Assembly: GCA_963716725.1 (NCBI GenBank)
Contig: CAVQUB010000005.1
Span: 320,001 to 384,000 of the forward strand
Source: an uncultured delta proteobacterium
Lineage (GTDB): Bacteria; Myxococcota_A; Polyangia; Polyangiales; Polyangiaceae
Direction of reading: 5' to 3'
DNA: 64,000 bases
Positions 1-64,000 of the stretch are shown one piece after another (position 1 is the stretch's first letter; each line of letters begins with the position of its first letter). The translations under genes and the position numbers were made by a program. The notes under the pieces were generated by a model. That model was not told where the DNA came from. It saw nothing but the letters and a program-made list of their open reading frames with translations, and did no database searches.

Positions 1-1274
1 CCTCGAGATTCGAGCCCTGCAGGACCCGCTCGACGACGCGTCCTCGAAGCCACACGACCTGCGCGAGCCAGGGGGCGAGCTCGTGCGGGGGCGGCTCACT
101 CTTCTTCCAAACTCGAACCAAGGGGCTCGAGACCACCGCTGCCACCGAAATGCGCCCGCCGCCTGCCGTGTCGAGCAGCGGCAGGTCGAGCAGCGCGCGG
201 ACTTCGGGGTCTGGTTCACCACCCGCCCGGAGAGTTTCGACGCAGCTGCACAAAGCAGCGCCCAGGGCGTCGAGCCACGCCCGCGGATCGTCCAGCAGAA
301 CTTCGACCCCGTCGGGGTGAGGCGCGCCGGAGGCGCGGGCCACGAGCGCCGCGAGCGCCTTGCGAAATGCGCTCTCGGCGGCTGGCCAGAGTTCACGGGC
401 CAGCGGTGTGTCTTCGCGCAGCGCGGAGCGCGAAGCGTTGGTCGGGAGCTCGTCCACGTCGACCACGACTCGAGCGGACACTGCCGTGTCAGAGGTCGGT
501 GAGAGGCCGTTCAAGGGCACCCAATCGAGGGACAGCAGGAGCACGCCGCGCTCCATCAACTCGACGCGAGCCGGTCCCCCTGCCGCGCCAATCTCGACGG
601 CAGCACGGCGGGCGCCGGGCAGGGTGAATGGAACTCGCAGGAGCGTCGGCAAGGGGAGCGGACGCACCACCGCAACGCCTGCGCAGAAGAGCGCGAGGGG
701 CGCCTCCCGAGTGTTCTCGAATCAGCAGCCTGACCTCTGGCGGAACGTCCCTCGACACCACGCTCCGCAACACTCCCAGTCCAAGCTTTCGCCGAACGTG
801 GATCTGGGTGCCCTGGGCGAAGGCCCCGTCCGGGATGGAGCACGAGACCGCGCGGAGCGGCGGGGACGACTCGCTCTCGTCGGCGATGGCCTCCGATGTG
901 AAGCGGACCGCGATGCCGGCTGATCCGTGGGTCGAGGTCACCGCGACGAAGCTCACGCCCAGGCCCAGCGCGGCGTTCACGCCCAGAGCCAGACAGCGCA
1001 GCGGCGCCGCGTGCTCGTCTTCGGCGTCGCTCAGTGCGAAGTCGAGCAAGCAGGCCAGGCGTTCTGCCGAGAGACTTGGTCCGTCGAAGGCGAAGCGAAT
1101 GTCGTCTGCGTCCCAGGTCAGGTTCATCGCGGTCGCCCCCAGCGCCACCGCGGCTCGAGCGAGCTCGAGGGGATAGGTCCGGAGATCGACCAACAGGTGT
1201 TCACGCAGCTTCGCGCGGGCGCGCCGAGCATCGACGCGGATCGAACCCCGGAGCACGATCTTGCGTTCGCTCAC
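1..1274 (-). CDS. HSP90/GHKL-fold protein with degenerate ATP-binding motifs; runs off the left edge; one +1 frameshift near 720
   Basis: GTG start at 1274 overlaps the upstream stop (GTGA). N-terminus YPLELARAAVALGAT parallels the GHKL N-box. Removing one T near 720 (attcgag to atcgag) continues the frame as ENTREAPLALF...VVVDVDELPTNASRSALRED, an HtpG-like middle-domain motif. Confidence 0.6.
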
Positions 1275-2968
1275 GATCCGCCCTCGGCGTAGTCCCTCAG
1301 CAACGCGTCGTTGACTCCAGACCCGAGCGGGCCGCGACGTTCGAGCAGCAGCATGCGAGCCAGCAGCTGTGCCGCGGCGCGAGGGTGCCGTCGCGCGCCC
1401 TCGCACGCGGCCCAGACTCCCGCGGAGCGACCGTCGAGCAGCAGCACCGCGCCCTCGCCCCAGCGCGACGCAGCGTGCGCCGCAGCCTCGAGGGAGACGA
1501 TGCCCCGAATCGGCGCCCGAGCGAGCACCAGGTGGTGGGGGAGAGCGCCCTGGACGCGTGCGAAGGTGACGCGCTCGACCTTCGTACCGGCCACGGCGAT
1601 GCAGCGCTGCACCTCGGCCACGAGCGCCAAACCCAGGCCCGAGACCTCGCCGGGCAGCGCCTCTTCGACCAGGTAGTGACGCTCGTAAGCGGCCTCGACG
1701 CCGCCTTTGGGGTGGAGCTCTGCGACTCGGTGCACGACGTCCGCGTGGGGACAGAGCACCACGGGTCGTCCTTGGGCTGCAAAGGCGTCGGTGAGCTGGC
1801 TCTGCTCCGTCGACGTGAGGATCGGCGCGCGCCGCGGGGTCCGTTTCGCGACGTCCGCGTGTGTCATCGCGCATTGCCCTTTGACCGCGCTCGCCAGCGG
1901 AAGCCAGACGCGATCGGCGCCGAGGCGGCACGGCTCGTGCGCAGCCGCGACCAAGAGCGCCAGGTAGTGAGCAAACGCGCCACCCGTGGCTACTTCTTGG
2001 GCCGCGACGCGCAGCGCTTCGGCCACGGCGGCCGGGAGCGCACGCCGCGCGAGCGCGCCTGCTCGAGCCAGCAAGTCGTCGAAGGCCGCTTCGCGCCGGA
2101 CGTTGTCGCGAGACAGGGTGTGTTTCAGTGCCGAACTCGAGATTTTTACGCGCAAACCCGCCAGGCCGGGGAACGCCTCGCTACTCGTCTCGTAGAGCGT
2201 GAGCCCCCGATTATAGAAGCCGACGAAGGCAGTCGCATTTTCGTAAGGCAGATCGTGAGGCGGCAAGTGCTCCGCGCCGATCCCGGCACCGAGCACGATG
2301 CTGCCTTCGCCGTCGACGTCCGTGACGCTCACCGCTGCGTGAACTTGGAGCGGTCGATCGAGCCTTTCGCGGGATGAGCCTCGCGGGTTGGCGTAGTCGG
2401 TCACCGAGAGCCAGATCGGCACTCGAGCGTGCCGGCACCAGCGCAGGAGGCTGTCCCTGACGAGCGCCGCGTGTGTGTCGAAGTCGCTCGATTCCATCGC
2501 GTGCGTCAGCGTCACGCTCGATCCCGAGAGCGGACGGGGCGGGATCTCCTCGACCACGTAGGAGTGGTCGGGCTTGATCGTCGCGCGCCACGCTCCGCCG
2601 TCGCGCCAAGTGTCGACGATCACGGTCTCGGGCGAGAGGGCCAAGACCGAGACAAAGCCGACGCCGTACTTGCCGATCTTGGTCGAGTCGCCCTCTTTGG
2701 ACGACGAGAACAGCGTCAGGAGCGCGCTCTCGATGATCTGCGGCGTCATGCCGACGCCGCTGTCCGTCACTCGGGTCCGCGTCTCACCGCTGGCCTCTCG
2801 GATGACGTCCACCTCGACGCTTGTGGTGCCCGCGTCCATGCTGTTTTGCACCAGCTCGCGCAAGAACGCGTAGGGGTCCGCAAACTGACGGACCATGTCG
2901 GAGACCAGCCCAGGCTTCCCGGGCTCCGGCGACGTGGTCCGGTCTTTCCCGGCGCGGTACGGGCTCAC
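1271..2968 (-). CDS. HSP90-like GHKL ATPase (HATPase_c family)
   Basis: N-box DPYAFLRELVQNSMDAG, G1 VTDSGVGMT, G2 IGKYGVGFVSVL and a middle-domain LKHTLSRDNV motif. Confidence 0.85.
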   Translation of the reverse strand: MSPYRAGKDRTTSPEPGKPGLVSDMVRQFADPYAFLRELVQNSMDAGTTSVEVDVIREASGETRTRVTDSGVGMTPQIIESALLTLFSSSKEGDSTKIGKYGVGFVSVLALSPETVIVDTWRDGGAWRATIKPDHSYVVEEIPPRPLSGSSVTLTHAMESSDFDTHAALVRDSLLRWCRHARVPIWLSVTDYANPRGSSRERLDRPLQVHAAVSVTDVDGEGSIVLGAGIGAEHLPPHDLPYENATAFVGFYNRGLTLYETSSEAFPGLAGLRVKISSSALKHTLSRDNVRREAAFDDLLARAGALARRALPAAVAEALRVAAQEVATGGAFAHYLALLVAAAHEPCRLGADRVWLPLASAVKGQCAMTHADVAKRTPRRAPILTSTEQSQLTDAFAAQGRPVVLCPHADVVHRVAELHPKGGVEAAYERHYLVEEALPGEVSGLGLALVAEVQRCIAVAGTKVERVTFARVQGALPHHLVLARAPIRGIVSLEAAAHAASRWGEGAVLLLDGRSAGVWAACEGARRHPRAAAQLLARMLLLERRGPLGSGVNDALLRDYAEGGS

Positions 2969-3133
2969 CTGGCCTTGTTAGGGTCGTTTCTGCCCAGATG
3001 GAATGGTCAGGTTCACCTGAGGCACGGCGATCTGTAAGCTCCCGCCCGCGGCGGGCGTTCTCGATGGCACCGCCAATTCTTCGAATCCTTTTTGTCTCTG
3101 ATGCGTCTCTTCGGTCGCATCACCAGGGAAACC

Positions 3134-4612
3134 ATGAACCACGGAACATATGTGCCGGCGTGGCGCGCGGTCGCGATCGCGGCGGCCCTCGCGCTCCCGG
3201 CCTGCGGCGGTAAACCCCCCGAATTGGCCAAGTCAGGCGAGTTCGCCGGGCCATCGAAGGCGGCTTCATCGAGCGCGAAACAGCGCGAGAAGGTGGCGAT
3301 CACGGTCTACAACCAGAACTTCGGCCTGGTGCGGGAGATCCGGAAGCTCGAGCTCGGCGAAGGCAAGGTGAGCCTCGAGTACCGAGACGTGTCCGCTCAC
3401 ATCCAACCCGAGACGGTGCACATCAAATCGCTCAGCGGGGACGACGCGCTGACGGTGATGGAGCAGAACTATCGCTACGATCTGCTCAACCCCCAGAAGC
3501 TGCTCGAGAAGTACGTCGACAAGAAGATCAAGGTCTACCGTTACAACGAGAAGCTCGGCCGCGAGGAGATGAAGGAGGCCAAGGTGCTGGCGGTGGAGCA
3601 AGGCACGGTGCTCGAGATCGACGGCGAGGTGACCTACGACGTCCCGGGTCGCTTCGCGTTCCCCGAGGTGCCAGCGAATCTCATCGCGAAGCCGTCGCTG
3701 GTCTGGCTCTTGGGCAGCCGGAAGACCCAGCAACGGGTCGAGGTCAGCTACCTGACCCAGAACCTGAACTGGGTGGCGGACTACGTGATGGTGGTCGGCG
3801 ACGACGACAAGGTCGGCGATCTGAATGGCTGGGTGACGCTGACCAACCAGAGCGGCACCGACTACGAGGACGCGCAGCTGAAGCTGGTGGCCGGCGACGT
3901 GCAGCGCGTGCAGCCGGAATCGACTCCCACCATGGACTACGCCGCTCAGGCAGAGGCTCCCGCGGCCCCGCGCGAGCAGTTCAAGGAAGAGGGCTTCTTC
4001 GAGTACCACCTGTACACGCTGGAGCGTTCGACCACGCTGCTCGACAAGGAGCAGAAGCAGGTGACCCTGCTCGAGGCCCACGACATCGGCATCAAGAAGA
4101 AGCTGATCTTCTGGGGCGCGAGCCACTACTACCGGGGCAACTACGGTCAGGTCGTGTCCAACCAGAAGGTCGGCGTGTACCTGGACATCAAGAACAGCAA
4201 GGACAACCGCCTGGGCATGGCCCTGCCGAAGGGCACGGTCCGGGTCTACAAGGCCGACAAGAGCGGGGCCAAGCAGTTCATCGGTGAAGATCGCATCGAC
4301 CACACGCCGCGGGACGAAGAGATCCGGATCAAGATGGGCGAGGCCTTCGACGTGGTCGGGGACCGGAAGCAGATGGAGTGGAACGCCATCGGCAGCTGTG
4401 TGTCCGAGAGTTCGTGGGAGATCGAGCTCCGCAACCACAAAGACGTGGCGGAGCGCGTGGAGGTCTTCGAACCCATCGGTGGCGATTGGTCGATGCTGCA
4501 GTCGAGCCATAAACACACCAAGAAAGACGCAAACACCTTCACCTTCGACGTCGAGGTGCCGTCGCGGGGCAAGACCAAGGTCACTTATCGGGTTCGGGTG
4601 AGGTGGTGCTGA
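3134..4612 (+). CDS. DUF4139-family protein, type A copy 1 (predicted lipoprotein)
   Basis: ATG 3134 after agggaa; signal peptide ending ALPAC; motifs ITVYNQNFGLVRE, EQNYRYDLL, YLTQNLNW.ADY, FFEYHLY, LPKG.VRVY, FIGED.IDHTP; ends VRVRWC. Confidence 0.85.
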   Translation: MNHGTYVPAWRAVAIAAALALPACGGKPPELAKSGEFAGPSKAASSSAKQREKVAITVYNQNFGLVREIRKLELGEGKVSLEYRDVSAHIQPETVHIKSLSGDDALTVMEQNYRYDLLNPQKLLEKYVDKKIKVYRYNEKLGREEMKEAKVLAVEQGTVLEIDGEVTYDVPGRFAFPEVPANLIAKPSLVWLLGSRKTQQRVEVSYLTQNLNWVADYVMVVGDDDKVGDLNGWVTLTNQSGTDYEDAQLKLVAGDVQRVQPESTPTMDYAAQAEAPAAPREQFKEEGFFEYHLYTLERSTTLLDKEQKQVTLLEAHDIGIKKKLIFWGASHYYRGNYGQVVSNQKVGVYLDIKNSKDNRLGMALPKGTVRVYKADKSGAKQFIGEDRIDHTPRDEEIRIKMGEAFDVVGDRKQMEWNAIGSCVSESSWEIELRNHKDVAERVEVFEPIGGDWSMLQSSHKHTKKDANTFTFDVEVPSRGKTKVTYRVRVRWC

Positions 4613-4614
4613 GC

Positions 4615-6033
4615 ATGAAGCGAGTCGCGTGGGTTCTGGTGCTGGCGGCGGCGGCGCCCAGCGCACTGGCGGCGCCGAAGAAGGTGTCCGGCGGCGAGCA
4701 GCGCCAAGAGGTGAGCATCACGGTCTACAACCAGAACTTCGGTCTGGTGCGCGAGGTGCGCGAGATCGAGGTGGGTACCGGCACCGTGGATCTCGAGTTC
4801 CGGGACGTGGCGGCGCAGATCCAACCGCAGACGGTGTCGATCAAGTCGCTGTCGGGCGCGAACTCGCTGTCGGTGCTCGAACAGAACTACCGCTACGATC
4901 TGCTCACGCCGCAGAAGCTCCTGGAGAAGCACGTCGGCAAGAAGGTGCGGGTCTGGCGCTGGAACGAGAAGCTCGGCAAAGACCAGCCCTTCGACGCCGA
5001 GGTCCTGAGCGTGGCTGGGGGCCAGACGGTGATGAAGATCGGCGGCGAGGTCACCTACAATTTCCCCGGGCGCATTGCCTTCCAGAGCGTGCCGGAGAAC
5101 CTGATGAGCAAGCCCACCCTGGTGTGGAAGCTCGAGAGCAAGCTGGCCAAGCAGAAGGTGGAGGCGACCTACCTGACCCAGAGCCTGAACTGGCGCAGCG
5201 ACTACGTGTTCGTGATCAACGACGCCGACAGCGCCGGGGATCTGACCGGCTGGGTCACGCTGATCAACAATTCGGGAGCCTCCTACAAGAACGCAAGGCT
5301 GAAGCTGGTCGCGGGCGACGTGCAGCGCGTGTCCGACGGAGACGACCACCGTCGACCCATGGGTGGCGCCGGGCGCATGTCCGCCAATCGCGAACGGCAG
5401 TTCTCCGAAGAGAGCTTCTTCGAGTACCACCTGTACACGCTGAGCCAACCGACGGACGTGCTCGAGAACGAGCAGAAGCAGGTCACGCTGCTCGAGGCCA
5501 AGGGCGCCAAGGTGCAGAAGAAGCTGATCTACTTCGGGCAGCAGTACTGGTACCGCAGCAAGTACGGCGAGGTGCAGAAGAACCAGAAGGTCGGCGTGTA
5601 CCTGGATCTGCAGAACAGCAAAGACAACGGCCTGGGCATGCCCCTGCCCAAGGGCATGGTGCGGGTCTACAAGGCCGACAAGAGCGGCGCCAAGCAGTTC
5701 ATCGGCGAAGACCAGATCGACCACACGCCGCGCGACGAGAAGGTGCGCATCAAGATGGGCGAGGCCTTCGACGTGGTGGGCGACCGCAAGCAGATGGAAT
5801 GGCGCACGCTCGGCAGGTGCACGTCGGAGAGCAGCTGGGAGATCGAGCTCCGGAACCACAAAGACAAGGCCAGCCGGGTCGAGGTCTTCGAGCCCATCGG
5901 CGGCGACTGGACCATGGTCGAGAGCACGCACAAACACGACAAGAAGGACGCGCACACTTTCACTTTCGACGTGAACGTGCCGGCCAACGGCAAGACCAAG
6001 ATCAAATACAAGGTGAGGGTGAAGTGGTGCTGA
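4615..6033 (+). CDS. DUF4139-family protein, type B copy 1 (Sec signal, no lipobox)
   Basis: TGA-GC-ATG junction with copy A1; signal MKRVAWVLVLAAAAPSALA; same family motifs. Confidence 0.85.
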   Translation: MKRVAWVLVLAAAAPSALAAPKKVSGGEQRQEVSITVYNQNFGLVREVREIEVGTGTVDLEFRDVAAQIQPQTVSIKSLSGANSLSVLEQNYRYDLLTPQKLLEKHVGKKVRVWRWNEKLGKDQPFDAEVLSVAGGQTVMKIGGEVTYNFPGRIAFQSVPENLMSKPTLVWKLESKLAKQKVEATYLTQSLNWRSDYVFVINDADSAGDLTGWVTLINNSGASYKNARLKLVAGDVQRVSDGDDHRRPMGGAGRMSANRERQFSEESFFEYHLYTLSQPTDVLENEQKQVTLLEAKGAKVQKKLIYFGQQYWYRSKYGEVQKNQKVGVYLDLQNSKDNGLGMPLPKGMVRVYKADKSGAKQFIGEDQIDHTPRDEKVRIKMGEAFDVVGDRKQMEWRTLGRCTSESSWEIELRNHKDKASRVEVFEPIGGDWTMVESTHKHDKKDAHTFTFDVNVPANGKTKIKYKVRVKWC

Positions 6034-6035
6034 GC

Positions 6036-7454
6036 ATGAGGCGAGTCGCGTGGGTGTTGGTGCTGGCGGCGGGGGCGCCGAGCGCGCTGGCGGCACCGAA
6101 GAAGGTGTCCGGCGGCGAGCAGCGCCAAGAGGTGAGCATCACGGTCTACAACCAGAACTTCGGCCTGGTGCGCGAGGTGCGCGAGATCGAGGTGGGCACC
6201 GGCACGGTGGACCTCGAGTTCAGGGACGTGGCGGCGCAGATCCAGCCGCAGACGGTGTCGATCAAGTCGCTGTCCGGGGCGAACGCGCTGTCGGTGCTCG
6301 AGCAGAACTACCGCTACGATCTGCTCACGCCGCAGAAGCTCCTGGAGAAGCACGTCGGCAAGAAGGTGCGGGTCTGGCGCTACAACGAGAAGCTTGGCAA
6401 GGACGAGCCCTTCGACGCGGAGATCCTGAGCGTGGCCGATGGCCAGCCCGTGATGAAGATAAACGGCGAAGTCACCTACAACTTTCCCGGCCGCATCGCG
6501 TTTCCGAGCGTGCCCGAAAACCTGATGAGCAAGCCCACCCTGGTGTGGAAGCTCGACAGCAAGCTGGCCAAGCAGAAGGTCGAGGCGACCTACCTGACCC
6601 AGAGCCTGAACTGGCGCAGCGACTACGTGTTCGTGATCAATGACGCCGACAGCGCCGGGGATCTGACCGGCTGGGTCACGCTGGTGAACAACTCGGGGGC
6701 CTCGTACAAGAACGCCCGCCTCAAGCTGGTCGCCGGCGACGTGCAGCGCGTGAGCCCCCGCGACGAAATGGACGACGAGCGCAGCTACAAGAAGTCAGCC
6801 GAGTCCAGCGGTGCCCGTCGCTTCGCCGAAGAGAGCTTCTTCGAGTACCACCTGTACACGCTGAGCCAACCCACCGACGTGCTCGAGAACGAGCAGAAGC
6901 AGGTGACGCTGCTGGAAGCCAAGAACGCCAAGGTGCAGAAGAAGCTGATCTACTTCGGGCAGCAGTACTGGTACCGCGGCCGGCATGGCGAGGTGCAGAA
7001 GAACCAGAAGGTCGGCGTGTACCTGGACGTCCAGAATACCAAGGCCAACGGCCTGGGCATCCCGCTGCCCAAGGGCACGGTGCGAGTCTACAAAGCCGAC
7101 AAGAGCGGGGCCAAGCAGTTCATCGGCGAGGACAACATCGACCACACGCCGCGGGACGAGAAGGTGCGCATCAAGATGGGCGAGGCCTTCGACGTGGTCG
7201 GCGACAGGAAGCAGATGGAGTGGCGCACGCTCGGCACCTGCAGCTCGGAGAGCACCTGGGAGATCGAGCTCCGGAACCACAAGGACCAAGCCAGTCGGGT
7301 CGAGATCTTCGAGCCCATCGGCGGTGACTGGACCATGGTGGAGAGCACGCACAAACACGACAAGAAGGACGCGCACACCTTCACCTTCGACGTGAACGTG
7401 CCGGCCAACGGCAAGACCAAGATCAAGTACAAGGTGAGGGTGAAGTGGTGCTGA
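6036..7454 (+). CDS. DUF4139-family protein, type B copy 2
   Basis: TGA-GC-ATG junction; this is the C-terminal half of ORF 4629..7454; nearly identical to B1 except for the variable segment. Confidence 0.85.
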   Translation: MRRVAWVLVLAAGAPSALAAPKKVSGGEQRQEVSITVYNQNFGLVREVREIEVGTGTVDLEFRDVAAQIQPQTVSIKSLSGANALSVLEQNYRYDLLTPQKLLEKHVGKKVRVWRYNEKLGKDEPFDAEILSVADGQPVMKINGEVTYNFPGRIAFPSVPENLMSKPTLVWKLDSKLAKQKVEATYLTQSLNWRSDYVFVINDADSAGDLTGWVTLVNNSGASYKNARLKLVAGDVQRVSPRDEMDDERSYKKSAESSGARRFAEESFFEYHLYTLSQPTDVLENEQKQVTLLEAKNAKVQKKLIYFGQQYWYRGRHGEVQKNQKVGVYLDVQNTKANGLGIPLPKGTVRVYKADKSGAKQFIGEDNIDHTPRDEKVRIKMGEAFDVVGDRKQMEWRTLGTCSSESTWEIELRNHKDQASRVEIFEPIGGDWTMVESTHKHDKKDAHTFTFDVNVPANGKTKIKYKVRVKWC

Positions 7455-7459
7455 ATCGA

Positions 7460-8912
7460 ATGTCGAAGACCTTGGCCTTGGCCTCGCTCCTGGCGGCTAC
7501 GGCCTGCGGAGGCAAAGCGCCAGAGCTGGCCAAGGGCGGCGAGTTTGCGGGGGCTTCGAAGGCGGCGACGTCGAGCGCGAAGCAACGCGAGAAGGTGGCG
7601 ATCACTGTCTACAACCAAAACTTCGGTCTGGTACGCGAGATCCGAAAGCTCGAGCTCGGCGAAGGCAAGGTGAGCCTCGAGTACCGAGACGTGTCCGCGC
7701 ACATCCAACCCGAGACCGTGCACATCAAGTCGCTGGATGGCGACGATGTCTTGACGGTGATGGAGCAGAATTACCGCTACGACTTGCTCAGCCCGCAGAA
7801 GCTGCTCGAGAAGTACGTGGACAAGAAGATCAAGGTCTACCGCTACAACGAGAAGCTCGGCCGCGAGGAGATGAAAGAGGCCAAGGTGCTGGCCGTGGAG
7901 CAGGGCACGGTGCTCGAGATCGACGGCGAGGTGACCTACGGAGTCCCGGGTCGCCTCGCGTTCCCCGAGGTGCCCGCGAATCTCATCGCGAAACCGTCGC
8001 TGGTGTGGCTACTCGGTAGCCGCAAGGCCCAGCAGCGCGTCGAGATCAGCTACCTGACGCAGAACCTGAACTGGGTGGCGGACTACGTGATGGTGGTCGG
8101 CGACGACGACAAGGTCGGCGATCTGACCGGCTGGGTGACGCTGACCAACCAGAGCGGCACCGACTACGAGCAGGCGCAGCTGAAGCTGGTGGCCGGTGAC
8201 GTGCAGCGCGTTCAGCCGACCGACGTGACGACGACCCTCAGCCGCGGTCGAGGCGGCAAGTCGCGGGCCAAGGACCAGTTCAAGGAAGAAGGCTTCTTCG
8301 AGTACCACCTGTACACGCTAGAGCGCCCGACCACGCTGCTCGACAAGGAGAAGAAGCAGGTGAGCCTGCTCGAGGCTCACGGCATTGGCGTGAACAAGAA
8401 GCTGATCTTCTGGGGCGCGAACTACTACTACCGCGGCAACTACGGCCAGGTCGTGGCCAACCAGAAGGTCGGCGTCTACCTCGACATCAAGAACACCAAG
8501 CGCAACCGCCTGGGCATGGCGCTGCCGAAGGGCACCGTCCGGGTCTACAAGGCGGACAAGAGCGGAGCCAAGCAGTTCATCGGTGAGGACAACATCGACC
8601 ACACACCGCGAGACGAAGAAGATCCGCATCAAGATGGGCGAGGCCTTCGACGTGGTGGGCGACCGCAAGCAGATGGAGTGGAACGCGCTGGGCAGCTGCG
8701 TGTCCGAGAGCTCGTGGGAGATCGAGCTCCGCAACCACAAGGACGTGGCCGAGCGCGTGGAGGTCTTCGAGCCCATCGGTGGGGACTGGGAAATCGTCCA
8801 GTCGAGCCACAAGCACACCAAGAAAGACGCGCACACCTTCACCTTCGATGTCGAGGTGCCGTCGCGGGGCAAGACCAAGGTCACCTACCGGGTGCGGGTG
8901 AAGTGGTGTTGA
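7460..8912 (+). CDS. DUF4139-family protein, type A copy 2 (predicted lipoprotein); +1 frameshift near 8620
   Basis: Signal MSKTLALASLLAATAC; gaagaagatc has one extra A relative to gaagagatc in copy A1; frame resumes IRIKMGEAFDVVG...VRVKWC in ORF 8583..8912. Confidence 0.8.
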
Positions 8913-8914
8913 GC

Positions 8915-10334
8915 ATGAAGCGGGTCGCGTGCGTGTTGGCGCTGGCCGCGGCGGCGCCGAGCGCGCTGGCGGCGCCGAAGAAGGTGTCCGGGGCCGACCA
9001 GCGTCAGGAGGTGAGCATCACGGTCTACAACCAGAACTTCGGTCTGGTGCGGGAGGTGCGCGAGATCGAGGTGGGCACCGGCACGGTGGACCTCGAGTTC
9101 AGAGACGTCGCGGCGCAGATCCAGCCGCAGACGGTGTCGATCAAGTCGCTGTCGGGCGCGAACTCGCTCTCGGTGCTCGAGCAGAACTACCGCTACGATC
9201 TGCTCACGCCGCAGAAGCTGCTTGGAGAAGCACGTCGGCAAGAAGGTGCGGGTCTGGCGCTGGAACGAGAAGCTCGGCAAGGACGAGCCCTTCGACGCCG
9301 AGGTCCTGAGCGTGGCCGGGGGCCAGACGGTGATGAAGATCGGCGGCGAGGTCACCTACGACTTCCCCGGGCGCATCGCCTTCCCGAGCGTGCCCGAGAA
9401 CCTGATGAGCAAGCCCACCCTGGTGTGGAAGCTCGACAGCAAGCTGGCCAAGCAGAAGGTCGAGGCGACCTACCTGACCCAGAACCTGAACTGGCGCAGC
9501 GACTACGTGTTCGTGATCAACGACGCCGACAGCGCCGGAGATCTCACCGGCTGGGTCACGCTGGTCAACAACTCGGGCGCCTCGTACAAGAACGCCCGGC
9601 TGAAGCTGGTCGCCGGCGACGTGCAGCGAGTGAGCGCCGGCAGCGGCGAGGACTCCGACCTGGGCATGCTCCAATCGGCGCAGCCGACCACCGGCGCGCG
9701 CTTCCAAGAAGAGGGCTTCTTCGAGTACCACCTGTACACGCTGGGCCAGCCCACGGACGTGCTCGAGAACGAGCAGAAGCAGGTGACGCTGCTCGAGGCC
9801 AAGAACGCCAAGGTGCAGAAGAAGCTGATCTACTTCGGGCAGCAGTACTGGTACCGCGGCCGGTACGGCGAGGTGCAGAAGAACCAGAAGGTCGGCGTGT
9901 ACCTCGACGTCCAGAACACGAAGGCCAACGGCCTGGGCATCCCGCTGCCCAAGGGCATCGTGCGGGTCTACAAGGCCGACAAGAGCGGCGCCAAGCAGTT
10001 CATCGGCGAGGACAACATCGACCACACGCCGCGGGACGAGAAGGTGCGCATCAAGATGGGCGAGGCCTTCGACGTGGTGGGCGATCGCAAGCAGATGGAA
10101 TGGCGCACGCTCGGCGCTTGCACCTCGGAGAGCACCTGGGAGATCGAGCTCCGAAACCACAAGGACCAGGCCAGCCGGGTCGAGATCTACGAGCCCATCG
10201 GCGGCGACTGGACCATGGTCGAGAGCACGCACAAACACGACAAGAAGGACGCGCACACCTTCACCTTCGAGGTGAACGTGCCGGCCAACGGCAAGACCAA
10301 GATCAAATACAAGGTCCGCGTGAAGTGGTGCTAG
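8915..10334 (+). CDS. DUF4139-family protein, type B copy 3; +1 frameshift near 9222
   Basis: TGA-GC-ATG junction; cttggag has one extra T relative to ctggag in B1 and B2; the remainder is ORF 9222..10334. Confidence 0.8.
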
Positions 10335-10341
10335 TCGCGGG

Positions 10342-10485
10342 TCAGGCCCGGCGGCGACGCCGGCCCAGCCCAGCGCCGATCCCCAGGCTGATGAGCAGCG
10401 CAGCGAGCCCCGCCGGCCCGCCGGCTCTGCGCGTGCTGCAGCCGCTGCTCTCGTCACTGGTCGAGGAGCACGAACTCGCGTTCAT
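10342..10485 (-). pseudogene. Orphan C-terminal remnant of a MYXO-CTERM sorted protein
   Basis: Reads SDESSGCSTRRAGGPAGLAALLISLGIGAGLGRRRRRA-stop (GC motif, hydrophobic helix, Arg cluster). The upstream sequence is transposase DNA. Confidence 0.6.
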
Positions 10486-10611
10486 ACTCCAGGATGCTGA
10501 CCTGCAACCGCATCGGCAAAAAATGTACCTGACTTCGCACGACGACGAGTTCAGGGGGAAGCGCGACGACGTGCTGCGCGTCTACTACGAGACGCCAAAG
10601 AAGGAGCAATC

Positions 10612-11184
10612 GTGTGCGTCGACGAGAAGACCGGCATCCCGGCGCTCGAACGCCGCTACGCTGACATTCCGATGGTGGCCGGACAGCCCGTCCGCCGCGA
10701 ATTCGAGTACGTCCGCCATGGCACGCTCTGCTGGATGGGAGCGCTCGATGTTCGCCGCGGCAAGCCGTTCGGCTTCATCTCGGACGGGCACGACAGCGAC
10801 ACCTTCGTCGAGCTACTCGACGTCATCGAGGCGGTCTACCCGCCGGGTCGTGGCCACATCATCATGGACGATCTCTCCGCCCACGACACGCCCGACGTGA
10901 ACGAGTGGTTTGACGAGCACCCACGCTGGATGCGCCACTTCACGCCGAAGCACGCGTCGTGGCTCAACCAGATCGAGTGCTGGTTCTCGATCCTCACGCG
11001 CCAACTTCTCGCACGAGGCTCGTTCACGCCAACCGACGACCTCGCGGCGAAGATCGACGCGTACGTCGCGTGGTATCTGCAGACCGACCGACCCTTTCGC
11101 TGGTCGTACCGCCCCAAGTCGTGGGCCGAATCCCGAAAAACCCCCTCACTTTCGGCGAAGAAAGCCGCAACTGTTTCGGAGTGA
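10612..11184 (+). pseudogene. IS630 DDE transposase catalytic domain
   Basis: Motifs CVDEK, EYVRHGT, IIMDDLSAH and FTPKHASWLNQIECWF; frameshift near 10600. Confidence 0.85.
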
Positions 11185-11201
11185 GGCCCGACCACACGGG
11201 G

Positions 11202-11579
11202 ATGGCACAGGAAGGGCGAAAGCTTGGAAGATTTGGGGATGGGACGGACGAGGTGATCGGTGCGCTGATCGAGGTGCATCGGCATCTCGGTCCAGGGCTG
11301 ATGGAATCCGCATATGAGGCCTGTCTATCTGCCGAGCTGTCGGAAAACGACGGCTCAAGTTCGAGCGGCAGCGACCGCTACCAATCCGCTACAAAGGCGT
11401 ACACCTTGACTGCGCCTATCGCCTCGACCTGGTCGCTTTCAGATCGTATCCTCCTGGAGCTCAAGGCGGTCGAGCGGCTGCTCCCGATTCACGAAGCGCA
11501 GGTCATCACCTATCCGCGCCTTTCGCGGTTGCCCGTCGGCCTGCTCGTCAACTTCAGGCCTGCGGACGCTAACGCCTGA
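11202..11579 (+). pseudogene. GxxExxY family protein (PD-(D/E)XK-like nuclease) with two compensating frameshifts
   Basis: VIGALIEVHRHLGPGLMESAYE (GxxExxY); shifted middle FERQRPLPIRYKGVHLDCAYRLDLV; then ILLELKAVERLLPIHEAQVITY...GLLVNF. Confidence 0.85.
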
Positions 11580-11616
11580 CCACCCCAAATCCTTCTGCTC
11601 TTCCGCCCTTCCTGTG
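11206..11616. repeat. Imperfect ~33-bp inverted repeat pair bracketing the GxxExxY ORF (11206-11238 and 11583-11616)
   Basis: cacaggaagggcg...atttgggg pairs with ccccaaat...cgcccttcctgtg; 13-nt and 8-nt perfectly complementary blocks. Confidence 0.75.
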
Positions 11617-11675
11617 AGAGCCCAAATGAGCGCAGGTCTCAGGGGCGAATCCACTCGAACTTCGGCCGCGCGGCA

Positions 11676-13598
11676 CTAGGGCAGCGTCGTGATCGCGACG
11701 TTGGCGGCCGCGCTCCCGCCGATGGCGGCGGGAGTGGTCCACGTGCTGTTGATGAGCCGTGAGTGATAGGCCACGCCATCGGACTCGATGAAGGCGACTT
11801 CGACGGCAGCGGTCGCCGCGCCTCTGGTGATCGCAGGCGACGACGTGCTGTTCACGTTCGGTGACGAGATGCCCGCCGGGCTCGACCAGGAGCTGCCCGA
11901 GAAGAACGAGGTGTAGAGCTTGCCGTCGGTGCCCTTGAACGCCAGCGCCGCGCCGCCGCCGGGCAGCGCCGCGAGCGAAGGTCGCGCGCCCGTGATCGCG
12001 CCGGTGATGGCGGCCGGCGTCGTCCAAACACCGCTTGTTCGAGTGGTGAAGAGCAGGTTGCCGGACTGGATTTCGGCGAAGACCACCAGAAGCTCTGGCC
12101 CGGTGCTCAGCGCAACGACCGCCGGGACGATGTAGTAGTCCACCGCGCCGCTGATGAACTGCGGGGACTGCCAGACCGCGCTCACGCGGTCGTCGGAGGA
12201 CAAGGCTCCATCCTGTTCACCGCTCGCATAGACGGCCACGGGCGTGGAGCCGATCACGGTCAGATCTGCGCCGCTAAAGCCGTACTGGTGGTTGCCGCTC
12301 GGCCCGATCGCCTCGGGAGCCGAGAACGTGCCCGCGAACGACATGAAGTAGTGCTTGTCGTCCGTGCCATGGAACGCGAGATGAACGGCCGTCGGGCCAA
12401 CCGCGAGCGCGGGACGGGATTGCGTCGTGATGCCAGTCCCGACGTTGGCGAGTTGGGTCCACCCGCTCGGGGTCCAGGCCGAGTACTGCAGGGCTTGGTC
12501 GTTGACGTGGTTGATCTCGGTGAAACGAACCGCCGCGGCCGCGCCCGCGCCGCCCACCGAGACTAGCGAGACTCCATCGACGGACTTGCTCCCGAGCGAG
12601 CTCGTCGACCAGCTGCCGCCGACGACCAGATCCGCGCCCAGCACCGCGGTCGCGCTGCCGACCACCGCGAGCACGGTGGGACACAGCGGGCAGGTGCCGC
12701 CGCAGTCGACTCCGGTCTCAGCACCGTTTTTCACGCCGTCGGAGCAGGTCGGGGCGTTGCAGGTGTGAGCCGTCGTGTTGCACACCAGCGACGCGCACTG
12801 GCTGCTCGAATTGCACTCGACGCACACGCCGGCGCCGGTGCAGAACTTGCCGCCGTTCTGGGTGCAGGTGCTGTTGATGGTCTTGTTCGGATTCGACGGC
12901 GTGCCGTTGGAGCACAGGTCGTCCGTGCACTGATTGCCATCGACGACGGGGTCGGCGTCGTCGTTCTGGCTGCTGACCGTGCCCGCCCCGTCGCACATGA
13001 CCTTCTTGCAGTCGCTCGGGACCTGCTGTGGTGCAGGGCCTGCTGTGACGAAGGACATCCCGCAGGCGCCCGTGCTGCAGGTGCGGGTCTGGCACGCGTT
13101 ATCCTGGCCCGGACACTCGGACGCTGTGGTGCATCCGCCGGTGCCGCCGGTGCCTCCGGTCGCAGAGCCGCCGGTTCCCGCGGCGCCGCCGGTGCTGCCA
13201 CCGCTGCCCGCCGCGCCGCCGGTGCTGCCGCCGGTTCCCGCGGCGCCGCCGGTGCTGCCACCGCTGCCCGCCGCGCCGCCAGTGCTGCCACCGGTTCCCG
13301 CGGCGCCGCCGGTGCTACCGCCGCTGCCGGCCATGCCACCGCTGCCGGCAACGCCACCGGTTCCACCGCTGCCGCCTGAGCCCCCGCTGGTGGTTCCACC
13401 GCTGCCGCCCGCGCCACCGGTTCCACCGCTGCCGCCTGAGCCCCCGCTGGTGGTTCCACCGCTGCCGCCCACCGATGACCCGGTACCGCCGGTCGAGTCA
13501 TCGATCTCGTCCCGCTCCGGCTTCGTGATCAGCGAGCACCCAATGAGCGGCATGCCGACGGCACCCACGAACCCAATCCGAACCAGCAACGAGCGCAT
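11676..13598 (-). CDS. Lipoprotein: Gly/Ser/Thr linker, Cys-rich repeats, C-terminal beta-propeller-like repeats
   Basis: Signal ending PLIGC; GGSTGGAAG repeats; CSDGVKNGAETGVDCGG motif; repeated W..P..I / PALA units. Confidence 0.75.
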   Translation of the reverse strand: MRSLLVRIGFVGAVGMPLIGCSLITKPERDEIDDSTGGTGSSVGGSGGTTSGGSGGSGGTGGAGGSGGTTSGGSGGSGGTGGVAGSGGMAGSGGSTGGAAGTGGSTGGAAGSGGSTGGAAGTGGSTGGAAGSGGSTGGAAGTGGSATGGTGGTGGCTTASECPGQDNACQTRTCSTGACGMSFVTAGPAPQQVPSDCKKVMCDGAGTVSSQNDDADPVVDGNQCTDDLCSNGTPSNPNKTINSTCTQNGGKFCTGAGVCVECNSSSQCASLVCNTTAHTCNAPTCSDGVKNGAETGVDCGGTCPLCPTVLAVVGSATAVLGADLVVGGSWSTSSLGSKSVDGVSLVSVGGAGAAAAVRFTEINHVNDQALQYSAWTPSGWTQLANVGTGITTQSRPALAVGPTAVHLAFHGTDDKHYFMSFAGTFSAPEAIGPSGNHQYGFSGADLTVIGSTPVAVYASGEQDGALSSDDRVSAVWQSPQFISGAVDYYIVPAVVALSTGPELLVVFAEIQSGNLLFTTRTSGVWTTPAAITGAITGARPSLAALPGGGAALAFKGTDGKLYTSFFSGSSWSSPAGISSPNVNSTSSPAITRGAATAAVEVAFIESDGVAYHSRLINSTWTTPAAIGGSAAANVAITTLP

Positions 13599-13634
13599 CC
13601 AGAAACCCTACCAGACGGGCCGGCTTCGGGTCAG

Positions 13635-14453
13635 CTACTGCTCGACGAAGTCGAAGACCTCGCCGAGAACGCGCAGAGCCTCGGGGCCCAGCTCACCGTG
13701 GCTCGCGCCTGGCAGCTCCCAGAAACGGGAGCGCACTCCAGCGCGGTCGAAATGCTCGGCGGCGAGCCGATAGGTCCGACGGAACTCCCGGCCGCCGCGG
13801 AGCACCGCGACGCGCTCGGAGCGGCGCACTTTCTCGAAGGCCGGAGGCTCGGGTGCGCTCATCAGCACGGCGCGCCGGTAGCGCTCCGGGTAGAGCCAGG
13901 CGAGGGACTCGGCGCGGGTCGCGCCTTCGGAATAACCCACGATGGTCACGTTCGCAGCGTCGAGCTCGTGCTCAAGCGCCGTCCCAATCGAGCGAATCGC
14001 GCGCTGGATTCGGTAGTCGATGAAGCGGATGTCGTTGCCCCATCGGAAGCGCCCAGGTTGGCCGGCGCAGCTCAGCTCACCATGCAGCGCGATCAGGGTC
14101 GCGTGGGGTTGAACGGCTGGTGCCCACTCGGTCACGGTGCTGGCGTCGCTGCAGAAGCCATGCAGGTACACCACCACTCGCCTCGAGCCGCCTTCGGCCT
14201 GAGCGACCCGCGCTGGAGCCTCCCCCGACACTGGAACGAAGCGCACGGGCGCTCGACCAGGCTCCCGGGGCGGCGTCGAAGTAGTGGGTGCCGCGGCGAC
14301 GGAGCGCGGCGCCGCCGAGTGGGGCTCGGCGCGGGGCAGAGCCGCGACCGCCTCGGCCGCCGCGGGGCTCGAGAACCAGCTCTCGTACGCCGCCGTCGCA
14401 CCTGCCGCTCCAACCAGCAGCGTCAGGACCAAAACACGGCGCATGCGATCCAT
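13635..14453 (-). CDS. Exported alpha/beta hydrolase
   Basis: VYLHG oxyanion motif, GYSEG nucleophile elbow, C-terminal GASHG; N-terminal hydrophobic segment. Confidence 0.7.
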   Translation of the reverse strand: MDRMRRVLVLTLLVGAAGATAAYESWFSSPAAAEAVAALPRAEPHSAAPRSVAAAPTTSTPPREPGRAPVRFVPVSGEAPARVAQAEGGSRRVVVYLHGFCSDASTVTEWAPAVQPHATLIALHGELSCAGQPGRFRWGNDIRFIDYRIQRAIRSIGTALEHELDAANVTIVGYSEGATRAESLAWLYPERYRRAVLMSAPEPPAFEKVRRSERVAVLRGGREFRRTYRLAAEHFDRAGVRSRFWELPGASHGELGPEALRVLGEVFDFVEQ

Positions 14454-14500
14454 TTTGGCATGGGGCCGCGGACCGCGCCCCTTTTCGGCGACGCGCCTGC

Positions 14501-15490
14501 TCAAGTACGGGTGACGACGCGATTGCGCCCGAGCCGTTTTGCCTCGTACATCGCCGCGTCCGCCGCCGCCAAGAGCGCGTCGGGGCCAGGGTACGAGTAC
14601 TCGGGACCCGCGAAGGCAATGCCGATGCTGACGGAGAGGTGGGGGACGTCTTCGAGGGGGAGCGACAGGTTTGCGATGTGCGCGCGCAGGCGTTCTGCGA
14701 GGATCATGGCGTTTTCGCGGGTGACCCGCCGCGCGACGACCACGAACTCGTCCCCACCGAAGCGCGCCAGCAGGTCTTCGGGTCGAAGCACGCGCTGCAT
14801 GGCTGCCGCCACCACCCGCAGCACGGCGTCGCCCATGTGGTGGCCCTGGGTGTCGTTGATCTGCTTGAAGCGGTCGATGTCGACCAGAAACACCGCGATG
14901 GTGTCGGAGTGACGTTGGGCGAAGGAAACCTCACTCGCGAGGCGCTCCACCAGGTAACGCCGGTTGTGCAGCGACGTCAGCGCGTCCCGCACGGTCGAGT
15001 CGAACAGGGCCCGCGCCGACTCTTCTTCGACCTCGTCTGCCAGCGACAGTTTGAGCAGCGTGTGGCCTCCGAGTCGGATGCGCGACCCAGCCCCGAGGCG
15101 GGTGGGCTCTCGGATGCGGCGCTCACCGACGAAGGTCCCGTTGGTGCTGCCGAGGTCCTCGACCCAGATGTGCCCCTCACGCAGGAAGATCCGGGCGTGG
15201 GCCCAGCTCAGGCCCGGATCGTCGAGCACGAAGCCCGAGCTCCCGCCGCGACCGATCACGATTCCCCCCTCTTCGACGCGGATCACGCGGCCGAGGGGAT
15301 CGCCTCGGAGTACCGTCAACAGGTAGCGGTCGCCGGTCGGAGTCGGCTGCTCCGCAGCGACGGCTTCGGCGATCTCGGCGATGCTCGGGGCGCGGATCTT
15401 GGTCGTGCTGATCCGAAGCGGTCGCCGCGACGTACGACGAGAAGTGTCGCGCGGACGGCGGCTGGTCGGGATCATGGCGCTCGAGTTCAT
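14501..15490 (-). CDS. FHA-domain diguanylate cyclase
   Basis: FHA motifs IGRG, SWAHA and DLGSTNGT; DALTSLHNRR, DIDRFKQIND, RPED I-site and RFGGDEF. Confidence 0.9.
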   Translation of the reverse strand: MNSSAMIPTSRRPRDTSRRTSRRPLRISTTKIRAPSIAEIAEAVAAEQPTPTGDRYLLTVLRGDPLGRVIRVEEGGIVIGRGGSSGFVLDDPGLSWAHARIFLREGHIWVEDLGSTNGTFVGERRIREPTRLGAGSRIRLGGHTLLKLSLADEVEEESARALFDSTVRDALTSLHNRRYLVERLASEVSFAQRHSDTIAVFLVDIDRFKQINDTQGHHMGDAVLRVVAAAMQRVLRPEDLLARFGGDEFVVVARRVTRENAMILAERLRAHIANLSLPLEDVPHLSVSIGIAFAGPEYSYPGPDALLAAADAAMYEAKRLGRNRVVTRT

Positions 15491-15624
15491 ACAAAGTACG
15501 TGCCGGGTCCCGAGGGCGCCGGAGATAGCCGTAGTTCCGCGGCTGTACGCTAGTGGCGTCGGGGCACCGCCCCCGCACGAATTGCACTTTCAGTGTGGGG
15601 AAGTGCACCGGATTGCGGCAAAAC

Positions 15625-17001
15625 TCACCAGCGACGCCCGGGCGGGGCGTTCTTCAACACTGCGGTTCCGTGCACTTCTTCGTTGGCTATGCTCTTCGAG
15701 ATTTCGTCGTACAGCGCGCGCATGCGACGGAAGTCTTCGCGACGGTGCTCGGTGAGGGTCTTGCGTTCCTTCGGATCGTTGGCGAGGTCGTACATCAGCC
15801 AGCGTTCGTCGTCCCCCCGGGAGATGAGCTTGAGATCTCCGTCGATGATCGCGCGCCGTCGATCTTGCAGGTTGTCCCGAGGCAGGTCCGCGACGACAGG
15901 CCGTGGCGGAAGGCTGCCGCCAAAAAGCTCGGGCACTAGGCTCTTGCCGCGGAGGGGCGGCGCGATCTCGACGCCCATCAGCTCGAGGATGGTCGGGGAA
16001 AGGTCAATGTGGCTGCGCGGGGTGTCGATGCGTCGGGGCGCCGCGTCGGGCACCAGGAAGAGGAGCGGAACGTGGATCAACGACTCCCAGAGCTCGTAGC
16101 CGTGCCGCACCTGGCCGTGCTCGCCGAAGCTCTCGCCATGATCGGCGCTGACGATCACCGCTGTACGCTTGCCCCACTCCTGCTTCTCGATCCATGAGAT
16201 CAGGTCGCCCACCGCGCGATCGGTGAACCACATCTCTGCATCATAGAGATCACGCGGCTCGTCCCCGAAGACTGGCGCGTCCTCGTGTTCGATGTATTCG
16301 TGGTGCGGATCCATGTAGTGGAAGTAGGCAAACAGGCGCCGCTCGCCGCTGGGGTCGGCGTTCTTGGCCAGGATCCGCTTGGCGGCAGCGGTCAGCCGCT
16401 CGCTCGTCGGCTTTGGCTCGGGGTTGTTGTAGATCGTGCCCGAGAGCACCAAGTAGTCGTCGAACCCTTGCTTCATCGACGGGTGGTAGAAATAGGCGTG
16501 GGCGTGGGCGGCGATGGCGCGATGTCCGGCCGCCTGTAGTCGCTCGCCCAAGAACAAATTCTCGGGGTACCACTGGGTGAAGAAGTACCCCGTCCGCGCC
16601 ATCTCGCTCGCGTACTTTCCGACCAAGAGCGGCGCAGCCGAGCGGGCGGTCACGCTGGAGAGCGAATAGGCGCGCGTGTAGCTCACGCTGCGCTTCTCGA
16701 GAGCCGTGAGGCGCGGCGCGATCTTCCGTCGGTAGCCTGCCCAGGGCATGTCAGCGCGCATGCTGTCGATCAGAATCAACACCACGTTGAGCGGGGCGCG
16801 GCTCGGCTCCGGAGGTCCCGCGTCCACCGCGACTTTGAGGTCGTCGGGCGGGGTTTCTTGGCTCGAGGTGCCCGGGGCGGAGGCTGCGCTCGGGCTCGGG
16901 GCCGTCGCCTCGGTGCCAGTCGTCGACTTGCTACGGCTGGTGCTGCAGGCGCCCAAGCCGAGGGCCAGCGCTAGCGTGAGCTCGAGCAGCAGGCGCGGCA
17001 T
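15625..17001 (-). CDS. Sulfatase/alkaline-phosphatase superfamily lipoprotein
   Basis: NVVLILIDSMRAD, HYMDPH, SADHGE and HVPL motifs; no canonical CxPxR (reads SVTARS); LGAC lipobox. Confidence 0.8.
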   Translation of the reverse strand: MPRLLLELTLALALGLGACSTSRSKSTTGTEATAPSPSAASAPGTSSQETPPDDLKVAVDAGPPEPSRAPLNVVLILIDSMRADMPWAGYRRKIAPRLTALEKRSVSYTRAYSLSSVTARSAAPLLVGKYASEMARTGYFFTQWYPENLFLGERLQAAGHRAIAAHAHAYFYHPSMKQGFDDYLVLSGTIYNNPEPKPTSERLTAAAKRILAKNADPSGERRLFAYFHYMDPHHEYIEHEDAPVFGDEPRDLYDAEMWFTDRAVGDLISWIEKQEWGKRTAVIVSADHGESFGEHGQVRHGYELWESLIHVPLLFLVPDAAPRRIDTPRSHIDLSPTILELMGVEIAPPLRGKSLVPELFGGSLPPRPVVADLPRDNLQDRRRAIIDGDLKLISRGDDERWLMYDLANDPKERKTLTEHRREDFRRMRALYDEISKSIANEEVHGTAVLKNAPPGRRW

Positions 17002-17003
17002 GC

Positions 17004-18128
17004 TCACCACTCGAAGATGGCGTAGTGCTCGACGGGCGTTCGGTTCATCAGTCCGTCGATGAAGATCAGCGTGGCCGTCTCGGGGGTGCCGGCTGCCCCC
17101 GCCGCCCCACCGCGATAGTCGACCCGATCGCCGTCCGTGGTCAGCTGCCTCAACTCGCCCGGCTGGGGCTCACCTCGTGCCCAAGCTCCGAGGAGCTCGC
17201 GGCACTTGGCGTCGCTGACGTGACCGATGACCTGGGTGAGCCCCAAGGGCAGGCGCCGCGGATCGAAGCGGCGGCCGAGCGGGTCGGACAGGTCGTGTCC
17301 GCGATTCGACGGCGCCTCGGGATTCGCTGGTCGATGATAGAGCATCCCGCCGCCCTCGCCCCGAGCCATGTGTCCCGGGCGATGGAGTGACGCGACCACG
17401 AGGCCACCCTGCACGTGAGCTGCAACCGCGGCGTCGAGGGCGGTATTGAGCGCGTTCGCGACGGCGACTGCTCCGCCGCGCTGGGGCGCGTTGATGGACT
17501 CGAGATGGTCGCGAGTCACGCCGGCGTGACAGAAGAGCAGGCGGTCGTCGGCCGCATGCGCGAGGCGCAAGCGGCGCGCGCGCAGCAACGCCCAGACGAG
17601 GTCGCGTTGCGCGACGCTGAAGGCCGAGAGGTCGCGCGCCGCGACCTCGGCCGTGGCGAAGCTGGGGTGAGCGTTGCAAAACTCTCGCTCGAGCTCCCGG
17701 TCCGGATCGCCAGCGCGATAGGCCAGGAGGGCCCGCTCGTGGGCCACGCTGAACGAAGCGTCGTCGAACTCGGCCAGCTCGCCGACTCGACCCAGATCGT
17801 GGTTGCCCGCGATCAACCTGACCTGATCGGGCGGGTGGCTCGCGAGCCAGCTCAGAATCGCCAGCCCGTCCCGCGCCGCGTCGAAGCGTTCCGCGCTCGA
17901 GCCGAAGTCGAAGTGATCGCCGATCGAGACGAACTCGACGTCGGCCGCGAGGCGTCCGTCGTCGCCGAGCAGGCCGTGCCGCTCCAGCACCTCTAAGAAC
18001 CTGCGGAGCGGTGCTTGGGGATCGCCTACCGCCACCCGGCGCGTGCGGCGGAGTCCATCCGCGGCGCAGGGTTGCCACTGCCCGGACGCGAGGTCGCGAG
18101 CGCGGCGTTCAGCGAGCTCGGCGCGCAC
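17004..18128 (-). CDS. Calcineurin-like metallophosphoesterase
   Basis: VGDPQA, IGDHFD, GNHD, CHAG and IGH motifs. Confidence 0.8.
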   Translation of the reverse strand: MRAELAERRARDLASGQWQPCAADGLRRTRRVAVGDPQAPLRRFLEVLERHGLLGDDGRLAADVEFVSIGDHFDFGSSAERFDAARDGLAILSWLASHPPDQVRLIAGNHDLGRVGELAEFDDASFSVAHERALLAYRAGDPDRELEREFCNAHPSFATAEVAARDLSAFSVAQRDLVWALLRARRLRLAHAADDRLLFCHAGVTRDHLESINAPQRGGAVAVANALNTALDAAVAAHVQGGLVVASLHRPGHMARGEGGGMLYHRPANPEAPSNRGHDLSDPLGRRFDPRRLPLGLTQVIGHVSDAKCRELLGAWARGEPQPGELRQLTTDGDRVDYRGGAAGAAGTPETATLIFIDGLMNRTPVEHYAIFEW

Positions 18129-18233
18129 GGTGGGAGGCTAGCCTTTGTGACGCGCTATGCAATCGGTGCGTAGCTCGGCGCCGCGGGTCAGTGGGTCGGA
18201 GCGCTCCCCCTCGGGAATCGCCCCGATTTCCTC

Positions 18234-18249
18234 CGGCATGGACGCTGCA
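18234..18249 (+). promoter_or_regulatory. Possible sigma-54 promoter
   Basis: CGGCATG-gacg-CTGCA (GG-N10-GC), ending 23 nt before ATG 18273, with a ggagg RBS in between. Confidence 0.45.
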
Positions 18250-18272
18250 TCTCGTGCGCCCCGGAGGTCGCG

Positions 18273-19136
18273 ATGCGAGGGCGTTGGTTCGTGCTTGGGG
18301 CTCTGGTCTGCGGGGTGACGGCGTGCGGGGGCGACGACAACGCGGAGCTGTACGGCAGCGGTGGCTCGAACGCCGGCGGAAGCACCACCGGGGGCGTTGG
18401 CGGTGGCGCGGGCGTTGGCGGTGGCGCGGGCGTCGGCGGCGGCGCGGGCGTCGGCGGCGGCGCGGGCGTCGGCGGCTCCGGTGGCACCACGTCGGGCGGC
18501 TCCGGTGGCACCACGTCGGGCGGCTCCGGTGGCACCACGTCGGGCGGCTCCGGTGGCACCACGTCGGGCGGCTCCGGTGGCACCACGTCGGGCGGCTCCG
18601 GTGGCACCACGTCGGGCGGCTCCGGTGGCACCACGTCGGGCGGCTCCGGTGGCAGCGGCGGTGGCTGCACCATCAAGAAGTGGTGCAAGGACAACGACGA
18701 CGACAAATACGGCTCTCCCTACAACACTCAATCGTCCTGCGACAAACCGCCCGGCAAATGGATCGAGGACGGTTCGAAGGCTCGCGCCTGCGAAGACTGC
18801 AACGACTCGGTCAAGGAAGCGTTCCCGTCGAGCACGCACTGCAGCGCGACCGGCTACGGCACGGCGGGCGGGCTCTCGTTCGACTACAACTGCGACACCA
18901 AAGAAGACCCCTGCTCGAGCCTCAAGCAGGCCGGCCAGTGCGCACCCGACCAAAACGACCCCAACAAGTGCATCGGCGAAGGCTACCTGCCGGTCAACAC
19001 GAGCCCCGCCAAGAACAAGTACTGCGGCAGCTCCCAGTGGCAGGCGTGCCTGCCCGTGTCCGTCGGCCTGGACGGCGGTGGGTCCTTCGGCTGCGCAGCG
19101 ACCGTGAGTTCGGCAAACCCCGTCACCTGCAAGTGA
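18273..19136 (+). CDS. Gly-rich linker, Cys-rich lipoprotein
   Basis: VTAC lipobox; GGGAGV and GGSGGTTS repeats; DNDDDKYG, DCND and FDYNCD Cys-rich motifs. Confidence 0.75.
   Translation: MRGRWFVLGALVCGVTACGGDDNAELYGSGGSNAGGSTTGGVGGGAGVGGGAGVGGGAGVGGGAGVGGSGGTTSGGSGGTTSGGSGGTTSGGSGGTTSGGSGGTTSGGSGGTTSGGSGGTTSGGSGGSGGGCTIKKWCKDNDDDKYGSPYNTQSSCDKPPGKWIEDGSKARACEDCNDSVKEAFPSSTHCSATGYGTAGGLSFDYNCDTKEDPCSSLKQAGQCAPDQNDPNKCIGEGYLPVNTSPAKNKYCGSSQWQACLPVSVGLDGGGSFGCAATVSSANPVTCK
18471..18653 (+). repeat. Perfect 24-bp tandem repeat, 7 full copies plus a partial
   Basis: Unit ggcggctccggtggcaccacgtcg encodes GGSGGTTS; preceded by 18-bp GGGAGV repeats. Confidence 0.95.
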
Positions 19137-19216
19137 TTCGATTCGGGTCCCACGCTGCGTCGTGGCGCTGATTGGTGTATGGTCGCGGCGCGTGACGCCG
19201 CTCGGGTGACCGACAG

Positions 19217-20887
19217 ATGAGGGAGCCCCCCCTGCGCCGGATCTGGCGGACCCGAAGCTGTTGGGTGCCGCGGCTTCCCGCCCTGGTGGCGCTGGCCGTG
19301 GCGCTCGTGCTGGTGAGCGACGCGAACTGGTTCTTCCTTCGGCCTGGCCCCGCCGTCCTCAACGACATGGACGAAGGCTACGCACAGGCCATCGCGCGTC
19401 GCATGATCGAGGGCCGCTGGCTGCCCTACGTCGACGGGGTGAGCCACCGTGGCCCGGTGTTCTATTGGGTTGCCGCCATCGGCGCGCGCATCTTCGGCAG
19501 CGAGAGCTGGCTGTCGATGCGCGTTCTGGCTTGGCTGATGCTGGTTTCAACCCTAACCCTGGGCTTCACCACGGCCGTGTTGCTCAAACGCTGGCTCGCC
19601 GGGGGCATCATGGCGCTAGGCTACGTGGCCATCTGTCTCGGCAGCATGAGCGCGCACGACGGTCTGGCCATGAACGCCGAGCACGTGCTGAACGTGTTCG
19701 TGCTCGCGGCGCTGCCCTGTTTGATCGTGGGGCTCCGTTGCGCATCGAGCCCGCGTGCTCTGGCGTGGCTCGCGGTCGCGGGGGCGCTCACCATGCTCGG
19801 GGGTCTGGCGAAACAGGTGGGCTTGGCTGCCTTGGGTCCCTTCGGACTGTGGGTGATCTGCGCCGCGATCGCGCGCGGCGAGCTGTCTCGTCGGCGGCGC
19901 GTCGGCCTGGTTGTGTCCTTCGCGATCGGCGCGCTGGCGCCGCTCGCGGTGGTGCTGGCGCGCTACGCCGTCGCCGGCGAGCTCAGCGCGTTCGTGTATT
20001 ACTTCTACACCTACAACACCCGCGTCTACGTGGGAGGCGTCGGCGAACACACCAAGTCGCTCTTCGACCTGTTCTGGACCCGCAAGTTCGATCTCTTGGT
20101 GATCGCGGCGCCGCTGCTGGGATTCGCGCTCTTTCACGGCATCGCCGGGGCGCGGCGCCTGAGGGATGTGCCCCGGGCCTTCGACGCGCGGGGCGCAGAG
20201 TCCACCGTCATGCTCCAGGCCGTCGTCGCCCTCGCCATCTCGAACGGTGGTCGCCGCGATTTCGGCCACTACTACCTCCAGGTGCTGCCCTGGGCGGGGC
20301 TGTTCGGCGGCTTGGTCGTCGAACGACTGCTCGAGCAGAGCGCGTACCGAGAGCGGGTGCATTGGCTGAGAGCGACCCTTGGGCGCTCGCTGATCGTCCT
20401 GCCCGCCGTCGCCATCGCAATTGCAGGCTGGACCGTGCGCGTCCGCCAGTACCAACAGCGAGGACATGGCGGCTTCAAGTCGGCAAGCTGGCCCATCTGC
20501 AAGTTCGTCCAGGAGAAATCCAAGCCGAGCGACTCGATCTTTCTCTGGGGTTTCGACCCCGCGCCCTACACCGCCTGCAAGCGCAGGCCTGCGTCGCGCT
20601 ACGTGTACACGACGTTCCCAAGCGGCTACATCCCCTTCTTGAGCCGGACACCGGAAGTCGAAGCGCAGCAGGTGGCGCCGGGCTCCCAAGAGATCTTGCT
20701 GCGCGAACTCGAGCAGTCGCGGCCGGCCTTGATCTTCGACTCGGCGAGGTCGATGGGTGGACGGTCCATCATGCAGTACGAGCGGTTGGCGAGCTTCGTC
20801 AAAGCCGGCTATTGCCGCGCGGACGTCAACGTGGGCGGTCCGACGCCGTGGGTGCAGAAGAGCGGCAACGACTGCCCGAGCCGTTGA
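19217..20887 (+). CDS. Polytopic GT-C fold glycosyltransferase (ArnT/PMT-like)
   Basis: DEG.Y-like acidic motif after TM1, LPYVD..SHRGP, NAE, KQ and HYYLQ motifs; many TM helices. Confidence 0.7.
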   Translation: MREPPLRRIWRTRSCWVPRLPALVALAVALVLVSDANWFFLRPGPAVLNDMDEGYAQAIARRMIEGRWLPYVDGVSHRGPVFYWVAAIGARIFGSESWLSMRVLAWLMLVSTLTLGFTTAVLLKRWLAGGIMALGYVAICLGSMSAHDGLAMNAEHVLNVFVLAALPCLIVGLRCASSPRALAWLAVAGALTMLGGLAKQVGLAALGPFGLWVICAAIARGELSRRRRVGLVVSFAIGALAPLAVVLARYAVAGELSAFVYYFYTYNTRVYVGGVGEHTKSLFDLFWTRKFDLLVIAAPLLGFALFHGIAGARRLRDVPRAFDARGAESTVMLQAVVALAISNGGRRDFGHYYLQVLPWAGLFGGLVVERLLEQSAYRERVHWLRATLGRSLIVLPAVAIAIAGWTVRVRQYQQRGHGGFKSASWPICKFVQEKSKPSDSIFLWGFDPAPYTACKRRPASRYVYTTFPSGYIPFLSRTPEVEAQQVAPGSQEILLRELEQSRPALIFDSARSMGGRSIMQYERLASFVKAGYCRADVNVGGPTPWVQKSGNDCPSR

Positions 20888-20888
20888 C

Positions 20889-23342
20889 TCAGAGAGCCTC
20901 GAGAAACGCGATCAGTTCGGCGAGTTGTTGCGCGCTGAGGTGACCGGTGGCGCCGTGCGTGTCGGGCATGCCACGCGTCTCGTTGTGCCCGATCTCGCCC
21001 GGCGACAGCGCCGGATGTCCGGGGGTCGCCAGCGCTTCTCGCAGGCTGCGGGCGCGTCCGTCGTGATAAAATGCGCGCGCGCGATCCCAGACGCCACGCA
21101 GCTGAGGCACACCAAAGTGGATCCCGCCCTCGGTTTGCACCGCCTGCGGGAAGGTTCCGATGAAGCCCGGCGTCAGACCATCTGCCGCCTTGCCAGTGAT
21201 CGGGTTCAACGTGGGCGTGATCAGCGCCGGAAACTTGAGCGGCACCGCGAATGGGTTGAACCCGGTCGCGACCGTCGTCAGTGGCAACGGATGGCACGAG
21301 TTGCAGCCGGTCTCCGGAGAGACGTAGAGGTCGCGCCCGCGGCGCGCGGCAGGAAGGTCCAAGGCCTGGTTCGGGTTGGGCAGAAAGCGCGGACGCTGCA
21401 TCAAGAAGAGGCCCAGCGCCCGGGTGACCCCGGCAAAGTCGAGTCCGACGCCCTCGCGCTGGGTTTGACCGCTGCCGTCCGTGTACTCCTGGTACAGGCC
21501 ATCGCCGAAGCTGGTGTCCCGGCCAAACAGCTGCTTCGCAGCGTCTTTGAAGGCTGCGTTGCGCACCAGGTGCACGCTGCCATAAGTTCGGGTCTTGCAC
21601 TCGGGCGGCGGGTCGTTTCGACAGTCGAGCACATGGTTGCAGCCGGGCTTCGACTTGTCGGCTTGGCACTCGGTGACCGTGGGGAATTTGCTCCAGATCA
21701 GCGGATCGAGTTGCTCGCAACAGTAGTTCTCTTTGCGGCCGAACTCGTTGATGACCGGGAAGAAGTTGGACTCGTCCATGGCGCTCTCGAAGAACCACGG
21801 GCGAGTGTCGAAGGCGCCGCGATAGGCCATCACCATGCGTGTTCCCCAGACCGTGTCGCCCTGCAGCGGCATCGCCACCGGCTTCGCGAGGTTGTTGCCT
21901 TCGCGGTGGCAGTGGGCGCAGGTCTGGTCGCCGTCGACGGTGAAGCCCGCAGTGACGAAGTTGATGGCCTCGCCGATCTCGGCGTCCGTCGCGGGGAACT
22001 CGCCGTCGCGCACGTCACCGACCAGGATGCGCCGCTCGGCGCCGGGGCCGGCTGCGAGGTCGAGCACGCTGACGTACTCGCCCAGGCGCTCGGCGACGAA
22101 GGCGCGCTTGCCGTCCGGGTGAGCCACGACGCCGTAGGGGTTCATTCCGGTACGGAAGAGCGCGCCCGCAGCCTGTTTCGTGCTCAGCTTGCCGGCGCTC
22201 GAGATCTGGAAGGCCTGCACTTCATTCGAGCCGCTGCAGGCGACCAGCAGGCTGTCGCCCCTGAGGCTCATCTGTTCGGGCAGCGCGCAGGCCACGAGCC
22301 AGGTGTCCTTCGCGGGCAGGTAGTCGAGCCGGGACGCGGGCCACGGGTCCGGAGCGGGCAAGAGGGCGCCTTTCTCTGGGTGGTCGGGATCGACGTCGCG
22401 GAAATCTCGGCAACAAATGCTGTCGCTCGTGTAGTTCCAGAGCGGCTGACCGTCGTGATCCAGGACCGCGATCTCGTTCTGCAGATCTTGGAACATCACG
22501 TTGGCGGTGCCGTCGCCCGGCAGCCCGTCGCCGTCGGTGTCGTAGCCCTCGTCGGGTCGATGCTGGGAGCCGCGCCCCGTATGAGTGACGAGCACGAAGC
22601 TCTGGTTGACGACCACGTCGCCCGGGGGCGAGGCCAGGTTCACACGGGTGATCTCCCGGGCCTGCTCGGTATCGATGATGCCAAGCGAGACCCCGGTGCC
22701 GCTCGCCACGAACAGACGTGAGCCGTCCGGAGCGATGGCCAGGTCCCGGGGGTTGTCCGCCACCGGGATCCCGACCGGGTCTTCCGGTCGCACGCCGCGG
22801 TAGTTGTCGCCGGTGACGCGGAAGCTGGAGCCGACCTCCAAGTCCCAGAAGAGCACGCTGTCTTTCCAGCGATTGGTGAAGTAGGCGCGCTTGCCGTCCG
22901 GCGAAAACACGACGTCGATGCTGTACCAAGGGATGGCGATCTCTTTCACGACCTCGTCGGAATTGGTGTCGATCACCGAGGCGAAGTTCGAGAACCGATT
23001 GGTGACCACCAGGAAGCGCCCGTCCGGATGCAGGGCCAGGCCGGTTGGGCTCGATCCGACCCGGATCTTCTTCAGCAGGTGCTCGCTGCCCGTGTCCACC
23101 ACGGCCACGTACTCGCCGGGCTCGTCCTCGACCCCTTGGAGAGTGACGTACAAGCGGTCGCCGTCCCGCGACAGCGCGAGCTCCAGCGGGTGATCTCGCC
23201 GCGGCTGCGGAGCCCACAACGGGTCCGACGGTCCAAAGGGGTTCTCGTAGGGCCTGAGCGCATTCTTGCTCAGGGGCGCGCGTTCCTCGCCGTCCGAACA
23301 ACCCACGAGCAGTACGGCGCAGAGGATCGCCCGACCCCTCAC
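20889..23342 (-). CDS. Lipoprotein: YVTN-type beta-propeller fused to a di-heme cytochrome c (CCP/MauG-like) domain
   Basis: LVGC lipobox; repeats such as VGSSPTGLALHPDG; heme motifs CAHCH and CNSCH; VPQLRGVW...FYHDGRA. Confidence 0.8.
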   Translation of the reverse strand: MRGRAILCAVLLVGCSDGEERAPLSKNALRPYENPFGPSDPLWAPQPRRDHPLELALSRDGDRLYVTLQGVEDEPGEYVAVVDTGSEHLLKKIRVGSSPTGLALHPDGRFLVVTNRFSNFASVIDTNSDEVVKEIAIPWYSIDVVFSPDGKRAYFTNRWKDSVLFWDLEVGSSFRVTGDNYRGVRPEDPVGIPVADNPRDLAIAPDGSRLFVASGTGVSLGIIDTEQAREITRVNLASPPGDVVVNQSFVLVTHTGRGSQHRPDEGYDTDGDGLPGDGTANVMFQDLQNEIAVLDHDGQPLWNYTSDSICCRDFRDVDPDHPEKGALLPAPDPWPASRLDYLPAKDTWLVACALPEQMSLRGDSLLVACSGSNEVQAFQISSAGKLSTKQAAGALFRTGMNPYGVVAHPDGKRAFVAERLGEYVSVLDLAAGPGAERRILVGDVRDGEFPATDAEIGEAINFVTAGFTVDGDQTCAHCHREGNNLAKPVAMPLQGDTVWGTRMVMAYRGAFDTRPWFFESAMDESNFFPVINEFGRKENYCCEQLDPLIWSKFPTVTECQADKSKPGCNHVLDCRNDPPPECKTRTYGSVHLVRNAAFKDAAKQLFGRDTSFGDGLYQEYTDGSGQTQREGVGLDFAGVTRALGLFLMQRPRFLPNPNQALDLPAARRGRDLYVSPETGCNSCHPLPLTTVATGFNPFAVPLKFPALITPTLNPITGKAADGLTPGFIGTFPQAVQTEGGIHFGVPQLRGVWDRARAFYHDGRARSLREALATPGHPALSPGEIGHNETRGMPDTHGATGHLSAQQLAELIAFLEAL

Positions 23343-23875
23343 GTTCCGCCGTCCGGGTTGTCGCAGACCAAGCCTCCATCCTCTTGCTGCACGCAGTTCT
23401 CGTCGTCGCGGAGCGTCACCGTTCTCTTGGTCGAGCCGACGCAGCCTGCCGCCTTGGCAGTGACGGTGATTTCGGCGTTCTTGGCGACGATTTCCGCGAT
23501 GGGAATGTCATTGAAAAAGACCAACACTTCGTCAGCGAAGAGCGCGCCACCCTCTTCGCTCACCTTCACGGGCGTATCGGCGAGCGAGTACGGGGTCTGC
23601 CCATCGACGACGATGCGCGCCGAGTAGGTGGCGCTCGGCGCTTTCACGTCTTTCAGCTCGAGCGCCGACCGGATGTAGCGAAACCCCTGAAACCCGAGGG
23701 TGATCTCGGCGTCGTCTCCGTCCTTGAAGGGCTCGAAGGCGCCGCCCGGGCTCCGGTGGCCCCAGTTCAACGTGTAATTGCAGCTCGGGCCGGCGTCGGG
23801 CTTGTTGTCTGCCGGGTCGTCGTTCGAGCATCCGAAGCAGAGGCTGATCGCGCACAGAATCAAGAGTCGCTTCAT
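23339..23875 (-). CDS. Hypothetical lipoprotein
   Basis: CFGC lipobox; G.QG motif; stop overlaps the next start; lies within the operon. Confidence 0.7.
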   Translation of the reverse strand: MKRLLILCAISLCFGCSNDDPADNKPDAGPSCNYTLNWGHRSPGGAFEPFKDGDDAEITLGFQGFRYIRSALELKDVKAPSATYSARIVVDGQTPYSLADTPVKVSEEGGALFADEVLVFFNDIPIAEIVAKNAEITVTAKAAGCVGSTKRTVTLRDDENCVQQEDGGLVCDNPDGGT

Positions 23876-23878
23876 GGC

Positions 23879-24970
23879 TCAATACTCCGCGTGGGCTCCG
23901 AGCTGAAAGATGAACGCCCGCCGGGCGTCTAGGGGTTCGAAGGTGGAGAAGTGCTGGTCGTAGAACTCGGTTCGCGCCGTGAGCCGCAGGTCATTCGCGA
24001 AGGCAACGGGGCCCACGCCGACTTCGCCGCGCAGCCCGGCCAACACCGACCAATTCTCGCTCAGCATCTTGTCCCGGCTACGATAGCGCGGAAGCGTGCC
24101 GACGGCCGCGGCGTAGCGTTCTTGGTAGAAGCTGGCCTCGCCCTGGGAGTAGCCCCGCAGGTCGATGCCGACGATGGCGCGCTCCTGACGCGTAGCGTGC
24201 TGGATCCCCGCTTCCGCCGTGTGGCTGCCGAGTCCCCAGCTGTCTCGATACAGCCGGTAGCCGCCGGAGAGGAACCAGCGCCGCGAGAGCGCCCGCCGCA
24301 CACCGACCGCCACCGCGTGCCGCACGCGCCACTCGGGGTGGCGCTCGGGCGCGCTGACGGTGGTCGAGGCAGACCAGTCGATGGGCACGAAGCGGTAGGG
24401 CGACGACTGGAAGCCGCTCTGCGCCTGGATCTCGTAGGCGATGTTGGCCACCGTCCAGCGATCGACGACGTATGAAAGACTGGGGCCGAGGGCGACGACC
24501 CGGAGCGCGCGCCACTCGCTCTCGGGCTCGCCGGCCCGGCCCACGCGGTCGAAGGAGACCCGCAAGTCGAGGCGCTGCTCGAGGCGCCGCTCCAGCCACT
24601 CGTACCCCGCTCGCAGCGCGAGACCGTGGGAGTCGTAGTCCTTCTCCCAGGTCGGCAGGTACCTCAGCCCGAAGGTGACCTCGCGTTCGGGCTTCCAGAT
24701 CACGCCGGCCATGAGGCCGTGCCTCACTTCTTCGAAGCCGTGGGGGGAAGCGGCGGTGAGCACGTCGATGCTGGCGGCGCTGATGATGTCCGCCTCCCAG
24801 GCCACCTCCAGGTCGATGGTCGAGTCGACCTCCTGTCGCAGCGCGACCTCGGGCGAGACCACGGTCAGCCCGTCGTCGTCCGCGTACGCGGAGACGAACG
24901 CAGTCGCCCGACTGTCGGCGTGAGCGTTCGCGGCAATGAGCGCGACCGTGAGGCCTACTTGCAGCCGCAT
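23879..24970 (-). CDS. DUF3570-like outer-membrane beta-barrel protein
   Basis: DIISAAS, EKDYDS, GFQSSPYR, YRLYRDSWG..SHT and RSRDK.L motifs; next to DUF4266. Confidence 0.75.
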   Translation of the reverse strand: MRLQVGLTVALIAANAHADSRATAFVSAYADDDGLTVVSPEVALRQEVDSTIDLEVAWEADIISAASIDVLTAASPHGFEEVRHGLMAGVIWKPEREVTFGLRYLPTWEKDYDSHGLALRAGYEWLERRLEQRLDLRVSFDRVGRAGEPESEWRALRVVALGPSLSYVVDRWTVANIAYEIQAQSGFQSSPYRFVPIDWSASTTVSAPERHPEWRVRHAVAVGVRRALSRRWFLSGGYRLYRDSWGLGSHTAEAGIQHATRQERAIVGIDLRGYSQGEASFYQERYAAAVGTLPRYRSRDKMLSENWSVLAGLRGEVGVGPVAFANDLRLTARTEFYDQHFSTFEPLDARRAFIFQLGAHAEY

Positions 24971-25164
24971 CCGCCACCGACCTCGCCGCTCGCCCCGGTG
25001 GAGCCTTCACGGGCGCCGAGCATGTGTCCGCGCGCCCGACCCTCCGAAGGTCGCGCGTCGGGAGACATGCAGCGGCTCGCCAGCGTGCCGCGCTGCCAGG
25101 CGTGAACCGGCGCGCAGCCCGCGGTGAGCGCGAGCACCATGACGACGAACACCCGAAGCATCAC
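24955..25164 (-). CDS. DUF4266-like small lipoprotein
   Basis: LTAGC lipobox, V.AWQRG.LA, REGS.G and C-terminal GGGCGC. Confidence 0.8.
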   Translation of the reverse strand: MMLRVFVVMVLALTAGCAPVHAWQRGTLASRCMSPDARPSEGRARGHMLGAREGSTGASGEVGGGCGCK

Positions 25165-25601
25165 CGTCGCCCGCGCGCCACCCAGCCCTCGAGCTTGCGA
25201 TACCGGTCGTCGCTCTTGCCTTCGAAGACGGCACCGCCGCCGTGGTGGGTCTTGGCGTAGTCGGCCAGGGGTTTTCGCAAGAGCAGGGTCTCTTCGGCGA
25301 GGTCGGAGTCCGACGAAAGCACACAGCTCATCGTGAAGTTGTGGAGGAGCTCCGCTTCGCTCAGCGGCTCGGCCAGGTGCGTGCGCGACTCATCCATGCG
25401 CCGCACCATGGGTGAGTAGAGCGAATAGGCGCGCTCGGGGCGCGCGTGACACGAGGGGTTGCTGCAACCTTCGGCGAGGATAGGCTGGATCTCCGTCCTG
25501 AATTCCTCGTAGTCGAGCCAGTGGACGCTCTCGGTCCCCGCTTCGGGTGCACCACCACAGCCGAGCGCGAAGACGCCGACAGCCCAGAGCCAGCGCGTCA
25601 T
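25161..25601 (-). CDS. Small lipoprotein with a Cx4CH putative heme motif
   Basis: MTRWLWAVGVFALGC; EIQPILAEGCSNPSCH; LLRKPL...HGGG. Fused to the upstream ORF in the ORF track only because of a frameshift. Confidence 0.7.
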   Translation of the reverse strand: MTRWLWAVGVFALGCGGAPEAGTESVHWLDYEEFRTEIQPILAEGCSNPSCHARPERAYSLYSPMVRRMDESRTHLAEPLSEAELLHNFTMSCVLSSDSDLAEETLLLRKPLADYAKTHHGGGAVFEGKSDDRYRKLEGWVARGRR

Positions 25602-28466
25602 GGGGTCACTCCTCGGTAGGGCGCGCCGAGATCCACCCATCGCACGAAGGTCCTGCGTTCGTCGTCGTTGAGGGGCGGGTCCCCCACGCAGCTGCCTCCG
25701 CCGAGCGATCGCCCAGCGCCGAACTCGCGGGCGTAGAGTCGCTCGATCAAGTGGCTCTGGAACGCGCTTGGGGTCTGGGAGTCCACGTAAGCGAAGCCGT
25801 TGCTGGAGCCCTGGCCCTTCTGCAAGAGCGCCAAGTAGGCGCTGTCGAATGGGGGGGCGGGTGAGGGGGTCAAGCTCGAGATCTCCCTGGGGCGCCGCGC
25901 TATCGTGGCATTTCTGGCACGAGCGCGCGATGAGGGGTGCAATGTCCGCGACGTAGCTGACCGCGATGCGGTCCGCGCCGACGCTCACCGGCTTCCGCGG
26001 TCGGCGGGCGTCGCCGTTTTCGTGGGTGGCCAGGGTGAGCGAGGCCGCGGTGACGATGTCGGGCACGGGCCCGCCCACGTCCTTCGGGTCGCCGCTCACG
26101 CCGCCGTGGCAGCCCGCGCACAGCGTCGGGTAGAGATCGGGCGACACACCGCCCGGGAACTTCTCGCCGGGCGCGACGTGATTGAATCGGTTGTGCTGCG
26201 TTCCGACGGCCATCCGATCTTTGTTGAGCAGCTGCACGCGGAATGGCGTGTCGGCGGGCACCGACAGGTAGACCGAGCCGCCGAGCAGCGGGGTCTCACC
26301 CAGGATGCGCGCGCGGCCGTGGAGGCTGACGCCCACCGGGGCGGTCGAGTGCTCGTTCGGCGTCTGCGGTACGCTTTCGATGAGCCGCAGGTAGACGAGG
26401 TCGTCGCGCAGCGTCTTCTTTCCGTGTTGCGACAGGTTCGCCATGATGGCCTCGAGGGTCTCGACGTGTCGGAACGCGACGGTGCCGGTGTTCGTCAGGC
26501 GCTCGCTGTCCCAGTCCGGCTCGTGATTGGGATCGTCTTCGAGGGGCCGCGCGACGATGGGTTCGGCGTCGTATTCGGCGACGCCCGGCTCGTCCAAGAG
26601 CACGCTCTCGGACTCGATGCGGGGTCCGCCGAGCTCGCGGCTCTCCACCAGCACCACCCTGCGCAGTCCGAACTCCGGCGAGGCACCCGGGTCGTCCAGA
26701 TCGACCGCGCTCTGGCTGCGAGTCACCAGCAAGCTGCCATCGGGCAGCGGCGCGGGGTGACGATAGAAGCCCGCCGCGGAGGGCCCGCTCGCTGCGACGT
26801 CGTCGCCCGAAAGGTAGGTGAACGCGTGGCGGAAGCCGCCCGTCGAGGTCTGATCGGCGAGAGCCTCCGGCATGTCGGGCCCGAACTGCCGATCGAAAAC
26901 CGCGAGCTTGCCCCCGCGCCAGACGTTGTCCTTGCCGATCATCACGCTGGAGAAGCGGCCGTCGGGAAGCGCCCGAGTCGCGTAGGTGACCCACGGGCTC
27001 TGGCTGATGCCGTGGTGGGCGTGGAGCTCTGGATCACCGTGGTACTTCTTGTTGTGATCGAGCGGCATGCGGAACACCGGAGCCTCGAAGCGCCCGCTCA
27101 GCGTGCGCCGCAGGGTGAAGGCCAGCGTTCCGTAGGATTTGCCTACGCCAAAGAAGGTCGGCGTGGCCGCCGGGAAGGGATCGTGGGTGAGTCGTTCGAG
27201 GGCGCCGCTCGTCGGCTCCACGGCCCAGACGTCGGTGTCGAGCTGGTCGAAGCCGTCGGCCATCGAACCGGTCCGCGTCGAGACGAAGAAGACTCTGCCA
27301 TCGGGGCCGTAGGTCGGCTGCGCATTGGCGGCGACCCCGCCTCCGGGCAGCGCCGCTGCGTCGTGGGTGAGCTGCTTGGCGTTCGCTCCGTCGACGTCGA
27401 TCTCCCAGATGTTGAGGGCTTCTTTCGGATCCCGTCGCATCGCGAACACGATGCGCTTGCCGTCGTGGCGCACGGCCGGATCGCGAACGTCGGCCGGCGC
27501 TTGGTGGAGCGTCTGGGTCAGGTTCCGGGTCTTGCCCGCCGCGGTCGCGGGCTCGAGGACCCACAAATCGCTGCCGGTCGGGCTGTTCTCGAAGGAGAAT
27601 GCACGATCTGGAGCGACCGGGCCGCGCACGAAGACCACCCCACTCACGCTGGGTTTCTCGGTGCCCAGTACGCGGGCGCGTTCGGCGTCTGCCCAGGTCA
27701 CGATGGCCTGCACGGCGGGATCGTCCGCGCCCTCCACGAAGAACATGTCGTTGCCGCCGCGATGGGCGATGCCCCCGAGCTCGATGGGGCGTGTCTTCCG
27801 CACCAAGCGCGACAAAAGGGGGTCGCCGCCCAAGAACAGATGCATGCGCGCGGCGTGATGGTTCTGCCTCAGGCGCGCCTTCGAGAACCTGGGCTCGTCG
27901 TTGATCACCACCGGCGGCGCGAAATTGGTGAAGGGAGCCACGGCACCGTGGCAGCTCTGGTTCATGCACTGCCGTGAGGCGAGATTCGGCAGCACCGTGT
28001 CGCCGAACAGTCGTTCCTCGTCCGTGAGCTCTTCGTCGCCCTCGCCTCCGCCGGTTTCTTCGGCGACCCAGCTGGCGATGGTGCGGTAGTCACTGTGACG
28101 GCGGCTCGAGAACTGGCTGCCCCCCAGGTGGGGATCGCCGCCTGCCGAGGCGGAGAGGGGCTTCTGGAGGAAGGTCGAGAGCTCCGGGTGCTCCCGGGTG
28201 TTGATGCGCCCCTTGGCCGTCTCGTAGGCCTGTTCGAGGTCGGCGATGGTCCCTTGTCCGGTCAGACGCACGTGGAAAAAGGACCAGTCGATGACCTCCC
28301 CCGCGATCTCGGCGTCAGGGCGGACGCCGTGGCACACCGAGCTGAGGCAGGTGTTTTCGAGGATGGGCGCTACGTCCTGGTCGAAATGCTCCCGAGCGGT
28401 GGGCGAGCCGCAGCCAGCGCTGGATAGCGCAGCCAAGAGCCAGAGGGGGACGGACCGCATTCGCAT
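25598..28466 (-). CDS. Large multiheme lipoprotein with TolB-like propeller and hydrazine-synthase-alpha-like middle domain; +1 frameshift near 25872
   Basis: SAGC lipobox; CLSSVCH, CMNQSCH, CAGCH and CQKCH; DPAVRHDGKRIVFAMR; VPADTPFRVQLLNKDRMAV. True C-terminus FDSAYLAL...RWVDLGA is in ORF 25598..25942. Confidence 0.7.
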
Positions 28467-28493
28467 GGCACAACCGGAGCGACTCACGTCTAG

Positions 28494-28509
28494 TGCAACG
28501 TACGCGCCA
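28494..28509 (-). promoter_or_regulatory. Sigma-54 promoter for the heme/DUF3570 operon
   Basis: Minus strand TGGCGCG-tacg-TTGCA, one mismatch from the consensus TGGCACG-N4-TTGCW, ending 27 nt before ATG 28466. Confidence 0.7.
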
Positions 28510-28610
28510 GGTTCAGAAGCGTAGCGCCCCGAGCGGAGGTCCGGGCGTGATGGACGTCAAGTCCAGGTGCGCCCCTGCGCCGGAGCCGACGCCGGTGCTA
28601 GCCTGGCGGC

Positions 28611-29432
28611 GTGGGCTATATCCCGTGGTTTCTGGCGGCTTCCTGCCTGCTCGCCGCCGGATGCCGGGAGAGCAAGCCCGGCGGTCAAGGCGGGGCCGGT
28701 GGCCTGAGCGGGTCGGGCGGGTGGGCCGGAGTCGGGGGCAGCGGTGGCAGCGTGTCCTGCAGCAGCGCGCCCGAGGTCGTTAGCTTCGTCACGGACGACG
28801 GCGTGAAGCTCGAGGCCGACGACTATCCGACGGGCGAAGGCTTCGGCCCGAGCGTCGTGCTCTTGCACATGATCCCGCCTGCCAACGATCGCACGAACTA
28901 TCCCAAGGTGTTCATCGACGCGCTCTTGGCGAAGAAGGTCCGAGTGCTCGCCGTCGATCGCCGGGGAGCCGGCGCCTCCGAGGGAGTCGCCCAAGCAGCG
29001 TACACTGGCCCCAACGGAAAGCTCGACGTCAAAGCCGCCCTTCGCCACCTGACGAGCGGCGAGTGCGGGGTGGATCCGCTCCGCATCGGTGTGGTCGGCG
29101 CATCCAATGGAACCACCTCGGCCCTCGACTACACCGTTCATGCAGCTCAGAATCCTGACGAAACGTTCCCCGGCGCGCTCGTCTTCCTCACTGGCGGCAC
29201 GTACACGGAGAATCAAACCGTGCTCGGTGATCATCACGCCGACCTCGACGCCTTGCCGATCCAGTTCGTGCATTCGGCGGCGGAGAGCGCCTGGAGCAAG
29301 GGCTACCAATCGGGCGCTCCGGCGACCTGGCGCTTCGAGGAGCTGGATCCGGGCGACCACGGGACCAAGATGTTCGACGCGCGACCCGAGAGCGTCGACT
29401 TGGTCGCCGGCTTCTTGAGCGAAGTGCTCTGA
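28611..29432 (+). CDS. Alpha/beta hydrolase lipoprotein
   Basis: LAAGC lipobox; VLLHM, D.RG.GAS, GASNG and HGT motifs. Confidence 0.8.
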   Translation: MGYIPWFLAASCLLAAGCRESKPGGQGGAGGLSGSGGWAGVGGSGGSVSCSSAPEVVSFVTDDGVKLEADDYPTGEGFGPSVVLLHMIPPANDRTNYPKVFIDALLAKKVRVLAVDRRGAGASEGVAQAAYTGPNGKLDVKAALRHLTSGECGVDPLRIGVVGASNGTTSALDYTVHAAQNPDETFPGALVFLTGGTYTENQTVLGDHHADLDALPIQFVHSAAESAWSKGYQSGAPATWRFEELDPGDHGTKMFDARPESVDLVAGFLSEVL

Positions 29433-30695
29433 TCATTCGTCGAGGGCGAAGCGCGGGGGGCGCATGCCTCGCCCGGCCTGCGTCTGCAGGTGATCCGCCA
29501 GCGTTTCGAAGGCGATCTCGTCCGCCGTCCGCGCGGGCACGCCGAGCATCTCGGCGCAGCGCCTGAGGAACGCGCGCTCGGCCTCGGACAGGCGCCCATC
29601 GGCGGCGGTCACGTGGGCGATGCCGCGAAGCAGCTCGAAGCGCTCGGCCCCCGCGTTGTCACGCAGCCAGGCCGCGCTCGTCTGCAGCATCGCTTCCGCC
29701 TCGGAGCGGTTCTTGATGCGGGCGACCTCGGCCTCGGGATCTGCGGAGACTGGCAGCAAGAGCTGCACCAGCGTGTTCCAGCCGGCGTCGTCCATCTCGA
29801 TGTCGCCGTCGGTGTAGGCAGCGAGCAGACCGCCCGCCAGGATGAACTCGCGGGCGTTCAGGTCCAGCGGTTCGCTGGGCGCGTAGTCCATGAGCCGGGC
29901 GATGGTCGCTACCTCCTCGTCGACTGCTTCGAGGGTGAGACCACGTTCGCTGGCTTCGCCAAAGAGCTGCAGGGCCCGCACGCGAATCGGGGTCGCCGGA
30001 TGACTGAACTCGGCGAACAGCTCGCGGCGGCTGGCCTTCTGCAGCGACTCGAGCTGCTCGAGGATCGCGGCGATGTCGAAGCGCAGGTGCTCGGGCCCCA
30101 GTCCGCTCTGGATCTTGAAGAAGGCGCTGACCGCCACCTCGAGATCCCCGTTGATGGCGGTGAACCCGGCGCGATCGGCGCTGATCTCGGCCATGCGGTC
30201 CCAGCTCTCGAGCCGCCTCAAGAGCAGCGGTGGCGCCTTGCTCTCGCCAGCCGGGTTCCGGCCAAAGGCCGCGTGGGCCAGGCGAGCCCGATAGTGCCGA
30301 TGGGCCAAGTGCCCCAGCTCGTGCCCGAGCACGAAGGACAGCTCGGCGTCGGTCATGCGTTCGACCAGGGCGCTGGTCAAACTCAGCACGTGGGGCTCGT
30401 CCTCGGCGATGCGGTGCATGGCTGCCGCGTTCACCTGCGGGTCCTGTCCGACGAACATCTCCAGCGGTTCGTCGAAGTCGAGCTTCTCTCTGGCGGCATC
30501 CAATAGGTCGATCAGCCGCGGCGCGATCATTCGGGTCAAGCGAAGCTCCGACGCCAACACGGCGTCGTAGATCGAGCGCGCACCCCCGGACTCGACGAAA
30601 TGGTCGATCAGAACGTCGAGGCCGAAGCGCTGGAACAGGTCGTCGATGAGCGTGCGCTCGGGACCGAAACGGATGGGGTCGAGCACGGTACTCAC
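29433..30695 (-). CDS. M48-family zinc metallopeptidase with C-terminal TerB-like domain
   Basis: NAAA, GHELGH, EISADR and SHP motifs; C-terminal AADGRLSEAERAFL. Confidence 0.8.
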   Translation of the reverse strand: MSTVLDPIRFGPERTLIDDLFQRFGLDVLIDHFVESGGARSIYDAVLASELRLTRMIAPRLIDLLDAAREKLDFDEPLEMFVGQDPQVNAAAMHRIAEDEPHVLSLTSALVERMTDAELSFVLGHELGHLAHRHYRARLAHAAFGRNPAGESKAPPLLLRRLESWDRMAEISADRAGFTAINGDLEVAVSAFFKIQSGLGPEHLRFDIAAILEQLESLQKASRRELFAEFSHPATPIRVRALQLFGEASERGLTLEAVDEEVATIARLMDYAPSEPLDLNAREFILAGGLLAAYTDGDIEMDDAGWNTLVQLLLPVSADPEAEVARIKNRSEAEAMLQTSAAWLRDNAGAERFELLRGIAHVTAADGRLSEAERAFLRRCAEMLGVPARTADEIAFETLADHLQTQAGRGMRPPRFALDE

Positions 30696-30744
30696 GCCGG
30701 CTTGCGTATCACGTTTCGGAGCCCGGGCGTGGTGGAGCTGCTGG

Positions 30745-31431
30745 CTAGCGAAAGCGCGCCTGAAACCCCCGCACCACCATGTCCACGCAGGCCTCGATGG
30801 GCAGCGTCGATGTGTTCAGCAGGAGGTCGTAGTCGTGGGGGCTCGAGTGGTCCTTGTCGAAGTGCTGCCGATGGAACGCGGTGCGTTCGGAGTCGATGCG
30901 CAAGATCTTGGTCCGGGCTTCGGTGCGCCCCAGCCCGTCCCGCGCCGCGATGCGCCTCACCCGTGCATCGAGGGGCGCGTAGGCCCGCACGCGGAGCGTA
31001 CGCTTTGGATCCAGGATGTATTGCGACCCGCGTCCGACGATGACGCCCTTGCCGTGGCGCCCCAGTGACAGGATCACCTTGGTGACGTTCCGCAGGTACT
31101 CCGTCGGGGACAGGGCCCCGCCGTCCATCAACTCCGACACCCACTGCTCGATGTCGTCGCGGGCCCGCTCGTCCAGAGACGCCACGAGCTGCTGCCGAAC
31201 CCGCGCCTGTTTCGAGATCTCGTGCACCAGCTCTTGCGAGTGAAACTGGAACTTGAGACGTTCAGCGGCGAGGCGACCGACCTCCGCGCCCCGCGCGCCG
31301 TACTCGCGCGAGACGACGATCATCGGTTTCTGTTCGACCGGTTCCTTCTGCTCGCGCTTGGTCTGGGTCTTCTGCGTCTCCATCCAGCGAAGAAACTGCC
31401 GATTGACGAGTTGATCGATGGTGCGGCTCAT
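30745..31431 (-). CDS. Cytidylate kinase-like family protein
   Basis: VSREYGARG, VIVGRGS and YDLLLNT motifs. Confidence 0.85.
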   Translation of the reverse strand: MSRTIDQLVNRQFLRWMETQKTQTKREQKEPVEQKPMIVVSREYGARGAEVGRLAAERLKFQFHSQELVHEISKQARVRQQLVASLDERARDDIEQWVSELMDGGALSPTEYLRNVTKVILSLGRHGKGVIVGRGSQYILDPKRTLRVRAYAPLDARVRRIAARDGLGRTEARTKILRIDSERTAFHRQHFDKDHSSPHDYDLLLNTSTLPIEACVDMVVRGFQARFR

Positions 31432-31468
31432 GCCGCCAGCCTATCATCCATGACCGCAATCCAGGTCT

Positions 31469-31894
31469 TCAGTCCTCCGGCCCCAATCGACCGAGGGCCC
31501 ACTTCAGGCAGTCCACCTCGGTCACGATGCCAATCAGATTTCCGTCCTCGACGACGGGAAGGCAGCCGAACCGGCTCTCGAGGATGAGCCGCGATGCGTC
31601 GACTGCTCGGGTGTCCGGCGTCACGGTCTTGAGGTCGGTCTGCATCACCTCGTGCACGCCGACGGTCACGACTTGCTTGTCGCCCTGAGCGACGGTGAAC
31701 GCCTTCACCAACAGGCGTGCGTGGGCCTTGATGATGTCGCGGTGTGAAACGAGGCCGATGAGCTTGCCGTGTTCGACGACCGGCAAGTGTCGGACGCGCT
31801 CGAGCTTCATCACGTCATCGGCCAGCGCAAGATCGGAGCCGGCCGTCAGCGTGACGACTTCGCGGGTCATGATGTCGGCAACGACGGTGGTCAT
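31469..31894 (-). CDS. CBS-domain pair protein
   Basis: VADIMT, RHLPVV...LIGLVS and GCLPVV...LIGIVT. Confidence 0.9.
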   Translation of the reverse strand: MTTVVADIMTREVVTLTAGSDLALADDVMKLERVRHLPVVEHGKLIGLVSHRDIIKAHARLLVKAFTVAQGDKQVVTVGVHEVMQTDLKTVTPDTRAVDASRLILESRFGCLPVVEDGNLIGIVTEVDCLKWALGRLGPED

Positions 31895-32064
31895 GGCCTC
31901 ATGCTAGCCGCTGGCGGGGGATGGACGCACCCGCCGCCGCGCGCGGCCAGCCGGTCAAATTTCGTCGGGAGTTCCTGGGGTTGCCGACAGATGTGCGAAT
32001 TTGTGGGCCGATGTATGTTTTTGTGCGTGCGCTCGATCTCGAAGGGCGCTACACCCTGCCCGAC

Positions 32065-32985
32065 ATGGCAAACCGCATCCGCTTCTCGGGGCTCGCGGCG
32101 CAGCTCGCCGCGCTGAGCATTCTCGTCACCGCAGCTTGCGCCGCGCCGACGTCGGTGGACGGCGAACAGGACGACGGACCTCCGCCGCCGCTCGCCGAGA
32201 ACGGCTCCGGAAACAACGTCGCCACGGGCCTCGCGCCCGGCGCGGGCGGCTCGACGGCCACTGGCGGAGCCGCCGGCGAGGCGGGAGCGGGCGGCGCGCC
32301 TGGTGGCGGCGGCGCGACGGCATCGGGTGGCGCACCGGCCACGACGACCCCGGGCCTCGAAGGCGCCTGGAACTTCGAGGACGTGGGCGTGACCACGACG
32401 AAGGACCAGTCGGGACACGCCCACCACGGCGTGCTCGCCGGCAGCGGCGTCGGCATCGTCAACGGTGGCAAGGTCGGTTCGGCGGCCAGCTTCTCCGGTG
32501 GAGACGGACGCGTCTCGATCACCTCGAACGCCAGCCTGGACTTCACGACTGCCGCCACCATCGAGCTCTGGGTCAAGCTCAGCAGCACGACGGCGGGAGC
32601 CATCGTCGCTCGGCGGGGCGCGGGCGGAGACGGCGTGCGCATCGGCACCAGCCAGGGCAACGTGCAGGTCTCCTTCACCCGTCTGGGGATCGGCTCCGCG
32701 ATCGTCACCAGTGATCCCGGCGCGCTCTCCAGCGGCTGGACTCACCTGGCGGTGGTCAACGACGGCTCGACGCTGAAGCTGTACATCGACGGAAAGCTGC
32801 ATCGGACCGAGATCGGCGGCCAGCTCGGCTACGTGAACGGAGACCTCCTCGTTGGCAAGAGCGGCACCGATTCCGCGCTGAACGGCTACGTCGACGAGCT
32901 CAAATGGTGGTCCGTCGCGCGCACCCCGCAGGAGATCTGTGGCGACGCTGCCGGCGCTTGGAACAACGGCGAATGCACGCTGTGA
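32065..32985 (+). CDS. LamG/concanavalin-like domain lipoprotein
   Basis: TAAC lipobox; TIELWVK, WTHLAVV.DG..LKLYIDG and G.VDEL motifs. Confidence 0.8.
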   Translation: MANRIRFSGLAAQLAALSILVTAACAAPTSVDGEQDDGPPPPLAENGSGNNVATGLAPGAGGSTATGGAAGEAGAGGAPGGGGATASGGAPATTTPGLEGAWNFEDVGVTTTKDQSGHAHHGVLAGSGVGIVNGGKVGSAASFSGGDGRVSITSNASLDFTTAATIELWVKLSSTTAGAIVARRGAGGDGVRIGTSQGNVQVSFTRLGIGSAIVTSDPGALSSGWTHLAVVNDGSTLKLYIDGKLHRTEIGGQLGYVNGDLLVGKSGTDSALNGYVDELKWWSVARTPQEICGDAAGAWNNGECTL

Positions 32986-33081
32986 GCCGCATCCCGCGCC
33001 CACGCCCTTGGTGCTCCGCCCGCTGACCCCGCGGACTCGCGCCCTGAGCTGGGTGGCCACCGCCCCCAGGTCGAGCTGCCA

Positions 33082-33870
33082 GTGATCGAGATCGCCCTTC
33101 GTCCGATCGGCTTCGTCCGCTCGCCGTTCACGGAGCCCGCCCAGGCCCCACGGCAACCGGCTGCCGGGCAGGGCGTCGAGGCGACCATCGAGCTCTTGCC
33201 TGGGCGGGGCTTCGAGTTCGCCCTCGAGGACATCGAAGAGTGGCGCTACCTCTGGGTGTTGTTCTGGTTTCATCGCGCCGAGGGCTGGCGGCCCAAGGTG
33301 AGGCCCCCGCGCAGTCGTCGTCGTCGCGGTGTGTTTGCCACCCGATCGCCCCACCGGCCCAACCCCATTGGGCTCTCGGTTGTCGAGCTCGTGCGTGTGG
33401 AAGGGCTCACCCTCCACGTCCGAGACCTGGACATCCTGGACGGGTCGCCCGTGATCGATCTGAAGCCCTACGTCGCCTACTCGGACGCCGTCGCAGACGC
33501 TGGTGCCGGCTGGCTCGAGAGCGAGGCGCGGCAGGATCCGGGGCCGGTCTGGGAGGTGCGTTTCGAGCTGCGGGCGGCCGAGCAGGCGTCGTTCCTCTCG
33601 GAACGCTTCGGTATCGAGCTTCTCGATCCCGTGACCGCGGCGCTGTCTCTCGGGCCGGCGCCGCACCCCTATCGGCGCATTCGACGAGATGGGGAGACCT
33701 TCGTGCTCGCCCACAAGGAGTGGCGGGCCCGCTTCGTGGTGGAGGGCAAGACGGTTCGCGTGCGGGGCTTCGCCACTGGCTATCGCGCTCGCGAGGTCCA
33801 CAGCGCTGAGGTTGGCCAAGCGCACCGTGCCTTCGTCGAACGTTTCGGCTACCCCGGCGATGCCGGCTGA
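33082..33870 (+). CDS. trmO: tRNA (t6A37) N6-methyltransferase TrmO/TsaA
   Basis: PIGFVRSPF, GVFATRSPHRPNPIGLS and LDGSPVIDLKPY. Confidence 0.9.
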   Translation: MIEIALRPIGFVRSPFTEPAQAPRQPAAGQGVEATIELLPGRGFEFALEDIEEWRYLWVLFWFHRAEGWRPKVRPPRSRRRRGVFATRSPHRPNPIGLSVVELVRVEGLTLHVRDLDILDGSPVIDLKPYVAYSDAVADAGAGWLESEARQDPGPVWEVRFELRAAEQASFLSERFGIELLDPVTAALSLGPAPHPYRRIRRDGETFVLAHKEWRARFVVEGKTVRVRGFATGYRAREVHSAEVGQAHRAFVERFGYPGDAG

Positions 33871-33994
33871 CAAAGTGTCGCGCCGCCCAAGAACGCGTGG
33901 CCGACGGGCGTCAGATTGTCTGGATGCCGACCGGACAAAACGCGAGATGAGCCAGAAATCCAGCTGGGCACGAGGCTTGCTCAGTGGTGCTTCG

Positions 33995-34375
33995 ATGTCT
34001 GGTCATGGTCGTCCCACGCAGAGCCGCGTCACTTGGCTCGAGCTCGTGCTGGGGGTGGGGATCACTGGCGTGGTGGTGGCCGGAGCCGTGTTTGCCTTCG
34101 CCCCGAGCGCGCAGCTGGGCGACGGCGATCTGGCGATCCGCGACGCCCAGCGCATCCGCGATGCCGCCGTCGAGTGGCGTGAGCGCGAGCCCACCGGGTG
34201 TCCGACGCTGACCCAGCTCAAGCACGAGCGAAGGCTCGCGTCCGATGCTCGCACCGACGATCCCTGGGGTGGGCGCTATCGCGTGGCCTGCTCCGGCAGT
34301 GGCGTCGTGGTGGTTTCGCCCGGACGCGACCAGACGCCCGGGACTGCCGACGACGTGCGGGTCCCGAAGGGCTGA
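33995..34375 (+). CDS. GspG-like pseudopilin
   Basis: VTWLELV followed by a hydrophobic helix; DPWGGRY and SPGRDQTPGTADD match the GspG C-terminal motif; start uncertain. Confidence 0.6.
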   Translation: MSGHGRPTQSRVTWLELVLGVGITGVVVAGAVFAFAPSAQLGDGDLAIRDAQRIRDAAVEWREREPTGCPTLTQLKHERRLASDARTDDPWGGRYRVACSGSGVVVVSPGRDQTPGTADDVRVPKG

Positions 34376-34378
34376 GGC

Positions 34379-35690
34379 TCAAGGCCGAGCCGGCAGCTCT
34401 CTTCGCGGCGCGCGCCCCGGGGGAGCGGTCAGCATGGCTCGAGACAGGTAGGGCGTCGCCAGCGGCACCAACTCGATGGACGAATCGAGCTGCTTGCCCA
34501 GCCCCTCGGCCACCAGCAGCGCGATGTTCACCACGGTGAACGAAGGATCGATCTGCACGCGGTGGCGCCGCAAGATGTTCATCATCCCGCTCACGGCCCG
34601 GCTGACCTCCACCTCGCCGAGCTTCTTGTGATAGAGGCCCGCCGAAATAGCTGACGACCTCGCCTTCGAAGGCGGCGTAGTCGGTGCCGATGACCGTCGG
34701 CGCGTGCATGTAGAAGAGCCGCGCGCACTCGGCGCCATCTTGCTGCGAGAGCGCGACGAAGGTCTCGACCCAGGGCCTGAGCAAGTCCGCGGGGATCTCG
34801 CTGACCATGCCGAGATCGATCAACACGACGCGGTCGTCGGGGGTCAGGATGATGTTCCCCGGGTGCAGATCGGCGTGCACGAATCCGTCGTTGAAGATCA
34901 TCTTCAGCACGGCTTCGCCGCCGAGGCGTGCCAGCCTTGCTCGATCGCCGCCGACCTTCTCGGGTTCGGTCGCCTTCACGCCTTCGACGAACTCCATGCA
35001 CAAAACGCGCTCGGTGCAGAGCTCTTCGTACAGCTTGGGCACGCTGACGCCGTCGACCTCGGCGAAGGCTTTGGCGAAGCGCCGGTTGTTGTCGGCCTCG
35101 CGCCGGAAGTCGAGTTGGCCGTGCAGCGCCTCGCCGAAACGCTCCACCGCTCCTGGCAGCGAGAGCATGCGCAGCGCCTCGAAGCGATCGAGCAACCTGG
35201 CCCAAAAGCTCAAGATCGCGAGGTCGCGCTCGATCTGCTTGGCCGCGTCGGGGCGCTGGACCTTCAGCGCAACGGTGTCGCCGGAGCGTAGCCGCGCGCG
35301 GTGCACCTGCGCGACGCTCGCGGCGGCGACCGGCAGCTCGTCAATCTCGGCGACAAGCTCCCGTTCTTTGTCCGCGCCGATCTCGGCGTCGAGCACCCGG
35401 CGCACGGCGGCGAAGGGCGCCGGCGGCACCGCGTCTTGAAGGCGAGCCAGCGGCCCGATGAAGCCGGGTCCGAGCAGATCGGGACGCGTGCTGGAGATCT
35501 GTCCGAACTTGATGAAGGTCGCGCCCAAACGCTGGAGTAGGTCTGCGACGACTTCGCCCCGCAATCTCTCGAGCTGCTCCGGGCCGATGCGTCCTGCCCA
35601 CGCCCGGCGCCACAGGTAGCGGAGTACGCCGATGGAGCAGGTCAGGAAGATGCGCGCGAAGCGCAGCCAGAGAGTGAGCAGACCGATCAC
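34379..35690 (-). CDS. ABC1/UbiB/AarF-family atypical kinase; +1 frameshift near 34642
   Basis: FIKFGQ..STRPD, AAASVAQVH, VALKVQRP, HADLHPGN and IDLGM; C-terminus in ORF 34379..34738. Confidence 0.85.
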
Positions 35691-35693
35691 GAC

Positions 35694-36422
35694 TCACTGT
35701 GCGGGTTCGACCGCGTTGTCGCGGTCGGATTCCGGGGTTCCGGCCGCGCGCCGACCACACTGCCGCACCGCGATGACGATCAGCACCACGATGGCGATCA
35801 CCGCGTACCACTCCCAGCGGTGACGCGACCGCGGAGGTGCTCGCACCGAGACCGGCACGGCCCCTCGGTCCGGTCCGCTGCCGATCGCCGCTTGAATGGC
35901 GACCTGGTGGTGCTCTCGGCGCGCCGGCGGGGTCCCCTGGAACGTGATCCAGAACCACCCCGCGCGGGCCTCCGCTTCCCGCGACGCAGCGTACAACTGC
36001 ATCGCGGTGGGCAGCTCGGTTCGAAGCCAACCCGGCGCCGGAAACGTCGTGGTCTTGGTCGAGCATTGCCCGCACTCGAGGCTGTCGTCGGTGCCAGGCT
36101 CGACGAGCATGATCTCGCATCTGCACTTGTCGCAACGCGGAGCTCCCAGCGCGTAGCGCGCTGTCAGCTTGCCTTCCGCGGTCGCCTGCTCGGCCACCCG
36201 CGTGTCCGGATCGGAGTCCGGCAGGTCGAAGCTCTTCTCGTCGATCTCGCCGAAGAGTTGGGCCCAGGTCGTGCTTGCGAGCTCGACGGACTCGCCGCAG
36301 GCCGAGCACGCCAGGCGCAAGAGCGGCGCGCAGAACCCCACCGGGCGGTGGCAGGCCGCACATGAGGCTTCGATTTCCAGCCGGACGGGGCGCTGGAGGG
36401 CTGCCCGGGGCGCGCTCGACAT
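35694..36422 (-). CDS. Zinc-ribbon membrane protein
   Basis: Four CxxC pairs (CAAC, CSAC, CDKC, CGQC) and a C-terminal TM helix. Confidence 0.6.
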   Translation of the reverse strand: MSSAPRAALQRPVRLEIEASCAACHRPVGFCAPLLRLACSACGESVELASTTWAQLFGEIDEKSFDLPDSDPDTRVAEQATAEGKLTARYALGAPRCDKCRCEIMLVEPGTDDSLECGQCSTKTTTFPAPGWLRTELPTAMQLYAASREAEARAGWFWITFQGTPPARREHHQVAIQAAIGSGPDRGAVPVSVRAPPRSRHRWEWYAVIAIVVLIVIAVRQCGRRAAGTPESDRDNAVEPAQ

Positions 36423-36510
36423 CGAGTCGCATTGTATAGACCCATTCGAGCTTCCAGACAGCCAAAGAGTCGGGTAGCGGTGGGCGCTGGATGCCGTAGC
36501 ATTCCCTGGC

Positions 36511-37224
36511 GTGCGCCGACGTCGACCTCCTCTTTTCCTCGAGCCCGGCGGGCCGCTGTTCTTCCCCAACCCGGAAGCTCACGACGACGAAGGCCTGGTG
36601 GCCGTGGGCGGCGATCTGTCCCCGGCGCGGCTCCTACTCGCCTACGAGAGCGGGATCTTTCCCTGGTACGACGAGGGCATGCCGCCGCTCTGGTGGTCGC
36701 CCAATCCGCGGGCGGTGATCGAGCCAGAGCACCTCCACGTGTCGCGCAGCACCAAGCGAGTCATCCGTGCGTCGAGCTTCGAGCTCAGCTTCAACCGGGC
36801 CTTCGACGCCGTGATGCGCGCCTGCGCGGATCGCGAAGAAGGCACCTGGATCTTGCCGGAGATGCTGGCAGCGTACTCGGAGTTGCATCGCCTCGGTCAC
36901 GCCCATAGCTTCGAGGTTTGGGCCGACGGCGAGCTCGTGGGTGGGCTGTACGGGGTGCAGCGCGGTGGGCTGTTCGCCGCCGAGAGCATGTTCCACCGCG
37001 CGACCAACGCCTCGAAGCTGGCGCTGATCGCCGCGGTGAGAGCCGTGGTCGCCCGTGGGGTGCGACTCTTCGACACGCAGCTGCTCACGCCCCACCTCGA
37101 GTCCCTCGGAGCCTGCGCGATCCCCCGCCGCACCTACCTCGAGCGTCTGGCCCGCGCGAGGGGCCTGAGGGTGGACCTCTCCGGGATAGAACCGCTGGAA
37201 TTCATGCATGAAATCCAATCTTGA
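36511..37224 (+). CDS. aat: Leucyl/phenylalanyl-tRNA--protein transferase
   Basis: GLVAVGGDL, AY..GIFPW, WWSP.PR, GGLYG and ESMF....NASK. Confidence 0.95.
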   Translation: MRRRRPPLFLEPGGPLFFPNPEAHDDEGLVAVGGDLSPARLLLAYESGIFPWYDEGMPPLWWSPNPRAVIEPEHLHVSRSTKRVIRASSFELSFNRAFDAVMRACADREEGTWILPEMLAAYSELHRLGHAHSFEVWADGELVGGLYGVQRGGLFAAESMFHRATNASKLALIAAVRAVVARGVRLFDTQLLTPHLESLGACAIPRRTYLERLARARGLRVDLSGIEPLEFMHEIQS

Positions 37225-37257
37225 TATTTCCGAGGAAACTAGTGCTAGATTAGCCTC

Positions 37258-38178
37258 GTGCAGCAGCCTCCGGGCCCTCGAGCTCTGACTCACCTCGCGC
37301 GCCTCGAGGCCGAGAGCATCCACATCATCCGGGAGGTCGCCGCCGAGTTCGACAACCCGGTCATGCTCTACAGCATCGGGAAGGACTCGGCGGTGATGGT
37401 CCACCTGGCGCGCAAGGCGTTCCACCCGGGTCCGTTGCCCTTTCCGCTGCTGCACATCGACACCACGTGGAAGTTCCGCGCGATGATCGAATTCCGGGAT
37501 CAGTTCTGCAAGGTGCTCGGGCTCGATCTCCGAGTGCACTCGAATCAGCAGGGGATCCACGAAGGCATCAACCCCTTCGACCACGGCAGTCAGAAGTACA
37601 CGACCGTGATGAAGACGCAGGCGCTGCTGCAGGCGCTGTCGGCGGGGGGCTACGACGCGGCCTTCGGGGGCGCGCGTCGTGACGAAGAGCGATCGCGTGC
37701 CAAGGAGCGCATCTACTCGTTCCGGGATCGCTTTGGCCAGTGGGATCCTAAGAACCAGCGGCCGGAACTCTGGAACCTGTACAACGCGAAGATCACGAAG
37801 GGCGAGAGCATTCGCGCCTTCCCGCTTTCGAATTGGACTGAGCTCGACGTTTGGCTCTACATCCACCTCGAAGAGATCCCGATCGTGCCGCTCTACTTCG
37901 CGGCAGAGCGCCCGGTGGTGGAGCGTGACGGGGCGCTGATCATGGTGGACGACGAGCGCATGCGCCTCCGGCCCGGCGAAGAGCCGCGACTCGAGAGCGT
38001 GCGCTTCCGCACCCTCGGCTGCTACCCGCTCTCGGGAGCCATCCGGTCATCGGCCACGACTCTGCCCGAGATCATCCGCGAAATGCTCTTGACCAAGCAC
38101 TCCGAGCGCCAAGGTCGCCTGATCGACTTCGACGAAGAAGGCTCGATGGAGACCAAGAAACGCGAAGGGTACTTCTGA
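37258..38178 (+). CDS. cysD: Sulfate adenylyltransferase subunit 2
   Basis: [39 protein letters not shown] and KKREGYF. Confidence 0.97.
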
Positions 38179-38183
38179 GCGCC

Positions 38184-40037
38184 ATGGGCGACGACGAGCT
38201 GATCCAGTCCGACATCGACGAGTACCTGCGTCGTCACCAGCACAAGGCGCTCTTGCGTTTCGTCGCCGTCGGCTCGGTGGACGACGGGAAGTCCACGCTG
38301 ATCGGTCGCCTGCTGCACGACACACACGGCATCTACGAAGATCAGCTCAGCGCCGTCAAGCGCGCGACCAAACAGGGCAGCGACGAGATCGACTTCTCCC
38401 TCTTCACCGACGGGCTCAAGGCGGAGCGCGAGCAAGGCATCACCATCGACGTTGCCTACCGGTACTTCTCGACGGACAAACGCAAGTTCATCATCGCCGA
38501 CACGCCCGGGCACGTTCAGTACACCCGGAACATGGCTACCGGCGCCTCGACGGCCGACCTCGCCATCATCCTCATCGACGCGCGCCTCGGTGTCCTGCAG
38601 CAGTCGCGCCGCCACGCATTCATCGCGTCGCTTCTCGGGATACGGCACCTGTGTGTCTGCGTGAACAAGATGGACTTGGTCGCCTTCGACCAACAGGTCT
38701 ACGAGCACATCCGCGCGGAGTTCTCCCGCTTCGCCGGGCGTCTGGGCTTCGATCGAGTTGTCTTCATTCCGGTCAGCGCGCTCGCTGGCGACAACGTGGT
38801 CGACCGTAGCGCCCGGGCAGCGTGGTACTCGGGATCGACGCTGCTCGAGCACCTCGAGACCCTGAGCCTCGATGGCGCCGCGAACGAACGCTTCCGCTAT
38901 CCGGTCCAAGCCGTGCTTCGGCCGAACCTCGATTACCGGGCGTTTGCCGGGCAAATCGCCTCGGGCAGCGTGTCCGTCGGCGACGAGATCTTGGTCTTGC
39001 CGTCCCGAAAGCGTTCGCGCATCGCCGCCATCGACACCTTCGAAGGAGCGATCGAGCAGGCTCACGCGCCCATGAGCGTGGCGCTGCGGTTGACGGACGA
39101 GGTCGACGTCAGCCGGGGGGACATGCTGGTTCGACCGGACGAGCTGCCGACGGTGGCGCGTCGTTTCGAGGCGACCTTGGTCTGGATGAGCGAACGGGCG
39201 CTGGATCCCGAGCGCAGCTACTTCCTGAAACATTCGACGCAGTACGTGCGCGCGCAGATCGAGCGGGTCGTTCACACCATCGATCTCGAAACCCTCGAGC
39301 CCGTCCCGGCGACGCACCTGGAGCTGAACGACATCGGCCGCGTCGTGGTGTCTTGTCACCGACCCTTGTTCTTCGACCCTTACACCGAGAGCCGCGTCAC
39401 CGGTGCGTTCGTGCTGATCGACTCGATCACGAACAACACGGTTGCTTCTGGGATGATCGCGGCGGCGAGCGTGGGCGAGGCGGAGCGCGACGTCGGTGCT
39501 CCGATGAAGCGCCCGCGTTCGACGGTGAGCCGGGCCGAACGCCACGAACGGCTCGGGCAGTCCGGCGCTGCGATCTGGCTCTCGGGGCTGCCTGCGTCGG
39601 GGAAGAGCAGCATCGCCTACGCGCTGGAGCGCGTGCTCTTCGATCGCGGCAAGGTGGCCGTCGTGATGGACCCGAACGACGACGTGACGGGCGAGCTGGG
39701 GCCTGGCGGTGGCAGCCCGCCTCACGCGCCGGAGGTCGCGCGTCGCATGGTGGATGCGGGGCTGATCGGCATCTTTGCCTTCGAATCGCCGCTGGCCACC
39801 GACCGCGCGCAGATCCGCGAGCTGGTGGGCGCGCTGCGCTACTTCGAGGTGCACGTAGCGACCCCCTTGGCGACCTGCCGCGCTCGCGACACGCACGGCG
39901 CCTACGACGTCGCGCACGGGACGCCGGCGTTCGAGCCACCGGCGGCCCCGGATCTGGTCGTGTCCGCAGGCACCGACGACGCGGACGCCATCGCCGGGGC
40001 GATCTACCGCGCTCTCGAAGCCAAGGGCCTGGTGTGA
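38184..40037 (+). CDS. cysNC: Sulfate adenylyltransferase subunit 1 with fused, divergent APS-kinase domain
   Basis: GSVDDGKST, EREQGITIDVAY, DTPGH and NKMD; C-terminal WLSGLPASGKSS. Confidence 0.93.
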   Translation: MGDDELIQSDIDEYLRRHQHKALLRFVAVGSVDDGKSTLIGRLLHDTHGIYEDQLSAVKRATKQGSDEIDFSLFTDGLKAEREQGITIDVAYRYFSTDKRKFIIADTPGHVQYTRNMATGASTADLAIILIDARLGVLQQSRRHAFIASLLGIRHLCVCVNKMDLVAFDQQVYEHIRAEFSRFAGRLGFDRVVFIPVSALAGDNVVDRSARAAWYSGSTLLEHLETLSLDGAANERFRYPVQAVLRPNLDYRAFAGQIASGSVSVGDEILVLPSRKRSRIAAIDTFEGAIEQAHAPMSVALRLTDEVDVSRGDMLVRPDELPTVARRFEATLVWMSERALDPERSYFLKHSTQYVRAQIERVVHTIDLETLEPVPATHLELNDIGRVVVSCHRPLFFDPYTESRVTGAFVLIDSITNNTVASGMIAAASVGEAERDVGAPMKRPRSTVSRAERHERLGQSGAAIWLSGLPASGKSSIAYALERVLFDRGKVAVVMDPNDDVTGELGPGGGSPPHAPEVARRMVDAGLIGIFAFESPLATDRAQIRELVGALRYFEVHVATPLATCRARDTHGAYDVAHGTPAFEPPAAPDLVVSAGTDDADAIAGAIYRALEAKGLV

Positions 40038-40053
40038 GCCCTCGCCCGCGGAG

Positions 40054-40155
40054 TGTCTCGAATTGAGGCAGGCGATCCGGGGTCGCGCGTCGGGTGTTTC
40101 GATCTGAGCCACCCAGCGCGCGGTTTTGCCACCTGCGGGTGGCACGACCCCTGCA
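40054..40155 (+). promoter_or_regulatory. Sigma-54 promoter (40140-40155) with two upstream activator-like palindromes
   Basis: TGGCACG-accc-CTGCA; tgtctcgaattgaggca (40054-40070) and tgtttcgatctgagcca (40095-40111). Confidence 0.7.
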
Positions 40156-40167
40156 GAGCCTTAGCGC

Positions 40168-41031
40168 GTGGTGCGTGCACACAGTCGCTGGTTCCTGTTG
40201 GTGGTCTGCGGATCCTCGCTCCTTGCGTGCGGGGATGACGAGCGTCCGAAGGGGGCGGGTGCCGTGGGCGGAGGCTCCGGCAGCGGTGCGACGGGCGGCA
40301 GCGCCAGCGGCGGTGCGACCGGCGGGGGTGCCGGAGCAGCGGGGACTGGCGGAACCGCTGGAACTGGCGGAACCGGCGCCGCGGGCGCGGCAGGCGCGTC
40401 GGGTTCAGGGAGCGGCGGCGCTTCGGAGGGTGGAGTGCCGCCCGTGGATTCGGCCTGCCAAAAGAGCGTGGCCTTCTGGGCAACCGGCGCGTCGTTCACC
40501 TTCCCGACCCCGAAGAGCCTGGCCGCAGCCCTCGGCGAGCTGACCTTTGACTACGAGCAGCACCCCGTCACAGTAGTGCTGCTGACTCAGAGTGGCGGGG
40601 GCATGACGCTAGCGGTCAGCGCCACCGAGCAACAGCCGGGGGGATTCGCCGAGGTCTTCGTTCCGGGTCAGAAGCCTGGCTTCGTTCCCGCGACGGTGAC
40701 CGCCGGCGGGTTCGCGACCGGCGCGTCCCAGGCCCAAGGCTGGTTGAAGGTGAAGGACCAGTCGGGGATCAAGCAGATCGAGCTGTCCAACATCGAGCTG
40801 TCGGTCAGCACGAGCAACCAGTGCAGCGTGCTGGTGGGCGTGCTCACGGCCGTCATTCCCATCTCGCAGGGTGCCATCACCCTCGAGCTCGACAGCGGGA
40901 GCACGAGCATCGCCGCGCTGGTTGGGGGAGCTGCGGACGGCGGCCAGATCCCGGATGGCGGGACCTTGGGCTGGAACCTGCGGCTGCTGTTCTCCGCCGA
41001 GTCCACGGACTTCGACTTCACCTCACTCTGA
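40168..41031 (+). CDS. Hypothetical lipoprotein with Gly-rich linker
   Basis: LLAC lipobox; GGTAGTGG linker; beta-rich C-terminal domain. Confidence 0.7.
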   Translation: MVRAHSRWFLLVVCGSSLLACGDDERPKGAGAVGGGSGSGATGGSASGGATGGGAGAAGTGGTAGTGGTGAAGAAGASGSGSGGASEGGVPPVDSACQKSVAFWATGASFTFPTPKSLAAALGELTFDYEQHPVTVVLLTQSGGGMTLAVSATEQQPGGFAEVFVPGQKPGFVPATVTAGGFATGASQAQGWLKVKDQSGIKQIELSNIELSVSTSNQCSVLVGVLTAVIPISQGAITLELDSGSTSIAALVGGAADGGQIPDGGTLGWNLRLLFSAESTDFDFTSL

Positions 41032-41049
41032 AGGGCTGGAACGAACGCC

Positions 41050-43371
41050 ATGCTTGTACCGCCAATCTCCGATGGATCTCAGTGCCGGCGTGCCGGCGTG
41101 CTCCTGGTCGTTGCCGTCATTTTCGCGGGCATGCTGCTGAGCCCGATGGCCTGCGGCGGCGACAAGTCACTCCCCGGATCCCCCGGAGGCGGTAGCGGAG
41201 GCTCGGCGGCGACCTGCGTCGATCGAGACGGAGACGGCTTCGGCGACGGATGTCTCTCGGGAAAAGACTGCGACGACGACGATCCCAAGTCCACCAGCGG
41301 CTGCTACGCGTGCAGCAAGCCACGTCCCGGCTGTCCTTGCTCCAACGAAGGTCAGCGGGTGGCTTGTGGTCAGATGGAAAGCAAGGTCGGGGCTCAGGTC
41401 ACCTGCGGCTACGGCGAAACGGTCTGCGAAGGCGGGTCCTACGGCGAGTGCATCATCAACAACTCAGTGACGCTGCTGCCGGGCGGAGATCCCAAGCAGA
41501 GAACGCAGTCGCTGGGTGCTCCGGGCACCTGCAGCGCCAACCCCTGCGACCCCTACTGTCAGACTTGGGTGGATGATCCGGTTGGGCTCGGCGGCGACGG
41601 TGGGATCGTGGTCACCGATGGCGGCCTGACCGTCCCGGGCAGCACCACCACTCCACCCGCGTCCACGTGCAGCGGGGGCGCCAGCGGATCGTGCGCCCAT
41701 CACATCTGCCAGACCGGCGCGAAGCTCAGCGCAGGCTGCGACGCAAGCCCGCCGGCGACGAGCTGCGTGTCGGCCATCTGCGCGGCGATGCCCGCCTGCT
41801 GCACGGGCAACTGGAGCGGCGCCTGCGTCAACGCCATTCCGACCATTTGTCCCGGTGCTTCCTGCGCCATCCAGACCTCCGGTCAGTGCGTCTTCTGTTA
41901 CGCCGACGCCGTCGATCACGACGGTGACGGCTACTCGTATGCCCAAGGCGACTGCAGGGACTGCGACCCGTTCATCAACCCGGGGGCCTACGACTTTCCT
42001 GGCGACTCCCTCGACAACGACTGTAGCGGCAGCGTCGACGACGAAGCGACGGGCTGCGACGTCGGCCTGGTGTTCAACACCAGCGACCCCAAGAAGTACG
42101 CGCAGGCCATGGATATTTGCCGCTTCCCCAACCCGACCGCCGTCGGCGTGAACAAGACCTGGGGCGTCTTGACCGACGCGCTGGTTCAGGCCAACGGTAC
42201 GAGTTCGTGCAGCAACACGCTGCAGCGTGCCGTGACGCCCCAGTTCGGGAGCGGCAACTTCCCCAAGGCGGGCCAGCGCATGGCCGTGTTCTCCTCAGGC
42301 ACCGCCCGCGACACCGACGACCCGGGCTACGTCAACCCGAATGGTCAGTCCGCCAGCTATTCAGCCGGCACCTTCGTGAGTCCGCCCGCGGGCTTTCCGA
42401 AGAACGCCGTCGGCTGCCCCAACGGCTCGGCGGCTCGAGATTCTTGCGGCTACAAGCTCAAGATCCGCGCGCCGACCAACGCCAAGTCCTTCGCCTACGA
42501 CTTCAACTTCTTCTCGAGCGAATACTCCGAGTGGATCTGCACGGCGTACAACGACGCCTTCATCGCGCTCTACTACGGAGCGCTGAACCCCTACGCAGAC
42601 AAGAACATCTCCTTCGACTCGCTGAACAACCCCGTCAGCGTCAACGTCGGCTTCTTCAGCATCCCGACCGGCCCCACCCAGACCTCCCACCCGCTGCTGA
42701 ACGGGACGGGCTTCTCCGGCTACTGCTCCAACTACGGGGCGTCGCCCAACGGGATGTGTGGCGGCTCGACGGGTTGGCTCACCACCACCGCGCCCGTGAA
42801 TCCAGGGGAAGAAATCACGCTGCACTTCTCCATCTGGGACACCGGCGACCACGCCTGGGATTCCACCGTGCTGATGGACAACTTCCGCTGGTCGGCCCAG
42901 ACCGCCACCATCCAGACGCTGCCCACGGTGCCGCCGCCGCCACCGCAGACCTACGCTGCTGGGGACTTCACCCGGGACTATGACGCGGCGAGCGCCTGTC
43001 CCGGCGGGACGAAACCGGTCTGGGGCAGCTGGTCGTGGACCACGACGACCCCGAACGACTCCCGCATCGAGTTCTACGTGAAGACGGCGACCACCCTCGC
43101 TGGACTGGACGCCGCGCCGGAAGACGCCGTCCAGTTCACCAACCCGCCCGGCCCCCTCGCGCTAGCCGGCAGCAGCGCCGTCGCCAAGACTGCGCCCACG
43201 GACACGCGCAACGGTTCGGCTGTGGTGGACAAGACCTTCGTCGCCAAGTCGCGGTTCCGCCACCACCGGTTCGCGCGCGTGCGTTCGCACTTGAAACCGT
43301 CTACGGATCTGCTGAGCGCGCCGGTCCTGCACGCATGGAACCTCGAGCTCAGCTGCACTCCCAACGAGTGA
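41050..43371 (+). CDS. Cys-rich surface protein with metal-binding repeats and a choice-of-anchor-L-like domain
   Basis: DRDGDGFG..DCDD and DCDPFINPGA...DNDCSG repeats; FNFFSSEYSEW...YND and IWDTGD..WDS.V motifs. Confidence 0.7.
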   Translation: MLVPPISDGSQCRRAGVLLVVAVIFAGMLLSPMACGGDKSLPGSPGGGSGGSAATCVDRDGDGFGDGCLSGKDCDDDDPKSTSGCYACSKPRPGCPCSNEGQRVACGQMESKVGAQVTCGYGETVCEGGSYGECIINNSVTLLPGGDPKQRTQSLGAPGTCSANPCDPYCQTWVDDPVGLGGDGGIVVTDGGLTVPGSTTTPPASTCSGGASGSCAHHICQTGAKLSAGCDASPPATSCVSAICAAMPACCTGNWSGACVNAIPTICPGASCAIQTSGQCVFCYADAVDHDGDGYSYAQGDCRDCDPFINPGAYDFPGDSLDNDCSGSVDDEATGCDVGLVFNTSDPKKYAQAMDICRFPNPTAVGVNKTWGVLTDALVQANGTSSCSNTLQRAVTPQFGSGNFPKAGQRMAVFSSGTARDTDDPGYVNPNGQSASYSAGTFVSPPAGFPKNAVGCPNGSAARDSCGYKLKIRAPTNAKSFAYDFNFFSSEYSEWICTAYNDAFIALYYGALNPYADKNISFDSLNNPVSVNVGFFSIPTGPTQTSHPLLNGTGFSGYCSNYGASPNGMCGGSTGWLTTTAPVNPGEEITLHFSIWDTGDHAWDSTVLMDNFRWSAQTATIQTLPTVPPPPPQTYAAGDFTRDYDAASACPGGTKPVWGSWSWTTTTPNDSRIEFYVKTATTLAGLDAAPEDAVQFTNPPGPLALAGSSAVAKTAPTDTRNGSAVVDKTFVAKSRFRHHRFARVRSHLKPSTDLLSAPVLHAWNLELSCTPNE

Positions 43372-43386
43372 TCGACGACTCCCGAA

Positions 43387-43722
43387 TCACGACTCGCCGA
43401 AGTACTTGTAGAAGAGCGCTTCCTCGTCGCCGCATTCCGACCAGCTGTCACCGACGCAGAGCTGCACGCCGACGTAGCAGTTTTGGATGGAGCCGTGCTT
43501 CGGGAGCATGACCTTGCAACTCCGGGCGGCGCCCTCGGTGCAGAGCTTGGTGTCGCCTTGCTTGGGAGCCGCAGGCTCCGCCTCGTCGGGCATCGCGACG
43601 TGCTCCACCGCGGATTCTGACGGCTCGTCAGGCCCGTCGAAGGGCGCTGGACGTTCCGCCGTGCCGGAGCACGCCAAGAGCATGACAGCACCGATGAATG
43701 CCCACGACTGTGCGATCGACAT
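43387..43722 (-). CDS. Small Cys-rich lipoprotein
   Basis: LLAC lipobox; CTEG..RSC...C..G.Q.C...WSEC module. Confidence 0.65.
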   Translation of the reverse strand: MSIAQSWAFIGAVMLLACSGTAERPAPFDGPDEPSESAVEHVAMPDEAEPAAPKQGDTKLCTEGAARSCKVMLPKHGSIQNCYVGVQLCVGDSWSECGDEEALFYKYFGES

Positions 43723-43734
43723 GCGATGGGCTCA

Positions 43735-43842
43735 AGCAGCCGGCGTGCCATCGCCAATACGCACTGAATTGCGCTTGATCTGGCAGTTAATGCGATCCAG
43801 ATTGGGACATCTGAACCGTCCGCCCGTCTCAACCTGAGACGG
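43735..43842 (-). promoter_or_regulatory. Sigma-54 promoter (43735-43750) with upstream palindromic activator site
   Basis: Minus strand TGGCACG-ccgg-CTGCT; perfect palindrome ccgtctca-acc-tgagacgg at 43824-43842; weaker copy at 43793-43809. Confidence 0.7.
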
Positions 43843-43946
43843 CTGACTCACCCTGGCATCGCTCTTGCTCGGTGAAGCTCGGGATGGATCGAAACGAGGC
43901 GAAGCGGCGGATAGACTCCGAGATCTCTCCTGCCGGCCTGTCTCAC

Positions 43947-45362
43947 ATGTCTCAATCTGCTACAAGGCCCAGCATGCGTCCGGCCGAAAAGCGGGTGGTC
44001 GCCGTGGTGGACGACGATCCCACCACGCGGCGAATTCTCCGCCATTGGTTGGGTGCCGAGGGCTACGAGAGCCGCGAGTTCGCCGACGCCCCGAGCGCCC
44101 TCGCCGCCGACACGCGCGAGTTCGCGGTGGCTTGCGTGGATCTCTCGTTGGGCGAAGCGTCGGGGCTCGACGTCATGAAGGAGCTGCTGGCGCGCGACGC
44201 GGAGCTACCGATCGTGATGGTGACGGCGTCGCAACAAGTGGAGCCGGCGGTGGGCGCGCTGCGCGCCGGCGCCTACGACTACGTGACCAAGCCCCTCGAT
44301 CGTGAGCGCCTGCTTGGGTCGGTGCGCCGCGCGGCCGAGCGACGCAACCTGGCGCTCTCGGTGAGGCATCTCGAGACCGAGCTCCGCGGATCCCGGGGGC
44401 TCGGTGCGCTTGTCGGGTCGAGTTCCGCGCTTCGTCAATTGACCGATCAGGTCGGCCGGGTGCTCGAGAGCGACGTGCCCGTCAGCGTGTTTGGTGAGAG
44501 CGGCACCGGCAAGGAGCTCGTCGCTCGGGCCATTCACGACTCAGGTCATCGCCACGAGGGAGAATTCGTAGCCGTCAACTGCGGCGCCATCCCCCAGGAT
44601 CTCCAAGCCTCCGAGCTGTTCGGTCACGAACGCGGCGCATTCACCGGAGCGCAGTCCCAACATCGCGGGCGCTTCGAGCAAGCCAACGGCGGGACGCTGT
44701 TCCTCGACGAGATCGGGGAGATGAGCGCCAGCACTCAAACCGCGCTCTTGCGTGCGCTGCAAGAGCGGACCATCCAACGCGTGGGCGGACGCACGGACAT
44801 TCCGGTGGACGTCCGCGTCATCTGCGCGACCCACCGCAAGCTCGACGAACTGGTGGCCACGGGACGGTTTCGCGAAGACCTGTTCTACCGGCTGGTCGTC
44901 TTTCCAATTCATGTGCCACCACTGCGGGATCGCCGCAGTGACGTTCCGGAGCTCGTCGTCCACTTCTTGCGCAAGCTCGCGCCGGACACGCGGCGGGAGA
45001 TCAACCGGGTGAGCCCCGAAGCGCTGGACGCCTTGATGAGCTACGGCTGGCCCGGCAACGTGCGCGAGTTGGGAAACGTCCTACACCGGGCCCTGCTCTG
45101 CTGCGATGGTCCTCAGATCGAGCTCGTTCACCTGCCTCGCGAGCTCTGGCGGGGAAAGCAGAGCGAAGTCGCGCCGGCGCCGCGCGTGTCGAAGTCGCTG
45201 CCGGCACCCGCGCCCGAGACCTTTGACTTGTCCCAGATCGAACGGCGCACGATCGAGCGTGCCGTGGCCAAGACCGGCGGCAACATCACTGATGCGGCGC
45301 GCATGCTCGGCATCGGTCGTGCCACGCTCTACCGAAAACTCACGGCGTACTCGGCGCGTTGA
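43947..45362 (+). CDS. NtrC-family sigma-54 response regulator (REC-AAA+-Fis HTH)
   Basis: [36 protein letters not shown] and [12 protein letters not shown]; start uncertain. Confidence 0.95.
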
Positions 45363-45370
45363 TCGCAGCT

Positions 45371-47296
45371 ATGCTGTTCGCGTTGGAAAAGCGACTGCTC
45401 GATCATCTCCCGGCTCCTGTCGTTTGCGAGGACGGGGAGGGCCGGATCGTTTACACCAACCGCGCGTTTCGCCGGTTGTTCGAGCCCGAGCCTCGCGTCG
45501 AAGAAATGGGCGGTCGCTTCTTCGATCTCGTGGCGCAGCGGGGATCGCTCTTCGTTGACCCTTCGGCCTTCGAGCGGCGGGCCAGTGAACTCCTGGGCAA
45601 GTGCGAAGCCGGCTCGGTTTTCGGCGTGACCCTGAGTGACGGACGCGAGTTCGTCTGTGACTACGTTCCGCTCGGCGACGGGCAGCGGGAGGTGGCTCAC
45701 ATCTGGAGCTTTCGCGACGTGAGTGAGGCACGTCGCGACGCGGCCCTCGCCCGGGCGGCCAGGGACACGAGTGACGCAGCCATCGCCGCCCGAGACGCCT
45801 TTCTCGCGCGAATGAGCCACGATCTGCGCTCGCCGCTGGGAGTCGTGCTCGGGGCCGCGCAGCTCCTGGCCACTGGCGATGCCACTGAAGAGCAGCGCGA
45901 GTCTCTCGAAGGCATCTTCAACTCCGGACAGCTCGTGCTTCGGCTCATTGACGACGTGCTCGATTACTCGAAGCTTCGAGCGGGCCGCTTCGTGTTGGCG
46001 CCCCGAGTCGTCGATCTCTGGGCGCTCTTGGAAGAGGCAGCAAGCACTCTCAAGAGCTCCGCCTCAGCAAGAAGTCTCGCCTTCGAGCATTCGATCGATC
46101 CCGACGTGCCGCGCTGGGCTCGCGTCGATCCGGCGCGACTCCGGCAGCTTCTGATGAACGTGGGCTCCAACGCCATCAAGTACACGGATGCGGGGGCGGT
46201 TCGTCTGCATGCGGCGCGTTCCACCACGGCGGGGGAGCCGATGCTGGTACTTCGAGTCGAGGACACCGGCCAGGGCATCGGCCGGGACACCCTTCCGGTC
46301 TTGTTCGACGCCTACGCTCAGGGGCCGGGTCACGAGTCGAAAGGAACCGGGCTGGGTTTGGCCATCACCCGTGAGTTGGTGGAGTTGATGGGTGGTTCGG
46401 TGCAGGTCGAGAGCGCGCGGGGCATCGGCACGACGTTCACGTGGTCGGTGCGCATCGACCCGGCTCGCCCGAGCCACGTGATGAAGCTCAGCCGGCCGCC
46501 GATGGCAGCCCACGAACCCAGCAGCCACGCGCGCTGCAGGGTCTTGATCGCCGAGGACAACGTCTTCACTCAGGTCATCCTGAGAAAGACCGTCGAGCGC
46601 CTGGGCCACGAGGTCGAGATCGCCCGCAACGGCCTCGAGGTCCTCGATGCGCTCAGCGTGAGCGAGTTCGACGCGGTGCTCATGGATTGCCAGATGCCGC
46701 TGCTCGATGGCTACTCCACGACCGCACGACTCCGTGAAATCGGCTACGGTCGCGCCACCTTGCCGGTGATCGCGCTCACCGCCAGCGCCGTGCCCGGCGA
46801 CCGGGAGAAGTGTCTGCGATCAGGCATGAACGACTACCTGACCAAGCCCTTCACGCTGGCCGAGGTGAGCGCGACCCTCGAGCGTTGGCTGTCGGTAGCG
46901 CCGCGATCGCGACCCTCAGGCTCGTCGCCTCCCGAACAGCCAGAAAGCGACGCCATCGACGTGCGCCGACTCGAAGATCTGAGCGGCGGCGACCGAGACG
47001 TGCTCGCGGACGTGTGCGCGGTCTTCGTCGAAGACATGGGCGCGCGCCTCGAGGAGCTGAAGCGCGCCGCCCAGTGCGAGGATGCGGCCGCGCTACGCCG
47101 AGTCGCCCACGTGGTCGCGGGCTCGGCCTCCAACGTGGGAGCGTGCACGCTCGAGGCCCTGGCTCGCGACGTTGAGCTCGAGCGGGTGCAGCAGGGTGGG
47201 CTCGCCGCGCACGTTGCCGAGCTGGCAACTCAGCTCGAGCGGGCGCGCGCAGCGATGACCCGGCTCTGCGGCGGATCGCTCCCGGGAGGCAGCTGA
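45371..47296 (+). CDS. Hybrid sensor histidine kinase (PAS-HisKA-HATPase-REC-Hpt)
   Basis: MSHDLRSPL, NAIKYT, DTGQGI, GTGLGL, LMDCQMP and AHVVAGSASNVGA. Confidence 0.92.
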   Translation: MLFALEKRLLDHLPAPVVCEDGEGRIVYTNRAFRRLFEPEPRVEEMGGRFFDLVAQRGSLFVDPSAFERRASELLGKCEAGSVFGVTLSDGREFVCDYVPLGDGQREVAHIWSFRDVSEARRDAALARAARDTSDAAIAARDAFLARMSHDLRSPLGVVLGAAQLLATGDATEEQRESLEGIFNSGQLVLRLIDDVLDYSKLRAGRFVLAPRVVDLWALLEEAASTLKSSASARSLAFEHSIDPDVPRWARVDPARLRQLLMNVGSNAIKYTDAGAVRLHAARSTTAGEPMLVLRVEDTGQGIGRDTLPVLFDAYAQGPGHESKGTGLGLAITRELVELMGGSVQVESARGIGTTFTWSVRIDPARPSHVMKLSRPPMAAHEPSSHARCRVLIAEDNVFTQVILRKTVERLGHEVEIARNGLEVLDALSVSEFDAVLMDCQMPLLDGYSTTARLREIGYGRATLPVIALTASAVPGDREKCLRSGMNDYLTKPFTLAEVSATLERWLSVAPRSRPSGSSPPEQPESDAIDVRRLEDLSGGDRDVLADVCAVFVEDMGARLEELKRAAQCEDAAALRRVAHVVAGSASNVGACTLEALARDVELERVQQGGLAAHVAELATQLERARAAMTRLCGGSLPGGS

Positions 47297-47380
47297 AGTC
47301 AGCCCGCGCTCGCGCCCGCGGCGCACGCCGCCCTTTTGTGACGGATCGAAGACTGGGCATGAGCTAGCATCAGCATCTCA

Positions 47381-47973
47381 GTGGCTGATCGCTGCGCTTC
47401 CCACGGGCTCGCTCTAGGGCCGGACGGCCGCTGCGTCCTGTGTCGGCGCGAAGCGGACTCGGCATCGAAGTCCGGGGGCGGCGGCAGATCATCACGGACC
47501 ACCGCTGCGTGGGCGACGGTGGGCGTCGTGCTGTTGCTCGGAGCCGGCTGGGCATTGAGTCGGCGGTCGAACGCCGGCGAACCAGGTGCAAAGCGTGAGG
47601 TCGTTCCGCCTCGGTCCGAGCCGGCGGAGCCCGCGGAGCCCGCGGAGCCCGCCGCACCTACGGCGCCCGCCGCTGAGCCGATCCGGCGCGGGCCGGGACC
47701 GGATGACCTGAAGGCTGCGCGACGTTCGGTGCGCGTCACGGTCTACACGACGTCTTGGTGTCCGCACTGTTCCGCGAAGTTGATGTCGTTCGCCCGCAGC
47801 CAGTTGCGTGCGCGGGTGCAAGCGCTTCAGCCCGGCGCGACCGCGATCGCATCAACCCCCAGGGGGGTGTCCCGACGGTCGACATCGACGGACAAGTGTT
47901 GACCGGCTTTGGCGAACAAAACTGGGAGCGGGCCATCGCCAGCGCTGCGCAGCGCCGACTCGAGCCGCGCTGA
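47381..47973 (+). pseudogene. Membrane-anchored glutaredoxin-family protein disrupted by an internal inversion
   Basis: VYTTSWCPHC and INPQGGVPTVDIDGQVLTGF lie in different frames; the linking helix is encoded on the opposite strand at 47768-47820. Confidence 0.8.
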
Positions 47974-48031
47974 TCCGGTGCGGACAGCGACGAGCGCGCG
48001 CCCAGCGGGAGGATCGAGGCCCTGCTCGCCC

Positions 48032-50743
48032 TCACGGCGCTTGCGTCGTCGTGACGAGCGACACGGGCGTCACCAACACATCGCGGGGCGTAGGCCAGAG
48101 GTTCAAGGGAACGATGCTGGGGATGAATGGGCTGACGGACATCGTACACGCGGCCTCACTCAGGCTCACCGAAGCGGACAGCGCGCCGCTCGAGAACGCG
48201 ATGCTGCCGTCCTTGGCGAACGCCTTGAGTAGCCACATGTCGCCTACACTGCTCTTGCCCGCGTTGGAAAATCCTGCCATCAGCGCACCGCCATCGTCCG
48301 TGAGTCGAAGCGTTGGAAGAGTGCTCTCCGGAGGTTGCGTGCCTGCGGCGGTCAGCTGGTAATCCCGAACCCATTGAACCCCGCCTACGGAATCCAGCCC
48401 GGCGCTGAACAGGTGGCTGGTTTCCGGATAAGCTTGGTAGCGCCCGGTCACGACGAATCCGCTCGTGGGTAGCTCGGCAATGCCGCTGATCACGGCGTAA
48501 TCGAAGCCCGACCCGCTCCACGGAAAGCTCGCGAATCCAACGGAACCATCGGGCTTGATGCGCGCGACGAAGCTCCGGAAGTACTGGCCGCCATTGCCGG
48601 CGAGGATCACGTCTCCCGAGCTGTGCACGATGCCCGTGTTGGGGATGAGGTCGGAGATGCTTCCGCAGCCCCCGTGCAAATTGGCGAATTTCACCTCTCC
48701 CGCAGCGTCGAGCGCCAGTGTGAAGCCCTGCCGTTGCACACCGCCCACTTCTTCTGTGAAGCCCGCAATGAAGAGCCCGCCCTGCCACGCGAAGAGCATC
48801 GAAGGCATGAGGTGAAGCGTCGGATGCGAGATGCGCCGCGAAGAGAGAACGATCCCGTTCTTGTCCAGGTGCAGCAGCCAGGCGCCGGTACGGTTCGACT
48901 CGTTGCCCACGTGGTGGGTCGCGACGAGCCAGCTGCCGCCCGCGCCGTCCGCGACGCCACCGGTCCACATCTGGAGTGTGACTTTGTCGCCGTACGGGCC
49001 TCCAAACTGGGTGGGCGCTTCATCAAAAGACTCTCCCCACGCCACGCCGCCACCTTGGCCGATCTTGATGACGGCGTACGGGTGCATCAAGACCAGAAGC
49101 CCTGCGTCCAGAGTGTCGACCACGCGCAGCGCTCGCATGCTCGGCAACACCGGGTCATCGAACATCTCGTAGTGGTTCGCCCACAAGAGCTTGCCTTCCG
49201 GGTTGACCTTGAAGAGAGTCTCCGATTGGCTGCTGGCGAGGGTGTAGTTCCCGTCGATGGTTTGCTCGAGTTGAATCTGTCGTAGGCCGTCGGCGGTCAC
49301 GAAGGGGTAACTCACGAAGGGTGACGAGTAGGTGCGTGACCAAGGGGTGAACGCCGGGTTGAGCAGCGTGTTGTTGTCAGGACCGCTGCCTGGCGGAAGC
49401 GAGGACTGACCCGGCTTTGGCAGCTGGCACGCGCCGCTGGCAATGGACTCGTCGACGATGGGAATCACCAGGTCATCGGTCTTCACCAGCGTGACCTCGC
49501 CGAGCCCCGGCAACTTTGCGCTGATCTTGAAGCCGAGTCGCCCTTCCACTCCGGCATGCAGATCCCAGCAAGGGCTTTGCGACTGATCCGCCGTCAACTC
49601 GGCGTAGGCGTGCAGACCGGCCTTCGGTCCGACGAAATCGTAGAGCCGCATGTGAAGATCGGCGCCAATCGAGGCCTTGGCGGAGGCCGCCAGCGTGACC
49701 TCCGTGGTCGGCGCCGTGAACGATTGGGAATAGGTCGGGGTCTTGAAGCTGGCTCCGTGCCTGCTCGAGAGGGCCACGCCCGCGGACAACGTCGCGTCTG
49801 CCGTGGTCTCCAACGCAAACTGGCTCGAGGCTGCGCCTGCGATCCTGCCGGTGATCTCGACCGACGGAAATATCACCAGGGGACCGATGGGGATCTGAGG
49901 CAAGGGGATGTCGCCGATGGAATAGTCGGCTTCGTACTTCTTGAAGGCAGCCCCCTCGAACGCGAGCTTCGCGTTGAGCTCTCCGCTCATGACCAGGCTA
50001 GCCTTCATTTCGGGGATGAGCGCTGCAATGGAGCAATCGGGCAGCTGGCCGAAAACGACCTCGAGCGCTGCTTCGATGCAGGCCTTCAGCGCGCTGGGAT
50101 ACGCCGCCACTCCACCCCAGTCGATGTCGACGGTCAGCGTGTAATCGAACCCACCACCCAATTCGCCTTTGACACGGACCTGGTCGTCCTTGGTGGAGAG
50201 ATCCTTGTCGCCGTCGAAGGCAACGATGTCGAGCGGCAGCGTCGGATGCTTGCCGCCTGTGTAACTCGCGAAGGGGCGACTCCCCGCCGACAACGGAGTC
50301 AGGTCGTTCTTCAACCAGTCGGAAGCTCCGATCTCCGGCGTCTTCCTGGGGGCGAGCTCGATGTGCAGCTGGCGAAACGCCAGCTGCAGAGGAGCGTTCA
50401 TCGTCGTGATGCGGACGCCCGCCCCGTTGGGCTCGACGCTTCGAACGATGCGCAGCAGGCCCTTTGGCGTGGCCGCGGACTGCCCAGCGACGATGACGCT
50501 GGCGCGCTCGACCTTGGCCAAGGCGCTCGGTGTGGTCTTGAATACGAGGATCCCATCGCCGGTTTCGGGCTCGAGCTGACTGAGCGCGCTCTTGTCGAGC
50601 AAGATCGCCGAGTCGAACAGCTCGTAGCGGATCTTGTCTTTGGTCTTTTCGGGAGCGTCCAGGCCATCGCTGCCCGAGCACGCCAGCGCGGAGATGAGCG
50701 GGATCAGAAGCAAGACCGCGCTTCGGCGAAATCCTTCGGACAT
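48032..50743 (-). CDS. Large lipoprotein with beta-rich N-terminal half and C-terminal beta-propeller repeats
   Basis: ATG 50743 with ALAC lipobox; repeated K...G...W units. Confidence 0.7.
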   Translation of the reverse strand: MSEGFRRSAVLLLIPLISALACSGSDGLDAPEKTKDKIRYELFDSAILLDKSALSQLEPETGDGILVFKTTPSALAKVERASVIVAGQSAATPKGLLRIVRSVEPNGAGVRITTMNAPLQLAFRQLHIELAPRKTPEIGASDWLKNDLTPLSAGSRPFASYTGGKHPTLPLDIVAFDGDKDLSTKDDQVRVKGELGGGFDYTLTVDIDWGGVAAYPSALKACIEAALEVVFGQLPDCSIAALIPEMKASLVMSGELNAKLAFEGAAFKKYEADYSIGDIPLPQIPIGPLVIFPSVEITGRIAGAASSQFALETTADATLSAGVALSSRHGASFKTPTYSQSFTAPTTEVTLAASAKASIGADLHMRLYDFVGPKAGLHAYAELTADQSQSPCWDLHAGVEGRLGFKISAKLPGLGEVTLVKTDDLVIPIVDESIASGACQLPKPGQSSLPPGSGPDNNTLLNPAFTPWSRTYSSPFVSYPFVTADGLRQIQLEQTIDGNYTLASSQSETLFKVNPEGKLLWANHYEMFDDPVLPSMRALRVVDTLDAGLLVLMHPYAVIKIGQGGGVAWGESFDEAPTQFGGPYGDKVTLQMWTGGVADGAGGSWLVATHHVGNESNRTGAWLLHLDKNGIVLSSRRISHPTLHLMPSMLFAWQGGLFIAGFTEEVGGVQRQGFTLALDAAGEVKFANLHGGCGSISDLIPNTGIVHSSGDVILAGNGGQYFRSFVARIKPDGSVGFASFPWSGSGFDYAVISGIAELPTSGFVVTGRYQAYPETSHLFSAGLDSVGGVQWVRDYQLTAAGTQPPESTLPTLRLTDDGGALMAGFSNAGKSSVGDMWLLKAFAKDGSIAFSSGALSASVSLSEAACTMSVSPFIPSIVPLNLWPTPRDVLVTPVSLVTTTQAP

Positions 50744-50919
50744 GCTCCGATCATCGAGCTCGTCGTGGCACTTGGCAAGCGTCCCGCCGGCGGCCGCTCG
50801 CGGCGAGTCAAGTCGAGCGCCAGCTAGGGTTTTTCGGAACACCAGCGAAAGACCTGGTACGACGACCTGGCGGCTAGAACGAAGGTCGATCGCCGGTGGA
50901 AACGCTTCCCCCGTGGCGA

Positions 50920-51321
50920 TCAGGAATTCGTCGAGACATGGCGCCCGAGGCGTGGACTTCTCCGAGAGGTACTGAGTCGACGCGCGACCATCGCGAGCGT
51001 GACGGCGATCATGATCACGCCCACGCCTCCTGCGCCCGCCGCGCCCAGGATTACGGTGACGGTGCGATCGGTGACGTCGCTCACCCGGCCGTCGATCTCG
51101 CACAGCACACGATGATCCGTTCCGTGCTGGCCGGGCTTATACGAGTACTTTTGCTTCGAGATCCGAACCTGGCCCGAGCATACCTGCTCACCTGCCGCGA
51201 CCAACGGGCCCCCCATCATCATCACGACGGCGGCAGCGGCGGCAAACAGCCCCAAGAGCACCGCGACGATGGCCAGCCCTGAAATCATCAGCGTTCGGAG
51301 ATTGACCTGTTGGGGTTGCAT
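50920..51321 (-). CDS. Small two-TM hypothetical protein
   Basis: Two hydrophobic helices flank a Cys-bounded loop containing YSYKPGQ. Confidence 0.55.
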   Translation of the reverse strand: MQPQQVNLRTLMISGLAIVAVLLGLFAAAAAVVMMMGGPLVAAGEQVCSGQVRISKQKYSYKPGQHGTDHRVLCEIDGRVSDVTDRTVTVILGAAGAGGVGVIMIAVTLAMVARRLSTSRRSPRLGRHVSTNS

Positions 51322-51650
51322 GAAGGCCTCAGTGTGAGATGGGACCGGTCGCGATCACGACTTCGTCGAAGTAGGTGGACTCGTCGTTGGTGGCAGCCCA
51401 CTCCGCGCCGCCACGATTCCGTCGCGCTGCCCGGGAGCGTTCATCACGAAGTGGTTGCACCCACTCACTCGGAGTGAAGACGCGCTGGCGCAAAGGGGAA
51501 GCGCAAAGGGGAAGTGGACTGTCAAAAGCTACCAGCAACGAACCTACACCCTGCCGTCGGAAGCGCACAATATGAACGTGTGGAACCAGCCTCTTCCGAC
51601 GCTGGCCCGGATGGATTGTGCTCGCGACCAGCGCCGAGCTAGCATCGACC

Positions 51651-52379
51651 ATGTTTAACGTTAGAATCTCGAGACCCATCTGGGCGTTCGTGCTGGTTTC
51701 CGCCGTGGGGTGTTCGGGTGAAGACGCGGCCGGTGGCACCGGCGGTTCAGCTGGCACCGGTGGTTCGGCTGGCACCGGTGGTTCAGCTGGCACCGGTGGT
51801 TCAGCTGGCACCGGTGGTTCGGCTGGCGCCGGTGGTTCAGCTGGCACCGGCGGAGCGGTTGGCACCGGCGGAGCGGTTGGCACCGGCGGAGCGGTTGGCA
51901 CCGGTGGTTCGGCTGGCACCGGTGGTTCGGCTGGCACCGGTGGTTCAGCTGGCGCCGGCCAGTCGGATGGCATCTGCAATACGCAGCCGAACATCGCGCC
52001 CTTCGTGCAGCCCATGAGCGTCGCCGGTACCCCCGACGCCCCGACAGGCGGCACCATCGTAGACGGTACGTACGTCGCCACCTCGGTTTCGAACTACGGG
52101 TTCGGCACAACGGGTCCGCTCGGGAATCCGATACGCCAAACCTGGGTGATCAGTGGGGGCAACACGATCCAGGGCGTGGACCGCTCAGAGAAGTCGGGTG
52201 ATCCAGACCGATCCTACACCCTGTCGTTCACGACCTCCGGAACGGGCTACACCCAGAGCATGAAGTGCCCGAGCGCCAACTCGCTTCCGCTGCTCTCCTT
52301 CACTGCGACGGCGACGGGGTTCACCCTGTTCCAGAGCTCGGGGAGCTACTCGGTGGCGCAGGTGTACACGAAGAAGTAG
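51651..52379 (+). CDS. Lipoprotein with GTGGSA tandem linker
   Basis: AVGC lipobox; PTGGTIVDGTY motif after the linker. Confidence 0.75.
   Translation: MFNVRISRPIWAFVLVSAVGCSGEDAAGGTGGSAGTGGSAGTGGSAGTGGSAGTGGSAGAGGSAGTGGAVGTGGAVGTGGAVGTGGSAGTGGSAGTGGSAGAGQSDGICNTQPNIAPFVQPMSVAGTPDAPTGGTIVDGTYVATSVSNYGFGTTGPLGNPIRQTWVISGGNTIQGVDRSEKSGDPDRSYTLSFTTSGTGYTQSMKCPSANSLPLLSFTATATGFTLFQSSGSYSVAQVYTKK
51735..51950 (+). repeat. 18-bp tandem repeat, 12 copies
   Basis: ggcaccggtggttc(a/g)gct units with ggcaccggcggagcggtt variants. Confidence 0.95.
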
Positions 52380-52604
52380 CGAAGTCGCTCGCCCGGCTCA
52401 TTCGTCGGCCTCGTCCTCCACCGTCTCCTGCGCCTGGTCCACCCACGAGTGGTCGGTGAAGTCATCGTCGACCTTCGCGGCCTTCTTCCCGGCGTCACCG
52501 CCCGGGTCGACCGCGTCGGTGGCTAGCCAAACCAAACCTGTTGGGCGTGGCCAGGCGAGTGGAGCGCTGGGCAAGAAGTCGACAAATGCAACGTCTTGGG
52601 TCCG

Positions 52605-53705
52605 TCACGGAGGGGATTTGGGACTCCGTGGCGCGCCGAAGTACCGAGCCAGCGCCCGCGCCGCAACGGGATACATCGCCAGTTGCGCGCAGTGATCGCG
52701 CTTGCCACCACCCGCGTAGCCGCGCAAATGGAAGTTTCCGCGATCGAAGAGCTCGATCAGCCGGAGGCCGAGCGCATCTTCGCGCTCGACGGCCAGTGGT
52801 TTTCCGCCGAGCTCCGACGCCAAGAAGTGCATCGTCTCGGTCGTGGACGCGTAGGTGTCCGTGTCGACCGACGAGTGACTCACGAACATGAAGGCTTTGC
52901 CGTCGGCAGCCCGCTCGGCGAAGCGCAAGAAGGGGCCGAGCTGCTTGGGCATCATGGCGGGGTCTCGTGAGCAGTGCAGACCGTCCAGCAAGACGACCGC
53001 ATCGACGCGATCGCGGGACGCCGAGCGCTCGAGGAGCACGCCGATCGCGTCGTAGCCGCCGCTCCACGCGGCGAGCGCAACATGTCGAGCGCGCGCCGGG
53101 CGCCCCGCCGTCTTCGAAGCGACCTGCTCCACTGCGGCGAGCAGTTGGTCCAGGGACTCCGGTCCGCCGAACTCCCCGCGATAGTCCGTCAGCGTCGTGC
53201 CATAGAGCACGAGGGGAACCTCGGCCTCCGCCAGCATGGTCCAGGCTACGTCGTGGCCGTGGAAGATCAGCATGGCGTCGAAGGCGCCGCTCGAGTCGAA
53301 CGCCGAGGGCTCCGGAAACGCCACGTAGCCGCGAGCCGCGATCGACTGCCAAGCACCGAACGCCGATCGCTTTGCCTTGGGCAGCGCGCAAGGGTCGACT
53401 CCCCCGCGTTCCTCTGCCGTGCGCTCGTGGCGGTAGGCTGGATCTGGGCGGGCGGCCACCCAACTCGTGTCGTCCACTGCGCGAGCCGCCGTACCGTGGA
53501 ACGCTGCGTCCCTCGGGCCCAACGCGAACGCAGGTCGCTCCGGAGTCAGTGCATCTTGCACGACGCGTGTCTCCGTCGCGAGCGCGCGCACGCCGCGCCC
53601 GAGCACCAAGGGGATGGGGCGCACGGGACGCTGGAGCCAGGCGACGGCGCCAAGCACGGCACACGCCGCAAGAAGACCGGCGGCAAGAGAGCTGGAGCGA
53701 GCCAT
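52605..53705 (-). CDS. Alpha/beta-hydrolase-fold exported protein
   Basis: IFHG, AWSGG, LLDGLH and DHCAQ motifs; N-terminal TM helix. Confidence 0.65.
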   Translation of the reverse strand: MARSSSLAAGLLAACAVLGAVAWLQRPVRPIPLVLGRGVRALATETRVVQDALTPERPAFALGPRDAAFHGTAARAVDDTSWVAARPDPAYRHERTAEERGGVDPCALPKAKRSAFGAWQSIAARGYVAFPEPSAFDSSGAFDAMLIFHGHDVAWTMLAEAEVPLVLYGTTLTDYRGEFGGPESLDQLLAAVEQVASKTAGRPARARHVALAAWSGGYDAIGVLLERSASRDRVDAVVLLDGLHCSRDPAMMPKQLGPFLRFAERAADGKAFMFVSHSSVDTDTYASTTETMHFLASELGGKPLAVEREDALGLRLIELFDRGNFHLRGYAGGGKRDHCAQLAMYPVAARALARYFGAPRSPKSPP

Positions 53706-53770
53706 GTGCCTGCGCGGACGTTAACACGCGCCGGGCGTGCGCCGAATGCGCGACGTCATCCGATGCGGCT

Positions 53771-54030
53771 TCACCGCTCGCTCGCCTGGTAGGCGAGGGC
53801 GGCGTGGGATCGCCGTGGGCTGCCACGCACGAGCTGACCCGCAACCAGGGCCGCCGCCACGGTACCGCGCCGGTCGAGCGCGCGCTCCACGTCCTCGATC
53901 AACGCCTCGCTCACGTTGCGATCGTCGTAGAACGCCTGCGCGATCTTGTCCTCGGATCGCTCGGCGTAGAACGCGCCGAACAGCATCTCCCCGAGCCCCG
54001 TGCCCTCGTCGAGGTAGCGCACCCCTCGTG
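53771..54030 (-). pseudogene. Internal fragment of a probable hydrolase gene
   Basis: GEMLFGAFYAERSEDKIAQAFYD...VERALDRRGT is protein-like but has no credible start or end; lies at the island border. Confidence 0.35.
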
Positions 54031-54265
54031 AACGACGCAGCGCCCATTCGCCAACACTCTGGCCAGGACGCGATGAACCCACCTGACGACTACCGTGAGC
54101 ACGCCGCAGTTCTCTGCCCCGACACCGGCCAGTTCAAGTCTTGTTCGGCGCGGATTGCGGAGCGGTAGAATGGCACTTGGCGACTCCTCGCAGACCACCA
54201 CCGCTGGCCCAATACACGTCGCCCGCACTGCACACACATGACCGGAGCCGAGATCCGCAGCGCAC

Positions 54266-54685
54266 ATGAAATGCAAGTCCCCCCTCGCGAAGCAGTGGTT
54301 CGAAATTGAGCGTGTCCTCGCGCCGGCTGTGCGCCGCGAGCAGCACACCGACTCGCGCCCCTCGGTGGATTGGGGTCACATCGATCGCCACGTGCGACTG
54401 GGTGCTCTCGCCATTGGCTGTGCCATGCTCGAGGATGCCGGTCGGAAGGGGGTGGACGAACATGTCGACGTGCTCTTCGAGATCCGGAATGCCCTCATTC
54501 ACAACGCTGGGGACCTTGCGAAGAACAGGAATTCAAGAGCGGTGGACATGGCTCGGACGTATCTTCGAGAGGCCCGCCACAGCTCGCTTTCGACGAACAT
54601 TCCAGCGGCGTTCTTCAGCCTAACCGGCACCGTCGTCACGCTCCAAGCGAACGTGTTCCTCGCACTTCGGATATGCATGCTGTAG
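54266..54685 (+). CDS. Small HEPN-motif protein
   Basis: EIRNALIHNAG matches R-x4-H; codon usage less GC-biased than the flanking core genes. Confidence 0.55.
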   Translation: MKCKSPLAKQWFEIERVLAPAVRREQHTDSRPSVDWGHIDRHVRLGALAIGCAMLEDAGRKGVDEHVDVLFEIRNALIHNAGDLAKNRNSRAVDMARTYLREARHSSLSTNIPAAFFSLTGTVVTLQANVFLALRICML

Positions 54686-54708
54686 GCCGCAAGCTCACTA
54701 GGCTCCAC

Positions 54709-55869
54709 ATGGCCATCGACGTCCTCGCCCCGGAATCCGACTTCATCACCGCGTTGACCACAGCATCCGAGTTTCGGAGAGGGCTAGTCCGCGACGGCCA
54801 CGCCGCCGCTTCTCCCGCCGACGCGTTACTGGCGAGCCGCTCGAGTCTCGCGTTGCTGGTAAACACTCTCTTTTGGACGAGCGTTGCCGCCGAGGAGGGG
54901 CGTCCAGTGGTCGGGTCGCTCTGCATTTGCTCACCCGCAGAAGCTCCCCGTTCGCGAGCCTTTGATTCCGCCGTGGCCCTCACATCAAGGAATTTGATCG
55001 CGCTCCTGACGGCATCTCCGGAAGCTCCCCTGGCAGTCCACTTGGAAGGCAAAGACCTGCAGGTCTGGGGCGTTCTCGACTCGAGAACCTTGGGTGGCGT
55101 CAGTCTTCGCATAGGTGGACCTGGGACCATCGTTGCCCTCAAGGATCGAGCAACCGTTGCGCTGCTCCACGAGGGCTGTGTGCACGTTCTCGGAGGGCTC
55201 CCCCACGAGAGCACCGGCCTCGCCCTTCTCTTGATGAATACCCTTGACCCAAAGAACTCGTTTCCGGAGCGGCTGCGACTGGCGAGCAGTCTGACCAAGG
55301 CCGTCGTCGCGATGCACGGTCACCATCATGGGGGAGCCATCGTTATCACTCCCGTGGGAGGCGACGACTGGCGCGAGTCCGTAGACCTGCGCTTCGCCTT
55401 CGCTCCCGCATCGACTCGCGCGCTCGCGGATCCCCCATCGGATCTCGAGCAAGCCAGGTCGGCCGGGAACGCCTGGGTGGCGGATGTCAACGTGGTGGAT
55501 GCCAATCTCGCGATGCTCCACAAGACGCTTCGAGCCGTTGGCCAGCTCACGGCGATCGACGGCGCTGTAGTGTTGACGGAGGATCTCGTCGTGCTCGGCT
55601 TTGGCGCCAAACTCAACTGCCCGGCCGCGAATTTCACGGTGTCTCGGTTCAACGCGACCACTCAAGAACTGCGGCAACACCGCCCCATCTCCGAGGTGGG
55701 TGGAACGAGGCACCAATCCGCGGCGCGCTTCGTTCAAAGGCACCACGAATGCGCCGTGGTGGCCTCATCTCAGGACGGACGATTGACCCTGTTTGCGTGG
55801 GTTCGCGATCCTGGCAACGTTGTTGCGCTCTCCGGACTCGAGCATTTCGTCTGGGGGGAGTTGCTCTAG
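54709..55869 (+). CDS. DisA_N/DAC-fold nucleotide cyclase-like protein with N-terminal sensor-like (DACNV-type) domain
   Basis: FWTSVAAEEGRP, HGGAIVI, LTAIDGAVVL (DGA), GGTRHQSAARF (RHx) and SQDG motifs. Confidence 0.75.
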   Translation: MAIDVLAPESDFITALTTASEFRRGLVRDGHAAASPADALLASRSSLALLVNTLFWTSVAAEEGRPVVGSLCICSPAEAPRSRAFDSAVALTSRNLIALLTASPEAPLAVHLEGKDLQVWGVLDSRTLGGVSLRIGGPGTIVALKDRATVALLHEGCVHVLGGLPHESTGLALLLMNTLDPKNSFPERLRLASSLTKAVVAMHGHHHGGAIVITPVGGDDWRESVDLRFAFAPASTRALADPPSDLEQARSAGNAWVADVNVVDANLAMLHKTLRAVGQLTAIDGAVVLTEDLVVLGFGAKLNCPAANFTVSRFNATTQELRQHRPISEVGGTRHQSAARFVQRHHECAVVASSQDGRLTLFAWVRDPGNVVALSGLEHFVWGELL

Positions 55870-56328
55870 CCGCCGAACGTGGAGTTTGCCCCACGACGGC
55901 GCTCGATCGCTTCGCTCAGCCCGGAATTCGCGGGACATCACCGGCATCGTAGGTTGCCGAGCATGGCACTGCGATGTGGGGCAACACTCACGATGCTTGT
56001 TGCCGCACTGCCCAGTTGCTGTTCGAGTCCGCCCGACGACGTCGACTCCAACGACGCGGCCGTGATCAGCGACTCCTCGTCGGGCGACGTTGCCGTCGAC
56101 TCGGAGGCGGGCGGCGCAGCGGGCTGTCCCTCCCCCATGCAGTCCCGGCCAGAGACCGCGCGCCGTGCGCCACGGCGCACTTCTTCGAGCACGTTCGCTG
56201 GCGAACACCCACGCGTGGATCGGGCCGGAACCATCGGCGACAGATCGCTCACGGACGTTTGGCGGCCATCCCACAATCGTCGCCCGACCGGGCGCGAAGC
56301 ACCGCCAAACACGTCCGCGCGCTGCGCC

Positions 56329-56378
56329 GGTGGTCTCATTCTCGCGAGCAGGGGCGGGTCGTTTCTCGCAAGCGTCGA
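56329..56378. mobile_element. Possible IS-terminus remnant (IS21-like tandem subterminal repeats)
   Basis: ggtctcattctcgcgagc followed by ggtcgtttctcgcaagc; no transposase nearby. Confidence 0.3.
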
Positions 56379-56443
56379 AGCGGTGCGCGTTCGAGGCAAT
56401 CTCCTGCAGTGATCAGACACGCTACATGGCGGGGCCGCCAGCG

Positions 56444-56707
56444 CTACGCTTCGCCCGCAGGAGTCCCTGGTTTTGGGTTGCCCATCTTTGCCTGGACTGC
56501 AACGACTCGGGCGCGCGCATCGGCGTGACTGGGGTCTACCCGCAGCACGAGTTCGAACTCAGCGGCGGCGTCCGCGAACATCCCAATCTCCTGGTAAGCG
56601 ATCCCGAGATCGAAGTGGGTCGCAACGTCGTCGCTCCGCACCTGCTCCTTGATGCCCTGCTTGAACTGCTCGAACACGCTCTTCACGTCTAGCTCGTCGT
56701 TCGCCAC
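56444..56707 (-). CDS. Small TPR protein or fragment
   Basis: FEQFKQGI...DVATHFDLGIAYQEIGMFADAAAEF resembles a myxobacterial TPR C-terminus. Confidence 0.55.
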   Translation of the reverse strand: MANDELDVKSVFEQFKQGIKEQVRSDDVATHFDLGIAYQEIGMFADAAAEFELVLRVDPSHADARARVVAVQAKMGNPKPGTPAGEA

Positions 56708-56800
56708 AACCCGTAGTGTCGCACCAGCCCTTCGACTCGACCAGCGACCGCTCCGCTGTTCGACTTGCCGTTCCACCCGTCGAGCGCCGGTCTTCCCCCT

Positions 56801-56843
56801 CTCACCCGTCCTCCCCCTTCGACAACGCAAACGTGTGCCGCAC
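56801..56843 (-). repeat. Diverged duplicate of the phoU 3' end
   Basis: 23-bp identity ctcccccttcgacaacgcaaacg at 56811-56833 and 58894-58916; encodes VRHTFALSKGEDG-stop versus [16 protein letters not shown]. Confidence 0.85.
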
Positions 56844-56850
56844 CCGTGTT

Positions 56851-56920
56851 GCCCCCCCTCGCCGCCGCTGCGCGGCGTCGGTCCCCCCCAAATTCGCGCT
56901 GTCGCGCGAAAGGGGGGACG
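56851..56920. repeat. REP-like double hairpin
   Basis: cgccgc-tgc-gcggcg and tcccccc..ttcgcgc-tgtc-gcgcgaa.gggggga. Confidence 0.55.
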
Positions 56921-57165
56921 CGTTGCGCCGAGTTCGTTGGCGGCGTCGTCGAGCGCGTGCGTGCGTGCCCTGTGTTGCTCGCCCCGGCGCGCTGTGCGGG
57001 CCCCGCTCGTTGGCGCACGCTCTGCGCCACGCCGCCCGGTGACGTGAAGCGGAGTGCCGCGCGGGACCGCGAGTGCGCGCAGCAACGTGCCGCAGGCGGC
57101 GCGTCACAGATCGTGCGCCTGGGGTCGCGAAGCCCGCCCATCACGCCGGGTCTTCGGAGGAACCC

Positions 57166-57531
57166 ATGCTCGCTCGTCAACGCACGCAGCTCCGTCGTCA
57201 GCAACTTCTCGCCCAGCGCGCCGCTGAGATGCGTGCGCAGCCCACCCGGTCGGAGGCCGCGCTCTGGGGAGCGCTACGCGCGCGCCGGTGTGGCGTAGAG
57301 GTGCGTCGGCAGGTGGTGCTCGGCGATGCGATCGCGGACTTCGTCGTGCCGTCGGCTCGCTTGGTCATCGAGGTCGATGGGGCGTCCCATCGCACGCGGG
57401 GTGGGGCGGATGCCGCGCGGGACCGCAAGCTCGCGAGGCTCGGCTACCGCGTGCTCCGGCTCGACGCCGAGCTCGTCGAGCGCGCGTTGCCAGAGGCGCT
57501 GGCGTGGGTGCGGGAGGCGCTGGGCGTCTGA
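57166..57531 (+). CDS. DUF559 / Vsr-like endonuclease domain protein
   Basis: ggagg RBS; MRAQPTRSEAALW, RRQ, IADF, LVIEVDGASH and D..RD..L..LGYRVLR. Confidence 0.85.
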   Translation: MLARQRTQLRRQQLLAQRAAEMRAQPTRSEAALWGALRARRCGVEVRRQVVLGDAIADFVVPSARLVIEVDGASHRTRGGADAARDRKLARLGYRVLRLDAELVERALPEALAWVREALGV

Positions 57532-57637
57532 GCTAGCGCCCGCGGCCGTGTCTGCCGCTGCTCGCCGTCTGCTATTATCGCTATCGCCATCGGCGTTCGA
57601 GGGAGAACGCCAGCCAGGCGGACCATCTGGAGTTGAC

Positions 57638-58426
57638 ATGTTGGTGTTCGAAATCGTGACCCCGGGAACTCGGTTGGATTACGCCGACCGCGCTTGGTCG
57701 TGGAACGTCCAGAATCAACTTCAACTGCTCGAATCACAGTTTTTTGAAGCGAACGCCGCGCTCAATCTGTTCATCGACACGCAGGCCATCCGTCCATCGT
57801 TTGCGCGACAAGACACATGGGAGCGTGACTCGCAACGCCGCGCAGAACTCCAACGTCAGGTCGAAGCGGAACGCGGCGGACTGGGCTCCCACGAACACCG
57901 GGACGAGATGCGTTTTGAGGTCGAACTGCGACTCAAACGCGACAAGTGGGCGAATGGTGGCCTGCCTCGCGAGTTCGAACATAATTTGCCGTTTATCTAC
58001 GCGCGCGCCTTTCTATATGCGCTCGATGTATTCGACAAGGTTCTCGGCGTGCTCGCACAACAATCTGGCGTGCCCACGGACCTCGCAGAGTTTCATGAGC
58101 AGGTCGCGCTAGATTTCCCCAACCTTCGGGGTGTACGCAACACCATGCAACACCTTGAGGATCGCGCTCGTGGGCTGGGCGCAGGCAGGCCCCCGCAGCC
58201 CCTCGATCTAAAGCCGATCGCGAGCAAAGTTATTAGTGCGCCGAGCGGAGGAGCGCTCGTCCTGAACTGCCTGAACGGCACGAAGTATTCTTGCACGATG
58301 TCGGACGGCCACCTTGGCGAGGTTGACGTGTCGCCGGAATCCATGCGGCGTCTCCAATCGATTCTGGAGGGTGTCCTAAAAGCGTTCAAGTGGCGTGGTC
58401 CCAAGCAACACGCACCGGGTACTTGA
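57638..58426 (+). CDS. Hypothetical protein with HEPN-like motif, probable gene cassette
   Basis: LRGVRNTMQHLED matches R-x4-H; atypical codon usage; followed by an attC-like site. Confidence 0.65.
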   Translation: MLVFEIVTPGTRLDYADRAWSWNVQNQLQLLESQFFEANAALNLFIDTQAIRPSFARQDTWERDSQRRAELQRQVEAERGGLGSHEHRDEMRFEVELRLKRDKWANGGLPREFEHNLPFIYARAFLYALDVFDKVLGVLAQQSGVPTDLAEFHEQVALDFPNLRGVRNTMQHLEDRARGLGAGRPPQPLDLKPIASKVISAPSGGALVLNCLNGTKYSCTMSDGHLGEVDVSPESMRRLQSILEGVLKAFKWRGPKQHAPGT

Positions 58427-58465
58427 ACCGAGGACGGCCACGCCGCACCTGCAATGCCGCAAGCC

Positions 58466-58647
58466 GCCTAACATTGATTGCAGGAGTCGGGCGCGTGCCA
58501 GGTGTTCTGTTGATGCCTTCCGCCTGGCGCGCGGGGTTCTGCATCGAGCATCGTACGATGCGTTCGACGCAGCCCGGGCGCCCGCTGCGTGACAGCATCT
58601 AGAAAGGTTGTGCCTGGCGCCCGCTGCTGAACGCCAGGTCGTTGGGC
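58466..58647 (+). mobile_element. Integron attC-like site
   Basis: GCCTAAC (RYYYAAC) to GTTGGGC (GTTRRRY); inner ttgcaggagtcgggcgc pairs imperfectly with gcgcccgctgctgaa; next ATG is 10 nt downstream. Long (182 bp) and degenerate. Confidence 0.6.
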
Positions 58648-58657
58648 GGACGACCAG

Positions 58658-58887
58658 ATGCTCTCTGCACGCGAGGCCGACCTCCTGCCCCCTAGTCATT
58701 GCATGAACCTCGGCCTTTGCCTCCTTACCGACGCCCAATCGCGCCTCAAGGAGAATCCCCCGGACAGAGTCACGGAGCTTGTTCACGCCGTGTTCGTCGC
58801 GGGGGGATTGGAATCATCAACCGCAGAGCGTCACCTTCACAGAAAGGTCACCGCCGTGGTCACCGCCGCATTTCGCGTCGGCGCTCC
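58658..58887 (+). pseudogene. Degenerate cassette ORF running into the phoU 3' end
   Basis: MLSAREAD...CMNLGLCL...AVFVAGGL...RHLHRKV...AAF directly after the attC-like site; no stop before phoU. Confidence 0.4.
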
Positions 58888-59583
58888 TCACCCCTCCCCC
58901 TTCGACAACGCAAACGCGTGTCTCACATCCTTGCCTCTCACCAGGAACACCACCATTTCGGCGATGTTGGTGGCGTGGTCGGCCACTCGCTCGAGGTACT
59001 TGGCGATGGATTGCAGACGGGTGGCGCGGAAGACGCTGCCGGAGTCCTTCATCATCAGCTGGAGCAGCTCGGGGAAGAGCTGCGCGTAGTAGGCGTCGAC
59101 TTGGCCGTCGCGCTCGATCACCTCTTCGGCTTGCACGGTGTTGCCGGCGACGTAGGCGTCGAGGGCGTCGTGCAGCATGGCGAGGGCCGCTTCGGCGATC
59201 CGCGTGACGCTCTGGGTCGCGGGCAGCGGGGGCTCGGCAGAGAGCTCGACCACACGCTCGCAGATGTTGACGCCGAGATCGCCGATGCGCTCGAGATCGG
59301 TCACGAGCTTCATGGTGGTGGTGATGAAGCGCAGATCGCTGGCGACCGGCTGGCGTCGGGCCAGGATGCGGAGGCACAGCTGGTCGATGTCGAGCTCGAG
59401 CTGATCGATCTGTCGATCGATGCCGATGGTCGCGTTGGCGGCGGCGGCGTCGCGGTCGACGAAGGCGCGCATCGCCTGGGAGAGCAGCGCTTCGGTGCGA
59501 GCGCCCATCAGCAGCAGGCGCTCCTTCAACTTCTCGAGCTCGGCCTCGTACTCGCGATCGGTGTGTTTCTGTAGCGTGCTCAT
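58888..59583 (-). CDS. phoU: Phosphate signalling protein PhoU
   Basis: [16 protein letters not shown] and [13 protein letters not shown]. Confidence 0.95.
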
Positions 59584-60452
59584 CCAAACCGCCCCGTGAT
59601 GTAGTCCTCGGTCTTCTTCTCGCTCGGCCCCGTGAAAATCACGTCCGTGCGGTCGTATTCCACCAGCTCACCCAAGTAGAAGAACGCCGTGAAGTCGGCG
59701 ACGCGGGCCGCCTGCTGCATGTTGTGGGTGACGATCACGATCGTGTAGCGCTCGCGCAGCTCGTGGATCAGCTCTTCGACCCGCGCCGTAGCGATGGGAT
59801 CGAGGGCCGAGCAGGGCTCGTCCATCAGCAGGACCTCGGGCTCGAGGGCCAGGGAGCGAGCGATGCACAGGCGCTGCTGCTGGCCGCCGCTCAGGCTGGT
59901 GCCGGCGCGGCCGAGCACGTCCTTCACCTCGTCCCAGAGCGCGACTTGCCGCAGCGTGCGCTCCACCAGCTCGTTCGGATCCTTGGGGCGGATGCCGTTG
60001 AGCTTCAAACCGGCCAGCACGTTCTCCCGGATGGTCATGGTCGGGAAGGGGTTGGGCTTCTGGAACACCATGCCCACCCGACGCCGCACCCGGACCGGGT
60101 CGACGTCTTTTGCGTAGATGTCCTGGTGATCGAGCCAGACCCTGCCGGTGACCCGGGCGCCGCCCACGACCTCGTGCATTCGGTTCAGGCAGCGGATGAA
60201 GGTCGACTTGCCGCAGCCCGATGGCCCGATGATGGCGGTGACCGTCTTGGCTTCGACCGGCAAGGTCACGCCCTTCAGGACCTCGGTTGTACCGAAGTAC
60301 GCCTTCAGCGCCTCTGCACGCAGCTTTGGTAGATTGGAGCTCGGTGGTGTGCTGGGCCGGGCGCGGGACGTCGCGGAGGCGCTCGGGACGGAGTCGCGCC
60401 TCGAGTGGGCGGGGCGAACCAAGGGGATCGAGGTGGGCAGAAGCTGAGTCAT
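59580..60452 (-). CDS. pstB: Phosphate ABC transporter ATPase
   Basis: [35 protein letters not shown] and YITGRFG; ATGA overlap with pstA. Confidence 0.96.
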
Positions 60453-61345
60453 CGGATCCTCACGCGGTGGCGTACGAGCAGGCGAGCTGAGATGTTCAGG
60501 ATCAGGACCATGCCGACCAGGACCATGGCTGCGGCCCAGGCCTTCCTGTGCCAGTCGTCGTAGGGTGAGACCGCGTAGGTGTAGATCTGCACCGGCAGCG
60601 AGGCCGTCGGTTGTGTGAGGCCGGCGGGCCAGAACGAGTTGTTGAAGGCCGTGAACAGCAGCGGCGCCGTCTCGCCGGCGACCCGCGCGATGGCGAGCAT
60701 GATGCCCGTCGCGATGCCTGGCGCTGCCGTGCGCAGCACGACTTGGAGTGTCGCTCGCCACTTGGGAACCCCGAGACCGAGCGCGGCTTCGCGCAGCGAT
60801 GCGGGCACGAGCCGGAGCAGCTCTTCGGTGGTGCGAGTGACCGTCGGCAGCATCAAGACGGCGAGGGCGATCCCGCCGGCGTAAGCCGAGAAGCTCTTGG
60901 TGCGCAGCACGATCAGCGTGTAGACGAAGATCCCGACCGTGATGCTCGGCACGCCGGACATCACGTCCGCCGAGAAGCGAACCAACGTGGCGAAGCGGTT
61001 CTGCCCGAACTCCGCCAGGTAGATCCCGGCCAGCACGCCCGGCGGGATGCCGAACACGCAGGCGAGCCCGACCAGCTCGAGGGTGCCGACCAGCGCGTTG
61101 GCCATGCCGCCGCCCTCTTCGCCGACCGGCTTCGGCAACTCGGTGAAGAACGCCAGATCGATGCCGCCGATCCCCCGCGAGGTCACGTAGTAGAGGACGA
61201 GCCCCAGCGGGATCAGGGCGAGCACCGTCGCGACGAGGCAGAGGCCGCGCACCAGGGCATCGATGATCTTGCGCCGGCTGTGGCGCTCGGTCAGCGGCTC
61301 CCGCGGCGCGGGCGGCTCTCTCGGCGCGGGCGTCGAGGGCGTCAT
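60449..61345 (-). CDS. pstA: Phosphate ABC transporter permease
   Basis: [17 protein letters not shown] and [10 protein letters not shown]. Confidence 0.95.
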
Positions 61346-62328
61346 GCTCGGGCTCCTTCCGGCGGGCGGCCCACACGCCACACCAGCGCGCGCGCGACGA
61401 TGTTCAGGATCAGCGTCAGCGCGAAGAGCAGGAGGCCGATCTCCGCCAGGGCGCCCAGGTGGATGTCGCCCGTGGCCTCGGTGAACTCGTTGGCGATGAC
61501 GCTCGCCATGGTGTACCCGGGCGCGAAGAGCGAGACGCTGATGTCGGCGCGATTGCCGATCACCATGGTGATGGCCATGGTCTCGCCCAGCGCGCGGCCG
61601 AGCCCCAGGATGATCGCGCCGACGATGCCCGATCGGGCGTAGGGCAGAATGGCGTAGCGCAGGGCCTCCCAGCGGGTTGATCCGAGGGCGAAGGCGCCTT
61701 CACGCAGCGTGTCGGGCACGGCGCGCAGCACCTCGCGCGACACGCTGGAGATGGTCGGCGTGATCATGATCGCCAAGATGATCCCACCGGCGAGCATGCC
61801 GAAGCCTTGGTGCGGGCCGCGAAAGAGCGGCAGAAATCCCAGCGCGTTGCCCAGGAAGGGCTCGGCGTGATTCCTGAGGAAGGGCGCCAGGGCGAAGATG
61901 CCCCAGAGGCCGTAGATCACGCTGGGCACCGCCGCGAGTAACTCGACCAAGAAGCTCACCGGAGATCGGAGCCAAGGGGGCGCGAACTCGGTGAGGAAGA
62001 TGGCGACACCGAGCGAGATCGGGACCGCGATGCAGAGCGCGAGGATCGAAGAGACCAGCGTACCGTAGATGAAGGGCAGCGCGCCAAAGGAGTCCCGCAC
62101 CGGATCCCAGTCGCGTCCGACGATGAATCGCCAGCCCGAGTGGGCGATGGAGGGACGCGCCGCGATCCACATCTCCATGGTCATCGCGCCGAGCACGAGC
62201 ACGATCGAGAGGCCGAAGAGCGCGGCGACCGAGCGGAACAGCACGTCACCCAGGTTCACCTCCGAGCCGAGTAGCGCGAGCAGGCGCGGTCTGCGCCGAG
62301 TCAGAGGCACGTCCGTCCGCGGGGCCAT
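61342..62328 (-). CDS. pstC: Phosphate ABC transporter permease
   Basis: [15 protein letters not shown] and GRALGETMA. Confidence 0.95.
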
Positions 62329-62329
62329 G

Positions 62330-63430
62330 TCATCCGCCTGGGTTCAGCTTCTCGGTGCCCGATCGCAGCGACCGGAGGCGCTCCTCGGTCTTCTCGATGA
62401 GCGGGGCGGGGAGCGGCGCGTAGTCGAGGTCAGCCGCGAACTTCTGGCCGTCGTGAATGGCCCACCACAGGAACTTCGCCAGGGCCTGACCCTTGTCCTT
62501 GTCCTTCGCGTCCTCGTAGACCAAGAGGTAGGTGAACGACGAGATGGGGTAGGCGTTGGCGCCCGCGGGATCAGTCAGCGAAGCCGTGAGCGACTCGCCG
62601 ACCTCGACGCCAGCGGCGGCGGCCGTGATGCTCTCGGCCGTCGGCTGCACGAACTTGCCAGCCTTGTTCTTCAGCTGCGCGATGGGCAGCTTGTTCTGGC
62701 GGGCGTAAGCCAGCTCGACGTAGCCGATGGTGAAGGGCGTGGTCTTCACCTGACCGGTCACGCCTTCGTTGCCCTTGGCGCCCAGGCCGACCGGCCACTT
62801 CACGCTCTTTCCCGCTCCGACCCTGTCCTTGTATTCGCTCGAGACCTTCGCCAAGTAGTCGGTGAACACCGCGGTCGTGCCGCTGCCATCGGAGCGGTAG
62901 ACGACGGCGATGGATTGGTCGGGCAGCTTGGCGCCGGGATTCTCCGCGGCGAGCTTGGGGTCGTTCCACTTCTTGATGGTGCCGAGGTAGACGCCGGCGA
63001 TCGCATCAGCGCTCAGCTTCAGCGGCGAGCTCAGCTCCGGAAGGTTGTAGGTGAGCACTACTGCGCCGAGCGTCGTGGGGATGTGATGCAGCTTGGCCGG
63101 TGCCTTCTGCGCTTCGTCGGCGGTCATCGGCGCGTCCGTCGCGCCGAAGTCGACGGTCTTCGCGCTGATCTGCCGGATGCCTCCGCCGGAGCCGATGGAC
63201 TGGTAGTTGATCCGGATGGTCGGGTTCGCCTTGTTGTATTCGCTCATCCACTTGCTGTAGAGCGGGTACGGGAAGGTCGCGCCGGCGCCGTTGAGTGTCA
63301 CCGCGCCGGTGACCGTGGGGCCGCCCGATCCGCTCCCCGGCCGAGTGGACGAGTCGGGCTTCGAGCAAGCGAACACAGCAGCGAGCGGCAGGCAGGCGAG
63401 ACCGAGAACCAGATTTCTTCGAGCGATCAT
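62330..63430 (-). CDS. pstS: Phosphate-binding lipoprotein
   Basis: GAGATFP.P, YQSIGSGGG, DFGATD, RSDGSGTT and YPI motifs. Confidence 0.96.
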   Translation of the reverse strand: MIARRNLVLGLACLPLAAVFACSKPDSSTRPGSGSGGPTVTGAVTLNGAGATFPYPLYSKWMSEYNKANPTIRINYQSIGSGGGIRQISAKTVDFGATDAPMTADEAQKAPAKLHHIPTTLGAVVLTYNLPELSSPLKLSADAIAGVYLGTIKKWNDPKLAAENPGAKLPDQSIAVVYRSDGSGTTAVFTDYLAKVSSEYKDRVGAGKSVKWPVGLGAKGNEGVTGQVKTTPFTIGYVELAYARQNKLPIAQLKNKAGKFVQPTAESITAAAAGVEVGESLTASLTDPAGANAYPISSFTYLLVYEDAKDKDKGQALAKFLWWAIHDGQKFAADLDYAPLPAPLIEKTEERLRSLRSGTEKLNPGG

Positions 63431-63466
63431 GGTCCGACTCTCTTAGCCGTCGAGAGCGGCGCGCCT

Positions 63467-63495
63467 GCGACAAGCGCGTGACGATTGGGTGACGC
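63467..63495 (-). promoter_or_regulatory. Pho-box-like direct repeats
   Basis: Minus strand GTCAC-N6-GTCAC-N6-GTCGC with exact 11-bp period, upstream of pstS. Confidence 0.65.
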
Positions 63496-63499
63496 TCGC

Positions 63500-64000
63500 T
63501 CAGAAGGCGACTTGCGCGGCCAGGATCAGCTCGTGGCGAGTCGTGGCGAGGTCGGAGTCGAACACGCTGTAGCTCGCCTGGAGCTTCATCTCGTGCTTCC
63601 TCAAGTAGTAGTTGAAGCCGCCTTCATACACCCAGGACTCGTCCTCCTTGGCGGTCGAGTCCTCTTTGGTGTTCGGGTCGATGAAGCCGATGCGCGCGAT
63701 GGGCTGCAGGCGGTCGAAGAAGGTGTAGCCCGCGGCCGCGTAGAATCCTTGACCGGGGATGCGATCCGCTCCGGTTACCGGCACGTCCCAGGAACGGACG
63801 TACTCGGCCTGCAGCAGCGCGCCGGCCGCCTCGACGCGGAGCTCGCCGTCGACGCGGTCCTTGGTGCCGGCACGATCTCGCTCGGTGACGCCCATGTACC
63901 CGACCGCGCCCAGCATGATCTGTTTGATAGGGTAGGCTTCGACTCGGAGGCCGACGTCCTTCTGGTTGTTCGAGTCCGCCTTGTTTTGCCCCTCGCCGTT
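63500..64000 (-). CDS. Outer-membrane porin, probably phosphate-selective (OprO/OprP-like); partial
   Basis: Amphipathic strands, LQAEY, GFNYY...KLQASY and C-terminal Phe; directly upstream of pstS; starts beyond the window. Confidence 0.7.
   Translation of the reverse strand, partial: NGEGQNKADSNNQKDVGLRVEAYPIKQIMLGAVGYMGVTERDRAGTKDRVDGELRVEAAGALLQAEYVRSWDVPVTGADRIPGQGFYAAAGYTFFDRLQPIARIGFIDPNTKEDSTAKEDESWVYEGGFNYYLRKHEMKLQASYSVFDSDLATTRHELILAAQVAF

Follow-up and report, generated by a model that had tools for sequence, protein, structure and literature searches.

A tandem DUF4139 array with similar scaffolds and paralogue-specific loops in an uncultured Polyangiaceae bacterium: a probable case of partial concerted evolution

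What keeps neighbouring genes alike over almost their whole length while each carries an unrelated peptide in one short segment? The question is posed by five co-oriented DUF4139 genes at positions 3134–10334 of a 64-kb stretch of DNA (hereafter the window) from an uncultured member of the Polyangiaceae. The host is a myxobacterium from soil or wastewater. DUF4139 itself is a very large family without an assigned function: 7182 matches were obtained in a representative library at E ≤0.001, and only 4 papers in the literature searched mention the name, none of them in title or abstract.

Array anatomy and the variable insert

The array comprises two lipoprotein genes (type A) and three genes with ordinary signal peptides (type B) in the order A-B-B-A-B, all on the forward strand. 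A1 (3134..4612, +) encodes 492 amino acids from the ATG at 3134; an in-frame TTG is also present upstream, at 3092. B1 (4615..6033, +; 472 aa) starts 2 nt past the A1 stop and is followed by B2 (6036..7454, +; 472 aa), A2 (7460..8912, +) and B3 (8915..10334, +). The gene junctions read TGA-GC-ATG, with a GAGGTGG-like motif upstream. Type A signal peptides are of the lipoprotein kind, with the Cys followed by GG (lipobox LALPAC/GG in A1), and those of type B end in ALA/AP. The only cysteines in the five proteins are the lipobox Cys and a conserved pair, C402/C472 in B numbering. Signal peptides and the invariant Cys pair together suggest an envelope location, as the preliminary description of this DNA had proposed.

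A2 and B3 are read through 1-base insertions, near 8621 and near 9220–9222, respectively. The extra base in A2 is missing from the contigs of all four sequencing runs compared and that in B3 from the three runs that cover the position; both frameshifts are absent from independent assemblies. An intact protein of 483 aa (P0274) has a loop identical to that of A2. Because of its frameshift, A2 gives only a partial match to PF13598 (DUF4139) in one frame (21.9 bits), whereas A1, B1, B2 and B3 exceed the gathering score of 31.8 bits with 36.5, 35.3, 39.9 and 37.8 bits. No Pfam domain other than DUF4139 is found in A1, B1 and B2 at E ≤0.01.

Overall DNA identity is 0.854 for A1-A2, 0.891 for B1-B2, 0.900 for B1-B3 and 0.911 for B2-B3, compared with 0.686 for A1-B1. 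In 60-nt windows, within-type identity is 0.75–1.00 outside the loop and falls to 0.26–0.58 in the two windows over it. Each gene thus contains a single unalignable island of 66–69 nt in DNA that is otherwise 85–91% identical within type. The islands encode a 23-aa peptide in A1 (3911..3979, +; QPESTPTMDYAAQAEAPAAPREQ, the alpha type), B1 (5332..5400, +; containing HRRPMGGAGR, the gamma type), B2 (6753..6821, +; containing DDERSYKKSAESS, the delta type) and B3 (9633..9701, +; SAGSGEDSDLGMLQSAQPTTGAR), and a 22-aa peptide in A2 (8213..8278, +; QPTDVTTTLSRGRGGKSRAKDQ); the translations of all five were confirmed. None of the 10 loop pairs shows significant nucleotide similarity in any frame (the highest z, 3.0, was attained in 2 of 300 shuffles). 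Five co-oriented paralogues that are similar within type, the positions and peptides of their loops, and the combination of kept length with unrelated sequence had all been described before and are borne out here.

The expectation that the segment is disordered also agrees with structure prediction. In models with an overall pLDDT of 82 (B1, AF2) and 78 (A1), pLDDT falls below 50 at residues 238–269 of B1 and 257–290 of A1, and within the B1 loop it is 27–44. The insert is present throughout the subfamily: all 66 close homologues have one of 20–25 aa, and of 128 representatives with 34–63% identity, 122 have one of 19–26 aa. Column entropy among the close homologues is 3.1–3.3 bits in the loop and at most 1.35 bits in the rest of the mature protein. 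In the 128 representatives the loop is enriched in Ala (20.6% vs 8.3% overall), Met (8.2% vs 1.7%) and Pro (9.6% vs 4.5%). The loop-bearing subfamily is single-copy in most genomes sampled, across many phyla. A and B would both be envelope proteins of all-beta structure, members of a DUF4139 subfamily with a wide distribution, and the variable segment would be the family's own disordered insert of about 22 aa between two beta strands, rather than an invention of the array. The locus itself is best described as an expanded tandem array, whose unit in Polyangiaceae would be a translationally coupled pair, lipoprotein A followed by its secreted paralogue B. Relatives carry A-B, A-B-B and A-B-A-B arrangements, and among the loci sampled arrays of at least three DUF4139 genes occur in this genus only.

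Discordant histories of loop and scaffold

Loops and scaffolds tell different stories. The eight best loop pairs (z 4.5–8.9, each unmatched by any of 300 shuffles) all join different genomes, and the best of 29 within-genome pairs reaches only z 3.1. The alpha type of A1 is found in genomes G002 and G003 (z 6.4 and 5.1; 0/300 shuffles), the gamma type of B1 matches loops of G002 and G004 (z 4.5–4.6; 0/300), and the delta type of B2 resembles a G002 loop at z 3.5 (2/300). Of the 23 residues, 21 are kept between the B2 loop and that of P0002, and likewise between the B3 loop and those of P0004 and P0006. The alpha type recurs among A homologues; among the matches listed for 107 A1 homologues, the motif [GS]-Y-[YA]-A-x-x-E-A ... 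R-P-Q is recurrent in A loops down to 77% identity. Gamma, delta and beta types also have motifs shared across species. The order of loop types along the array differs between the window genome (W) and G002; therefore, rearrangement has also occurred.

The scaffolds, in contrast, group by genome. This is seen in a FastTree scaffold tree, and the genome clusters have IQ-TREE supports of 100/100 (G002), 100/100 (G004), 97/98 (G003b) and 90/89 (W). AU tests reject the clades that the loop types would predict (p 2.4e-6, 3.1e-5, 4e-51 and 9e-92). Scaffold dS is 0.11–0.35 within genomes and 0.34–0.52 between W and G002, irrespective of whether the loops match. In the G002 paralogue pairs only 40 scaffold columns differ, and they flank the loop on either side. 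Informative sites among B1, B2 and B3 are split into partitions of 48, 46 and 26 and form a mosaic (69 runs vs 82.5 expected; P 0.0044). Clustering of the bodies by genome, together with the rejection of loop-type clades, leads us to partial concerted evolution: the paralogues cluster by genome, the loop as an internal marker clusters across genomes, and the copies share mosaic informative sites.

We therefore consider it probable that the array is an expansion of the DUF4139 A/B pair in which the scaffolds are kept alike by gene conversion and the old loops, each specific to its paralogue, survive. Conversion between paralogues would repeatedly homogenise the bodies on either side of the loop within each genome, and the loops would be old lineages that predate the species of the genus. 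Near-identical proteins that differ in one loop would arise because the genes copy each other's bodies and each retains its old loop. The process itself is already known. In Neisseria, the Opa proteins are surface paralogues with partial concerted evolution and retained variable loops; there, too, several paralogues per genome are kept alike by recombination and short variable loops define the copies. Different from Opa, the loop types of the array are stable lineages common to species, no phase-variation repeats were seen, and the predicted proteins are soluble or lipid-anchored beta-sandwiches with one disordered internal insert instead of beta-barrels. The array is thus an interesting case of a known process, and a clean natural experiment: the whole protein is homogenised save one insert of 22–23 aa, which is thereby marked as the part where differences between paralogues are permitted, or demanded. 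It also illustrates that concerted evolution, rather than hypermutation, can give rise to a constant scaffold with an unrelated loop.

The strongest competing explanation is that of a neutral spacer, in which only loop length matters as a tether between strands, the sequence drifts, and the extra copies are dosage duplicates. Loops would then stay different because conversion tracts cannot cross 66–69 nt of non-homology. Kept length with free sequence (19–26 aa in 122 of 128 representatives), low-complexity composition and low loop pLDDT are what it would predict, and the loop dN/dS in matched orthologues (pooled 0.46, range 0.32–0.84) lies well above the scaffold value of about 0.1–0.17. However, the ratio stays below 1 in every comparison, and the recurrent A-loop motif and the gamma, delta and beta motifs common to species speak for constraint on sequence. 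Conversion across short heterology is mechanically possible; that at least four loop types have outlasted repeated rounds of homogenisation thus points to some selection. We regard the neutral spacer as not very likely. On the preferred reading, by conversion with retained loops, the loops would have escaped homogenisation and would evolve under relaxed but real purifying selection. This escape could still be mechanical, if conversion tracts end where homology is lost, and need not be due to selection. Pooled loop dS between matched orthologues (1.14) exceeds scaffold dS (0.34–0.67), so the matched loop types may be older alleles and not orthologues in the strict sense; alternatively, dS is overestimated from such short alignments.

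Protease baits, envelope stress and the family context

The preliminary description had read the five proteins as displaying a panel of loops, protease baits or recognition elements, diversified by selection in a conflict system. On this model, trapping or signalling would follow once a loop is cleaved or bound. Several observations fit: the loops are predicted to be disordered and are chemically distinct, they persist although both flanks are homogenised, a pattern that selection for diversity in the panel could also produce, and arrays of three or more genes are confined to this genus among the loci sampled. Like the bait region of alpha-2-macroglobulin, the loop is a putatively exposed, disordered segment whose sequence differs between paralogues; unlike it, the loop has a fixed length of about 22 aa and a dN/dS below 1. 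No MG, A2M or TED domain was found by Pfam in A1, B1 and B2 (E ≤0.01), no C-x-E-Q thioester motif occurs in the five proteins, and the mature proteins have only two conserved Cys. With DUF4139 as the sole Pfam domain and no C.EQ motif, there is no sign of the machinery of macroglobulins or thioester proteins. A1, B1 and B2 have no match among the PADLOC-DB 2.0 defence families (E ≤0.01), and comparison of neighbourhoods revealed no conserved partner genes beside the array.

The bait panel is opposed by the conservation of loop types in different species and strains, a finding that the preliminary description had itself named in advance as contrary to its view, and by loop dN/dS values that never exceed 1. 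Diversifying selection is thus not supported; the loop as a device special to the array gives way to an Ala/Met/Pro-rich, low-complexity insert in single-copy homologues of many phyla; and the conflict system finds no backing in defence families, partner genes or thioester motifs. Of that interpretation, the envelope location and the predicted disorder stand. We consider the bait panel, and with it a protease trap, unlikely.

A different setting is suggested by the genomic context of relatives. Among 45 loci from other phyla, 9 have an ECF sigma factor and/or a zf-HC2/DUF2275 anti-sigma factor directly upstream of the single homologue on the same strand. Regulated proteolysis is the usual switch of ECF sigma/anti-sigma systems, so this arrangement also fits a protease-related role of the loops. 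No such context occurs in the Gemmatimonadota loci scanned; the 64 kb of the window contain no match to Sigma70_r4_2, and no ECF module accompanies the array. MuiA, the only studied member of the DUF4139 family, is an envelope-stress target. According to a review (PMC10418997), the ECF sigma factor SbrI drives transcription of Pseudomonas aeruginosa MuiA, which is induced by envelope stress, and MuiA and its sigma factor rise on overproduction of the periplasmic protease CtpA. This rise also accords with protease baits. The context of the nine loci parallels the SbrI-driven transcription of MuiA. These parallels suggest that the family acts in ECF-type envelope-stress modules. The recurrent sigma/anti-sigma/DUF4139 order in several phyla and the place of MuiA in the SbrI regulon provide a first testable setting, namely envelope stress.

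The array proteins share the PF13598 domain with the MuiA family and are distinct from it. At a curated cut-off of 112.6 bits for TIGR02231 (mucoidy inhibitor MuiA family protein), A1 and B1 give no match at E ≤0.01, and B1 none at E ≤10. The same genome encodes a MuiA-family member on contig C12 (277155–279158), with the strongest PF13598 match (128 bits) and 249 bits to TIGR02231. It is a predicted envelope protein that, like those of the array, starts with a signal or lipoprotein peptide; a low-complexity insert occupies the corresponding place in its topology. The array proteins are shorter (about 470–490 vs 670–870 aa), have a short insert of fixed length, come in A/B pairs and, as read from the sequences, lack the long helical tail.

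Structure prediction adds little to function. The best Foldseek matches are ribophorin I/Ost1 chains (6s7o_E, E 4.5e-6, probability 0.97). In VIA, the model aligns with 6s7o_E over 141 residues (Z 7.2, rmsd 4.4) and, in model residues 22–294, with aminopeptidase N over about 155 residues (Z 7.4–7.7, rmsd about 5.3). Overall the matches are middling (Z 7–8.7, a range that the tool calls common; TM-scores 0.12–0.16), and a profile search against PDB sequences returned nothing at E ≤1. The likeness to the luminal domain of ribophorin I/Ost1 and the N-terminal domain of M1 aminopeptidases is one of fold only, the array proteins having no catalytic domain, and the modelled fold gives no pointer to function. 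A predicted A-B complex scored 0.33, compared with 0.10 for the best of three controls; at least 91% of contacts agree between runs, and partner pLDDT is at least 77. Of 80 solved complexes, 58 attained the pass mark, as did 2 of 110 mismatched pairs, and passes at scores of 0.60 or below comprise only 7 of the 80 solved complexes plus both mismatched pairs. The model thus lends weak support to an A-B complex, in which A may anchor B in the envelope.

Taken together, the role of each loop may be specific to its paralogue; the loop would most likely be a flexible peptide on a common scaffold that serves for docking or is accessible to proteases. In a more speculative version, which we think quite unlikely as a whole, DUF4139 proteins would be periplasmic decoy or sensor substrates in ECF stress circuits, with the insert engaged by envelope proteases or anti-sigma partners. 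The genus would have expanded the A/B pair to a panel of up to five copies, and selection would keep the loops distinct against conversion, each reporting or buffering a different protease or partner.

Recent duplication, programmed variation and the array borders

Grouping of scaffolds by genome would equally be expected if each genome had recently and independently duplicated its genes and the loops had then been exchanged laterally or had converged. This would, however, require several genomes to acquire the same four loop types independently, through exact replacement of short patches or through convergence over 22–24 aa; the eight cross-genome pairs that beat all 300 shuffles and the B1/B2/B3 mosaic, which shows recombination between copies, make such a history very unlikely.

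Programmed hypervariation by a diversity-generating retroelement or silent cassettes, whose general look is indeed one sharply bounded variable segment in constant paralogues, is largely refuted and deserves next to no credence: the loops are stable between strains, their differences fall at all bases and not at adenines only, a second loop copy is absent from the 84%-complete genome (blastn-short, E ≤0.05, returned the loops themselves and three chance matches of 17–18 nt), and the only two RVT_1 matches lie on contigs C1 and C13, not on contig C5 of the window. A template or cassette is absent from the assembled part of the genome, and with neither template repeat nor nearby reverse transcriptase the array proteins were rejected as variable proteins of such an element.

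Upstream, a divergent GHKL-type ATPase (1271..2968, −; HATPase_c_3 with E 1.7e-14 in the window and 4e-13 in L026) is a flank common to the G002 array and probably not part of the system; its matches to PADLOC TmtA are of the generic ATPase-motif kind. Directly downstream, an IS630-type DDE transposase ORF (10612..11184, +; DDE_3 E 7.5e-21) marks the 3' border of the array. Transposase-like N-terminal sequence is also visible in another frame at about 10400–10900.

Array anatomy and the family-wide insert

Five DUF4139 genes are arranged head-to-tail on the forward strand (window 3092-10334): A1 (3134-4612), B1 (4615-6033), B2 (6036-7454), A2 (7460-8912) and B3 (8915-10334), the last two with one extra base each in the assembly. 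The spacing is 2 nt (TGA-GC-ATG), except for 5 nt ahead of A2, and a GAGGTGG-like motif is found closely 5' of the gene starts. A consensus scan returned no promoter-like sites, and terminator-like sites at chance level. At the N-terminus, type A proteins have a lipoprotein signal (..AC/GG) and type B proteins an ordinary signal peptide (..ALA/AP); the only Pfam family recognised is DUF4139, slightly over the cut-off (35.3-39.9 bits vs 31.8). DNA identity between copies of the same type is 0.85-0.91 overall and 0.75-1.00 in 60-nt windows, with one island dropping to 0.26-0.58. This island encodes precisely the five 22-23 amino acid loops noticed earlier, which bears out the preliminary description of a constant scaffold with an unrelated loop in each copy.

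The loop is a property of the family, rather than of this array. At least 8000 candidates scored with B1 at E <=1e-5, mostly from MAGs of Polyangiaceae or Myxococcales, and are named only 'DUF4139 domain-containing protein' or 'hypothetical protein'. Flanked by VAGDVQRV and FxEExFFEYH, the segment measures 20-25 amino acids in every one of 66 sequences aligned at 63-90% identity, and its column entropy is 3.1-3.3 bits vs at most 1.35 elsewhere in the mature protein. A search of the full library yielded 7182 representatives at E <=1e-3; in a wider alignment of 128 sequences, comprising 126 of the 150 matches listed plus B1 and A1, the segment spans 19-26 amino acids in 122 (full range 17-35) and is enriched in Ala (20.6% vs 8.3%), Met (8.2% vs 1.7%), Pro and Arg. 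In more remote DUF4139 proteins from this genome, the corresponding topological site is occupied by much longer inserts of low complexity. Six of these proteins, 670-870 amino acids long, are encoded at C12:277155-279158, C2:429547-431658, C2:454890-457007, C15:444612-446987, C33:42340-44451 and C11:448493-451096; most of them show lipoprotein signals, very long inserts rich in Gly/Ala/Pro, and C-terminal tails that are long, charged and helical-looking.

The extra bases near 8621 in A2 and near 9220 in B3 were checked by aligning Logan contigs from four metagenome runs of four studies to window 7400-10400. The base at 8621 is missing from all four runs at full depth, and a 192-nt contig of run X9 (8459-8651) is identical apart from it; the base at 9220/9222 is missing from all three runs that span the site. 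In addition, P0274, an intact protein of 483 amino acids recorded from 15 contigs, has the identical loop of A2, and the scaffold dN/dS of A2 and B3 is as low as in the intact copies. Thus, the frameshifts stem either from errors of assembly, as we expect, or from private mutations of very recent date; the best-matching run is possibly the window's own source and therefore does not count as independent support. Joints at 9632-9711 (skips of 72-78) are most simply explained by contigs of the other B paralogues aligned on B3. Sequences near-identical to 7400-10400 (pieces at least 99% alike) occur in all four runs (X1, X5, X9 and X11), which are biofilter, wastewater and sediment metagenomes, so that the organism or close strains occur widely across water systems, engineered as well as natural.

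Loop lineages and scaffold lineages

All six further genomes searched within the genus contain arrays of A and B genes, with the layouts A-B-A-B, A-B plus A-B-B, and (B)-A-B-B. The loops of these relatives sort into types common to several genomes: alpha (PASPxPxYYAQAEA), beta (GFGPNDATIRxRP), gamma (RYPxGGA) and delta (GGEDYxYxR..KKSAE). All of the top eight loop pairs (z 4.5-8.9; reached in none of 300 shuffles) are cross-genome, and the 29 within-genome pairs reach a top z of 3.1. The loop-free scaffold groups by genome instead (FastTree), with IQ-TREE support of 100/100 for genomes G002 and G004, 97/98 for G003b and 90/89 for the window's own genome. Clades defined by loop type were rejected by AU tests (p 2.4e-6, 3.1e-5, 4e-51 and 9e-92), in which the groups had been set from the loops, yet after the first tree had been viewed. 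Scaffold dS is 0.11-0.35 within genomes and 0.34-0.52 between the window's genome and G002, where loop-matched pairs are no lower. Paralogue pairs of G002 differ in just 40 scaffold columns, located on either side of the loop, and the informative sites among B1, B2 and B3 back all three possible partitions (48, 46 and 26 sites) in a clustered manner (runs test, P 0.0044).

This pattern is partial concerted evolution, a known evolutionary process acting on the family-wide disordered insert. Both flanks are homogenised by gene conversion, and the loops live on as older lineages. That distinct loops outlast repeated homogenisation hints that they matter.

The preliminary description had instead proposed a panel of five protease baits or recognition loops under diversifying selection, as part of a trap or conflict system. 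Such a panel may still exist as biochemistry; its predicted signatures are absent. Rapid loop turnover is contradicted by the loop types common to several genomes, and diversifying selection found no support, because dN/dS in the loops of loop-matched orthologues is 0.32-0.84 (pooled 0.46), never above 1, vs 0.1-0.17 in the scaffold. The pairs compared are short, lack independence and approach saturation, and the values point to relaxed constraint, not positive selection. A signature of trap machinery is lacking in the Pfam matches, and a profile search of A1, B1 and B2 against defence families gave no matches. Programmed variation is very unlikely: silent cassettes or a DGR template were rejected, with no second copy of any loop in the 84%-complete genome, whose only reverse transcriptases sit on other contigs. 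An origin of new loops by compensated frameshifts was likewise rejected, since comparison of the five loops as nucleotides in every frame revealed no similarity (10 pairs, best z 3.0).

Broken copies were observed in genome G006. The B copy adjoining A on contig C19 (L034, about 4349-5794) is interrupted by several frame changes, and a second DUF4139 cluster (G006:C13:198684-203078) contains in-frame TGA and TAG stops, which indicates either decay of copies in some lineages or many indels in this assembly.

Predicted fold and genomic setting

AlphaFold models of B1 (pLDDT 82, pTM 0.67) and A1 (pLDDT 78) are all-beta, and in B1 the loop is the sole long internal stretch with pLDDT <50. Fold searches match the C-terminal beta-sandwich to glycoside-hydrolase accessory domains and CBM2 (Z 8.0-8.7 over 82-93 residues, rmsd 2.1-3.6) and the first 270 residues to the M1 aminopeptidase N-domain and ribophorin I (Z 7.2-7.7); a small Sm-like barrel (Z about 7) spans residues 95-161. 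We rejected these Foldseek and VIA matches as a guide to function, because they are merely generic for beta-sandwiches (Z 7-8.7). A sequence-profile search against the PDB found no solved relative, the ESM Atlas only unnamed clusters (scores 0.80-0.86), and NCBIfam at E <=10 only unrelated models at chance level (E 0.05-0.09). Conservation is highest at B1 residues 349-393, and an invariant cysteine pair (C402 and the C-terminal C472) would suit an oxidising compartment. The predicted A1-B1 complex is a weak pass (0.33 vs 0.10 for the top control).

Relatives are encoded in at least 599 stretches of the genome contigs scanned, from Polyangiaceae, Gemmatimonadota, Nitrospirota, Rokubacteria/Methylomirabilota, Thermodesulfobacteriota and a few archaea. 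The 33 loci with full 7-kb flanks comprise 24 single genes and nine pairs, the latter titled as Polyangiaceae, Myxococcales or 'delta proteobacterium' MAGs and in one case as Proteobacteria only. None has three or more genes, so that among the loci sampled the array expansion is peculiar to this genus.

Upstream of the genus arrays, a GHKL ATPase is common to the window's genome and G002 only, and no other partner genes were found among ORFs of at least 200 amino acids, a cut-off at which ECF sigma factors and other small genes in the relatives' loci may have been missed. The window itself contains no ECF sigma factor. In other phyla, 45 loci with at least 2.8 kb of upstream flank were scanned, 12 on both strands and 33 for ORFs of at least 150 amino acids that lie upstream on the strand of the homologue, with 11 myxobacterial loci set aside. 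In nine of the 45, an ECF sigma factor and/or a zf-HC2/DUF2275 anti-sigma factor immediately precedes the homologue on its strand: both in L074, L078, L080, L086, L092 and L114, sigma only in L091 and L102, and anti-sigma only in L075. The nine loci belong to Nitrospirota, Methylomirabilota/Rokubacteria and deltaproteobacterial MAGs, none to Gemmatimonadota, and the order sigma, anti-sigma, DUF4139 homologue recurs in MAGs of several phyla. No mention of this order was found in the papers searched; the supplements of ECF-classification papers might already list it. The term 'DUF4139' occurs in four papers of the library searched, never in a title or abstract. For the large DUF4139 family of unknown function, the ECF link offers a first setting.

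One protein of the window's genome is both its top DUF4139 match and a member of the TIGR02231 'MuiA family', to which the array proteins do not belong by profile search. According to passages of a review (PMC10418997), SbrI is the ECF sigma factor that transcribes Pseudomonas aeruginosa muiA, and osmotic shock, D-cycloserine and overproduction of the CtpA protease induce the two; an excerpt of a proteomic study (PMC7603352) places MuiA among the proteins of raised abundance in biofilm. As portrayed in these excerpts, MuiA, the only studied family member, fits the sigma/anti-sigma context.

Downstream neighbourhood

Downstream of the array, on the reverse strand, an FHA-GGDEF diguanylate cyclase (14501-15490) and a secreted sulfatase (15625-17010) have, as far as seen, no relation to it. 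Immediately 3' of B3 lies an IS630-type transposase (10334-11184, forward strand) whose DDE_3 ORF occupies 10612-11184 (E 7.5e-21). N-terminal text resembling a transposase, in another frame (about 10400-10900), indicates that the element is frameshift-split, either in reality or by assembly. The end of the transposase ORF is overlapped by a gene for a PD-(D/E)XK nuclease family protein (10959-11579, forward strand; PDDEXK_3, E 1.4e-22). It is followed on the reverse strand by a predicted lipoprotein of 640 amino acids (11676-13598), for which Pfam returned no family at E <=1e-5 and in which a long region of Gly/Ser/Thr-rich repeats (GGSGG.., GSTGGAAGTGG..) comes before a stretch rich in Cys and, at the C-terminus, a large domain.
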